From Raillietiella orientalis (taxonomy: Eukaryota), in NCBI GenBank assembly GCA_036172245.1, contig JAYWIR010000017.1:1736001-1800000 (forward strand): 64,000 bases of DNA, written 5' to 3'. The translations under genes were made by a program, and so were the position numbers. This document shows, in pieces, positions 1-64,000 of this stretch. Numbering within the stretch: position 1 is the stretch's first letter; the number at the start of each line of letters is the position of its first letter. The notes beneath the pieces were generated by a model that was given only the letters and a program-made list of their open reading frames with translations, had not been told where the DNA came from and did no database searches.

Positions 1-967
1 GGTGAGCTGGGGTGAGCAAAGCCACCTGGATACAGTCATCGGAGTAGGCCGTCACGACAGTCGCGGAGGAGGTCGAGCTGGGCGAGGCTCCCAGAGTTTC
101 ACTCCATGAATTCTGGCTGAGCTCAAAGCAGATGCTAAGAGGCACAGAACGCAACCTGTCCCTTTCCTGATCGCCTCTTCCTTATGGGCACGCCGCACAC
201 GTGGTGTGAGCTGAAAAAAGGATGTTATTATGCTCATCGAACCAGTGCAAGCACAGGTATTCCAGAAATGGAAGAACGAGTGTAGTCTGGCGTTCCAAGA
301 GCTTTAGGCGAAGCTTCTTTTCGCAGATTTGGTGGGATATCCGAAGCATTCGTCACTTCCGTTCTCTGGGTTGCCTCGTCGTTTCCGGAGACATGATGAG
401 TTTTTATCAGTCCCTCAGCTTTCTGCAATCTCAACCTGGTTTGCGCTTGTTGTCCTACATAGTTCTACCAAGAACAGTGCATGGTCTGCGCTGCTCTTTG
501 GACTGGGCTGCCAACCGCACAGTTTCGACAGCAACTCAGAGTCCTTATTCACTGAAGTGATCGACACGGATTGTGGTGGCTGCGCAAGTCCCTTCCCTCA
601 GAAAGAAGTTTACTTATGTGGTGAGCTCGAGAACCGGGAAACCAGTTCTACAAAGGAGCTGTCGCAGAATTTTGCTGGAAAATCATATCTCTCGGTGCCT
701 TCATCAGCAACTTGAACTTATGGAGTGAGGACTCTAGCTCTTGTGCAAAGCTCTGGTAGAACTCCGACAGCTGTCAGACCAAACTCTACCGATAGCTATC
801 TGAGAGGCCTCGTCGAGCAGCTGGCAATCCTGAGAGATGTCAAGAACTGCCTTGCAAAAATGGATCACTGATAAATTATCTGCTCCAATTTTTAGAAAGC
901 TTTGAAAATGAAACGTTTTTTTCCTGAGTGGACAATCCGTCCATGGTGATTCACCCAAGCCGAAGCT
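1..967 (-). mobile_element. Degenerate non-LTR retrotransposon fragment (L1/Tx1-like, probably ORF2)
   Basis: Broken minus-strand frames with weak resemblance to the endonuclease-RT linker and RT start (KTFHFQSFL; SITSVNKDSELLSK resembling RPIxLxNxDxKILxK). Composition matches the neighbouring LINE fossils. Motifs are poor. Confidence 0.35.
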
Positions 968-2399
968 GAAGCCGAGCTGGAGATCTCCGGCGTTGGGCGC
1001 CGGTGCTAAGTAGAAAGGAGCTGCCGGTGCTCCGCTCTCCCTTCCTTTATTTATTTATCGTTCCCTTCTCTCCCGCTTCGAGTTCCCCAGTGGACGACTC
1101 GCATCTCGATGATCCCTCCCCAGGAACTTCTTCCTGTTCCTTTTAGGAAGACTGCGTTCCCAACTTGTTTGTTAATCTTTTCTAAAGGAAACCTGCGGAA
1201 AGAGTAACGAAGCGAAAACCACTCTCTTCAAAGTGGTAGTCACTGTAGTCACGTGTCTGTACCTCACGTTGCAGCCATTCTTCCCATCCTAGGATCCGCA
1301 ACGAAGTTTCTGATGCCTAATAAACAGGAAGATTGAAAATTCGCGGGATTTGTTAGTCTTCGGGACGCCTACAATTGTTCCTAAACATCTAGCTCACCCT
1401 CTGCGGCATCACAGGGGAAAGGGAGACAAACAAAAAGAATAAAATAAAATAAAAGAATAATGGAAATGAACAAAACACCCTGTAGAGCCGGGAAGGGATC
1501 ACGGTTCGCTGGAGGGTGCAGGGGAAGATGCCGGCAAGTTCCGGTCTCAATACTCCCACATCTTGACTCTATCCTCATGAAAAGGACAGCAGAGTAGATG
1601 GCGTCTTTGTCGTTCTGGCCTACTCTGGCGTTGCTCCATGCAGCCACGATCCCGCGTGGACAGCGAAAGTGCTGCTAGGGATGAGGCCGGAGTGAGGGCG
1701 CCGGACCGGAAGAGGAGCTTTCAAACGTCTCTGGCGTTGCCGCCGGGGGTTGCAAGGGTCGCGGCAAAGCGTCCCCGAAGCGAACTGCGAACTGGATGGC
1801 GTCCATGTCGTCTCGTCCTCTATCGACTTCGCTTCAGGCTGCCACAATCACGCAGCCCTGGCAGCAAAGTGCTGCTAGAACTGCTGCTGGCTTCAGGGCA
1901 TTTCTCACAAAGAGGAGAGCCGTATGACATCCTTGGAGCTGACAACCGAGGTCCGCAGAGACGTCCCGAAAGGCTGCCACAGGAGTCGGAGTCCACAGGC
2001 AGGTGCGAGAGGGGAGATTCGCGTTCTTCACACCTGCGACAGTCCAGGCTCGCGCTTCCCAGCGTCCAGAGGTGTCGGCGCGTGTTGCGGGGAAAACCCC
2101 AGTGCAACGGCAGAAGTACCGACTCCTCACACTTCAGTAGGAGGGTGCTTCTGTTCTTGAGCACTGGGGGTTACGTCGGGTCTCCACTAGGAATAGGCTC
2201 GTCCCAGAGTTGTAGTCCTCGTGAAAGGGTACTTGGGAGTCGCAGCATCCTTCAGCTGCCCCACGGTCCAACCGCTCATTCCTTTCCTCCTGCCTGCGAT
2301 CTCGCAGGAGACTCGCCACCTCGACGTTTGGCTACTGCCAAGTGCCCTCTCCAGGAAGAGTCTCCGTGCAGCGAGGGGGGTCGTTTCCGCCCGCTTGCT
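968..2399. repeat. Left arm of a 1432-bp inverted duplication (partner 10907-12338)
   Basis: Begins GAAGCCGAGCTGGAGATCTCC and ends CCGCCCGCTTGCT. The reverse complement is at 10907-12338 with identical length. Nine substitutions seen by eye. Mirror-image ORFs appear in the track (e.g. 1381..1647- vs 11659..11925+). Confidence 0.97.
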
Positions 2400-3600
2400 C
2401 ATACTGGGAATCTCCAGGATCTTCCGCAGCGACCAGTGGGCGTAGTTGCTTTCAGAAAACGGATAGGTGAAGGCAGTACGGTTGCTGCAGCTACTGAACC
2501 CACAGCCGCGGCCGTCTTTCCCACGAGCGCACCGCAAGGAGCTGACGTCTCCCAAACCAAGCGGTAGCCCAGCCTCTGCCTTTGGCAACAGGCGAGCTTG
2601 AGCAAACCCAGTTTTGCTCAACCCATGTGGCCTAAAGAAACCTGAGACTCTCGAATTTCCTAATCCCTCAACGTGGGAGTAGGGAGGAGCTGCGGTAAGA
2701 ATCAGGCCTTGGAAGAAGAGCATACCCATCACTTACGCAATTGTGAAGGAGGGACGGCAGGTGAATTCTCAGGAATAACAAGAGTAGCTTCTGCCTGTGC
2801 GATCCTTCTGGCGGTATGGAACGTCGATGAGAAGAGGTGCGCTGTCGCAGAATTCCTGAGGCGTTTCTACTCTGTGCTCCTGCCGGAGGCACAGAGAGTC
2901 CCCACGCAGACGATCCTCAGCAGGATAAAAGTGAGAGTCCGGTGGGATGCTGCAAGCCGCACGTGCCGCGGGCAGCGCGTATCACCCGCTGTGGCAAACA
3001 GGTCGGTCAGGCCACCTCGTGCTCAGGTGGTTGGGTGCGCAACGAGCTCATGCATGTCTTGCAGCCCCCGGCTGCACCGATAAGTTCTGGTCTCTGGAGG
3101 TGCTCCGGCGGGACTGGTCGCATTGGGCACATTCTGGGACCGCCCTCCCAAGAGCTTGTGGACCCTCAGACCCTTCCTGAGCCTGAGCTCGAACGGTCGA
3201 CCGCGCGCGTAGCGGTGCATCACACCACGAACCTTCAGCAGACACATTTTTGGTGACCGTCTCGAAGGATGTCTTTCGATAACAACCTGTACTCACGGGC
3301 AGGATGACGAAGACGGGTGCAGTCTAGCTTTTGGGAGAAGGGGACGAATCACCCAAGATGAATGGCCCCCTTTCTACCCCCCAAAAGCTAGACCCGATCT
3401 GGTTCCATCCTCGATCGGAATCAAAACAAGGATTTGAAAGATGCTTGAAGGCCAGATCAGACATCTGGAAGCTCAGAAAGAACTCTGAACCTTCTTGGCA
3501 GACTGGTCCACCCACAGAGTAAGAGACTGGGATCATTCGAAAGATTTCGTGCCTCAGTAGACTTCAAAACCTCTGCTGAAAGAAACAGGAAACACAAAAG
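1640..3600 (-). mobile_element. Degenerate L1/Tx1-like LINE, RT to C-terminal zinc-binding region
   Basis: C-terminal motif LLPLHWGFPRNTRRHLWTL...DCRRCEERESPLSHL (zf-RVT-like CxxC..ES..H). RT-like GVERGPFILGDSSPSP near 3330-3400. Many frameshifts. T-rich 3' tract at ~1430-1460. It runs continuously across the inner boundary of the left inverted arm at 2399/2400. Confidence 0.65.
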
Positions 3601-4099
3601 AGTAATAGGATTTACGTAAGGATGCATGCAAGTTTATTTTTCCCCTGGTGGAGCCGTTGTAGCGCGATCCTCATGAAGCCCATCGAAGTGCATGCCTGCC
3701 GTTCCCTGTCGCTCTCTCCCGAAAGCGCTCCAGTCCGCCGCTATTCTGAGGAGTCATCGCATGCCGCACGAAGAGGCGCTCAAGAACGCCTCTGGGTTTG
3801 TCCACAGGGAGCCGGAAGACCGTTGTGAAACGCTCCCACACTGGCTGGAAAACACTAGTAGGTGCGGGAAGATTTTGACTTGACTGTACCTGGCACAGCT
3901 GGAGATCACACTCCTGCTTCAGGAGTGCCGACTGTTTTTTTGTTTTTTTTTTTGCTTCTTGCTCTTTGTGCGCCAAAGAAAGAGGTAGTTGGTCGCCTCT
4001 TATTGGTGGTTGCGTGGTGTAGACAACAGCGGCGTAGCAGAGGGGAAAAGCGTGCGAGCACGGTTGTGGATACCGAAGGAAGAGAAGCAGCAGCCCCTA

Positions 4100-4900
4100 G
4101 GAGTTATGGAGATGATTGAGAAATCAACCTTCCCAGCATCGAACTCCTGCAAAAAAAAGTCTAAAAGTCGGACGGCTGCTGTGGAGACCCCGATAGGGCA
4201 AACAAAATCAAGGGCTAGTGGGCCAAGGGTACACGCCGTCCCTGCTGCGCAATGTCGGCCGACTTCATTCTGCACTTACTGCACGCTCACTCATGCAGGA
4301 GCTTAGAAAGCCCCAAGCGAATAAATGCTTGAAGGACTCTCGATTCGTGATAGGGACAGACCTTCGAGCTGACCTTCAAAGACTCAAGTTTCGCCTAACG
4401 ACTACCGAAAACCTCATCAGCGTCTTCCTAGTAACCGTGGACAGCTGGGAGCTGGTCCACCTTACTGGAACCCACCGCGGATGGCGAACGAAGAATTCAT
4501 CCGGAAGCTATCCTCGTACGCGCCCGTACATGCTGCCTGGACAAAGCCAAATGTATTTTCTGAAGGCCAAGGAATATTCAGCGGCCTGGCAGAGCTCGGA
4601 TAACAGCACATTTAGGACGATGGCTTCTCGACAAACTGCAGACAGGCGCAGAATGCGTGTCCCTCGATGATCCACCGTTTGGAATGCTAAAAGGATTGTG
4701 ATTCGTGGGCAAGCCCAAAATATTAAGCTGTGATGAAGCGGATGCAAGCAGGGCGACCGAAAAAGCACAGCCGCGTTCTTTCTGCTGCAGGGATTAAAAA
4801 AAAAAAAAAAAACGCGTGTGAGAAACCAGGAGGAAGTCAAGAAAATGAATATCGAGCGGATCTGCGTCAACTTGCAAAACCCGCAAACCTCTCGTCCAAA
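4100..4900 (+). mobile_element. Possible decayed LINE ORF1 (gag-like) fragment
   Basis: ORF 4218..4670 and its continuation (RRMRVPR...IVIRGQ...CKQGD) resemble the L1/Tx1 ORF1 region before the zinc knuckle. Heavily degraded. Confidence 0.3.
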
Positions 4901-5104
4901 ACATCTGCTGGGAAAACTTGGGTCTGTGCCGAAAACGCGGTATAACAGCAACTTGTCGTCAACAAAAAAAAAGAAACAAGGAGAACCCGCAAGCCGCGAC
5001 GACAGAGCATCAGGGAACGAGCAGATGTGATCGTGCCAGGTAACGAAAAAGTAATCGTGCCACGTGGTCATCGCGACGACCGATGCGGCAATCGATGGCG
5101 CCAC

Positions 5105-6768
5105 CAGGGTTGCCAATGGAAGTTAATGGAATCCGCTAGATGGAATTCGAAAATACATGATTTTCGAAATACCTAGGAATTTATTATTATTGGTAACAAC
5201 ATGCAATTAACATTTGATAAGAAAAAAATAATTTTTTATACATAACCCACTCAAAAAAACAAGTCCTCTGGATCATCCTTGTCAAAGAAATAGTGCTGCG
5301 ATTGTGACGTTCTTGGAGTTTAGTTCTCAGCTTGTCCACTTTCATTTCTATAGGCAGCCAAGGTTCCTATTTTCCTCAAAACCTCTGATGACAATTGATA
5401 ATCCTTGCAGCATTTGTTAGAGAGCTCTAGACCTTCCCTCATTGTGAGAATTGCATTGACCATTGCCGTTCCCATCCGGTTTCGTAGTTTTGACTTCACG
5501 ACGTTCATCAAGCTGAAGATTCTTTCCACTTGAACATTAGACCATGGAAGAACAATGAGAGATGTCACTACTTCAGCCAACTTTCCAAATGAATTGACAT
5601 CAGACGAGTCTTGATAATTAACTACTCCACTCCAGAATTCAATTGTACTGGCAGTTTTCTCCCACTTTGCACTTGTTAAATTGGTCCACTGGATTTCTGT
5701 TTTTGCTATCTTCTCTGGTAGAATTTCGAGACGTTGCATTAGTGGTATCAATGGACCCCTGATAAAAAGAAGAGCACGAGGCAGAAATTTTTCACATTGA
5801 TCTTAGCGCTCTCATATTATCAGGCAGTCTTGCTTGAAGCCCCTTATGTAACCTAATAAGGAAGATAATGCACCTTTTTCTGAAGTCAGTTTCTTCTTCT
5901 GCTGGCAGTTTGAGTTGATGTAGTTTCTCCTCAACTTCATAGCCCAGATAGGAACCCCAGAGCACATAGTTATCAAGATTTTCTGTTTGGAATTCCTTCT
6001 TGCATGTCGGAAGCACAAACTTCTTGGCCGTGTTCTCCACCAAACCAGCCAGGTCATGCAAGAACTTGGTATGATCGGCATTACTTGCCTCGAATGATTT
6101 GTTCGCCCCTTGCATGTCGGGCAATACTGGTCGAAGGAAAAGGAGAAATGCGTGGTTTTTCCCATCAGAAAGCTTAAAATTCAAAAGGGATGTTGTGTAA
6201 TCTCTCTCTCTTGTACTCGCAATTTTAAACATAGTACTGAGCTTCTACCCACTGATCCAGAATTCTGTTTATTGCAGTTTCAATCGACAGCCAACGAGTC
6301 TGGAACCTCTGTACAGAATTTCTAGGATTGTGCCCATCATTCATGGCAGCAAATAGAGCTTTGTAATCATTTTCCCGTAAGGCAGAATGGGAAAATCAAT
6401 TATAGGTTTCTCACACTAAAGAGTCAATATTAGCAGGAAGGCAATCTGAGGCTGCAGAGACAGCCAATTGGAGAGTGAATACGCAACGGATCATTGCAAG
6501 CCCTGGGCATTCCTTCTGCAGTTTAGCGCACACGCCATCGTTTATGCCACTCATGACAGTCGCATTTTCGACTTCAATACTTTTTATGTTTTGCATGTTT
6601 AATCTTTTACTACCAAGTGTTTCCCTCACAGTAGCAGCAATAGATTCAACATCACAGGTGTCAAGTTCAGGCAATGCTAAAAAAGTAGATTCTATTTTTC
6701 CTGACTGATAACTGAAACGTAAAACAGCAATTCCTAGCATTTTAGTAACACGAATATCGTTGGATTTA
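5105..6768 (-). mobile_element. hAT-superfamily DNA transposon remnant (frameshifted transposase, 5'-truncated)
   Basis: Collinear ORF pieces: 6411..6740 (SNDIRVTKMLGI; ENATVMSGINDGV; IRCVFTLQLA, decayed DxAxxMxG and CxxH motifs), WLSIETAINRILDQW (RW motif, ~6250-6300), 5792..6232, and 5320..5751 with the hAT dimerisation signature LPWSNVQVERIFSLMNVVKSKLRNRM. The block is AT-rich and ends at CAGGGTTGCCA (5105-5115), a possible terminal or subterminal motif. Confidence 0.88.
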
Positions 6769-7333
6769 CCTCTGAAAGCGCGGCACTCCCGCCCCCTCCA
6801 AAATCAGCGAGGATTTCGCGAAGCCGGAGTCAGTCGCCTGAGAGGGCCCGAGGGAGGAAAGCTTCAGGGCCACTTTCAGGAGAAGTTCCCCAGGCATTTT
6901 CCGAAATGGAGCAGGAAGATACCGTCGATGGATCCAGCGGTACGAATTCGCGAGACCAAAGTGCGGTCCGGCTATACTCGAGAGGGTCAAGAGCCGTCAT
7001 CTGAAAACAGGGTGGTGTCCGCAGGACCGCCGGAACTCCACAAGATTTCTGAGGTCGAGGTGGCTGAAGTTGAGGTGCGCGCGCGCGTGGTAAGCTGCCC
7101 CGGCGGTGTGCCCCGTTCCTATCCACTTGGTCACTCCGGGGAGTTTCTTTCTTTCGAAATGAACTAACGGAAACGTGGGAGAGGAGTTCCTAAGAGAACC
7201 AAACGAGAATCCGCGGGAAGGGTTCGCCGATGCGCAAGTCGAACAAGCAGAGATCCTGGAATGAAGTAAGGGGACAATAAATAGGAGAAGTTAGGGAGGG
7301 AAAGGGCCCTTGATAGAGATCATTCCTTCTCTT

Positions 7334-9400
7334 TCACAGTCTTTCCGGGATGTAGACGAGCTCCCTGGCGACCTGTGGAAAGAGCCACCTCGCTGCAGTC
7401 CTCACACACAACCCAACGTTGCGATCACACATCTCGCCACAAGAAAACCTTTCGCTTGCAGAGAAGCGCCATAGCAGCCGTATCCTCCGAATGCAGCAGG
7501 GCTGCAGCCAGCATTCGCCGCAGTCTTCCTGGAAGGTATCGCAGTCCAAAAGCAGGTGTGGGAACGATTCCATCGTGCCGCACCTGGAACAGTTCGAGGA
7601 TGCAGCTCTCCCGGAAACGAGATGTAGACGCTCTCCGCGCTGGAAACCCCCCAGTGCAAGAAGGACACCACCTGGTGCCTCCACTTGAAAGGGAGCACCG
7701 AACTGTCCATGCGAAAAACCAGGAGCACCCGTTTTGTGGAAAACGCATGAGAAGTTTTGCCCGCCGAAGTGGTTTCTTGGAGTGGCAGCGCCGACCAGCT
7801 CACTCGTCCTCCAGCCGTTGCGGAGTTTGTTCTCTCCCAACCTGCCGACCGGATGCTGTGATTGCTTGCCCTGAGGACAAACGGCGCTGCAGCATCGAGT
7901 GTGATGGCCAGTCTGGATCACTTACTAGAGTCCTGCAGCAGCAACACATCGTATCGCTAATTTTCGCCCACGTTTGAACGGTTTCCTCTATCCTGGCAGT
8001 GCAGTTCGTGAGCGGACAGCAGATCCATACATTGTCCTGCCCCAAGGAAACCATCTGCTGAAGCTGATGCCCTCATCGGGGCATGCTTTGGTCGCCATAA
8101 ACAAGGGAAGATATTAGTCCTCGAAGCCGGCTGCTTGCTTGGCGAAGAGGCGTGCAGGAACGCACTAGTGGCCGGTCCAGTACTTAGTTGTTAGTGCAGT
8201 TCTCGGAATTGGAAATGTCTCTCCATCCGCTTCAATGTCAGGGAGTCAAGTCCTCCGTTCCGACGCAGAGTCGTCAAGTCTTTCAGGAGAGAGTGGAACC
8301 TCCCCGCACCCCAAAGCGCTTCGAGTGTTCTTGACAGCACTGGGAGTGAAACAAACAAAAAGCAGGAGGCGAAAGAGAGGGACCACGAATGTGCCTTATA
8401 CCACGGCCTTTTCCGGCAAGAGAAACTTGCTATTCGCGAACGAGCCGAGAGCTGACTCTGCCTTTTGTGCGACTTCGGTTGCGAAGGACTAGCCTCATCC
8501 TTGTTTCCTCGCAATCAGAAGTGGATGAGGCTCTTGGGGTCTCCCCTGAAGAGACTAGGCTGCTTGGGCTTGCTTGACGCTCATGAGAGGATCTCCTATC
8601 ACCTTTTGAACTTTTATGTTTGGCGCCAGGGGCCCGTGGACACGTGAGTGCAGTTGACTGGCACTAGCCCGGAAGATCTCGTAGCGGTCCAGCGGTTCAG
8701 GATGTCCCTGCAAAGAATCGTCGAGGAACCGACCGATTGGGACGTGTACATCAGCCACATCTTGGTCTCAGAGCTTTCTTCCCTGTGGGAAAGCAATGGC
8801 AGTTGCCCATCGGAGAAGTACAATCCAAGGAGTAGAGCAACTCCTAGGTGGGTGCACCACGAAGTGCTGGCCGACACCGCTACGCCCTGCTTCCAGGCAA
8901 AAGGGGTTCCGCTTCTGGACTGAAACTCTGCGTGCGTCCCGGAAGAACTGAGCGTCCCTTTCCTGTGCCTGGATGATTCCATGCCCTCCTCCCTTCAGGT
9001 GGTAACACGACGTGGTGCTCTTGCGCTGGGACCTCCCTTGCGGCGTGCGTATTCACCACGTGGCCAGAAGGAGCGTTTCTCCCGAGTGTAGCAGGTGCGG
9101 GGCGATCGAATCGCTCCCGCACCTGTTGATGAACTGCAGCGTTCTCCGTCGGACCTCTGATCGCAGTGTACCGTTGCGATGAGAGGTCCGTACTACTGAA
9201 GATCACAGTCGGTCCCGACGTCGTCCAAGCTCGCTACTCTCTCGAGATGCAAAAGCCACTGCACTGCTATCTCCATGAGGAAGAGGCTTGCAGGTGGTTC
9301 CACCTAAAAACAGAACTCATCAGGCATCTCGCCATTATCTCGTGGCAGTCTTAGAAGAAGAGCAGGAATCCCGGTGTCCCCACACACTCGACCTTCCATT
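7334..9400 (-). mobile_element. Degenerate L1/Tx1-like LINE ORF2 (RT plus C-terminal CCHC region)
   Basis: Collinear remnants: NHPGTG (KSPGPDG-like), VHGPLAPNIKVQKVIGDPL (VNG..F.V..GVRQGDPLS-like), LTTLRRNGGLD (L....GGLG), CSRCGTMESFPHLLLDC (zf-RVT). Pyrimidine-rich 3' tract on the minus strand at ~7260-7330. Confidence 0.7.
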
Positions 9401-10329
9401 TTTGATTTATCTGTGCGCCATTCCGTCTCCACCAATGCTTCAAACTATTTCTTGAGTCGACTTGCGAGTTGGCGAACCATCCCGACTATACTTCTTTTGT
9501 CTCTCTTTTTTTTATTTACAAGGAGCTTAGTTCTGAGCAATAAAAAACAAAAGTCTATTAAATAAGTTTCTTATTTTGATAGAATTTTATTTTTTATAAA
9601 TAAGCACCTCAGAGCAACTGGGTGAAAAACCAAAGTTTGGTGTGACCGAACTGTCCCAGGTGCGGGGAAGTAGAAGGATTCCACTTCTCTACACCTGGGA
9701 CAGCTCCCATTCAGTTCGGCACAGTTCACTAATCCTTCCTGCACCTGCTAGTGCATTGTGTTGCCCTCTGAGCATTGTGGGAACGTTTCTCCAATTCCCC
9801 CTCATCCCGGTGGGCAAACCCAGTGAAGTTTGGAGGGGACTACTCTCTGTGCGGAGTGCTATGCCCCTGCCTCTGCAACAGCAGAGTCCTGCCGTTGGCG
9901 TTTTCACCTGGTTACTCCGGAGACGTGCAGACGCGTTTCGCGGGCGCTCCCGCGAACTTGGATTTCTCTTTGGGCTAGCGGAGTGAGATGCCATCTAGGG
10001 AGGTCGTGGCCCCGTGTGCACCTTGGACGATAAACAGATTTCTCCAAATCCCTGATTAGGGATACGTTGAGTCCACTTGTCCCTGAAATGAAGCTGGATC
10101 CTTGGAGCCATTGTTGAGCGTGCCATTGTCGACTGTGCCCCTGGGACGGAAGCCTCTTCGGGTATCTCCTGGCGGCTCTGGCGTTTTAGCCCCGCAGAAA
10201 TAAGAAGATCGACTTGAAGATCAGAGATTATGCCGCTCAAGGGAATAACCCTACCATTACCTACATGATAGATCAAATAACTAAACCTACGTGGACAGAG
10301 TTCGCGAAGGAACTTCAACTCCTCGTCAG

Positions 10330-10906
10330 CACTGCTCATGCAATATGGCGCAAAACAGTGCCACCTTCAGTGGGCTGACCGAAGTGCGTATGACCGTGAA
10401 GAGTAGTTCGACAATCCCACTAGAAACACACATCGATGACAAAATCGTCCATATGTGGTACGTGGGCTTGCCCAAATTTTGTGGGCTCTGTAAGGCCACG
10501 AAACACTTGAAGGAGGTGTGCACAAAAGTCAGGGGCACACTCTGAGAACAGCTGGGACGCGTGTTAGCCATGTGATAATCGAAAAGGACTCTCAAAACCC
10601 ACGTCCCCGCAGAAAGGAAGACAGGGGCTAAAGAGGTTGCCACGAGCCGGTACAAGCAACACCTGGAAGTGGCCCATCTCTGGAGTCAGACAACACGCAG
10701 GAGGCACATCCGCCTTAGGCGGAAAAGGCGGGTGCACAGCAAACAGCAAACTGGAAGTCCCCTGAAAATACCGCATAGGGAGTAATACCACTCACGGCCG
10801 AAAGAGAGAGCCTCTGGTGGTCGAGGTGACCACCAGGAATGAAAGCGCGCAGGCTCGGGATCCTGAAACAGCAGTGCACAGCTCCGAAAAGGAGTGTCTC
10901 AGCAAA
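10330..10906 (+). mobile_element. LINE ORF1 (gag-like) fragment with CCHC zinc knuckle
   Basis: SGLTEVRMTVKSSSTIPLETHIDDKIVHMWYVGLPKFCGLCKATKHLKEVC contains a perfect C-x2-C-x4-H-x4-C knuckle preceded by the IP...Y.G.P segment typical of L1/Tx1 ORF1. It abuts the right inverted arm directly. Confidence 0.72.
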
Positions 10907-12338
10907 AGCAAGCGGGCGGAAACGACCCCCCTCGCTGCACGGAGACTCTTCCTGGAGAGGGCACTTGGCAGTAGCCAAACGTCGAGGTGGCGAGTCTCCT
11001 GCGAGATCGCAGGCAGGAGGAAAGGAATGAGCGGTTGGACCGTGGGGCAGCTGAAGGATGCTGCGACTCCCAAGTACCCTTTCACGAGGACTACAACTCT
11101 GGGACGAGCCTATTCCTAGTGGAGACCCGACGTAACCCCCAGTGCTCAAGAACAGAAGCACCCTCCTACTGAAGTGTGAGGAGTCGGTACTTCTGCCGTT
11201 GCACTGGGGTTTTCCCCGCAACACGCGCCGACACCTCTGGACGCTGGGAAGCGCGAGCCTGGACTGTCGCAGGTGTGGAGAACGCGAATCTCCCCTCTCG
11301 CACCTGCCTGTGGACTCCGACTCCTGTGGCAGCCTTTCGGGACGTCTCTGCGGACCTCGGTTGTCAGCTCCAAGGATGTCATACGGCTCTCCTCTTTGTG
11401 AGAAATGCCCTGAAGCCAGCAGCAGTTCTAGCAGCACTTTGCTGCCAGGGCTGCGTGATTGTGGCAGCCTGAAGCGAAGTCGATAGAGGACGAGACGACA
11501 TGGACGCCATCCAGTTCGCAGTTCGCTTCGGGGACGCTTTGCCGCGACCCTTGCAACCCCCGGCGGCAACGCCAGAGACGTTTGAAAGCTCCTCTTCCGG
11601 TCCGGCGCCCTCACTCCGGCCTCATCCCTAGCAGCACTTTCGCTGTCCACGCGGGATCGTGGCTGCATGGAGCAACGCCAGAGTAGGCCAGAACGACAAA
11701 GACGCCATCTACTCTGCTGTCCTTTTCATGAGGATAGAGTCAAGATGTGGGAGTATTGAGACCGGAACTTGCCGGCATCTTCCCCTGCACCCTCCAGCGA
11801 ACCGTGATCCCTTCCCGGCTCTACAGGGTGTTTTGTTCATTTCCATTATTCTTTTATTTTATTTTATTCTTTTTGTTTGTCTCCCTTTCTTCTGTGATGC
11901 CGCAGAGGGTGAGCTAGATGTTTAGGAACAATTGTAGGCGTCCCGAAGACTAACAAATCCCGCGAATTTTCAATCTTCCTGTTCATTAGGCATCAGAAAC
12001 TTCGTTGCGGATCCTAGGATGGGAAGGATGGCTGCAACGTGAGGTACAGACACGTGACTACAGTGACTACCACTTTGAAGAGAGTGGTTTTCGCTTCGTT
12101 ACTCTTTCCGCAGGTTTCCTTTAGAAAAGATTAACAAACAAGTTGGGAACGCAGTCTTCCTAAAAGGAACAGGAAGAAGTTCCTGGGGAGGGATCATCGA
12201 GATGCGAGTCGTCCACTGGGGAACTCGAAGCGGGAGAGAAAAGAACGATAAATAAATAAAGGAAGGAAGAGCGGAGCACTGGCAGCTCCTTTCTACTTAG
12301 CACCGGCGCCCAACGCCGGAGATCTCCAGCTCGGCTTC
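10907..12338. repeat. Right arm of a 1432-bp inverted duplication (partner 968-2399)
   Basis: Begins AGCAAGCGGGCGGAAACG and ends GATCTCCAGCTCGGCTTC. Reverse complement of 968-2399. Confidence 0.97.
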
Positions 12339-13390
12339 CTCCAGCAGGTGGTCACCTCGCAACCCTACTCAAGTATGCAGTTGCCGGGGCGGATTGACTT
12401 CGCCACGTGCTGCTCCCGAAGCTCCAGCGCGTGGCGGGCTGTGGCGGCGGCGCAGATGCGGCGTGTCGTCGCAACTACGGTGTCTGCCGAGAGTCCGCCG
12501 CAGCTAGTCCTTGGTGGCGTCCTCCGGACGCAGAAAAAGTTCAGACTCCGCCGCGGTTCCTTGGCGGAGCTGCGGTTCAGAAGCAAATGAGGGGGAACGG
12601 TTCGATCGCCTCGCGCCTGGGACAGCTCAGTCTCCGTGGACGCGGGCTTTTGTTTTTCTTCTTCAGTTGGACAATGTCCCTGAGCAGCGTCTTCGTTCAG
12701 CTCTTTGGCTGCACCGGCAGCATCCGTCGCTTTTCCCGGAAGTGGAACTCCCTGCTCGGTGCAACCACTTTAGCACCTGGATTTTTTTTTCTTCTGGGAA
12801 AGGGTGGTTTCCGCGGCATCTTTTCTGTCGCTTCGTTCTTGCACGAGGTCTGCACGCATCTTAGCCGATCTCAGAGGGTGTTCTGGATTTCCGGATACAC
12901 CTTTCCAGGTATCTTGAAGGTTTGCCAACGAAGTTTGGGTTTTCCGACTTGGTACAAATCGATGATCATCGCCGGATGTGCAGTTCGTGAGGGATAGCCT
13001 ACCTGTCCGTCGCTGGCATCATTATCTCTCCGGTCAACCGATGAGTACCTTAAAAGGGCTATTTGGTGCTATGGTTCTACCCCAGACCTGGTGGGCAATG
13101 CCGAACTTCGACAGTGCGGCTACCACTGTATCTTTAGCCACCTCGACGTCAGTCCCTGCTAGACGGACCACCACCGGGTGTTCCATTCGTGCAGGGAAAA
13201 AGCTTTGATGAGGAATGGTTACGTAATAGGCGGTGGACCAGCTCTGCATCCCTGCATCCTCCAAGCCCTTGCTTTCGGGAATCGCGAGTGCACGGAGTTC
13301 GCCGTAGGGCACCCCGAGACGTACGAGTTCTTCAACGAATACTATGTGTGCGGACTTCGAAACATGCTTTACACCCTTGAGGCACACACT
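12339..13390 (-). mobile_element. Degenerate L1/Tx1-like ORF1 and possible start of the endonuclease
   Basis: VVVRLAGTDVEVAKDTVVAALSKFGIAHQV (V.L...P....D..V...LS.FG.V, ORF1 RRM-like). Downstream WSFGSS/ARGEV resembles the AP-endonuclease SRGVAIL segment. Confidence 0.55.
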
Positions 13391-14999
13391 TCTTGGTCTC
13401 CAAGTCTTGGTTGACCAATTGGCTCCCCTATGAGACTCATCTGTCTCATTTGCTTCATTTGCCCGTCGTCCCCGATGCCAGCCTGCTTTAGGGAACTGGC
13501 TTCACTTCTGGGATTTGACGAGAAGATTCTATGATGTCCCTCGCTAGGCAGTCCTCCGTCGATGACCAAAGGCAAACTAAGGTCGAGGATATCTTCGGAT
13601 AACCATTCGCTACACAAGCTCAAAAATCATCTAGGTAGCTCGCGAGTGAGCTCGCAAAGCACGTCCCTACACCTCGGCGTGACCGGCAGAGAAATGAGGT
13701 CATCTCGAAAATCATGCTCCATGTTGCCCGAGAGTAATTTGATGATCGAGGAAGAAAGAGGAAATGTGATTATCTATAGTTGAGGATTCGTTGTTGTAAG
13801 AGCTGTAACAGTGGTTCACCCCTCTCCAGCCTCATTGCCTACTGATTCATTCATTAATCATTGTTCTCTTCCTTGCCCTTCTTCCACTCCCTCTCTAGTC
13901 CTATCCCCAGTGGTGCCTTTCGTTTCCGATGGACCCACAGCGGTTCCTTCCCTATCCTAGAAATTTCGTTGATTTCAGATAATTGGCGCGACAATCTGAG
14001 ATGAGAATGTGGAGTCATGTGGCATATTTTTGTCCCAGTCACCAGTGAGTCATGACCTTTTTATTGGAATAGCCCAAGGCTAGCTTTTGGGTGCTCTAAT
14101 TTGCTTCTTGATGACAAAGATCTATGCGAGTAATGAATGAGAAAGAGAGTCAGATGAAGAAGACGTAGACACAGGCAGAACAAACGGAAGACATGAATGC
14201 TCACGGCATTCGTGGTGCTGAAGGATAACTCTTGAGTGTGGAATCAAATTTCTAGAACATGAGATGTTTCACATATTTGTTGATCGTATGAGCGGCTAAC
14301 AATAAGGATAATACTGAAGTGCAAGTTCATGTATCCAATTGGAGCAGAATCCCCTTTCAGTTATCTGATGAAATTTTCCGTTTTGCTCTGCATTGCATCT
14401 GCTGGTTTTCCTCCCAGGGCCAGCTCATTAGCTGTTTCCTCCGATGAGAATTTTGCTTTTGGCTTTTTTTTATTCTTCTTTTTTCTGTTTCATTTTTCTT
14501 TTTCCGGCGCTCGCATTTTTCCTGCTGAGCACCCGTGAGATCTGTGCAATGCCGTATTCTACAGCCTCACTTTCGCTCCCGACATTTGTCTCGAAAAAGG
14601 AGTTTCCAAGTAAACTTTGCAAAAAACGTCAACACCAATTAACTGAGACCCACACCATTTAACTGCAGGCCACAATTTGCATCCCACGGCCAAATGCAAT
14701 GCAGAGTTCGAAGTGTGCTTTATCCTCTTCAAGGTTTGCAAAGAGTTGGTTGAAAAACTGGAAATTGGTCCACAGGTGAGGTCACGTGAGTTTCAAGAAA
14801 GGGCTGAATTTTAAGTAAAAGAATAATAGAGATGCTTTAGAATAGTGCTCAGTGAGGACACACAGAGGTGGCTCAGATTACAGTCATTGAAGTTCTTGAG
14901 AATTACCTTCTTGGTCTTCTGAATAGGATCCATTTCTTATAGCTTTGTGTGTGTGTTTCCGTACCTTTATGATATTGTCTCAAGTTCCAAAAGAAAATG

Positions 15000-16600
15000 A
15001 AATGCTTGGCTCTGAAAGCGTCGTTTCGTTCTCTGCTTCCAAAATTAGAAATTCAGCTGTGTTCAGAGTCCTGATCCAGAAGCTCCTTTGATCAAATTTC
15101 GCCGAGAAATTCAGCGGCATTTAGCAAAGACCTTTATTCAGAATTGTTCTTGCAGCATCGGACCGTAGTAAAATATCATTGTGGGGGAGGGTGCAGTCAT
15201 TTTTCTAAGGAGAGCTAAAAGGCGTGTGAAACTTGTACATAATCCCGGAAGATTCAGGTTAAAACGCCCCGTCATCAAACTAGAGGCATGGAACTGTGAG
15301 GAGATGAATTCATCCTATCATTAGAATATCAACGGCATCTTCTTTGTATATTTCAATGTACGAATTCCGGAAAAAATTCTACCATTGATGGGTTCTAGGA
15401 GGAAACGGTTTGATCAAAGTTGTCTCTAGAAAACCACACTGCATAAAATGAAATGTTTTCCCTGAAATCTTCATTTCGAGTGCTACAGTTGGCATGAGCA
15501 GTGTCTGTCAACCCCTCGGAGAGCGATGTATTCATAGAAATTATTTAATGAAAGTCAGAATTTCAATTACATACGGAAGCTATTTGCTTTCAATACCAAT
15601 ATTATTCCTCAATCACGCAGCTGGGAACAGACAATATTATTTCTCAATCACGCAGCCGGGAACAGACAATATTATTTCTCAATCACGCAGCCGGGAACAG
15701 ACAATATTATTTCTCAATCACGCAGCCGGGAACAGAATTCCGATTGAATTGTATAATCACGCAATTCCATTTATGCCCAATTTTCGGGTAGCTTATTTCG
15801 GGCCATAACCAGGATAAATGCAATTGCTGAAACGCAGGGATTGAGCTTTTGCCTGCAAAGAGAAACTTAGGGAAACTAATGATGAATTGTCTTACTCGGA
15901 CCATCAACAAATCTCATTGCCTTAGCTATCGCTTTTAAATACGAATTCACTTGAACGGGGAATTTGTATTGAAGTAAATACCGAGTTTGCATACTAATCA
16001 TTGACGATTCTCTGTGAACCGTCTAATACTTGAAGTTTCAAATAGAGAAAAGTAATTTCATGCGAGGAAGAACTGTAGAAATAACGATGCAATTTTTTCA
16101 CATCCTCTTGATTTTGTTTCCATACCTGAATTCTTATCTTTCTCTTCCTGATGATGGTGTCATAAGAGTCTTTGTGCATTTGATTTATTTGCGATCGCGC
16201 CATGATTTTTTCTCAAATGCCCTTGATCCCTTTCTGAAATCTTACTATTTACCATTTTGATGCATTTTGATATTCATCTCTTCTTTAAACGGATGTGCAC
16301 ATCCTACTTTATTTTTTTTTTTTGTTCATAGTGCTTTGACTGCATTTTTACCATCAGTCTTCTGTTCTTGAACTTAAAGGCCGTAGCTCGACTTCTCTGA
16401 TCCATTACTCCGATCTGAAGATAAAATTTCTTTAGTTTCCAGGTATCCATCTCATATGCTCAGAACAAACGATAACTGGCATTCTGATCATCTTCGCTAA
16501 CATCCAGCAAACAAGTCTTGCTGCTGGTGTTTCAGATCACGTTCTTGGAGTTCTCTTTTCGTGTTTGTACCATCTGCAACATTGATTTTTCAGATACCCA
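15000..16600 (-). mobile_element. Highly decayed THAP/P-element-like transposase fossil
   Basis: Minus-strand remnants in the expected order: THAP-like CC...W...IVCSEH (~16460-16600), WKQNQEDVKK...SSS (W..ED..A..L...S), and KIGHKWNCVIIQF (RGL..KWKQ.I.Y.F-like). Many stops. Confidence 0.4.
15597..15736. repeat. Minisatellite, 4 x 35 bp (CAATATTATTTCTCAATCACGCAGCCGGGAACAGA)
   Basis: Four head-to-tail units starting at 15597, 15632, 15667 and 15702. The first unit has two substitutions and the other three are identical. Confidence 0.97.
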
Positions 16601-18894
16601 CAAAACCCAAAGACAATTATGAATTCTTTTTACTTGTATGCATATTAGTCGACATTATATTATAAGGTATATTATAATATACTTGACATATCTCTTAATT
16701 TAGCGTGCACACCAGATCTGATTAACCAAATATTATGGCTACTTGCACAACCCTCACGGTATCTTAAAATTTTTCTAAAAATAACTGCCATTGTGTTAAA
16801 AATTATGATCTCTTACAGCACAAATTGCAAAGTTCCCGGATATTTTTGTGATGTATCTTGTCCTCACCTCAAAGAGAGCACGATTCCAAGATTTCGGAAA
16901 CTAGGCCAACCACCTCGCTCCTGCTTCAAGATTTTCGAAGTTCAGGAATTTAAACATCAAATGTCTCAGTGAATTCTTATTGTCCTGTACCAATGGGATC
17001 CCACATTCGTTTAGTATGAATTATGGGCTTTCTAAATTAATTCTGATTCTCTTTTGGTTTCCGGAAGATTTTTCTTTTTCTTTTTTCAGTGTGGTAATCG
17101 GTGGATTTTCTCAAGTCGCATACGATCTAAATTATTCGGTTTCTACCCATAAATCACGCCACGAAAGCCCAGTTAGTCCAATTCTCACAGCACAGAATAT
17201 CGGCCAAAATGATTTTTTGACGAGAACTACAAATGTACCCGCAACTTTTTAAGAACGTGCTGATTACGAACTGAACCCCATCCTATCCAAAGCAACTCTT
17301 ATTATTATTGTGTATTGAGATTTCAGCAAACTGGCGCCAAGACCAGCTTCAACACCGATACAATGATCTGAACCGTCTCGGAAGGAAAGAAGAAAGGACA
17401 GAAAAATAACGAGAAAGAGCATCATCGGAAAATGTTCACCCAGGCAGTCCACTCCACCACATACAATTATTTAATGCATTGTGACTGTATTTCATAGCAT
17501 CCTACGTACAAAGTTATCTCTGTTAAATGCCTTTGGACTCTGTGTGTTTATTTCGTAAACAGTTTGTTGACTGAACGATTACGTGCATGGTATTTTCAGA
17601 TATTATAATGGAAGTAGTTCCTAACTCCAGTGATCATTAAATATTTGGAATTTACATTGATTATACATGCATTATCGAGTCATACCGAAGCTACAACATA
17701 ATCTTTAATCTACATTTGGATGCGTTGATTATCATAAAAGTAAGTTTTCAATTTCAATTTTCAAGTAGGTTTTGAAGCAATATTATTTAATTGGTAGTTT
17801 TATCAGCAAGTATAATCAAATAATGTTTTTGTAGATATTGATCTAATTATTCTCCATTATATTGCAGGATTATGTATAGTTTGGAATCCCACTTTGGTAG
17901 GAAGAATTCTCTTCCTGTTCAGTATACAGAATTTTGGTTAAAAAAAAAAGAATGTAGCTGCAAGATCGTGAAAAAAAGACCGATCACATAGTTGTGAACA
18001 GATGTCCCCGAAAAATCTTTAGAACGATTTTTAAACTTGAGAATTTTGTGATAAGCTCTGAGCTCAGTCAGCCCGTCTTGCAATTCTCCGAAATCGCACC
18101 ACTGTTCTCTTCTTGAATGTATCCGTGGGTGTGTGATTTCGGAAATCTGAATTAGAAAGGAATTCTATCTTTCCAGGTTTGACAGTAAGCTCCATCTTCA
18201 ACTCCTGAACCCTGTGTGGTTTCCCGTTCCTCACGCCATTCTGTGTGCGCCCAGCATGATAACTCGAGTTGCCCAGAGATTTTTTAAGAGACCGTCCTAT
18301 GTTGGTTCTAGAAAGAACATTCATCTGCTTAATGGAGAGATAGAATGTTCCCAGACCTCCTCGAAGATTTGAAGGCAGAATAGGGAAAAAATTCTCTAAA
18401 ATTACGGCAATGCAAATCGTTTACGAGGAAGCCAAAATTTGTTGTCACTATAATAAGAACACAAAACTCTTCTTTGTTTTCTCTTGAGTACTTGTACCAT
18501 GCACACCGATAGATCATCAGGCTTCACGAAGAAGCTGAGAGGCTGTTAAGAACATCTGCTTACCCCCACGTGCTTTATGGTTTATGCTAAAACACTTCCA
18601 TGTGGTAATTTGCTCTTAAATAGGTTTCATCATTCAGCTCACGGAACAGAGATGAACGTTCCCAGTATGAACTTCTGATCTTTTCAAAGATTCAGGAGTA
18701 TCTGATGAAGCCTTCCAGAATACTCCTTACGTAAATTCCGCAAGTCATTAAATCTCGTAGTATTCTGCAAAGTGCCTCCGATGGGCCGTTCGTTCTAAAA
18801 TTTCTTAGTTCCTTTCAGAGAAAGTTTCGATGCTGCGATCGAAAATACCAGCACGCTCACTCCTCATCCTCTTTTATCTGGTATCAGGGTTACC

Positions 18895-18987
18895 TGACTG
18901 AACACACAAAAACTCTGGGTGACTGAACACACAAAAACACACATAGGTGACTCTTTAAAGGGTCACCTATGTGACCCTTTAAAGAGT
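18895..18987. repeat. Compound short direct and inverted repeat cluster
   Basis: TGACTGAACACACAAAAAC occurs twice (18895-18913, 18920-18938). Near-perfect palindrome at 18940-18973. Perfect 17-bp stem with 4-nt loop at 18950-18987. Confidence 0.9.
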
Positions 18988-21691
18988 TATGCGCCAATAT
19001 ACATGAATTCCAGAAGTAAACAGGGTGCACTAATTAATGTACATGAACTGATTAACACGCTTCCAGGAAAAATTAATTTTTTAAGTTACAAAACTGTTTT
19101 GAAAATTTGTGACTAAGAGGAAATCTTTTTAGTCTCGCAAAGCACTGCATAGGAGTTTGCATATTTTATTATCCTTTCGTTACGAGATTATATGTTATAA
19201 TCTCTTGTGAAAAAGATATGTGTGAGATAAAAATGGCTTCATACAAAATAGCTTCATCATGAAATAAAAGATGCATAAACGAATTCTGTCGGCAAGCGAG
19301 AAGTATAGAAACATCTGTTTTTAGAGAAAAAAAAAAAATACCAAATTCAGTTTTGAGTTTTGGAATGTGAAAAAAAAAACACACACACACACACATACTT
19401 ATTTGAAAGCTGTTCATGTGTGAATACGGTGCTTCCACCTTATTAGACACAGAATACGTGTGGGAATACTGCTCACGATCCCTACCTGCAGCCTATTCAA
19501 AGTCTTCTGCGCTTAAAGCTCATTCTGGAAATTTCAGTCCTTTCAGAAAAATTTCTTCCCGCTTGAGTTTTCCCTTTGATTTGCATTATTCCAGTCGGAA
19601 TCATTTACCATGAACAGGGCCCGGAAAGGTGTGTAGTTTCGTTAAATTTCGAAGCCCCACTCAAGAGTTTTTTATTGATCGCCAATCTCCCTATCCTTAA
19701 TTTCACACCAGAGAGTCCTGAGCCGAATGTTCTGCGCCACTACGACATGGAAATGCAATAAACAAAAGACTGAAATTGTCCAGCAAGTGTGCAATGTTGC
19801 TTACACATTGCTTACGAATTTAAAGTAACCGATCGGAACTGTTTGCATCTAAATAGGTAAAGGAACAACCTGAAGAGAACGTGAACTGAAAGCTGTTTAA
19901 AAAGCAAAAAAAAAAAAAAGAAGCAAAGTAAGCACTCGATTAATTGCGGAGTAGACTAAATAACTGCTTCAGGATCAAAATGTGGCAAAGTGGAGAAATG
20001 GCAAACGGTAAGATTGAGCTTCGAGACGGAAAGAGAAGAAAAGATTGATTACAAGAGTAAAAAACAAAATTCAAATTTGTACAGCTTCCATGGAGCATGG
20101 AAGTATTTACGATCGGTGTGATATTGCAGCCATTAGAGCAGATGAGTTGAGGGGTCCTCTCAAACCGGCCACTTGACTAAACTCTCCATATCCGAAAACA
20201 AGTTGGATGGTTCCCAAATAGTTGTTTTGTTCTTTCTTCTGAATTGCTGCTAAGAGTTCATCAGCCCACAGTCGATAAAATGAATTGAGCTTTAATAAAG
20301 TTCTAAGTACCGATTTTGTCAATGGCCAAACCAAGTGGCACAAGAAGCAGTATTCGCTGAAAAAGGTGCTGAGGAATTCTACTCAGCCATTATTCTCAAG
20401 ATCGAGATGATATCCTTTGGTCGAGGAGTCTCAATCCATTGTCGGAAACAAATTCAGTTCAAATTTTTTTTATTTTAAATTCTATTGATGTGTTCCTCCA
20501 TTAGAGAAACATATGACCTTACCTCCCTGAATAGGATGCCTTCAATATCAACAGTTGTACTTGTTGATTGGAAGCGGTAACTATGGAATGGTCACATTCG
20601 AATTTCAAATCCATAAGCGTTCTGAGAAGAAAACTGTGAAAACAGGAGCAGAACAGCGGGCACAAATCAGCAGATGGAAAAGGTGATTCAATACCCTTAA
20701 TTTTTACTCATCCCAATGTTGACCATTATTGAATCTGTCAAGACATGACTTCACACTGGTGGAACAGACCCCGACAACTGGTTTGTTGTACGGTGGTGAC
20801 TCACCCTTTTCTATTGAATTGAATACTTAGATTCCCATTGCTGATGAGATGATGCATTTTGTTCTTCCGAAACTCTGTAAAAATCAAACGCTGAGTAGCA
20901 AAAGCGATAAATAATTTACTGAGAAATCCGAATTTACTTTCGAAAAAAAAAAAAAAAATGAGAAAAGATCTCTTCCTCTCCTGACTCAAAGAAGATGTGG
21001 CATCAATCATATATGCCCGTTCTTTGTAGTCCTTTTTAAATTAGATGATGAATCTTGAAACGAAAGAGTCACGTTGGCATCTATGATGACACGGGTGTTG
21101 GCTTGATTTATGAAGCTACTTGATACAAGCAATGGAGGAAGTATAATGATAATAAAAGGAAACATGCATGCGTTCATCAGAAATTAGAAAAATTAATAAA
21201 TAAAAGGGTTGCATTATTTTTCCAGAATTACAGAGATGATCGCAAGAGATGGCGAAGAAACTTAAATCAAAATCTTCGTCTACGTTAGGCATATGGTGTT
21301 CGATTTAGAACCGTCTGCTCGCTTTCTCAGGACTTTTTCCAGAGAAGGAATGGAAAAATTCCAGGATGTTATGGTTGCTCGCAAATCCTTTCCAAGCCAC
21401 AGGATTAGAGAGTGATGGCAAGAACAGACTGTGAAGTAGTGCATTCCATATTTTCCAGCACACAGCCCTAATGTACACGCGCGAAGTAAATAACCCAGAA
21501 TATATCCTTGTTTCCCGCGGCTGCAGCGTCATTCCAGTTCTCTTGATGCCTCACGGTAGTAAGTGCTCCTTCCTTGTTTCTGTGAGTGAAACAAACGATT
21601 TTTGTTTTTGTACTTGAGATTCTCAAAGTCAGTGTGCTTATACCAAACGTTTCTTGGATTCCATCAACGAGCAAACTACAGAAATGACACT

Positions 21692-22420
21692 ATGACTGAA
21701 ACAAAAGATAACCTCACGGATCCGGCAGATGAGGAATTCTTTCTATACGAAATACCACCTGAGGTTATTCTTATACTAAGCTTGTTTTATTTTTCCATCT
21801 CAGTTTTAGCCATAGTGGGAAATGTTCTAGTTATATGGGTAGTGTTAGTAGGGAGACGGATGCAGAATATAATTAACTATTTCATTGCGAACCTCGCGTT
21901 GGCTGACATTACTATCGGCCTTTTCGCAATCCCGTTTCAATTTCAAGCAGCCCTGTTGCAAAAGTGGATTCTTCCTGAATTCATGTGTCAGTTCTGTCCA
22001 TTTTTTCAATGTCTAAGTGTTAACGTCAGCGTCTTTACTCTAGCAATCATAGGAGTCGATCGTTACCATGCTATCGTTCATCCATTGACTCATCGTCCAT
22101 CCAAATACTATGCGAAAGTAATTATTTACATTATTTGGATAGTAGGTGCATCTTTATCTATACCCCAAGCCATAGCATGGAAAGTAACTTACATTTTAGA
22201 CGTGTCTACGAACATTACGAAGCCCTTTTGTGATGTTGTTGGCATGTCCGAAGTTCAGATGACAATATACATGAGTGTGCTGGTGACCCTTCAATACATT
22301 TTACCGCTTGCAATCATATCTTATGCATATATTTGCATAAGCAGTAAACTTTGGAAGAATTTGACTCCTGGAAATGCGGAAAACTCCAGAGACGCTATCA
22401 TATTCAAGAACAAAAGAAAG
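21692..22420 (+). CDS. Lkr: Leucokinin/kinin receptor-like class A neuropeptide GPCR, coding exon 1 (N-terminus, TM1-TM5, ICL3)
   Basis: ATG at 21692 (MTETKDNLT...). Class A motifs GNVLVIWVV (TM1), NLALAD (TM2) and DRY (TM3). Family-typical FAIPFQFQAALLQKW, FCPFFQCLSVNVSVFTL and PGNAENSRD. Ends KNKRK at donor AG|GTAATA (GT at 22421), phase 0. Assignment to Lkr rather than the tachykinin or RYamide receptors rests on recalled motif similarity. An additional 5' exon is possible. Confidence 0.9.
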
Positions 22421-23100
22421 GTAATAACAAACTATCTTATCACTACTATTTGTTGTTTCCGATGTGTTTCTTGTTTGCATTCCTTAAAAAAAAGATCAAA
22501 AGAACTTATATGCGAGTTCTAGTCATGTGATCAAACGGGCCATATGAATTGTCCAGAGATGTATTTCTTGTGTTTTTTCTACAAAGATTTCGTAGTCGTC
22601 AAATAGAGTAGGAAGGTCTCCCCAAAACATGCGGTGGTACATATCGGGTGGCACCAGCCTGAAGAACCATTTGCGAGCTCAAATGGATATCATTAAGAAC
22701 TGTAATCAGTAGGACAATTTTTGCGATTTTCAGTGTTCAATGACAAGTTTTCACTATCAGTTCGTTAAAATAACCCCTCAAGTGCAAATTGAATGAAGCC
22801 GAAAGCAGAGAAGATTTGTGAAAAGCAAATGACCACAATCGTAATGACTTAATGTTGAAATGTTCATGACTTGTGATTCGTTTCGAGTCAGAACGATGTC
22901 GGAATTTGCATGTTCTTCGAACAGAAAGACGCAGGAATGATTTCCGTCTAGCGTAGGAATCAAATTCCTTCCGTCTACCTGGGTGGGACTCTTGGCAAAC
23001 AAAACACGCATCTTGGATTATCGAGTTACAGTATGACATATGTACAAAGTCCTAAACCGCAAAAATCTTTTTAAGGCACTGTAAATGAATCACCCTTCGA

Positions 23101-23103
<3 letters not shown>

Positions 23104-23131
<28 letters not shown>
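23104..23131. repeat. (TC)14 microsatellite in intron 1
   Basis: Direct reading. Confidence 0.95.
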
Positions 23132-23135
<4 letters not shown>

Positions 23136-24839
23136 TTTTATTATGTGAAGTAATTTTTTCCAGCATTTTTCACAGTTCGTTAGCCAGGCTACAGCCAAAA
23201 GCATACACTTTTTTCCTGAGAAGTGTGTGCTTTCGGAATGGATAGCCGTGAGTGTCCGCAAGGAGCTTGAAAAATTTCTGCAGTCGTGATTACCGACCGG
23301 AAAATCTACGAATCGGGAATGCTCCTTCATTTTTCTATGAGTTACTTCCTTGAATGCCGTTCAAATCAGCAAATTAATTCGATCACTATCTTATTCGCAT
23401 TGCACAATCTGTTTTGATTAGCGTTTCTTTTGGAAAATGGATCTGGACTCTGGCCAGATAATTGAAAGCCTGGAAAGCTGGGACTTCAATGCGTCATTAA
23501 ATCTGAATGTACCACTCGAGATACGATCGGTCTCCAGATGTCAACTCCTTTACATTGTGCTCAGTTCCATCGGCAAGCCAATTCCGAGGAAAACACGGAG
23601 CTTTTCATTTCGCGAAAACTGCCAGAGGGAAAAAGCAACCTCGGACTTCTCTTGGCTATTGTACATCTAAGGATTTAAGTAAATAATAGAAAAGTACTAA
23701 GGTTAGTTATCTTTTGTATCAGAGTGAAACTAATTAAAATTTTGTATTTAATGTTCGGATGTTGATGAGTTATGTCGATGCTGTGATCATGAAAGAGCAC
23801 ACAAGCATACATGATTGCATATCAGAGGATGCGTGGCTGTTGCATGCCTGAGTTGTTTTTAGTAAACCACGGTACTTAAATGCGAGGTGCTTCACCTCAG
23901 TGATTCTACCCACATCGGTAGCTTTTCCTTCATTCAACAAAAATTTGGTATACCTGTGATGAGTCTACTACAACTTGCCATTTTGTAGATAGCCGAATCG
24001 GGATTTCTAAGTGATCACGAATCACAACGATATGCAATTCTCAGTCTTCCTAGATATTTTCCACTTTGTTGAGTGCTTCTAAGACATCATATTTATTTAT
24101 TTTTTTCACCATAACGAATTAGTCATTTCCAATATGGAAAAGCTTTCGCATAAATTCCTAGTATCACGTTTAAAAATTGACAAAAACAATATTTCCAGAT
24201 GATTCTGGCTAAATATAATCAATGATCCATACTCTCAAACATTACCTGCAAAAATCTTTAGCAGCAGTTTGCAAAGAGATTCAAATATTCTAGTTACAGC
24301 CGTTATCACATGGGAAGAAGCAAGTGTTTTCCATTAAAATCTAAATGGGTCTTGTCAAAAATTGCCTAAGATGGGAAAACTGTATCGAATGATGGTGGAA
24401 AAATCAGTTGCGATGCACCCCTTCCTTTGACTCACTCAGCATACGTCAGTAGAAAAATCCTTTCATCCAGCGTTCTGGTTCCTTTCTTATTTAGAGTTCT
24501 GGTCTCACTCGATCACTTGTGGTAACGCTGTGACAAGATGACAGGACACTGTTTCTGGTCTCGTAGCCTTCTAAAATCTCCGTTACATTCCTCGACGTTC
24601 TCTAAACTTCCCTGCTTACGTTGGTTTCTTCTCCCGATTCGAGTTTTCAAGGGTTTTGAAACGCCTACGCTACTCCTCTCTTGTCGCGATTCTCCATTTA
24701 AAAATTGTGATGCTCTGCTGGTAGCTATGCACTCAAGTATTGATCCCTTGATTCTGAATGTTTTTCTAATATATCTGGTTTGTCTTTCGATCTACTGGAT
24801 AAAGTTTACGCACTCAGTATCGAAGATTTCTTCATGATT

Positions 24840-26700
24840 CACAAGGAACCAGAGTTGTGAGCGTGCGGTATTTCGCAGAATGAATGCTCGGATTTGAGAA
24901 GCACGATTTCCTGACATGAATCTCCAGGGTAACTTCCTCAGTTGATTCAAGTACCTGGTTGAAAGAATTCTTTACATCGAGACTGAAACCGAAGCGAAGC
25001 TGGAGCAGAGAAGAAATTACATTAAGGGAAACCCTACTGCTGGTGTTTTTTCGATGCCGAAGGTAGCAGCCGTAGCTGGGTTTCAACAGCTGAATGGATG
25101 AGTTAATCGAGATGCCTAATTCCCATTCCCCTTGTCTACGTCTAAATACTTGGAGGAAAGTTTTGTCTGAATGACAACAAGTTTAAAATCCTTTGGGTCT
25201 AATGAATTAGTGGCAAAACAGCAATCAAGCACCCATTTTGTGTTCGAAATATCCACTCTGAACGATTTCTTTGTCTGCACACAGCTTGCCGTATCCTACC
25301 TCCCTCAATGAGCCATTTCCCTTCAAATATGCAGAAGATAATAGAAGTTATCAGGATAATATTGCAGATGAGCAGATGCTCATTTGGAGACATGGATATG
25401 GATAGAGCAATCTGAATTTACCGATTCATTCCATCGCATCCTTACATTCTGGCTTTGTAGATACACATTTATTTGTCCACATATTGGTCATTTCAGAGTA
25501 TGAACAAAAAGCTCGTCTCTGCATCATTAAGATAGGTGATACATACAACGAGAAAGAAACTAATAACACTCTTAGAAGAAAACTGTATAGAGAGCGTAAC
25601 GATGCCGTGCTTTTGAATATCCAGTTTCCGTGCCTCTTCTGCTATGTTTCGAACATCTTTCCCAACTTTGCTATTATTTGTTCCGGAACCACAGGGATTT
25701 CGTTCCACTAAGGATCGTCCGTTAGCTTGCATTGCTTTATGGATCTGAGAATCATTCATCTTGCACATTACAAGATGGGAAGATCTCCACACGAATGCAT
25801 CGATCGTTCGGGTGCTCCCGTTGGCGGGAACATCTCACGAGCACGGGCTAGCGCGTCCGTGAAGATGCGGACGAGGGAACGGCCCCTTCGCGACGACCTC
25901 GGAACGGGTCTTTTCCTGGCGACCGTCTGCTTTGCGGACGGGGCGTGGCAAGCCGGTCGGCGGATGCTCGAAGGGCGGGAATTCGCGTAACCCAGCATGG
26001 TCTTTTCCGTCGGCGCCCAGGATCCGAACCAGATCCCGAGGACTTCCGTGGCGTGCGGCGAGCAGGAGGAGAAGAGCCAGCGCGCGTTCGCCAGATCGTC
26101 TGGCGAGAAGTCCGAGTACCGAGCGGTCCCCCCCTCTGCGTTCCGAAGGGAAGACCCCAGGCAAGTCAAGACCGGACTTTCGTCAGGGGACAAAGTGCAC
26201 TTGGTCGGCGGGTGCGGCGCATAGGCGCCCCCTCCATTCCCCACTCCACGCCTACTGGAGCAACTGGAACAGGTCGGCCGTCCGCTACGCAGCTGCCGAT
26301 TGCACGACGCGCAACCGCACCACGTTGCGAAATCGGCGCGCGCCTCTTCGGCGGAGTGGGGGCGGGGCTGGTCCGCGGGCCGCGCGCCTGCCGACCCGGG
26401 GCGCTTCGTGGAGCGTCGCGAACCGGAAGGCACGTTGGCCGCCCTCTTCGTGGCGAGCCGCTTGCTCTCGCCCGATCGGAAAACGCCCGTAGGCATGCTT
26501 GGCGCCGAAAGACAGCGGCTACAGAACGTGCCATCCGGATCGACGCCTCGCCCTTCCTCTTTGCACCAACAAAACAGTCTTCGTCTTCACGCCACTTCCA
26601 GTCTAGGTGGTGGTAGTAGGCTCCTGCACCTTTCCTTCCTGCGGTGTTGCGAGCGGAAGTGGTTGTCACCTCGTCGACAACCGGACGGCAGATGATTTAG
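24840..26700 (-). mobile_element. Degenerate L1/Tx1-like RT fossil in intron 1, antisense to the receptor
   Basis: Collinear decayed RT motifs: RDAPRSAPGR (LD..KAFDR-like), CVADGRP...GVGNGGGAYAP (VNG...GVRQGCPLSP-like), YSDFSPDD (YADD-like), EVLGIWFG (KxLGxxF). The AT-rich continuation below 25800 is less certain. Confidence 0.5.
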
Positions 26701-26801
26701 GAGGAGAGAAAGGAAGGAAAGCAAAGCGACTGGGTCTGACCTTGAAAGAAAGACATTTGGCATTTGAAAACGTCATTCATGTATGCAAATTTTTCCTCCA
26801 G

Positions 26802-26902
26802 GTCACAAAAATGCTACTTATTGTTGTTATTCTGTTCGCAATTTGTTGGTTCCCGCTCCAGCTTTACCACGTCCTTCAGGAAATCCTTCCTTCCATCAAC
26901 GA
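26802..26902 (+). CDS. Lkr: Leucokinin receptor-like GPCR, coding exon 2 (TM6, ECL3)
   Basis: Acceptor ttttcctccag| at 26801. Encodes VTKMLLIVVILFAICWFPLQLYHVLQEILPSIN (CWxP motif). 101 nt, donor GA|GTAAGT at 26903, phase 2. Confidence 0.93.
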
Positions 26903-27049
26903 GTAAGTACCAGGGCGTGGCATTTCCTGCACGAGATTGGTACGGATGCAGTGCATGCGTATCCTCTTGCGGCGACCGCGAACACTCGTTGCCTCCCCTT
27001 GACCTCCCCCTCGGAGACCCTCGGCAAGCGCGAAAGACCACACGCCTCC

Positions 27050-27600
27050 TGGAACACGTGCGCACAGACAAACGGAAAAAGTGCGTGTTAACGGGAAGGA
27101 ATTGCGGCTACGTGTTGCACTCATTGCCGTCGGGAAAGGAGGCGCGCAATCGGCTCCATGGAAAACGACGATGTCGTTCTGGAAGAAGGACCGGGCACGG
27201 GAAAAGGGATGGCGATTTGCCTCTCGGCGTGGAGCACGGTCGCCTCCTCGGAAGGAGATGACGCGACTTCGTCAGCTTTTCGCTCCCCTGGCGAGGCTGC
27301 CAGAAGGAACGGGCACGGGGTGCTCTCCTTGAGTCGTCGCGGGCAGCGGCACGGCTTTCAGCGGTTCTCGGCGGCAGACCGGAATCCCTGCTCCGCCGGC
27401 TTCCAACTTCCCGGGAAGAGCTCGAAAAAAAAAAAAAAAAACAGACCGATCGGCCGGAGGATGCTTTGTCTTTGCTCCGGGTCCACCGGCAACAGTCCGA
27501 TGCTCCCTCCGTGCGACGACTCCAGGACGAGGGTCACGCAGCCCCTCCGTCAACGGGCGGGCGGGCACGCATGCGCGCCCAAGAGCCAGCCTCTTTCGGC
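27050..27600 (-). mobile_element. Possible LINE RT N-terminal fossil in intron 2
   Basis: VAGGPG...VFF...; SRVISFRGGD (RPISL...D-like). Very degenerate and GC-shifted. Confidence 0.3.
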
Positions 27601-29515
27601 GATCTCCGGATCACGCTTTCTCGGAAATGCGCCTCCCGTCAATCGTGTTGGCGCATGCCGAATGCCGCGACCGCTCGCTCTTTCCCTGTTTCGACCGCCT
27701 GGAACGGACACGTTGTTTCCCGTTTCTTCCCCGCACGTGAGACGAATGCTCTTGCGCATCTGCGAATCGCAGCAAGCCGTTGCCACCTAAGCGAGTAATC
27801 CACTTACCTACGTGGAAGGGCCAACTTTCCTGGATGGCGGCCGGAGGGACGGCCCTCCGGCCGCCATCCGATGCGATTCTTTGCCGGCCGACTGGGCTCC
27901 GTGGTGTACGACTGCGACTTGACGTTGGCGGGCAGGCGTCCCTCTCTGCAGACGTGCAGGTCTCGCACCTTCCAGTTCCGCAATCTGGAGCGCTGAGCCC
28001 CGGCTGCCTTTCCGCGTGCCTCTTCCAGTTGGTGCGGGTGGAGCGGAGTCTGCCTTTTCTCCGGCAGGCTGGCAAATCTCCTGCGTGCACTCGCGAGTCG
28101 CAAGCGTCTGCCGTGTCATGGCTCCAGGCAGGTGTCGTCTCCTGCTCTTCCGGTTTCTTCGTTTCCTTCGCTCTCGCGGCCAGCGCGCTCGAGCATCGCA
28201 GTACTGGCTCTGGCACACTCGAAGGAGGTGTCCGCTGCCGGCAACTTGTGCATCCTCCTTCTTCTTCAACTTCTCCCGCTTCTGCCTGGCAGAAGCGGTT
28301 CGCAAAAGGTGCGGATGCTCCGTTCGATATCCCAGCAACGAGGCTTTGCGGATTTGCGAGGAGCTGGAATTCGCGCGCGCGCTATCAAAGAAGGGAATGC
28401 AGGATCCAAAGAAACTCGCCAAAGTCCAGGTTCGGCTAGCCGGTTGCATTCGGTGGACAGATTAAGGATGGGAGACTGCAGCACACCTGAAATGTTTTGT
28501 TTCCTTTTTTTCTTTCCTCTCCCTTCCCAAGCCCTTCTCGGGCACGCTCCTCTGGAAGGAAAGCCCCGTTGGGTTGGTGCTCCCGATCGGAGCAAAGATT
28601 GCCGGAGAGAATGGAGATGGGATGGAAGTTGCAAGAAAGCACAAGGGCTCTTCGGAGAGACGAACTGCTTGCGCTCTGTATCTCTTGCGTAGGGAGGATT
28701 GCCATCGTTCTTCTGCGTGTCCCGACGCTTGTTGCGACCCTCTTCATTCCGATCGAAGCAGCTTCCGGCTTTCCGGGTTCCAATCGTGGCAACAGCTGCT
28801 GCTGCTGCTGCTGTGCTACTGCTCGTGCTTGCAGCAGAAGCGCGCGCACTTGCTGTGATGGTGCGCGCACGCGGTTCGCGCTCGATGACTCCTTCGCGTA
28901 GAAGGAATCGCGGGGCGCACAGTCGAGTCGTTCGAAACGGCCTCGTCCGTGGTAGGGCTCCTTTCCTGATTCGCTTTTCAATGTTTCCTCATACCCGTCT
29001 ATCAACGGCGGGGACACCTGGTAGCTGGTGCCCCAGCAACGCACCGCAGCCGACGCCGCCGGTGTCCACCACTGCTGGTTTCGTTCTGTGCAAAGATGCT
29101 TCCCTGTGAAACAACAACTGCGTACGGGAGGAAGTAGAAGAGTTCGCTTTTGTTTCGGTTTCTCCAGCTGTACATTGCGATTAGCATGCGTATCATCATC
29201 CAATTGTGAGCATTGCATTCGCTGTCCCTATGCGTTCCTTTCATTCGCATTTGAAGTTAATCTTCGTCTTATCTTAGCATGCTTACCGAGCATGCCAGAT
29301 CAAGATGTTCCGCCCCTACCTTTATTTATTTATTTTTTTTTGCTACCTTCTCGCGACTCTTCTGGATAGTGAGTTGCTCGGCTTTGCGCACCTGTAACCG
29401 TACGCGTACCACGCCCTGCGGTCAAAGGATTAATCCGGTTTTTTGCAAGCATTTTTCCTTATAGATGACAACAGGAAGAGGACTGCAGGATTGTATTGAT
29501 TGGTCTTGTTTTCAG

Positions 29516-29606
29516 TTACAGATATATCAATGTCATCTGGTTCTGCTTCCACTGGCTTGCCATGAGCAACAGCTGCTGCAATCCATTCATATATGGCATA
29601 CACAAT
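29516..29606 (+). CDS. Lkr: Leucokinin receptor-like GPCR, coding exon 3 (TM7)
   Basis: Acceptor tcttgttttcag| at 29515. The first base completes GA+T = Asp, then YRYINVIWFCFHWLAMSNSCCNPFIYGIHN (NPxxY). 91 nt, donor |GTAAGT at 29607, phase 0. Confidence 0.93.
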
Positions 29607-32600
29607 GTAAGTTGCGAGAAAGAAAAGTTTGAATTCTGTGAGATAGCAGCCAAGCGCCCAGAAATGCAAAGAATTTGGGGCAGGTATGCGCAAAGTTGAG
29701 TACAAACTCGGATGACGTACCATGCGCAAAGTTCCGAATGCTTCAAACAAGCCGCATGCGCCGACTCTCAGCGAATTAGTGTGGCAGATGCTCACGTATT
29801 GTGCCTCATCAAGAATGCTTTGGTACATAAATCTCTTTCGTAGGTGGAGAGATTGATGCTCGCATCAATCGTGCGATAAATAGTTAACCAAGAAACCGAA
29901 ATGCACTCCGGAACTTCCGAATGCCCAAAGCGTGATTCGATGGACTGCAATTGCGCCACCGCGCAGGCAACCAACCACCCTTTTTGTCAACAAAAAATTG
30001 CACAGTCTCCCTCGTGTGCGGAATCGGCATCCGGCACAACATGCGCCGCATTCGTATCGCCTCAGGGCCGTTCCGTCGTCCCTTCTTGCTCACTTTCTTC
30101 ATTCCGGATCGACAGTCGACGTTCGGAGTTTTCTTTGCGTGCCACTTGGCCATCGTTGGACGTTGCGCCTTGGAAGGGCCGCTTCTAAGCACACCTTTGC
30201 TTCCTAGCCCGAACGACGACGAATGGTTGCCGTCCATGCGGGCTCGCGTCCGAGGAGGCTTCCGTTGTTCATCGATCATCAAAGGTCACTCGTTGAACCT
30301 CATGGAAGAATGCGCATGTACCCTGCTGTTGGAGACTGCTTCCTGCTTTGAGTTTTTACCTCGACTTTTCATCTCCCAGTGCAATGTCCTCGTAGCTTCG
30401 CGCCGTTGTCTACATTCCTCTTCCTCTTATCCTGCCTGATTTCGCTTGATCACATCCATCTTCTTGCCTCGTAATACCGTGACTTTGTAAATGCTCGGCG
30501 ACAACTCCGATTCTCATTGATGTATGTACGTCTCCATCGTTCACGTGCACAGCCATTGCTCTGTTAGAAACTTCCACTCAGTAGGAAGTGAGGAATAGCC
30601 ACCACGCTCTTGGTGGCGCTTTTCCTTCCGGATCAGCGTTTGGAGAGTTGCAATCCTCCCGGAAGCTTCCGCTCGGCCCGATTCAAGCCTTCAACTCGAT
30701 CTTGCTCCTGATGAGCAAGATCAGCTGCGCGTATTGTACTGATCTGCTGGCATGTTACGAGTCCTTCTTTTCTCTTTCTTTTCCCTTAGATACCTCGATA
30801 CTCCGCTCCACGTCGTGCAACAAAACATGTCAGCTACGAAATTGAAGGCAAAAACAACAGCAACAACTGTTCGTTCGATGAATCAACTTGAGGAACGCAC
30901 GCATACACACACACGCATGAAGGATCTCTCTGATCGTGGAAAAGAGTTCCACCGTTTCGCTACCGTTATGAGAAAGAAGGCATCTTCTCTCTTCCTTATT
31001 AACGGTTCCCTGTAAAGGACCCCTGCAATGTTCCATTTTAAAATTCCATTCCCGATTCGGGTGAAGATTCGAGCCAAAATAGAGACCGCGCTTGCCACTT
31101 TCCATGCAGTTTCCCTGAACTCCTCCCGCGAGCTTCCTACTTTGGAAGGAAGAAGGCCTCATTTACTATTCGCCCTCTCACTATCCTCCACAGGTGGATC
31201 GGAGATTCTCGTCTCCTTCGACCTTGCTCAAACGGTCATCCTGATCAAAGCAAGGAGTGCAACTCATTTTTCCTTTGCTTTGATTGCTTTCCATCGTGGT
31301 CTTCTCCACCTCCGTCCTTGCATTGTGCCTCCTGCTCTTCCGAGATTTCCGTTCACTCTGCAGATTTCCAACAGCGACAATGCCTTCCATCATGTACCAC
31401 GACCAGAGCAACTACCGCCACATGTAGTCCCACAACTGAACGCTTTCCTGCAATGCTTCCCAAATCGCACAGGTGTTCATCATATTGTGCTAACGTGGAC
31501 CTAAGCATGCTGCATCTTTCCAACTCCACTAGAGTTGGAATTCTTCGGCAGGAATCCTCTCCATCCTTCAGATGACGTGAATTATCATCTCGATAGATGA
31601 GTTCGCTGTACCGAAGGCGTTTTTCTACTAATCGTCGATGCGACGTACGAATCCGTTAGTCCCTCACTCCTACATGGGTTGCATTCAGGCAAACTCCACT
31701 TTATGCTGGTGTCCCACTCCCCATTTTCCACACACCTTTCTGCACTTCTCTGATGGAAGCGTTTCGAGTCGAAGAACGGGGATCTCTAAGAATCTGCAAA
31801 CAGCAACCCCATTCCCAAGTTACATCTTGCCACGATGACAAACAACCAAAGGCCCTTTGGGCTTCCGAAGTGTGAGGACACGGTGTTCAGCAACACTGCT
31901 TATTGGCAGTCTCTTGATCTGCTTTCTCCGGAAAAACAATTCATTCGCGAGCGCACCGATGATCGTTTCTCTTCTTCCTTGTGTTTCATCTTTTGCGCGT
32001 TCGCATTCCTCAGAGTACCTCTCACTCCTTTACCTCAAACGCACTCCAAAGGGTGGAGAAACTCCTAGAAGCAGGAAGCAGCCTACGCGCCCTTCCGCTT
32101 CTTCGAATGGAAGACCCAGCACAACAAACTTCTGCTTCCCGAATCGCCCCCCATCGTGCGTCTTCTTCCTGCATGCGATGACGGTGAGGAAATGCGTTCT
32201 TCGTTTTGCGCTGTTGGCCGCCAGCCACACACCGATCCGCAACAGGACTTCATCGCGGCATGCACCGCTCCACTTCGGAAAACGACGTGCGCTACTCGCC
32301 GGCCTTTCCACGTGATGATAATTCTTCTCATTCTATCCATGCCCAAAGCATGTTGTTGCGTGCACTTCCGGTGCTGCCAATCTCTGAACGAGGCACGCTT
32401 ACCATTCTTCCATCGCAGCAGACTTGGATTGCAAACGAGTCGCTCGGCAACGGCGCAAGTCGTACCTCAACATTCCTCTTTTCGTGCCAGCAGATTTTCG
32501 GACTCGGTGCACGCGTTTCCAGAGCTACAGACCCCACTTTGCCTTCTGCACGGAGTTCACGTTGCTCCGAAGGGACTGGAAACACGAACATGCCGGAGGG

Positions 32601-35400
32601 CATAGGAGTTTACCGGCTCGGCATCCGGCGCACACGTTCGGAAATGCGAGCGTGTCACGCATTCCTCATTCCTTGACTTGGTTTTCAGCGCACGCCGTGC
32701 ATCGGCACGAGATGGACACGGGAATGGAGCACTGCGTGTGCTGTGCCCACGCGGCTGGCTGCGGAGGGGAGTGCACGGGGAGCGACGAACGCTGCTCGTG
32801 TCGCGCGGACCACGCACCAGGGAAGGCAAGCTACTTGATTTTCGGACAGTGAAAGTAGAAGCGGGATATCTCCGGCAGCATATTATCCGGAGCGAAGAAG
32901 TCACGATCCGCCTGAATGCCTTCCGGCTCGTCAACAGACGTCATCCTCTTTACGGGCGTGCGAAATGCACGTTCCCGTGAGCAAGCACTGCGTGAAAGGG
33001 ACCTTCGTTGAGAGGTGAGGCTAAGCGGGCGGAGAGTTTGCACACCACGAAAGAAGGAAGGAAGGTGGAATGTGAAGGAAGGATTTGCAAGGAAGATGGA
33101 ACGTGTAAGTGACTGGAAGATTACTTCTGGATGTCCGCGGAGCTGAAAAGTGCCTGACTGCGTGATTTTTTTTTCCCTCCATCGAAAGCGTGCAATTGTG
33201 GTGAACTTGTAATGCAGAAAGGAAGAATCGAGGGCGGGCGCCCAACGAAGCAGGAAGAAGCAAAGGGCAATCCAGATGCGATGCTGAAGCTGTAAGTTCG
33301 AGAGGGATCGCGGTGCTTCTTGTCTGCATGCATCTCCTAATTATGGAAGAAATTAAGATGATTGAAACTTGTTGCACGATCATCGAAAGAGCAGTCACGA
33401 ATCGGTGGACATGGAAACGCTGAACACTGAGGCGATCTTCTATGATCATCTCCTCGTTCCCATGGAATTACTGGTCCGTAATCCACGTTGATTTTTTTTT
33501 GTTTTTGTTTGCAATGGTTCGAACGGGCTGATTGCATCCCCTGCAAACGAAATCAAAGGGAAGAGTGCTCTCTGAAACCCAAATATCCGTGCGAGCAACA
33601 AGGACCGGAAAACGATCCGTGTCTGGAGATGTTGCCATCCAGTGAAGAAACGAGATGCGGAGAGAGACTGCCTGTTGTCAGGACGGGAAGAAGAACGCGA
33701 CAAGGGATTCTTGTGAGAGGAGTCTGCCTGCTACGAGGCTGCAGATTAGGCTGCACTTTAGACTTTTCGTCATGCGTTTTTTCCTTTTCTTCTCCACGTT
33801 ACCTGGACACCTTTCTCGTGCTATGCTGTCCGGGGTCAGCGCTGCGCTTTTGCTGCGCAGCTTGGTTGACGCTTTCCAGCTCTCCTTGTCATGCTTGGTG
33901 CAGAGTATCTACTACATAGCAACACTTGCAGGCGCGGATGGTGGTGAAGAGAACTTGGACGGATAGGAAGGGCTTCCCACTGCAAAGTCAGCATGAAACG
34001 GAATCCAGTAGCCCTGACCAAACGAGCCAATGCGCCTTGAGATTTTCTTGGAAAACGCAGCAAGGCGTGGAGGCAACAAGCGTTGCTTCGATGCCCGTGG
34101 CCCAAGTGCCACGCTGGCTCGTCTTGTTTCCGATCCTGGTGAACGCATCCTGGGCCAACATGAATTGACAGCCAGCCAGGTGCCCGGTTTGCTGCACTTT
34201 GCCGAAGCAATCGAAACGCATACGCTGCGGGTGCGCGCGGTATGTTCCGCTGCAAGCCGCAAAGCGGAAACGCGTGTTGAGGTGGATCTTTCGTTCTCTG
34301 CAAACGAATCGTTGCATCACCTCACGGCCTCCTTCTCTGCTTGCACTTCACCTTCGAATGTTCCACGTTCGCTTTTCCTTCGATTTCCGGGTGGTTTCTC
34401 TGAACCGCTGTCAGCGAGAAAATGGGAAGCAGATGGATGATGTTTTACCGGGTTCGAGAGGGACTGGTTTTCAAGAGAGTTGGCCACCCTAGTCGAACAT
34501 AGGGAGATCCAGTGCTCCTGATCCGCAAACAAGACAGGAATGACTTTTTCCCGGTGCGCCAAGAGCGATGCAGGAGATTTCTTTCGAAAGCCTTGCTCGG
34601 ATGCCCGTCAAGTGGAGAAACGGCTTGGCAAACGCGTCCTCTCCGTTCGCGTGCAAACCGAGAATTCTCTTTGCTCTCCCATGGCCACGGGTGCGAAGCG
34701 ATTCGGGAAATACAGGGGTTTCTGCCAGCGGGCAAAGAGCTACCTTAGCGGACGCGAGTGCAGGAATGCGCTACGGGACTCCTTTCGTTTCGGGAAAGGC
34801 GTTTTCAGTGTCCTCCTTACACTCCGAACGTGCTTACGTGGAACTGTCACCTGGACGCATGGGGGTCTTTGGCTTTCGCGTACACCTCGAAAGCGTTCGA
34901 ACGTGCACTCCGGATGGCAACTGTTGGAGAGGGATAGGCAGAAGTTTCCACAGCGGAAAGGAGCCGTTTGCAAGTCGATCCAGTCGCCTGCTGATCGCAA
35001 AGCGTGTGGTTCGAAAACGTTTCGTCTTCCGGTTGGAATTCACTTGCCGTTGTGGAACTCGCCGGCATGACTGCGAAACGGAAGTCCAGCGACGGGCATC
35101 AGTTGCGACAAAAAAAAATGGTTTTTCCCTTTTTTGCACACCGCTCGGCTTGAGAGAACGGACGATACTTTTTTCACGTTTTGAATGGATGAAGAGCGCT
35201 GAGACAAACGGATGGGTTGAGCGACGAGGCGAAAGGCACTCGGGAGGCTGCATTCGCAGCAGGCGTTCGCTCCATTGCTTCCTGCACTTTTTTTCTTCAA
35301 TTCTTTGGTGATCTCCAAAGACGGTTGAAAACGAAAATGCAGCAATGAAGCGACCAATGGATCCATGTGAGAAGTGCTAAACTTGTGTTTCTGTTGATAG

Positions 35401-35595
35401 GATAATTTCCGACGGGAGTTTGGGTTCAGACTTGATTGTTGCTGTTGGTTTCTGAAACGCCGAAGAGACATGTCTGATTCCAGAAGCAGGACCAGATCTC
35501 AGAGGTCAAGAAGGAACAGGTCCCTCAATAAGATGGTGCTTGTCTCAAGTGAGAACAGCACCGGAATCAGAAACCTGAGTTTGAAAATGCAGTAG
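35401..35595 (+). CDS. Lkr: Leucokinin receptor-like GPCR, terminal coding exon 4 (helix 8 and C-tail)
   Basis: Not in the ORF track. Acceptor gctaaacttgtgtttctgttgatag| at 35400, phase 0. Translates DNFRREFGFRLDCCCWFLKRRRDMSDSRSRTRSQRSRRNRSLNKMVLVSSENSTGIRNLSLKMQ then TAG (35593-35595). FRREF is the expected helix-8 motif and is followed by a cysteine cluster. The spliced CDS is 1116 nt = 371 aa plus stop. Confidence 0.85.
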   Translation, partial: DNFRREFGFRLDCCCWFLKRRRDMSDSRSRTRSQRSRRNRSLNKMVLVSSENSTGIRNLSLKMQ

Positions 35596-35699
35596 CATCT
35601 CTGTAAACCCTGCATCTTGCCCAGAATGCCAGAGAATATCGAAGTGGGCCATAGACGATAGACGGATTAGGCTTCAGGCTGATGGATGCCTTTCAGACT

Positions 35700-36700
35700 G
35701 CTTTTCCAACAGATTCCCTAGACATCACAATTCCAAAGATGGAAGGGAGTCCGGACACTGCTTGCTTGACGAAGAGGCAGATCCGGAGTCGCGTGCCCCC
35801 AAGCTGTGCGCTTAGAGTGCCAGACAGTGATGCATCTTCCTCCAAGCACCGGAATGCACTCGATGCCTTGTCGTACTTGTGGTGCGCACCTTGTCGAGGC
35901 GCGAATCGAGGCGCGCAAAGGGCAAATTGCGAGGTCTTCCAATGATTTCGACTGCGACATATTCCGACATGACGTCCTTTCTCTTCAAAGTCAGTAAAGA
36001 TTGGCTCTCCACTCGGGAGGAGTCTGCATTCCCACTCCGTTCCTTACGTTTTGCCACCGCAGCACCTCCACCTTCCTCGCCAGTTCACCATTTCTCATTA
36101 GTCGACGAGAAACTTTCTTGATCTGGACAGCTTTCCCCATCCGATTGGACATCCTGAACTTTATCCAATTTTCCATTTTATCGAACTGCTTCCTCTTCAA
36201 GATACTCGATGAGAAATGGAATGCGGATGTAGGTAAACATCAAAGCACTTTCTTTGAAATTTGGAAATTTTGGAGTTCTTGACGACGCTTACTTGGCAAT
36301 CTGCTTTTTTCCTTTTCTCCAGCACCCTGTGTGCACAGAGCGGTTCGCTTACCGGCTCTCGTGCATTTCCAGGCCGAGTCTCCACTTTCCAGAAATCATC
36401 CATTCTGTTCGACAGCCGCGACAGTTCCAGTTCTGACGTCCAGGATTTCTCCTTTCGTCTTGCTTGCATTTCGAAACACCAAAAAACAGCCGTGCTCTTG
36501 TTGTTGGACGATCATCACACCATGACTATCGATGATTCGGTGCTTTGCGAATCAGGTTGACAAGCCGAATGGAAACTATCCTTCATCCACTTTGCAGATA
36601 CCCCCAGGAAAGATTTCGAGGACCTGCATTCTGTGAATGACTTTCGCAGGGATGGTGAAGAGACGTTATCGCATTCTAGGAAGGAAACGATTCGACGAAA
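35700..36700 (-). mobile_element. Degenerate RTE-like LINE reverse transcriptase fossil just downstream of the receptor stop codon
   Basis: LSRLSNRMDDFWKVETRPGNAREPVSEPL (L..L...IW..E..P..W..., RT start), KQFDKMENWIKFRMSNRMG (KAFD.V.W......L..MG) and VRNGVG (GVRQG-like) in collinear order. Confidence 0.5.
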
Positions 36701-39700
36701 AAAAAAGGCAAGTTTGCTCCTACGCAGAAAGGAAGCCCGTGGCAGCAGCATTGGGAACGGAAAAGGAAGGGGGAAGCAAGTATGCTTCCGGTCTGTGAAG
36801 AAATGCATACTTTGGACGAGGTGGAGACTTCCGGAAGCGGTCCGCTTCGATCAGGAAAATACTTTCAAGTTTTCTGGTTCTGCTGCTTTGCGTCACCTTC
36901 TTCTTTCTCGACGTTCGAACCCGCTGCTGCCAACACATCAGCCTTGCTGCATGCTGCAGCACCCTTGCCAAAAACAAGACCTGATTTCCGACTGGGAGAG
37001 ATCCGCATACCGGCTGCTGTCGCATTCAAATTGTGGTTTACATGCCGAAATCACTTTTTCTTGCGATACTCAAGACGCTGCCGTTCCGCGGAAAGCAAGA
37101 ATCGGCTCTCAGCAAGATACGTGCAGCAGCCACGGAGGCCCCAAACTGTTTCCTGTTTCTCTGCTCCCCTGTCATTTTGGAAAGTTCCATTCGCTGATGG
37201 TTAGGAGTCGCAAAAAGAGCGTGACGGAAGGCAAAATTCGTGAAGGTGATGCCGGAAACAGATTGGTTCTTGCATGTTTGTTTCAGCAGACGCCAATTTC
37301 AGAGTCGTGTTCTGCCGATGTGTTCTCCACGTGTTTGTTCTCGTTGCTGCTTTCATATTCTGTGCCTCTTAGCTTTCCCAAGGCAACCTTAACTCGAATG
37401 GGGCTCAATCGAAAGCTGCTGGTTGCAGCCAAAGAGCTAGATGGATCCGAAAGAAATCGCGCGTTCCACGTGATTGTGTGTCATCGACATCAAGCATCTT
37501 TGAATAAAATTTGGGTTTTTTGATCTGGAAAGAATAGAAAAAAAAATATTGTACATCTTGCGACTTTTCCTTTTTTGAACGCACAGGTAGTGCTTACGTC
37601 ACCCTCGTTGACGTCCACTCCACTATGAACATTCGCTCGAACGTGGCTGAATAGTCTGAATGCAAATTCAGACATCCAGCATCGCGAAGGAAGAGGAACG
37701 CGAGAGCAATTGCGATTCCTGCTCGCAGTCAAGTGGTTCTGGCGAAATTCTTTCGTGGTCGCAATGGGTAGTCGATCCTGCCGCAGCCAGCAGTTTCCGG
37801 ATTCGGAATTTCCCTAGAACTCTCCTGGCTGGCTTTGGAAGCGAGACGCTCTTCAGCGAAGACCAGGTCAGAAACGGCAGGAAAAGTGAACTTTTTCAGA
37901 TGATCCAACGGAGACAGGGAGGGCAAAGAATTCCAGGTGAAGCATTCCACAAGGATTAGGCTGAGAAGCACTTCATTAGGCTCTTTCGATTTGCGATCTT
38001 GGAGAACTCGCAGTCCCCAGCGACAAATGAAAGAGTCGGAAAAAGGCGGATGCCTAATTGGCTGGATATGTTGGTCGCATGCATCAACAGAAGGGCAAAA
38101 CAAAAAGCGCTGCTGTGGATCAGATCTTCTTATGGTGCTAAATTTGTGAAGCGAGCTCGTCGAAACGTTCTCGGATCCAACGGGTGTTCATTTCTAATGA
38201 CTACGTGGTGGACACGTTCAACTCCGCACCTTTGTTCCCTTCCGTTCAGGTGGATTGCGCTGTTTTGCCGAGCTTTCCATTCGGTCTTGGAGGCAGCAAA
38301 GACCGATCCGAAGCGTGGGATCTTTTCAAAGTCTCCCGATCCTTCCTGAGGGGAGTTCGAGCATCGATCTCTCTGACTACTGATCTGCTGCGAAATTGTC
38401 CTTCAGCAGGTAACGGCTTATCCGGAGGCACGGCTTTCTCAGAGTCTTCAGCATAATCGACGGCTGCTCTCGCCAGTGTTTTAACAGATTTTCTGCCTCT
38501 GCCGCACGAATTGTGCCCACTGAGCCATCGTGGGCAAAGATGAATCAAAGGGAGCTCGCACGAAACAGATTCGTGGGCTGAGTCCTGTCAGATCAGCAAA
38601 GCGGCTGCGAGTCATTCTATCGCCTCGGTGCTTGGCACGCGAACAAACGTGGAGGCTTGGACGATCCGTCGGCTGACGGGGGTAACGTCAACGAGCAAAT
38701 TTCCATTGAATCCCTTCAACCATCGCACGGCTGCCTTCTCTTGCGTGCTCTTCAGCACGATGGTTGTTGATATCGTGTCGATATCGTGCATTCGCCATTC
38801 CGCTGCAAAAACAGCCGGCTGAAAATGCGAGATGGGGGGGCGCCGAGTAGAGCAGAGCACGTTCCGTTCGTTTTTCGGATCCCGAAGGGCAAATTTTACG
38901 TCTTCTTCGCTTTCTCTGAATGGTGCCGAACTTTGCACGTTCGCGAGTGCTTCCTTGCAAAGATAAGCCCTTGCGAAAACTTACCAAGTTGCTTTGTTTC
39001 TTCCAAGAGGAAAAAACTGTTGCTCCACGTAGAAGCAGGCCTTCGAAACTCATCATTCTTTAAAGGCTTGGACTTCATTTTCCCATTCATTTCGCTTGGA
39101 CGCGTGTTGCACCGCCCTATTCGTTTCAAATTTCCATCGATTCCCACTCTTGCAAAACGTTCGTCTTTCTTCTTCCTAGCGTCAAAGAGTGTGGGCATTG
39201 GAAAAGCGAATAGATGCAGCCCGCGAAGCGGAACCATGGAACCGGAGGTCCTTTGGCAAGCTACTGCATCGACTGGAGTAAGAAACGGCGTTTGTCTAAT
39301 CTCCTTCTGCAGCATCACCGAACGGAATTGCACATAGCTCCTTTTCTCGTCTTCATTCTCCGCCCGTTCCACAACAGTCGGTTGAAAACTGGGATTCCAG
39401 AAAGTGAGTGGAAATTGAACACCGCGATGTACTGGTGGTTGGACACCGCATGCTATCCAACGCTCTTGCTGCCTCGTTTGCGTTACGATTGCCATTCCCA
39501 TGTGAACGCCAATTTCAGAGCGAGTGCCATGCTGTGCTTCCTGCTTCAGTTCATGTTATGGGTTTGTACGGGAGAGAAGCAACTGAAACGAATGGCTGCT
39601 CACCTGAAACGAATGATCCAGTTATGTTCGGAAAAGGGTGAGGAAGCAAACCAAGACGCGACGTTGCTATGGGATCGCGCTCTGACACAAAACGGAGAAT

Positions 39701-42700
39701 TGCGAAGCAAGCGTAGGGAAGCGGTGGGCAAAATTCTTCTTCTTGCCAACTCTTCCCCTACATTACGCCCGAGTGCTGCTGATCTAAAGGAGATGCGGCT
39801 GTTGGCAGTTGGGGCTACGAGTCGGCCTTCGATACCGAGTTGCCGCTGCGAGCGGAAAGTTGCTATCACTTCTCACCGGGAATCGGTGGGCTGCTGAAAC
39901 CTCCCTTCCCGAAACCTGTGCTCGCTGAAATGGACATGCGCCTTGCCATCCTGCTTTTCTTCTCTTTTACCTTTTCTTTGCTGCTTTGCGTGCAAACATT
40001 GGCCAGATCATCAGGTCCTCCTCGTTGTCTGCCAGCGTTTCAGTCGAGACTGCGGATTCGAACCACGCGAAATCACTGCCGATCCGTCGGACTATTTTTT
40101 GCAAGTGTGAGGCGTTCTTCTTGGGAAAAGGTGCGTACAACCACGTTTTCAGGCTTCAATGGACGCCTCCATCAAAACGGAAACAAGCGGTATTCCTGTG
40201 TGTCTTTTGGTGTCCCAACAAAATTATATTCCAAACGCATTCTGCAAATGCACTTTCCTTAGGGGAAGAAAATCGCCAGTTTCTGGAAAGTCTTTTGCCT
40301 TTGTCTCCTACCCGAGTGAATGTCGACATTCCTTTGTCAGTGCTCAGTGGTCCCTCTTTGGGATGACTGCGAGAAGTCATGCGATCTGCAAATCCATGTC
40401 GACGAGTTAGCAGGTTCACGTTTTCTTGTTTCCTGACGGTCGAAAAGCTCCATCCTCTTTCTCGAGAGTTTAAGTGCACTCCCCTCTCATTGGATTTCCA
40501 TCGCGATGATTGATCTGGATCAGAAAGCTCTGAGGAAGAAGAAAATCAACGAGCCCAGTACGACACGACACGGCCTTCTGGGTTCGAGCTCTTTTCCGTT
40601 TGAGGCGACGATCGCGTTTGCTTGCGCCGTGTCGCGCCTGATCCGCGCCGTACCAATCCTTGTACGATGATTGCAAACCGAAACGATAAACTGGAAGGTT
40701 CCAGTGCTTTGCGGACTCGTTTGGGTGCGGGATGAACTTGCAAGCAGAGTGTTCGCTCACCATGGCTTCTTCGTTTGGCTTGCGACAAGGCGCACTTGTC
40801 GGCAGCAGCACCCCTTCTTTCTGCAGGAAGACGATTGCAGGGTGGCGCTTTGAGCCACATGTGCGCAAAGGATAAAGGCAGACAGGGTGGATGAGGAGAA
40901 TGCTTGGCAGTGGCAAAAGCGGAAGATTGGTTAACTTATGGATGCGCATCCATTGCCTATGCGATACTGAGCAAGAGCGAATTTTTGCGGAATACAAAAA
41001 GGAAACGTACTTATTTCTTGTATCAAACTTGATCAGCTTCTTCGGAAATCGGTATCCCACGTGAAACGCTGCAGTTGAATGCCGACGGAAAGGCTACACA
41101 TGAGCAGTGCTCAAGATCGACAACGAATGGAGGAGTTTGTGCTTGCAGACGGAAATGAATAGGAAGGGATCGATGCCGGACTTTGATGCGGATTCTTGAA
41201 GCACTGCAATCACTGCCGGGAATTTATCCTTCTGGGTTCGAGATGCTTCCTTATGAGCTTTTGCACTAAATCATGCACAAGCGCTGTAGGAAGGGATGGT
41301 AGAGGAGCCTCCGTTGACATCCCCCAGAATGAATATACTGGAAACGTTCAAATGCTCGATTCTCGCACAAAGCCGGTGGCCTGCTTTCCTCTGATCGATG
41401 ACTCACTTGAGAAACCCGGACTCCGTTAGCCGACACTCAACGGGAAGGGCAAACGCGTCGCATGTCAAAAGTATCTCTTCTTGGCTGCGGAATAAAGCGC
41501 AATCCCTAATGGGTCCGCCGCCGCCGCCGTTCGGCTCATGGCAGCGGAAAAGGAAGCAGCGAAGCTGCAATGGAAGGGATGGCTTCCCACAATGACACCT
41601 GTAGACACATTACCGCATTCTTAAGAAGGCCATCCTAAGGTCACGGAATGCGGGGAGCGTATCGAGGCATGGGATGGCTGTCGAAAATCGAGGGATGCAG
41701 CCGGGAAAAGCTGGAACACTGGGAAGACGCAGGGGCGTTTCGTTCTTCTTCCTTGGGTTCCGCTTTCTCCATTTCGTAGTTCTCCGGACGCTGGCAGCAG
41801 GAGAATCTCAATGACCTGATCTTTTGTCATTTGGAGACCAGCACACGGAGCACGAAGCGTTCGATGGTTGCAAAGCGTGCACACGTGTTCTGCAGACGTG
41901 ACTGTGTGCCACGTTTGCCTCAAGCATTCCGAATCCCCTTCAGGAATTCGTGAGACGCTTCAACTTCAAGACTGGGATCGCATTGGACGAGAGCTCTCTT
42001 CGTGTCGTGTGACCACTGGGAAAGGGAATTTTTGCGCGTGGCGAATGCTTTCCGCCGTGCTTCTCGCAACTCAGCAAGACGCGAGCAAATCCATCCTTCT
42101 TTTGGAAGAGCACGAACAAAAAGTGCACAGTGATGGACGTGGAAACGTGGTTTAGCACGTGCTTCTGTTCCGCAGCAACTGCACGCTGCGGAACGTCATC
42201 CCGTGGCTTCGGGCACTAGAGTCCATGGACTGCAATGATGATGCGGGGCCGCTGGACAAACGGAGGAGTGATTTCTCTCCAGATCAACTCCGGAATCCGA
42301 GGGGAGGACAAGAAGCGTGCAGGTTCCTGAGGCTGCTCCGCCCAGCGCACGTCGCCGACTCCGATTTGCGGGGCATCACGGGTTCGCTCTCGTCTTCACA
42401 AGAGGAAGCGGGATCACAATCGAACACCTCGAAGCCAGGTGAGTATTGGAAACGGGATAGTGCGGAGGCGCTGTTGCGTTTCCGGATGCTGCTCTTCTCC
42501 AAGAGGACGACGCTGATCAGCCGATGCTTCTACTTTTCCAGGACTTCTCTTAGGCCTGCTTCAGGAACGCGTGGAAGCGAGCTCTCTGCCCGGTTGGATG
42601 CCGATTCTCGATCCGGGATGCGTGCACTTTCGGAGGGGTTGTGCTCGGCGGATCGGTTTTCGGGAGACGCGACTCGATTCACCCCGCACGACGAGGGAGG

Positions 42701-43399
42701 AAGCATCACTTGGACGTAGGATAGCATCTTGAAGAGACTTTGTCAGCAAAGTGCTGCGAAAGAGAACGCCACGCTTCTGGCATGAACCGAGTTCTCCTAC
42801 CTACGAGATTGCAGGTTTCACCTTCTTTTGTTTGCATTTTTTCCAGCCGCTTTCCGGATGCAGCTGATTGGTGGCTGACGGGAAGCAGCAGACCTCACGC
42901 TGGACGGGCTTCTCCATTCGCCGTCATCAAGTTGTCAACGCAAATTGCGTTACGACGGAGGCTACATTTTCGGAAGTGGAGCAGGAACCGCGCGATGCGG
43001 GCAAACGCGACGGTCGGTGGCGGCCATGCGACGGAACGGAAGAGAAAGCTCGGGAAGGGATGGGCAGGGAAGACTGGCTGGTGCTCCCCGCGCGGGCGTA
43101 GCCAGCGGGTCGCCGTCGCGGCCGCTCACGTCCCAGCAGTGGTTCTCCGATCCTTCCGCACGCGGAGCGCGTGGCTCTTGTCGTGCGTGTGATCCCCGGG
43201 ATGCGGCTCCAATCCTCCGGGAGCGAGCTGTTTCGCGCCCTCAAGAGCCATCTGCTGGCGTGGCGCCACCCTCGCGCCGATTGCTTGCGCGCGCGTCCAG
43301 TGGGTGCTGCTTTTCCACGGGAGCTCACGTCGCAGTTTCCTCGAGCGCGAGATGCGTTTCTCAGCGGGTGCGGAACGCACACTGCACTCCTTGCACGTC

Positions 43400-45170
43400 G
43401 GTCCTTCCCGGGGATGCGACATGCGGGAGCAAACGCACCATCCGGGATCCGGTGGAATGCGGAGTTCGGGGCGCCTCGGAGATCGGCAGGCAAGGAGGGA
43501 GATGGGAGGAAGGAAGCGTGTGCGACCGTTCCTTCCTTCTCGCCGTTCTTACCTCAGCGTCTCCATTTAGGCAGAGGGCAGAGTGCGGTCGCAGTGGGAG
43601 GAAGCTCGAGGCACGGAACGGTGCGCCCGGAGGCCAGTCGCTGCGGTGGTCGCGACCGCACGTTCTTCCGTCTCTTCTCTGGCGTTGCGGGAGAGCGAGG
43701 ATGCGCTCCGCAGCCGGGAGGAAGGGGTGAGCACCTGGCTCGCCACGACGCCAGGCTCACGTGGCGGAGGATGGAGCGCGTGCAGCTGCCCCTTCTCGCA
43801 GTGCGAATCCCTCTCCTCCGGCTCGGCACTTGAAAAACGGGAAAGCCAGCAAGCACCGGGTGCGGCGGTTGGAAGTTTCTCGGGTCGGGACGCGAGCGCG
43901 GGCTGCAAGCGAACCTCCCGTGCAGCGATTCGGATGCTTGCAGCGTTGGCTGGCGAGTCTGCAAGATATGCCACCGAAATTTCGGGCGCTGACGCAGAGG
44001 TGGCATGCGTGGGGGACGCGGATCGCGCGAATGGACTGCCTCGGCGGGAAGTCTGTTTGTCTCCTTGGCTTGGTCTCTCTCCCGCCCGTTTCCCCGCCGC
44101 GTTTTGGGCGCTTCCATGGGCGAACCTTCGCTCTTGGCAAGAGCGGCTGTAGGTTGGGGGATAGACCACGGGGATTTCATACGATATTGCGAAATGTGAC
44201 CGGCTGTTGTTCTTGAAAGTCTGAGGGATAGGATTGGAAGTTGGTTTGGGATTCTGATCCACTGTTTTGATCAATAGCGTGGAGCATGGTTTCCTCTGTC
44301 CGTCTGCACCCTCTAACCGAATGATGATTTCCCCTTTAGTGAAGTTTCGGTTGTCAGTCTGATCGGGACTCTCCCATCCAGTGAAGGCAAACCTCCATCT
44401 GAATGCCCTTCTGTGTTGATTTCTTGAGAAGGCTACTGAAAATAGTAATTCAACAATGAGACGATAAAGTAAGTATTTATAATGAGTGGTATGTTATTAT
44501 GGAACCATGTGGCGCCCCCCATCTGAGCCCTTCTGTGTATCAACGTCTGAGAAGGGCTTCTTTGAAGTCCTATAATAGCAGCTGCTCGCTCATCGAGAAA
44601 ATAGGTAGCCATAATTGTCTTGGACCAAAATGGATGGTCCGCTCCATTTTTTCTCCTCCGAAGGTAGCCCGGGAAAGGATCCACTACTAGGAATTTCTTC
44701 TACAGAGGGAGCCTGCAAGGAAACCGCTACTGTTTTCTCCTCCCCTGAGGAGAACCCCGAAGGGACGCTTCCGAAATTCAGAAGGGCTCTGCTTCCCTGA
44801 AGGGATCGGATCACTTCTCTGAACTTTCTGGAGAGGTGGCAACACACCTACTCCATCAGTACGACTTGAAGGGTCCCCACATAATGGAGAGTCTGCCCAC
44901 CTTTGCGCAACCGGAGGGGAACTCTCACTCCCTGATTTCTGGAAGGACCCGAAGGTCGGTCGACTCCCATTGTCCCGGCCCTCATCCAGTTTGAACAGCT
45001 ACCAATGAGAATGAAAGGAGACCAATGCAGCGTCATCTTGCGGGAGGAACTCGAACCCACGACGCACTGAGCCGATCCTTTTCGGAGCATTTCGAATCTG
45101 CGGCGCTCGGTGGTGCCACGTGCGGAGACCACCGTAACCACACGGCCTCCGGAGCGGGCTTTTTTCACGA
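43400..45170 (-). mobile_element. Degenerate L1/Tx1-like LINE 5' part (ORF1 plus endonuclease)
   Basis: VPLRLRKGGQTLHYVGT...CC (ORF1 P..I..G.....Y.GQ...C..C-like) at ~44840-44940. EIPVVYPPTYSRSCQERRF (APE xxVYAP....ER..F-like) at ~44120-44185. Confidence 0.45.
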
Positions 45171-48100
45171 GTTCTGAGCTGTAGCAGTGATGCTGCTCAA
45201 TGATCGTTTACCTGCCCTGAACTGTCAGAGTTTTCATTTTATTGCTCTTGTAGATTTATTTCCATCTACGAAGCATCTGTTTTCCTAGGAGAAATTCGTA
45301 TCCATGACTGGTTTCTACAAAACCTGTTTAGACTCCTATCCCCTGGGAGAACCCATTTATCCAGTCAGAAAACATGAGCTGAATTGCTAGATTGCTCATT
45401 CCAAATGCATATGAATGCTGGTTTGGTATTTTGGTTCGAGAATCTAGCAGGCGAGCAAGGCAGATGCTTGAATACCGCGCATTCATAAATACAAGGTGTG
45501 TATAAACAGGATATTTTTCAGGGTATATTTACTAAGAGTGGAGCTCTACTTTTCAAAAGTTCTGGAAAGTAGTACCCCCAGAACAATGAGGAATGAAGAG
45601 AAAGACTTTTTTCCAAGTATGCTTGAAGATTGATTCTACTTAATTTGTTATTGGCAAATCCGAATGTGAATAATTTTTAAATTTCAATTTATTATGCTTG
45701 ATGGCTGGAAAATTGCCGAAAATAGTAAATTCCTCGAGACATTGCGTTTTCCTAAATAACTTCAAGTGTATTACGTTGTCGTGGAAGCATCTGATGAAAT
45801 GTTGCATGCAATAATAAAATTTCTCTGATTAAGGCATGAAATATGCAATTTCCAGCATCTGAGCAAATGGGCATTTTTTTCATTTTTAATTCTTTATGAA
45901 GAAATTTTCAGGTGATCCTTTAATAGTCTGCAAAGCAAATGTCCTCGTTGCAATACCATCTGGAATGTAAGACATCACATATCTGAAAGTTAATATAAAA
46001 GATTTGCGGAAAAAGAAATCTTGGAAAACTTCTTCTGTGTTTTATGTGATAAAGCCAAATCGAGATTGAAAGTGTTTAATCCATTGGGAAATGATATTGG
46101 TAGTTGAAACGATCACAGGGATGGCCATTTGCATCCGGAATCCATGATCTGGAGAGACCTTGGGAAATGCAAAATCAGCAACTAAAATGTCCGATGCTGC
46201 GATGCAAAAACAAGAATTCCACGAAGGGGATTGTCGGTTTGTTGCTTCCTTGGATGTATTGAATCCAAGCTCAAATCATTCACATCCAGATTGTGTTTTG
46301 GTTTCTTGGCTTGAAATTTAACTTTGTAACCTCCTGGTTTCAGGAAGTGGAAATATATAAGAGGAAATTAGAAAGAGCTGGCTTTTTCCGAAATCCATCT
46401 GTGCCAATTTGCATTGGCAATTTTCACTTATTCTTCGGTGTGTATGAAAGGGAAAAAAAAATGATAATCAAGAAAAAAAAATCTTCAAAGCGGGTGATTC
46501 TGTACATGAAAAAACATACTGCACATCAAGAGCACACTCGGAAGAAGCGAGAGTGAATTCATTGGAATCATCTCTCGTTTGGGAAAAATTTCTGGAGCAC
46601 TTGGAAGCGATTCCTTGGATCCGAGCACACGATTTCAACCGATTGCATGCTCATCAATCGATCACTTCAAGATTGAATATTGAAATTATGTACACATTTG
46701 TTTCTGTACTCCCACTTGTGAAAAGGACTTTCACTGGTATGCCATGTGAAACGGAAGTCTCAATCACATCTTTGATCACAAGAGTTTGTTCCCGGGAGTC
46801 CATCATACCTGAACCTGGAGCTTCTATTTTGCACAGTGGTAACCATTGGGATTCACGGTTAGTTTCACAATCTGGAGATACTACGGATGTCTTTTACACC
46901 TCCTTGAAAATGGCATCCTCCCTTGCTTTAAAAGCATAGGAGGAACTTTTAAGTGATGTACTACCAATTAATATTCCTAACCTAGACAGTTCTGCACTAG
47001 GGGTTTCTTATATTAGATTTGCTTAGTGTTTTTCATCAGAATTTCATTTATTTCCTAATCATGATGTTTTTTCAAAGCACGTCTCATGTAAATCTGAGTT
47101 TCTTAAAATGTAAATCAAAGGAAACTGGGTTAACTTTTGTAAGGGATGTTTGTGCACCGCAGAATAAATTGAATATTGTGTTGTATGCAGCGTTAATTAA
47201 TTATGAAGTTGACACTAACTAAAACCCAAATGACTCAGTCCCTTCGCTCCGTTTCTATTACAGAAGCTTCCAGCAAAAGGACTAAAGAAATTGAAGAAGA
47301 AAAAAGCGAATTAAAAAGAGTAAAAATATACAGTACCTGAAACGAATCGGCACATTTCGAATTTTAAACAGATCGATCAGCTGATAGACTTTCGTAGATC
47401 AGCTTCTAATCATACGTGGAGCAATTAGAGGTTATCCCAACAAGGGGCTACTTGTTTTCTGGATTATAAAAATTTTCCAATTATTTAAGTAGGGTGAGTT
47501 TTATCATCATTAATGCGAAGCATTTTAAATTTATTTAAAATTGACAACAAACTGTAATTCATAATGCTTGTAATCATTCAGTTTCATTTTAGAATTTAGA
47601 TGCAATCGCTAATGTCAAGTAGTCTCTTCTTTCTTATTTAATGTGGAATCCAATACTGCAATCCCATCTTCAGGAGAAAAAAGAACAATTACTATTGCAT
47701 TTCTTGATTTGATTAATCTGTGGAACTCTTTGCTTCAAGCAACCAAGAACAAAATTCTTAGAGCTGAAATTAGGTTTCCCTATTCCATGAACCTCTGAAG
47801 AAAGATCTCTACAAGGATTGAGTGTGTGCTACATTATACGAGGTGGAAGTAAACCGTAATATGTACTCAGAGTGTTACGTTCCGTGTTATTTCATATTAT
47901 AATACGATTAGTAATCTTTCTGGATAAAAATTTTTTTTGAAATTTTGTGCATCGGTGTATTCTAAAAGAATCTTTGTTTCAGAAAAACGAATTTCACAAA
48001 GAATCCATCCGTTACGTACTCCCGATTACGTCCTCGTTTCTGTACAAGGTCCCATTAAGTTTCAGTGAAAACCACTACGAACAAAAATCAGAGAAAAGCA

Positions 48101-49857
48101 ATACTCATTTTTGTAGTCTATTCCGGAAGAAGGGAATTACTACCACAACCTGGTTATTCGTGTTCCGCTTAGTAATTTCGTAAAAACACAAACGATGAAC
48201 TGTGGCCAATCTCCATTAAATTCTTTGCTCTCCAATCTGCGGATTTATAGTTCATGTCACGTTCACTTTGTCTTTAGTGTGGAGTGCTGATGTGAGGAAA
48301 AGCTCACTCTATGCATTTTTACGTACATGGTTAAAAATTCATATGTAGTGTGCTGGCAAGAATTCTTCGATGTTACTCAGTATTCTTTGAGCACCGCTGC
48401 AAGTTTACCACATGAAAATTTTAACAGCAGGCAAGTCCTCCCTGTTAAGCAAACCTGGCTGCTTAGATGCTCCTCAAGATTTGCGGCATCGTTCACAAGC
48501 TATCCTGGTGAATGGGTTAAAAAAAAAGATTGAACAGATGGAACTGGAATCGATTTGATTTGATTTCGAGTGATAGGCTTCCTGAGGGATTTCATGCATG
48601 GTGACTTTTCTGGTCAAATGCAACTTCCTATGCATCTTTTTTGGAACAGATTCTCGAAGAATCCGTTCTTACAAATCTGTGATGGAAGATTAGATTCAGG
48701 GAGCACTAGCTATCATACGGTATTGAAGTTCGTGCATATCCTTTCGAAGAAATCAGTTCACATCATCCCTCGATTCTTCCCTTTACACTACATGCTGGCA
48801 GCTGTTCTTCAATGAAAGTAAATTCTCGTCTGCAAAAATGCAAAGAGTCATCAGAACTTCAAGAATTTGATGTTTCTAATTCATTCCTCCTCCAAAGAAT
48901 TCATCCATTTAAAGCATGAAGGATTTGGCATCAAATGTGATCAGAATATACTTTGCGAAACACACCTGACGCTTTATTTGATCAGTCTGTAGTACATAAT
49001 GAAGGTATACACCGCAGACTGGTACAAAGGCTGATTAGAGTCAGTAATGAAATTATAAAGAATATGAAAACATTCTTTTTTTCGTTTTCCTCAAATCAAA
49101 ATTTTTGAAGGCATAAGTGAGATGGAAGAATGTGGTCGACGGCGGCTATGTTCAAAAAAGGGCATTGAAACGTGGAATGGAGAGGTGATAACAAAAGATA
49201 GAACTTTAGCTTGTGTTCACGGTAATCTATAAAACAATTCCTGTGAAATACAAGCATTTTGATCTGAGGGCTGTATCAATCACAACAGCGACAAAGCTCT
49301 GTAGTCGCGGACAGCAACTACAATTTTCGCAACACAAGTGCCTACCTTATGACGAAGAATAAAGGGCATTTCTTCATATAATAGCAACCTCGCCATGATA
49401 TGATAAAGAATGAAGGGGTAAAATGAAGCCTGCATTTTGCAAAGAGCAGGGAATGTGAGAATTTTCGAATCCTGTCATTGGAACGCGTCACGTACTTCAT
49501 TTGGAGAGAATCGCGATACAAAGTAGGACCAAATTCATTGTGTCCTACGCCAGATTGTGTCCCTTGTATGGCAGTAGTTAAAGAAAGAAACAAAAAGGAA
49601 CTAAGCACTAAAGTAATCAGATAAACTCTTTTCATTGGCTTGTCGAACAGATTTTAAGGTATTTTAGGGTATTTAACTCTTAGGCTGTTGTCCTCGAGTT
49701 TCCATATAATGGCTCCATCTTGTTTTCCAGCTTTCCTAGTTCTCAAAGATGTGTTTCCAGCTGGACAAGTAAGAACTTTGGTCGTGGCTTTTCTAGCATG
49801 CTCTACTGCTTGAAAGTGAGCTCCTTTCGTGAGAGTTCTCAGTTTGGGAACGAAAAA

Positions 49858-50170
49858 TCACAGGAAGCAATTCAACGAGGAGATAGTGTGCAGATGGGTG
49901 CGATTTAGGGTGGAATAGTGCAAACTAGACACTGAACCCGTCTGGGAAAACATGGTTCCGTTGAACTTTAGTTTCTCTTCATCAAAAAAAATGGTGAAAA
50001 GGAAGATCTCCAGTTTTTGACTGCCACATTCAACTCTTCGGGCCTTCACCGAATCAGTTCAAGTAAATTAATCTCCGAATTGCCGGAGTGAACGGTGGTT
50101 ATTCTCGTGATGGGTGGTTTCATATTGCAGCCAGCCAGTCTAAGAAGCATTATATTCACTTCTCAGCATT
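49858..50170 (-). mobile_element. Tc1/mariner-superfamily transposase fossil
   Basis: LAGCNMKPPITRITTVH (L.MKPYKI..VQ-like), then RRVECG...FLFTIFFDEEKLKFNG (R..FC.....FL..I.FSDE..F.LNG, first catalytic D region). Confidence 0.5.
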
Positions 50171-52583
50171 GGGAGGAAGCAGATGAATAAAGTGATTCTA
50201 AATGGATGGAGTTGTGCATGGATCTCCAACCCCACTGCAACTTAAATGATGCATCGAAATCCATTAAAACACACTCCTCAGAAACTATGGTAACATTCGA
50301 TACGTACAACTATCTTTGTTTCTGTTGAATTGTCTGGGATGCTGAACTTATCAGGGTTCTTTTTCGCTTCCTTGTCCTCGTTCAGGCACTAAAGCAACCC
50401 TGTATAGCATTGAAGAAGACTTTTCAGTTTTTAGCAGTAGCCTGCCCAAATCTTTGATGTAAGTGTTCAGTCTTTCAATTTAAACGCCGCCACGCAGCGT
50501 TTTCAAAATACAAGCGATACACTTATTCATAAAAGAAATCTTCTCGAATCAGTTGTATTGTATGCAACTGTTACGAAAAAGTAACGGTTATCTCAGATAA
50601 AATCATGATGATATAAAAGTGTATGGGGTTATATTTTCTATTTAATGCAATATGAAAATTATTTTAAGAATTACAATCTAAAACCGTTTGAAGTGATGCA
50701 TTCTGATCGTACCTCGATAGAAATTCTTCAGTAGCACAGAGCCTCTCCACCATTTTCTTTCACTTCTGCTCAATACTTGGTATCATTCTTTTGTGTCTCT
50801 ATCATGTGATGATTTCTCATTCGGGAGTATTTGCCATTCCCAGTTTCACACTTTAGTTCCCTTTCTAGATTTGACGTTCTGGAACTCAGAGCCAACCGAT
50901 AGCAGGTAGTAATTTCTTATGAACCACTAGATTTAAATTCTTGATTTGTACATAACCTGTAAGTAACATGAAAATGTTCCTCATGGCAACTTTCAGCAAA
51001 TAAAATCTCTCTCCATTCTTTTACGAGTCGTTGATAGCTAATTACTTCCGGTTCCGCATTCATCGATATCTCTAGATAAGTACTCATATTTCTGAATATT
51101 CATCTAGGACACTAGCAATAAAGACTCTCTTTCTTTGCCTACTCTGAATTTAGAATGTTGTTTAGGGCATTCCATATTTACTGAACTTGTATAAAATTCA
51201 TTAAGTTCATTGATGGCCCGCAAAAGTTAGTAAGCAAACAAGAGATCAGGATTCAAACATGGGTTTGATTAAAAATGAGCTTCCAGAAATAATTCACCAT
51301 TTTTTTTGCATTTCCTCCATATGTTTCCGATGAAAGCGGACTGAGGAGTGACACTCTTCCGGTCTTCATGAGACATCGGTCCCCGTTGTCTGAGGAAAAA
51401 TGTGCAAAGGATGCCACTGTTCTGTTTCCAATGGAGAGGAACAATTTATTTCACAGGTGCGAACACTCACTCATTCTGGCGTCCCACTGGATTTCGAAGT
51501 GTGCCCAAGTTCAGCAAACCGAAGAGACACCTTGGCAAAATTGATTTTTCCTTCGCCGTCCTGTTGAAAAACGTCAATTCTTTTTCTCCTAGCTAGGAAA
51601 CTAGGATGTTTGTGACTACATTCAAATTAGCCTACTCTGGCTAGCATGCCAACTATTTTTGCAAGATCTGATAGTGCAGGAAGCTGATATCTTCATCGAA
51701 CTGTTTTCATCTGTCGTTAACTATAATCCCTCATTGGCAGCTGATTTCTTCTCATAGAAGATGCGGTGATACCTCTATAATTTCGAAAGCGCCCATCCTT
51801 CCTCTTTACTTTTTTAAGAGATTCATAAAATTTCCATTGATCAGAAATCATTCAGTTGCTACATTCTCATATTTTAGATCGCTGTTTTTTATAACTTTGT
51901 AGAAGTCGTCATTATTAGTTTGAAACTCTCTGTAGTTTACTGCTTTGAGCTTCATCGTTCCGTCTTAGAACAGAAAGTCCTGAAAGCTTTGCGTGTGTGC
52001 GTGTGTTTCAAGTTGTTTCACTGAAAACAAGGAGAAATCATCTGTACATTGGTTCTCATAGGAAAATTCTGAAATCGGTATTTCACGATCATTCCACAAA
52101 GTTCAGGGACAAAGTTGCAGATGTGAAGCATAGATGACACAATTAAGGAAAATTGACATGCATTTAATCACGAGCATCGAAAAGTTACAAACGTGAAAAC
52201 TCAACTACTCATTCACCAAACTATTCGAAAAGTAGAATGGAATGGTTAGTGGATGATGCTATGAATGGTTCCTTTTCGACATTTCGAAGAGTCCTGCGAA
52301 TTCCTGCCGGTGCTCTGCTTGATGTCAATAAAGTGCTTCGAGCCGACTTTGCTTTTTTTGACAAAGATGCATTCCCCCTATGAAAATAGTTCCTCATTGT
52401 GTGAGCTCTCCTTTACTTGCAGGAGGGTACAAATACAAAGATAGCAAGATTATAAAATCAGTAATGGTGTAATTTTCCTCAGTGCTAAGATGCGTGAGAC
52501 GGAATATGCACAGGTAACTCTACGTTGCTGTTTTAGAGAATGCATGACCTCGATGTTTCAATGGTCTCGAAATCGTTCATAGA

Positions 52584-52586
<3 letters not shown>

Positions 52587-52632
<46 letters not shown>
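52587..52632. repeat. (AC)23 microsatellite
   Basis: Direct reading. Confidence 0.97.
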
Positions 52633-52634
<2 letters not shown>

Positions 52635-55600
52635 TGGTATGGTGATAAAAGTAAAGCACCACAAATGAAAAGAGAAAAACGCTGAGGGTTAGCGGGTTTC
52701 GATCTTCCTATGTAGCTCTGATCATCCTTGGAAACTTTAATTGTGGACAAATGTTGTTTCTGTACTTGTTTCTAGCCACTCAAATTTATTGTTTTGATCC
52801 AAAAAAAGTAGAAATGGGAATTTAAACTCTTTGACTTATAAGTGAAACAGCATTTGAAGAGAAACTAGACGATTGCTGTTACGGATTCTATGGAAGCAAA
52901 GGAATGATGGTGGGAACAATGTCGTTAGAACCATTAAAGCATTTTTCCTCAATACTAGGTAAGATAATGGAAAACAAACTGTGGATTAGAGTGAATCTTG
53001 AGATAAGTGGATACTGAGTTGGCAAAAAAATCATTTTTTGTTCGAAGGAAAAACAATAAGTTTTATGGAAAAAGAATTGAGGCTCCATAAAGAATGACAA
53101 AAATCAATTCCTAAGGAAACAAAATTGAATACTTTTAGATTTCTCTTCTCCTACAAATAAACTCCTTCTGCTCTCATGGATAATAGAAAAGATGAAACAC
53201 AGAGCATTGAGAGTGTCTCAGTGTAGTCTCTCAGTGTAGCTCACAACTGTGAGTAGAGAATCGTAAACAATTCGGCTTATTCTAGTTTTAAAAACTTGAA
53301 ATCCCTTCAAGGAATGTTTCAATAGTTTGTTTTCACCCAATCGATCTGATCCATCCATGTCAGATTTTAAAAAATCAGTTGTGAACTCTAAATGTTTCAT
53401 TCAGCAAGCTGGTTATGTACATTAAGATGTAATTGACAAAACTTAAGAAAGTGATGCTTACACGGCTGGATATTGAAAAGTTGCAAAAATTCAGAAACGT
53501 CCCCTATTGCATTGCTACCATCAAATTGGACTGCATGAGACTAATGCTAAGCACAGCATCGAGTTCGTCTCAATTTTTCCTAGGACAGGATTGAAAAAGA
53601 CAAATCAAGATTTTGAAGGCACAAATAAAAACAAACAGAAGCATTTTAGTATTTGTTCTCAAATAAATGGATGGAAATTTATGAGATTGCTGCGAATTCC
53701 TCTGATGTCTCAGCCATTGTATGCATTTTGGTAAACGCTGGATGATGAAATATGCAAAATAATACTACGAAATTGTTTCGGATAAGATGCTGGAGTTGTT
53801 TATTCATGATACATTCGATAATCATGATATAGGTAATAAGGACAAACGCGCTGTGACCGAGTTCAAGACATGCGCAAAATTTTATATGAAAAAGGCGAAA
53901 CATTGACATGTAGTATCAATATTAGGATCGACATGTAACCTTCCTATCTCTATATCCCCAGGATGAAACTTCTCTTCTTTGGCAGTGGAGCTTCGCAATG
54001 CATCCATTGAAGCTCTAACCACTAATATCAGTGAAGACGTTTCATGAACTCTATTACTTTCTTGTGATGTGAGAGTCTGAGTTGACTCTTTCATAACTTG
54101 AATGCATTTGAATGAACTGAATTCTAAGGAGAATCCTGAATGTTCCTCAATAAAAAAATAATAATGAAAGTAATCAGATATTTTGGGCACCGTGGTTGAA
54201 AGGATGGTTCTTTTCTTCCTTTTCCAAAAGCAGAGCGTTCTCTTTATTGCTATATCATGGCTCCAGAGTCAGCGTATTGAACTGCATGTCTTTTGCTTAT
54301 TTTTCCCAGTCATGAAAGACTGGGAACCCTGTTTGTCAAAAATTCGGAAATAGAATTATTGTATAATAATTTTTTTTTCTATCTGTAAGAAGATAAAATA
54401 CTGATTGAAAAAACTTCTTCCCTGAAAGAAGGTCAGTTTTGAAATGGTCGGACGAACTTTTTCAAACACAAAATTACACTGATGCAATAAAATGCTTTTC
54501 CTCTTGTGTAGGATGCCTCTCATAAATTGAAAACATAAATTAAAAGACTCTTGAGCATGTATCTGGAGATCTTGTTAATGTAATAGAGTTCAGAGATTCC
54601 CATCGTATTTATTTGCTTCATCCTTTTAAGGCATCTACTTGACCGTTTGTGAACCGCAGCTCCAAAGAAATCCTTTTAAGTTTTGCAATTTTCATTAAAA
54701 ATGTTTCTCAAAAATAAATACTGACCATGGAAATATCAACTACTGATCCCTTGGCCATTTGCAAGTCCAATGCAGATTATTTTTTTGATTTTAAAAAAAT
54801 TGAAGACACAAATGCATTGGTGCGAATAAGAGCTGGTCATCAAACCCATTAGGTTGCTCCCTATGATTCCCGAGGAATGACTCAAAACCTCTGGAGCTAA
54901 AATGCCCAGTTTTACTTGATAGTGTACACTATACTAATACTTTCTGTTGAAAAAACTACTAGCACAAACAAATGAAATAATCAAGTTATCTTGATATCCC
55001 TGTACTTCTGAACGCTGCTTTTCCCTGTGGTTTCACTGTGAGGGTACAGATGTTGCTGAACTTCACAGAAAATGACTATCAGATTTGTCCGATTAAATCA
55101 ATCAAAATGCATGATCATCTTCTAGCGATATTACTGTACCAAAACCACTTCATATACAGGCAAGGCTCCCGCAGAAACTTCTACAAGTTTGCCTTTCTGC
55201 CATTAGAGAAACACACACACTAGCGAATGACAGTTACTGAAAGCTGTTCATAGATTTCTATTCTAGAAGCGAGCAAGGCAAAATAGGTAAAGATTTCGTT
55301 GAAGCCGTCGGCAACTGACGGAAAACTGTAAGGTGTTAATAAGTAAGCTCGTGAGAAATCCGATGCCAGCGGAAACTTACACGTTAATTAATCATAACTA
55401 AGTAAATAGTTAATTTCACTTCTTGCATCACGAAAGATTAGCGCTTGCATACAGACAAGTAAATCTTAGTGTTACAAACTGTCTGCAAGTCCGTGTTGCT
55501 TTACTTTTCTTTTCTTACTTTTTTATGCTGTCCATGATGAATTTCTCAGTTAGATTGAGACTTTTTAATCACGAATACATTATGTCAACAATATGATCCT

Positions 55601-56015
55601 TAGCTTATGTAGATCGTCTTGATGACTTCTAACATGTTAAGTTTTAAATAGTGAGGAAACATCAGATTTAGGGTCTATAATTAAGAACACAAGAATAGGC
55701 AAAGTATGAAGTACAGCTTGAATGCAGTAGAAAAGAAACACATGATACCTTGAGAGAATTAATCTGAGATTTCATATATTGGAAATAATCTAAGTTTCTT
55801 GGCTTTTTAATTCGAAACAGTGGTCATGAATGTCAAAAAATTTCAATTTTCTTTGAGAATGAAGATGAAGAAGCGTAGAGGTCGAAATGTTCAGTTAGTC
55901 TCCTTGAAGAAAATCTTTGGCTGCTTGAAAAAATGTGCTTTACCTTTGATATGTACCTTCATTCTTCTGGCATCTGTGAACAGATGAACAGGTGTACTTT
56001 GTCTCAAAACGGCTT

Positions 56016-56135
56016 TCATTTATTTGATGAATGATCTTGTTTCGATTTATTTTATTCTTGTGTAGCTGATGATGGATAAAGTATTCCAAGTAAACGGCTT
56101 AATTTCTATCATCAGCACATGCAGCTATTTCATAA
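56016..56135. repeat. 120-bp direct repeat, copy 1 (partner 57926-58045)
   Basis: TCATTTATTTGATGAATGATCTTG...GCAGCTATTTCATAA. 116/120 identical to copy 2. Confidence 0.97.
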
Positions 56136-56759
56136 TCTAGCGGAATTCAGATGGGAACACTTTATTCAGAAAATATTGAAACAGCTTATGCAGTCTTTAT
56201 TCAGAAAGAAGGTTAAACAAGGTTAATGTGATATGCTATGATAAGCTTCATTTCGTTCAGCTAGATGTGCTCCCTCAGCAAGATGACCACGTCATAGAGA
56301 GGAAGCCATTTTTTGATTCTGTAAAACAGGTGAAATAATCGAAACCGAACTTCTTTTCTTTCCATATGGTGAAAACTGAAACAGGAAATTGGATGATCCC
56401 ATGAATTTTAATGCATGGTTACTTGCATTATATCTTGGAAATAGACCCGACTGCATAAGCTGTCCTCATATTCACGTTCTGGTTCCTAATAAAGCTTTGG
56501 ACATTTTCGTTGACTCTTGGTGAGGGTGTGCGATGAAAATTGCACACGATTTCTGGCTGGGCACGTCAATAGTAGAGCAAGAATTCTTGGAACTAATTTG
56601 AAACATGGTGCTTAAGCGTCGACTTGACCCGTTACTGTGATTTTACCGTAGTGCTTTATCTGAAAGAAGAAAAGTTTTCCTTTTGGAAGCAAAACAACTT
56701 GAAGCATTTCATTCTGGAAGAAGGGTTGTATAAAAAATGAGATTGTAGGTACTTGAACA

Positions 56760-57330
56760 ACACCTATATGTTACAGCATGATCCTAGGCCAACGCTGCGT
56801 CTTGATCATTGTGCAGTTAATAATTTGTCTTGCGGGTCCTATTGCACAAATTTGCCGTAGACTTCTGTTTAATCCATAAAACCACACTATATATTGTATT
56901 GGTTCGGACGGGCATTACATTTTGTGATTCCGAGGTTGTGGAAAACCAAATTTTTCCTATTTGGAACCACCAGTCTGTTTTCTGTTCAGAAGTGCGGCAC
57001 CAGTTCAGTGACGGTTACTTGCGTTATCATCTTCGTTTAGTAAAAACTCTTTGTGAATGGGAAGCTTTTGAAGATCAGGCACGACAAGGAATCGTGTGCC
57101 CCCGCACCTTTTAGCGTAATGAAGTAATGATCAACTGTTCTCAAGCAAAAGCATGATTCGTAAAATCTTGGCTTCAGCAGTATGTGTGTCTTATGTATTG
57201 ATGTATCATCGCCGGAGTAGAGTTTACCCAAAAATAGTTCGTTTTATAAAGTTCCACAACTACTGTATGATGTGTCACATGCGGATGGACATGAATACTT
57301 TAAAATCTCTTGTTTGCACCCTGCTGCTTA
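56760..57330 (-). mobile_element. Mariner-like transposase fossil
   Basis: ILLKPRFYESCFCLRTVDHYFIT (IL...LG..K..ARWVPH.LT-like), followed by RKQTGGSK*EKFGFPQPRNHK..PSEP..YIVWF...RQIIN (E.K.QS..W...G.P.P.K....S..K.M..VFW....TIN-like). Stops and frameshifts. Confidence 0.5.
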
Positions 57331-57925
57331 TTTGGACAGTTTTTTCTAATGTATAAATGACGATTCTCTATTTCCTACTTGGCGGTGCCTGTCTTTATCT
57401 TTGGTTAACATGGATTCCAGTCAGCCGTAGGGGCACAACTCACGTATGATTTGCAGTATGTTTCATCTTTAACAAAGAGATGAAATTCTTTTATCGGCAT
57501 TCTCTTATCCATTTTTCCCCCCAGTAATCCTGAACCTGCCACAGCTTTGTGTATTAGCCTTACTTATCCTTCTAATAAATCTCTTTTAGCTGCTTTGTAC
57601 ATTTTCATTATTTTTCTGGGAGGGGGGGGGGGTTAAATACAAGTGCAACATGTTGCATTGTGAAATTCCTACTTGAACAGCAGATTTTACAGATGGAGGC
57701 CAAAAAAAAAGGTGATCTCTAAAAAGTGCAAACTTGAAATTGATCTGTCTTTGAACACACTCAGAATTGCCCTTCATGACACTGACACATTCCCATGTAA
57801 GGGTCAGTTTTGCAATAGCAAACATTGCAAAAAGCTTGAATATAATTAAATATAAACTATTCTGAAGCATCAGACAGATGCTTGCAGGTAAATTGTCAAA
57901 ATAGGTTTCTAATTTATGAATGCTC

Positions 57926-58045
57926 TCATTTATTTGATGAATGATCTTGTTTCGGTTTATTTTATTCTTGTGTAGTTGATGATGAATAAAGTATTCCAAG
58001 TAAACGGCTTAATTTCTATCATTAGCACATGCAGCTATTTCATAA
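57926..58045. repeat. 120-bp direct repeat, copy 2 (partner 56016-56135)
   Basis: Four transition differences from copy 1. Confidence 0.97.
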
Positions 58046-59581
58046 CCATGTACAAATCTAGTAAGCCAATTTATTTTTTAGCAAGGTTTTAGGAAATGCA
58101 CTCCTGCTGAAATGATTGTAGCTGAATGGGCAGGAAAGATGAGAAGGAATTTAATTTCACCTGTGTCAGCAGCATGGTCCAAGGAAGCCCATAGTAACAC
58201 CATAAAGTAATCTACATTCTCTATTTTATTAATCTTCAGCTGTGTTCTTCAGATAAAAATATCAGTACTTCTAAAATGTTCTCTGCACTAATGCTGAACC
58301 TTGCCATACGGCAGTAATTGTACTTGCTAGGAATAGCAGCTTGTTTTATTCCTATCCCTGAAGTTCATTCTGTTTATACCTGTTTTTCAATATGGAGGGA
58401 ATTAACTCCAAACACATGAATACTGAGGAATTGGTAACAACTAAAGAACAAGAGATGAGGGGTAAAGTTAGGGATCAAGTGTACCCATAATGAGGGTGAA
58501 TGAATAAGAATAAGGATATTTCCAAGTGACGATAATAAAGAAATACTGAGAGTAAGTAAGCAGTGTGAATAATTATGGGATAAGAAGACTGAGAATCAAT
58601 GTAAAAGGGAATGAACTAAAGAGTGTGAAGGGCACTGGACCTAAGTCCACACTCAGAATTGTCCTGGATCTGCCTTCCAGCAAGTCCAGTCTGTGCATCT
58701 ACCAAACTTAATCTTTGCAGTTCCTTTCAGGCAGTGACAGTGAAGATAAGTGCAGAGTCATCCTCATATGTCTAGGTAGAAAAAACATTTCTGAAACTTC
58801 TGGAGAAACAATAGCTTCGATTCTTGGCTAAGCTCTTGAAAGAATTGTAGAAACTAGAGCAAATTGGCATGAGCTAAAGGGAATTAACTAGTTTATTCAA
58901 ACACTTTCACTACAAGCTCAATGAGCATCTAATTTTTAAACCAGAGTACAGGATAAAAACCAAACTGTGATCTTTATATGAAAGTAAATGATCATGGTAG
59001 GAGTCTACAAGGCCAGTAATTCAGCAGGAATCTGTAAGGTTTTTCTCCTCTCACTTAGAAAAGTATCTCAATTGAAATCAAAGCACAATTAGAAGAAAAA
59101 TATTCAATAATTATTTCACTAGAAATGAAACTTCCAGTTTTGCATTCATTTGTCTTTTTATATGGCAATTTTTGCATTGTTATTGAATATGTGGAAGTGA
59201 AGTTCTGTTCTAAACTGACAAAAAGTAATTATGGATTTGCTTACAAGATGCTGTTGTAGTTACTTATTGTGTCACTAAAGATAGGGCAGTATTTTCTCTT
59301 AGATTAGCAATATAATTGATTATAGAATTCTAAATCTTAATTTTATAACTAAATTTACACTATCCTAAAGTACTAAAACTTTTGTCCATTTTTACTGACT
59401 AATCTCTCATGCAGAAAGGGACATCCATAAATGCAGAGGCACCAATACATGAAAATACTCAATGTAAGAATCACTATCTCTAGATCAATTTTTAGAGAAA
59501 ATTCATACAGTGAATTCTGAATGCATTTCAATTTTATGTAAGAGTCATAATTAATGAGTAGCTGCTGTTTCATCAACCAAT

Positions 59582-59900
59582 TCATTCACAAAAGCAAATG
59601 CCAGTGTACATGCTATCAGCATGTGCCCCAAATGATGGAACAATGTGTATCTGGTAATTTGTTTCTCGTAGTGAAATGAAGCTGAGTCGTGAGGCGAGAT
59701 GATGAAAAAGATTGCTTAGGTCATTATAGGTGACACCTAGTCTGAATCTTTGAAGAATCATGAAGACCAATTCAAGTTCAAATGTCAGCTCTGCTATTTA
59801 GTGTCTTGTTTTAAAAGGAAAAGCTACAATGTGAATTCCTGGGAAAAAACATGAAAAAACTAATAAAGAGAAAGTGATCCAAAGAAAAAGAAACCCTTTT
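59582..59900 (-). mobile_element. PIF/Harbinger (IS5-like) transposase fossil, HTH region
   Basis: VFMILQRFRLGVTYNDLSNLF...SRLSFI resembles the L.L.L..L......DL...F..S.S..S.I helix-turn-helix upstream of DDE_Tnp_4. Confidence 0.42.
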
Positions 59901-62249
59901 CGAGATGACTTGTTTACATACATATGAAAGCATCAAAGAGAACACATTGGCACACCAACATATTCAAAGCACATACAGAAGAGCATTCTGTGATGAATAT
60001 TATAGAAAATAAATCATATCTGAATACTTCATCCTGAAGACATAAATTTCTAGCATATGGAGCAATGGGTAATGTGCGATGGAAATCTCAGTTGACATGA
60101 GGAGAGTTTTGTGGAAGTAAAAGAAATCCTGAGTAAAGTTTGAAATAGTTTTGTAAGGAAAATGTTGGCCATTTTCTAGAATCCTCTCGGCCGAGTAGCC
60201 GAGTTCGAATTTTTTTTTCTCATCAATTACTCAACACATTTTTTTAGTGGCATGATAGTGCGACCCCGCTGTAACTATAGCAAAACTTGCTAGTGTGAAT
60301 CTGAAATGACACTGATGTTTCCACAGCTATGTGCTCATGATTCTGCATCTGTTTCGCAGTTATTGCAGAATCACAAATTCTTAATAGGTGCGATTTTCAT
60401 GTTTGAGAACGTTGACGTAATTTTGGCAATTCCTTGTTTATAACTCGCGCAATCGAGGCCCTATCGGTCTGCCATCTATCCCCCCAAAATTGAACTTTTT
60501 TGGTGTGCATATTGCAAGTATGATGGGAGTTTTGTACTGCGATTTGCTACATTGCGCCGTGATTTTCCTCCTGGTTGTACCTTAACCTATTTATTATTCA
60601 TACATTTCACGTGCTCAAATGTGCTTGTGATCTTTTCATCAGAATGATGCACATTTAGATAGACAAGGAATAACATGCAACAATACTACGGAATGTAGGG
60701 TGCCAACTACTCTTGAATTCTTATCTAACCTCGTCTCTTATTCTAGAAAACGAATTTGCATAGTAACTCGGACTTCTATTTTTATATTATATGGAAATAT
60801 GAAATTCCTTCCTTCTATCTTAATGCATCCATTCTTTACAAGAAGCTTTTTTTTTTTTTTTATAAACATTGTTCTGTTGCGATGATGAAATAATGAACAT
60901 CGATATCTTAAGCAGGGTATACTAACTGGAATACTCATCTAATGATGTGCTTTTACAGTCGACCCATTTAATTGTTCAATTAGTACAAATTAAGAAACGT
61001 TGCTGAAGAGAAACCATTTGCTTTTGCTTTTTCTATCAGAAACTCATAAATAGCAGCTCGTATTAGTGCTTACAGTGGAGTTCGATTGCACTTTGAAGGC
61101 TTCTAAGGATAATTGTCCTTTTTTGTCACCGGTGAATATTCTATCGATGGAAGCACTTTTTTTCGAAAGTGTACTGCTTGTTTATTACGAACATGCTGAC
61201 CATTGATCTGTTGAATGCTACTTCGAACTTTTTTGCGTGATTTACAAGATCATCCTGCTTTCACCATGCAAGTATTTCACCGGCATTTAATCGAATTGAA
61301 TCGATGATTTTGGCAGCATATTTCTAATTTGTTTATGCTTCAATTTTCTAAGAAAATGAACAGCTAATTATCGAAATCTCAGTGGCTATGTTGATAGGCT
61401 ATTGCGTCTCACAAGCATTATTTGTTTCTGAGTAAACACACTGTTTTCCGTATATGATAATCTGCTCTGGGTATCCTATTCTGGCCCCTATGCTTGGAGG
61501 CTATTCTTCTTCAGGTAGAAGATAGGTTTCCTTAGAACATGCAACATAAAAGGCATTCGGAAACACGGTAAATGGTTTGCTTTTTTACACTCTATAGTGA
61601 CGTGATTGTTTTCGTACGATCAAATGTGTCACAGATGAATACATATAAGGATTATTTCATCGATGCGTGAAACTAAACGCTGAAAATACTTGACAGTTGG
61701 ATCTGACCAAATTAAGTACCCGGGCCCGTTGCAGTGTGACCTGAGCACAAATAGCATTCCTGAGCTGACATTTCATGTGTCAGCTGTAGGGTGGTGAAAT
61801 CTAAATCTTGCTCCCATAGCCTTCCCCATTTGGAAGGACAATCAGTAAAAAGAGTGCAACTGAAAAACAAAGGCTCCAGTTTCGAATTATGGTGAACAGA
61901 TCGGAGAAAAGTAAAAATGTCTTCTTCGTCGTTCACAGCATCCACAGGAAACTCTGATGGAATTTTCTCGATCATTCAAGAAGAAATCCTGTCACGAGTG
62001 TGGCATTTAAGCGATAGTTGTTTGAAGAACATTTCAGCATCATAGTATTAGGCGGAATTCACCTCTGTGCTGTACATTGAGCAAGACATTGAGCATGCGA
62101 AATTGCATAGCGAACGGAAAGCCAACACTGGTAGCCATCCATCCCTTTAGTAGATAATTATGTTCTGTCTCGATCGTCCTCTACTGGGATCCAAAAACAT
62201 TGGCCTCACATTTACTGCCGCCTTTCCCATCCCATCCCGGACGAAGACG

Positions 62250-62730
62250 GTGCCTTATGCTACCAGGCGGCCATGTGTCGCGGTCCGGAACACACCTGCT
62301 CCGAACTTCAAAGGCCGAAAATTGGACAGTTTGTTTTAGAAATGTGTTACTCATTATGCTGCTGTGCTGAAACAACGGAAATAGCGAAATTTGCGGACCA
62401 CATATCTTTACGCTGCATGCTTCTGACTGATGCGTACGAAAAAGCCTCGAAACTCGATTCCACGTTGGTTCCCAGAAACCTAATGGATGGGAAATCCCAC
62501 TTCGAGATTCCCAAGAAAGCAAGGAGATAACAAGGGAATCCCATTTAGAGTGATCATTAACAGTTCCGTTCTTCATTAGAGGTGCAAGCATCAATTTCGA
62601 AAATGTTACTGCTGTGTACCTAAACGCGCACCTCTTCGGAGTGGATGGTGGTTCCTGCGACCAGTGCAGCCATTTGAAACCGTTCAGGAAAACAATTTGA
62701 CCAACATGCGAAATTATAAGTGATGCAAAA
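62250..62730 (+). mobile_element. pogo/Tigger-like (DDE_1) transposase fossil
   Basis: Frameshifted remnants LLIMLLC*NNGNSEICGPHIF (TVML.C...G.....P..IF-like), KPNGW (NGWM-like) and HLKPFRK (QPLD....PFK-like). Confidence 0.38.
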
Positions 62731-64000
62731 TACAAAAAAAAAAAAACTGCTTAGGTAATGGCTTTACATTATTCCAAGAGCTATCGCAGAATGATTTGTT
62801 AAATACATCCTTCTGTGATCATAGAATCTAATATATGACAGAATCTAATCTTTGAATAATGTTTATTAAGATAGTAGCCGGAATGCTGAGATGAAACATT
62901 TCACGAGGTCGATTTTCAGAACCTATATGCGTAACTAATGGGAGATCGTAAATTGTATTCTTGGGATGTTTAATCGAGGATTGTAGAGAGATGACCTGTT
63001 TTGATCACTTACATGTAGAATACGAATAATGTATTATAATTGTAATAATGTTTATTAATATTCTTGTATTGTAGGTAGAGGTGTAGATGAAGTACACAAA
63101 AGCGGAAGCATATAAAGGACTTTTATGAGAGCTCTATTGATATACCCTAAGCGTTCCGTGTGGATTGGAGATTACTAAGAAAATGAGACCTCACTGAAAT
63201 GAGAGAAATGCTCTTCATCCATGCTGCCAATCATTGAGAGTCAATCTGTTTTCGGGAACAGAAGTCTGAAAGTGGATCAAAGTTATTTTTACATTTTAAT
63301 AGAATTAAACTCGCACTCTGCTATATGCTTCCACATTTTGGGGATTGCACATAGCTGGCGGATAATGGTTCGCAGAACTAATTGAACAGTAATTAATTAT
63401 TGGAATTTTCAAGCACTAAATTTCTCACACGATAGCTTTCGAGTATTAGCCACACGGCTGAATATCACATGCGGCATTTCAAATATACCAACTAAAGTAG
63501 GCGACGTGTGTGTGAAAAATCACCAAACGTTCACAAAGCAGTGCAGTAGTTTCTAAACAACAGATCTCTAAACGTTGACATGTGATGGTATTTGCAATTG
63601 GGAAAAGAGTTTTTTTATTCACAGGAAAAGAACTTGTGACGTTCGAGCTTTAAATTTTCCAATGTCGGCATGTTTCTACGATAATTATTTATTAACTGAT
63701 GATGTTTCCTGCTGTCATTAGAAACTTTTGTTATTCTTGCCTTCAGTTGTTTATTTTATTGATCTAAAATGCAGCATAATAGCCTGACGTTTCTATACGT
63801 GATTGGGCTTTGGATTATTTGTAGGACACAGGTGAACACTGGCAATCTCATGAGCCGCAAATCACTCCAAAGGAGGTGATCCTTTCAGCTTTCCAATCTG
63901 CACTGTTTTGTGTTGCAGATCCCGTAATTAAAAACCGATTCGACAGGCTTCATTCATAACTTGCTGTGTGTGTCAATGATAAGAAAGAAGTTCATTCACG

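What the first reader, a model, noticed from the sequence alone, without database searches (positions are those of the whole stretch)
25800..44170. Sharply bounded ~18-kb GC/CpG-rich domain written over a host gene, with extreme peaks at both ends
Seen: AT-rich DNA (spot counts 28-37% GC) switches within ~100-200 bp at ~25.8 kb to very GC-rich DNA (up to 85% in a 60-nt line). It stays elevated and CpG-rich with few TA dinucleotides through the middle (~48% in a spot count), peaks again at ~42.7-44.2 kb, then drops. Poly-A/T runs typical of the AT-rich introns survive inside it (e.g. 27425-27441, 35109-35118), and three correctly spliced exons of one gene lie within it. Inference: this is native intronic/intergenic DNA rewritten in place by A/T-to-G/C substitutions, as expected from intense GC-biased gene conversion at recombination or repair hotspots, or from an unusual local mutational process. 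A two-peaked, sub-genic island this strong would be unusual in an invertebrate. Caveat: LINE fossils here are intrinsically fairly GC-rich (see 1-13 kb), which accounts for part of the peaks.
Basis: partly seen in the sequence, partly recalled or inferred. Interest (0 to 1): 0.7.

Follow-up and report, generated by a model that had tools for sequence, protein, structure and literature searches.

The report
Sharp-edged GC-rich island inside receptor gene
An 18-kb stretch covering the back half of a neuropeptide-receptor gene in an unidentified arthropod has a base composition very unlike its surroundings, and the gene's silent sites share it, so the DNA seems to have been recomposed where it lies, though the process responsible could not be tested.

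Summary
GC steps from 0.41 to 0.67 at 25,809 and from 0.66 to 0.43 at 44,174, each placed within 45 bp or less. The 18.4 kb between averages 0.54 GC, against 0.37-0.39 in the flanks.

The block also has its own dinucleotide signature: TpA o/e 0.35 and CpG o/e 1.07, against 0.63-0.65 and 0.66-0.81 outside. This holds in GC-matched 200-bp windows.

It is unique, non-coding DNA. Among 253 ORFs covering about 70% of six-frame space, no transposon domain was found, and there are no repeats above shuffled controls.

It starts inside intron 1 of a 371-aa RYamide-receptor-like GPCR and holds exons 2-4. GC3 is 0.57 in those exons and 0.40 in exon 1 (Mantel-Haenszel OR 2.2, p=0.0017). Amino-acid usage shifts the same way.

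This favours a regional process acting in place over stacked GC-rich insertions. GC-biased gene conversion is the leading candidate but is untested: no genome, relatives or reads were available. The step-like edges and the GC maxima at both ends fit a simple hotspot model poorly. Interest is moderate.

The parts
25809..44174 (.). GC/CpG-rich, TpA-poor compositional domain (18.4 kb; GC 0.54)
   Evidence: Change points. Composition. Dinucleotide signature.
25809..29000 (.). Left GC peak. It covers the end of intron 1, exon 2 and most of intron 2. GC is 0.60 overall and up to 0.73 per 200 bp.
   Evidence: TpA o/e 0.31, CpG o/e 1.13.
42900..44174 (.). Right GC peak, about 7.3-8.6 kb downstream of the receptor stop codon. 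GC is 0.62-0.70 per 200 bp.
   Evidence: TpA o/e 0.21 and CpG o/e 1.12 for 42,801-44,170.
21692..22420 (+). Coding exon 1 of the RYamide-receptor-like GPCR (TM1-TM5). It lies outside the domain in AT-rich DNA. GC3 is 0.40.
   Evidence: Pfam 7tm_1, E 9.9e-40. 55-59% identity to arthropod RYamide or tachykinin-type receptors. GC3.
26802..26902 (+). Coding exon 2 (TM6), inside the domain. GC is 0.43, with GC-rich intron starting about 10 nt after the donor site.
   Evidence: Pfam 7tm_1, tblastn, sequence, gene model.
29516..29606 (+). Coding exon 3 (TM7, NPFIY motif), inside the domain in an 800-bp dip of lower GC.
   Evidence: Pfam 7tm_1, tblastn, gene model, GC profile.
35401..35595 (+). Coding exon 4 (C-terminal tail, stop codon included), inside the domain.
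   Evidence: The DNFRREF motif after an AG acceptor matches EKFKREF in orthologues. The spliced frame is open for 371 aa.
27425..27441 (+). A17 homopolymer inside 60% GC DNA.
   Evidence: No flanking target-site duplication was found.
30000..32500 (.). Pyrimidine-rich stretch on the + strand (GC skew -0.15 to -0.26). It carries the same TpA/CpG signature as the rest of the domain.
27832..27869 (.). 38-bp GC-rich palindrome, the only self-match inside the domain.

Best explanation
The block is native DNA of this locus: part of intron 1, introns 2-3, exons 2-4 and 8.6 kb of 3' flank of an RYamide-receptor-like gene. Over a long period it has evolved under a regional substitution regime different from its neighbours. 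That regime moves all weakly constrained sites along the TpA to CpA/TpG to CpG path, raising GC and CpG and removing TpA. Protein-constrained positions and splice signals stay AT-richer.

The most likely driver is GC-biased gene conversion in a recombination-prone interval that is unmethylated in the germline, possibly with its strongest activity near the two ends.

Shown: the step-edged domain, its uniform signature, the shift at synonymous sites and in amino-acid usage, and the lack of transposon hallmarks.

Inferred: that substitutions (not insertions) made it, the direction of change, and the role of recombination or methylation.
For: 1. Silent sites track the local compartment on both sides of the edge.
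- GC3 is 0.40 in exon 1, whose adjoining part of intron 1 has GC 0.39.
- GC3 is 0.57 in exons 2-4, whose introns have GC 0.52-0.58.
- Stratified by codon family, the Mantel-Haenszel OR is 2.2, p=0.0017.

2. Amino-acid usage shifts too, measured against 60 orthologues.
- Exon 1 is AT-shifted: GARP 0.18 against 0.24+-0.02, and FYMINK 0.36 against 0.30+-0.02.
- Exons 2-3 shift the other way: FYMINK 0.41 against 0.47+-0.03.

3. One signature covers the whole block.
- Left, middle and right parts differ from each other by delta* 41-62, but from the flanks by 84-155.
- In GC-matched 200-bp windows the domain has TpA 0.34-0.39 and CpG 0.96-1.07. Flanks and block 1 have TpA 0.52-0.61 and CpG 0.71-0.85.
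- The stretch with strong strand skew at 30-32.5 kb shares the signature, so pieces of differing make-up carry one overprint.

4. There are no transposon hallmarks.
- 3 of 253 ORFs of 48 aa or more had any Pfam hit. Two are the receptor exons and one is a sub-threshold Gliadin match.
- No direct or inverted repeat of 30 nt or more was found.
- Relaxed blastn gives best hits of 33.1 bits, against shuffled maxima of 28.4-34.7.
- There is no period-3 signal.

5. The host's A/T runs occur at 0.38 per kb inside, against 0.55-0.73 per kb in the flanks.

6. The gene is intact across the left edge, and both halves are closest to the same decapod proteins.
Against: 1. Both edges are steps placed within 45 bp or less, and GC is highest right at the edges, declining only inwards. 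Conversion tracts around a hotspot should give peaks that fall off on both sides.

2. GC4 alone rises from 0.37 to 0.50, but this is not significant (p=0.19). The exon sample is small (129 codons).

3. AT-richer dips of 0.3-0.8 kb surround exons 3 and 4. These could be native intron left between insertions, although they do carry the domain's signature.

4. No outgroup, polymorphism, recombination or methylation data exist here, so an excess of weak-to-strong changes, and even the direction of change, are unshown.

5. Copy number elsewhere in the genome could not be checked.
Confidence: 0.45

Rival explanations
1. Regional regime without conversion. The interval is a long germline-unmethylated, CpG-island-like domain, or it has a local mutation or repair bias, bounded by chromatin borders. 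Composition follows the chromatin state rather than recombination.
For: The step-like edges fit a bounded chromatin state better than a hotspot does. CpG o/e is 1.07 inside and 0.66-0.81 outside, with CpA/TpG excess outside at 1.14-1.21. The same window holds a 2.6-kb CpG desert with sharp edges, 9 CpG against about 75 expected, so locally targeted CpG loss occurs in this genome.
Against: Flank CpG depletion is mild. I estimate, without a call to support it, that such loss can account for only a few GC points, not 15-25. TpA depletion to 0.14-0.35 is not explained by lack of methylation. Methylation could not be measured.
Confidence: 0.17
2. Stack of inserted GC-rich DNA. Old, non-autonomous or fully decayed transposons, or other insertions, filled intron 1's end, introns 2-3 and the 3' flank. 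The AT-richer dips around the exons are what remains of the original short introns.
For: The edges are sharp. AT-richer dips surround the exons. Strand skew changes sign between sub-blocks, as for fragments in different orientations. The A17 run could be a retroposon tail. GC-rich DNA with a 99%-identical 1.45-kb inverted repeat exists nearby, so GC-rich duplicated or mobile DNA occurs in this genome.
Against: This needs at least four independent insertions that share one odd signature yet have no sequence similarity to each other or to block 1. No transposon domain was found in 253 ORFs. No LTR, TIR or target-site duplication was found. Insertions do not explain GC3 of 0.57 in exons 2-4. The dips are not flank-like in signature.
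Confidence: 0.2
3. Segment of single foreign context. The whole 18.4 kb, exons 2-4 included, evolved elsewhere, for example in a paralogous receptor locus in a GC-rich, high-recombination compartment. It was then placed here by ectopic recombination, a long conversion tract or a rearrangement with a breakpoint in intron 1.
For: There are two step-like edges and one uniform signature. Arthropods carry several paralogues of this receptor.
Against: The gene is intact and in phase across the edge. Both halves are closest to the same decapod proteins, and species with two or more paralogues show no split preference. Nothing explains the GC maxima at both ends. No second copy could be looked for.
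Confidence: 0.1
4. Artefact: mis-assembly, or contaminant or foreign (bacterial or viral) DNA joined to host sequence.
For: Composition and signature differ sharply from the flanks. No reads were available to check the joins.
Against: Exon 1 outside and exons 2-4 inside splice into one complete 7TM receptor of a single phylogenetic affinity. The domain has no prokaryotic or viral protein domains, no match in plasmids for 25,809-29,000, and none in phages for 36,200-44,174.
Confidence: 0.03

Closest known systems
Runaway GC regions of gerbil genomes, attributed to GC-biased gene conversion (PMC7403616 and PMC7574485; search listing and start of abstract seen)
   Same: Both are local, extreme GC elevation that overrides genes, raises GC at silent sites and shifts amino-acid content. 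Both are unique sequence rather than repeats.
   Different: The gerbil regions are reported as a large genomic region and as clusters of genes in a mammal. This one is a sub-genic 18 kb in an arthropod, with step-like edges and maxima at both ends. A weak-to-strong substitution excess has been measured in gerbils and not here.
Recombination-linked GC heterogeneity in the honeybee and other insects (PMC4406589 and PMC4305242, listing only; PMC10978632, passages read)
   Same: The host is an arthropod, the background is AT-rich with GC-richer compartments, and GC3 follows local composition. GC-biased conversion is the proposed cause.
   Different: The insect survey describes GC stretches at about the 100-kb scale and trends with distance from telomeres. 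It states that it is unclear whether animals other than gerbils and birds have local high-GC peaks driven by conversion (PMC10978632, Introduction). The receptor is at most 59% identical to any insect or crustacean protein found, so the host is none of the surveyed species.
Vertebrate CpG islands and long unmethylated valleys
   Same: GC is above 0.5, CpG o/e is about 1, TpA is depleted and the edges are fairly sharp.
   Different: This block is 18 kb and is not centred on a promoter. It starts inside an intron and excludes exon 1. The host is an invertebrate and methylation was not measured.
Isochores and compositional domains (PMC2783168 and PMC4393066, listing only)
   Same: It is a discrete domain whose GC differs from both neighbours, and GC3 correlates with flanking GC.
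   Different: It is far shorter than classical isochores, which the listed abstract of PMC2783168 describes as megabase-size. It also has its own dinucleotide signature, not only a GC shift.

Membership tests
GC-biased-gene-conversion island (runaway GC / hotspot GC peak) | Local GC rise at non-coding and synonymous sites alike | tested here: met
   Intron and 3' flank GC is 0.52-0.64. GC3 is 0.57 inside and 0.40 outside, with stratified p=0.0017.
GC-biased-gene-conversion island (runaway GC / hotspot GC peak) | Excess of weak-to-strong over strong-to-weak substitutions against an outgroup | not testable with these tools
   No genome is held. The metagenome loci are only 58-69% identical protein fragments and are not orthologous.
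GC-biased-gene-conversion island (runaway GC / hotspot GC peak) | Coincides with high recombination, and weak-to-strong alleles are skewed to high frequency | not testable with these tools
   No sequencing runs were listed. No maps are available.
GC-biased-gene-conversion island (runaway GC / hotspot GC peak) | GC declines gradually on both sides of the hot point | tested here: not met
   The outer edges are steps placed within 45 bp or less, and the maxima abut the edges.
Transposon-derived block | Transposon protein domains (RT, integrase, transposase, endonuclease) | tested here: not met
   None were found in 253 ORFs of 48 aa or more, about 70% of six-frame space.
Transposon-derived block | Terminal repeats or target-site duplications | tested here: not met
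   No repeat of 30 nt or more was found. No target-site duplication flanks the A17 run. Relaxed blastn is at shuffle level.
Transposon-derived block | Multiple copies in the genome | tested here: inconclusive
   The domain is single-copy within the 64-kb window. The whole genome was not available.
CpG island / non-methylated island | GC of 0.5 or more and CpG o/e of 0.6 or more | tested here: met
   GC is 0.54 and CpG o/e is 1.07.
CpG island / non-methylated island | Unmethylated in the germline and associated with a promoter | not testable with these tools
   No methylation or transcript data are available. The block excludes the gene's first coding exon.
Isochore / compositional domain | Discrete segment whose GC differs from both neighbours, with GC3 tracking it | tested here: met
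Isochore / compositional domain | Megabase-size length of classical isochores (as in the listed abstract of PMC2783168) | tested here: not met
   The block is 18.4 kb.
Foreign DNA (bacterial or viral insert) | ORFs or DNA with prokaryotic or viral relatives | tested here: not met
   Pfam finds nothing. There is no plasmid match for 25,809-29,000 and no phage match for 36,200-44,174. Host exons lie inside.

The most novel reading that the evidence does not exclude
This is a stable, chromatin-bounded hot interval of GC-biased repair or conversion inside a single arthropod gene. It would be a sub-genic counterpart of the gerbil and bird runaway-GC regions. It has driven introns 15-20 GC points above their own exons and is delimited by two fixed, step-like borders where the activity is strongest.
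Probability: 0.3. Interest if true: 0.65.

Novelty: new member of a known kind. Interest (0 to 1): 0.45.

Why it matters
Local GC peaks made by biased gene conversion are well documented in mammals and birds. A recent survey of 150 insect genomes states that it is unclear whether other animals have them (PMC10978632, Introduction).

This locus offers a compact natural experiment. One intact gene straddles a step-like border between two compositional regimes, so its exons report the regime at silent sites and in amino-acid usage.

If the process is confirmed, the locus would allow three direct tests in an arthropod: fixed recombination or repair hotspots, their borders, and how splicing copes when exons are much AT-richer than their introns.

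If the block proves to be ordinary transposon debris, it is of little interest.

Tried and rejected
- Whole genome: none is held.
- Sequencing runs: none was listed and no RNA holder was listed, so reads were never laid.
- Earlier scan notes: nothing for this genome, no look-alike stretches, and word searches returned unrelated archaeal, viral or algal items.
- Metagenome scan with exon 1: 9 loci, all 58-69% identical fragments of other animals' receptors. They are unusable as orthologues.
I scanned ORFs by reference instead.
- Rfam: 0 hits at gathering score. Two chance-level hits at E 0.5-0.6.
- tRNA scan: 0 genes. My impression that 45.0-45.15 kb is a tRNA-derived SINE is therefore unsupported.
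- Tandem repeats: none in the domain.
- Hairpins with stems of 9 nt or more: 6 observed against 1.3+-1.1 simulated in the domain, but similar small excesses occur elsewhere, so this is uninformative.
- Long-ORF excess: 95 ORFs of 100 aa or more against 57-61 in dinucleotide simulations. This looked like hidden coding, but trinucleotide simulations give 88-93. The cause is a strand-symmetric TGA/TCA deficit, and there is no period-3 signal. The longest ORF, 320 aa, is reached in 28% of simulations.
- Chimera of two paralogues or two species: both gene halves rank the same decapod proteins on top.
- Organism identity: best protein identity is 59% and 58%. The host is only placed as an arthropod, probably a crustacean outside the sampled decapods.
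- No other conserved gene was recognised at 45-64 kb.
- Repeats that might mark young insertions just outside the edges: only weak short pairs were found.
Full report
**Observation**

The window is AT-rich (GC 0.32-0.42 per kb) at 14-25 kb and 45-64 kb. It is GC-rich at 26-44 kb (0.47-0.66) and at 1-13.7 kb (0.41-0.58).

Likelihood change points place the left edge of the block at 25,809 (support 25,774-25,817; GC 0.41 to 0.67). The right edge is at 44,174 (support 44,147-44,179; GC 0.66 to 0.43).

GC per 200 bp reaches 0.73 near the left edge and 0.70 near the right edge. It lies between 0.40 and 0.63 in the middle, giving a U-shaped profile.

Inside, CpG o/e is 0.89-1.17 and TpA o/e is 0.14-0.61 per kb. 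In the AT flanks they are 0.12-0.96 and 0.43-0.82.

**The gene**

A rhodopsin-type receptor lies on the + strand.
- Exon 1 is at 21,692-22,420 (Pfam 7tm_1, E 9.9e-40) and sits in AT-rich DNA.
- Exons 2-4 are at 26,802-26,902, 29,516-29,606 and 35,401-35,595, inside the block.
- All borders are AG/GT, the phases agree, and the spliced frame gives a complete 371-aa 7TM protein.

The nearest proteins are RYamide-receptor or tachykinin-type receptors of decapods and insects, at 55-59% identity. This comes from 213 hits among 3,416 candidates and 105 hits at E of 1e-60 or less. The host is therefore an arthropod absent from the protein collection, probably a crustacean.

The block starts inside intron 1, about 1 kb before exon 2, and ends 8.6 kb after the stop codon.

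**What the block is not**

It is not recognisable transposon or gene debris.
- I scanned 150 of the 161 stop-to-stop ORFs of 70 aa or more in 25.7-44.3 kb. Only 2 hit Pfam, and both are receptor exons.
- I then scanned the 11 left-over ORFs plus 92 ORFs of 48-69 aa. One of these 103 had a sub-threshold Gliadin hit at E 0.0075.
- Together these cover about 70% of six-frame space.

It is not repetitive.
- No repeat of 30 nt or more was found.
- Self-blastn of the window gave 6 non-self pairs. Only a 38-bp palindrome lies in the block, and none links the block to other DNA.
- Relaxed blastn gave best scores of 33.1 bits, within the 28.4-34.7 range of 10 shuffles.

It holds no Rfam family, tRNA or tandem array, and there is no period-3 signal.

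There is an excess of long ORFs: 95 of 100 aa or more, against about 59 in dinucleotide simulations. Trinucleotide simulations reproduce it at 88-93. It comes from a strand-symmetric TGA/TCA deficit of 227/238 observed against 344/335 expected, not from coding.

The left peak (25,809-29,000) found no match in plasmids and 36,200-44,174 found none in phages.

**Evidence for an in-place regional regime**

1. Silent sites follow the compartment.
   - GC3 is 96/243 = 0.40 in exon 1 and 74/129 = 0.57 in exons 2-4 (Fisher p=0.001).
   - These equal the neighbouring non-coding GC of 0.39 and 0.52-0.58.
   - Stratified by codon family, the odds ratio is 2.2, p=0.0017.
   - Four-fold sites alone go from 0.37 to 0.50, which is not significant (p=0.19).
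2. Amino-acid usage shifts relative to 60 orthologues.
   - The exon-1 part is shifted towards AT-codon residues: GARP 0.18 against 0.24+-0.02, and FYMINK 0.36 against 0.30+-0.02.
   - Exons 2-3 are shifted the other way: FYMINK 0.41 against 0.47+-0.03.
3. The block has one dinucleotide signature: TpA 0.35, CpG 1.07, AA/TT 1.34.
   - It is shared by the left, middle and right parts (delta* 41-62 among them).
   - It is unlike both flanks (84-155) and unlike the other GC-rich block (98-126).
   - The two flanks differ from each other by only 39.
4. The signature does not depend on local GC. In GC-matched 200-bp windows, the domain's TpA is 0.34-0.39 and its CpG is 0.96-1.07. Flanks and block 1 have 0.52-0.61 and 0.71-0.85. 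Even the AT-richest patches of the block are not flank-like.
5. Sub-blocks with opposite strand skew share the signature. One example is 30-32.5 kb, which is pyrimidine-rich on the + strand. This fits one overprint on DNA of mixed make-up.
6. A/T runs of 8 nt or more occur at 0.38 per kb inside (7 runs against 0.24 expected from composition). The flanks have 0.55-0.73 per kb.

Insertions would not change exon GC3. They would also need at least four independent arrivals with the same odd signature and no mutual similarity.

**Mechanism**

The differences from the flanks lie along the TpA, CpA/TpG, CpG axis. This is the pattern expected from a fixation or repair bias favouring weak-to-strong transitions. 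It is the reverse of methylation decay.

Nothing here measures recombination, substitution direction or allele frequencies.

Two features fit a simple hotspot poorly. The outer edges are steps, and GC is highest exactly at those edges. A chromatin-bounded state, or younger AT-rich DNA abutting the block, could produce such edges. I found only weak short repeats outside the edges and cannot decide between these.

Mild CpG depletion in the flanks, plus a sharply bounded CpG desert at 57,496-60,076 (9 CpG against about 75 expected), suggest that targeted methylation exists in this genome. A methylation-state component is therefore plausible. By my own estimate it is too small to explain 15-25 GC points.

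**Rivals**

Stacked GC-rich insertions remain possible (0.20). The grounds are the sharp edges, the dips around exons, the skew mosaic and the A17 run.

A segment moved or converted from a GC-rich paralogous locus (0.10) would explain two steps and one signature. However, both gene halves rank the same decapod proteins highest.

Mis-assembly or contamination (0.03) is unlikely, because one intact gene spans the left edge.

The 1-13.7 kb block has a host-like signature (TpA 0.54, CpG 0.83). Pfam finds no reverse transcriptase or endonuclease in its scanned ORFs. The scan covered 150 of the 170 ORFs of 70 aa or more lying outside the domain, and found only a hAT dimerisation fragment at 5,323-5,802. 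That block holds a 1,448-bp inverted repeat at 99% identity. "LINE fossils" are thus not supported, and that block is not a model for the domain.

**Comparison and verdict**

The closest known cases are the runaway-GC regions of gerbils (PMC7403616; listing and abstract start) and recombination-linked GC heterogeneity in honeybee and other insects (PMC4406589, listing; PMC10978632, passages). PMC10978632 notes that local conversion-driven peaks outside gerbils and birds are of uncertain generality.

This block shares the overriding of a gene, the silent-site shift and the amino-acid shift. It differs in scale, in its step edges, in the U shape, and in having exons 15-20 GC points below their own introns.

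I file it as a probable new member of the known kind "local GC-rich compositional domain made in place". The mechanism is unproven and the interest is moderate.

Noticed in passing
window 968-2415 and 10891-12338: A 1,448-bp inverted repeat, 98.96% identical, lies inside the other GC-rich block (1-13,690). No target-site duplication is seen at its outer ends. It may be two inverted copies of an element or a recent inverted duplication.
   Followed up: partly
window 1-13690: This second GC-rich block (GC 0.52) has a host-like dinucleotide signature (TpA 0.54, CpG 0.83), unlike the studied domain. Pfam finds no reverse transcriptase or endonuclease domain in its scanned ORFs of 70 aa or more.
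   Followed up: partly
window 5323-5802 (-): A hAT-family C-terminal dimerisation domain (E 2.9e-5, above the Pfam cut-off) sits in an AT-rich dip of the first GC-rich block. It is a transposase remnant.
   Followed up: no
window 57496-60076: A sharply bounded CpG desert has 9 CpG where about 75 are expected, at ordinary GC (0.30-0.37), between flanks with CpG o/e of about 0.85. It may be a methylated element or DNA with a different history.
   Followed up: partly
window 26802-26902 and 29516-29606 with flanking introns: Exons 2 and 3 (GC 0.42-0.43) are 15-20 points AT-richer than their own introns (0.58-0.64). This is the reverse of the usual exon/intron GC differential, and GC-rich intron begins about 10 nt after the exon 2 donor site.
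   Followed up: partly
window 15597-15736: A 35-bp unit is repeated 4 times in tandem (98% matches) upstream of the receptor gene.
   Followed up: no
window 56012-56135 and 57922-58045: A 124-bp direct repeat, 96% identical. One copy lies at the left edge of the CpG desert.
   Followed up: no
window 44225-45342: A small GC bump (0.49-0.57) lies just right of the domain and has a flank-like signature. It is bracketed by a weak 23-nt inverted pair (74% complementary). ARAGORN finds no tRNA there, so a SINE or MITE identity is unproven.
   Followed up: partly
window 25809-44174: TGA/TCA trinucleotides are about one third below the dinucleotide expectation on both strands (227/238 observed against 344/335 expected). 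This inflates ORF lengths in all six frames.
   Followed up: partly
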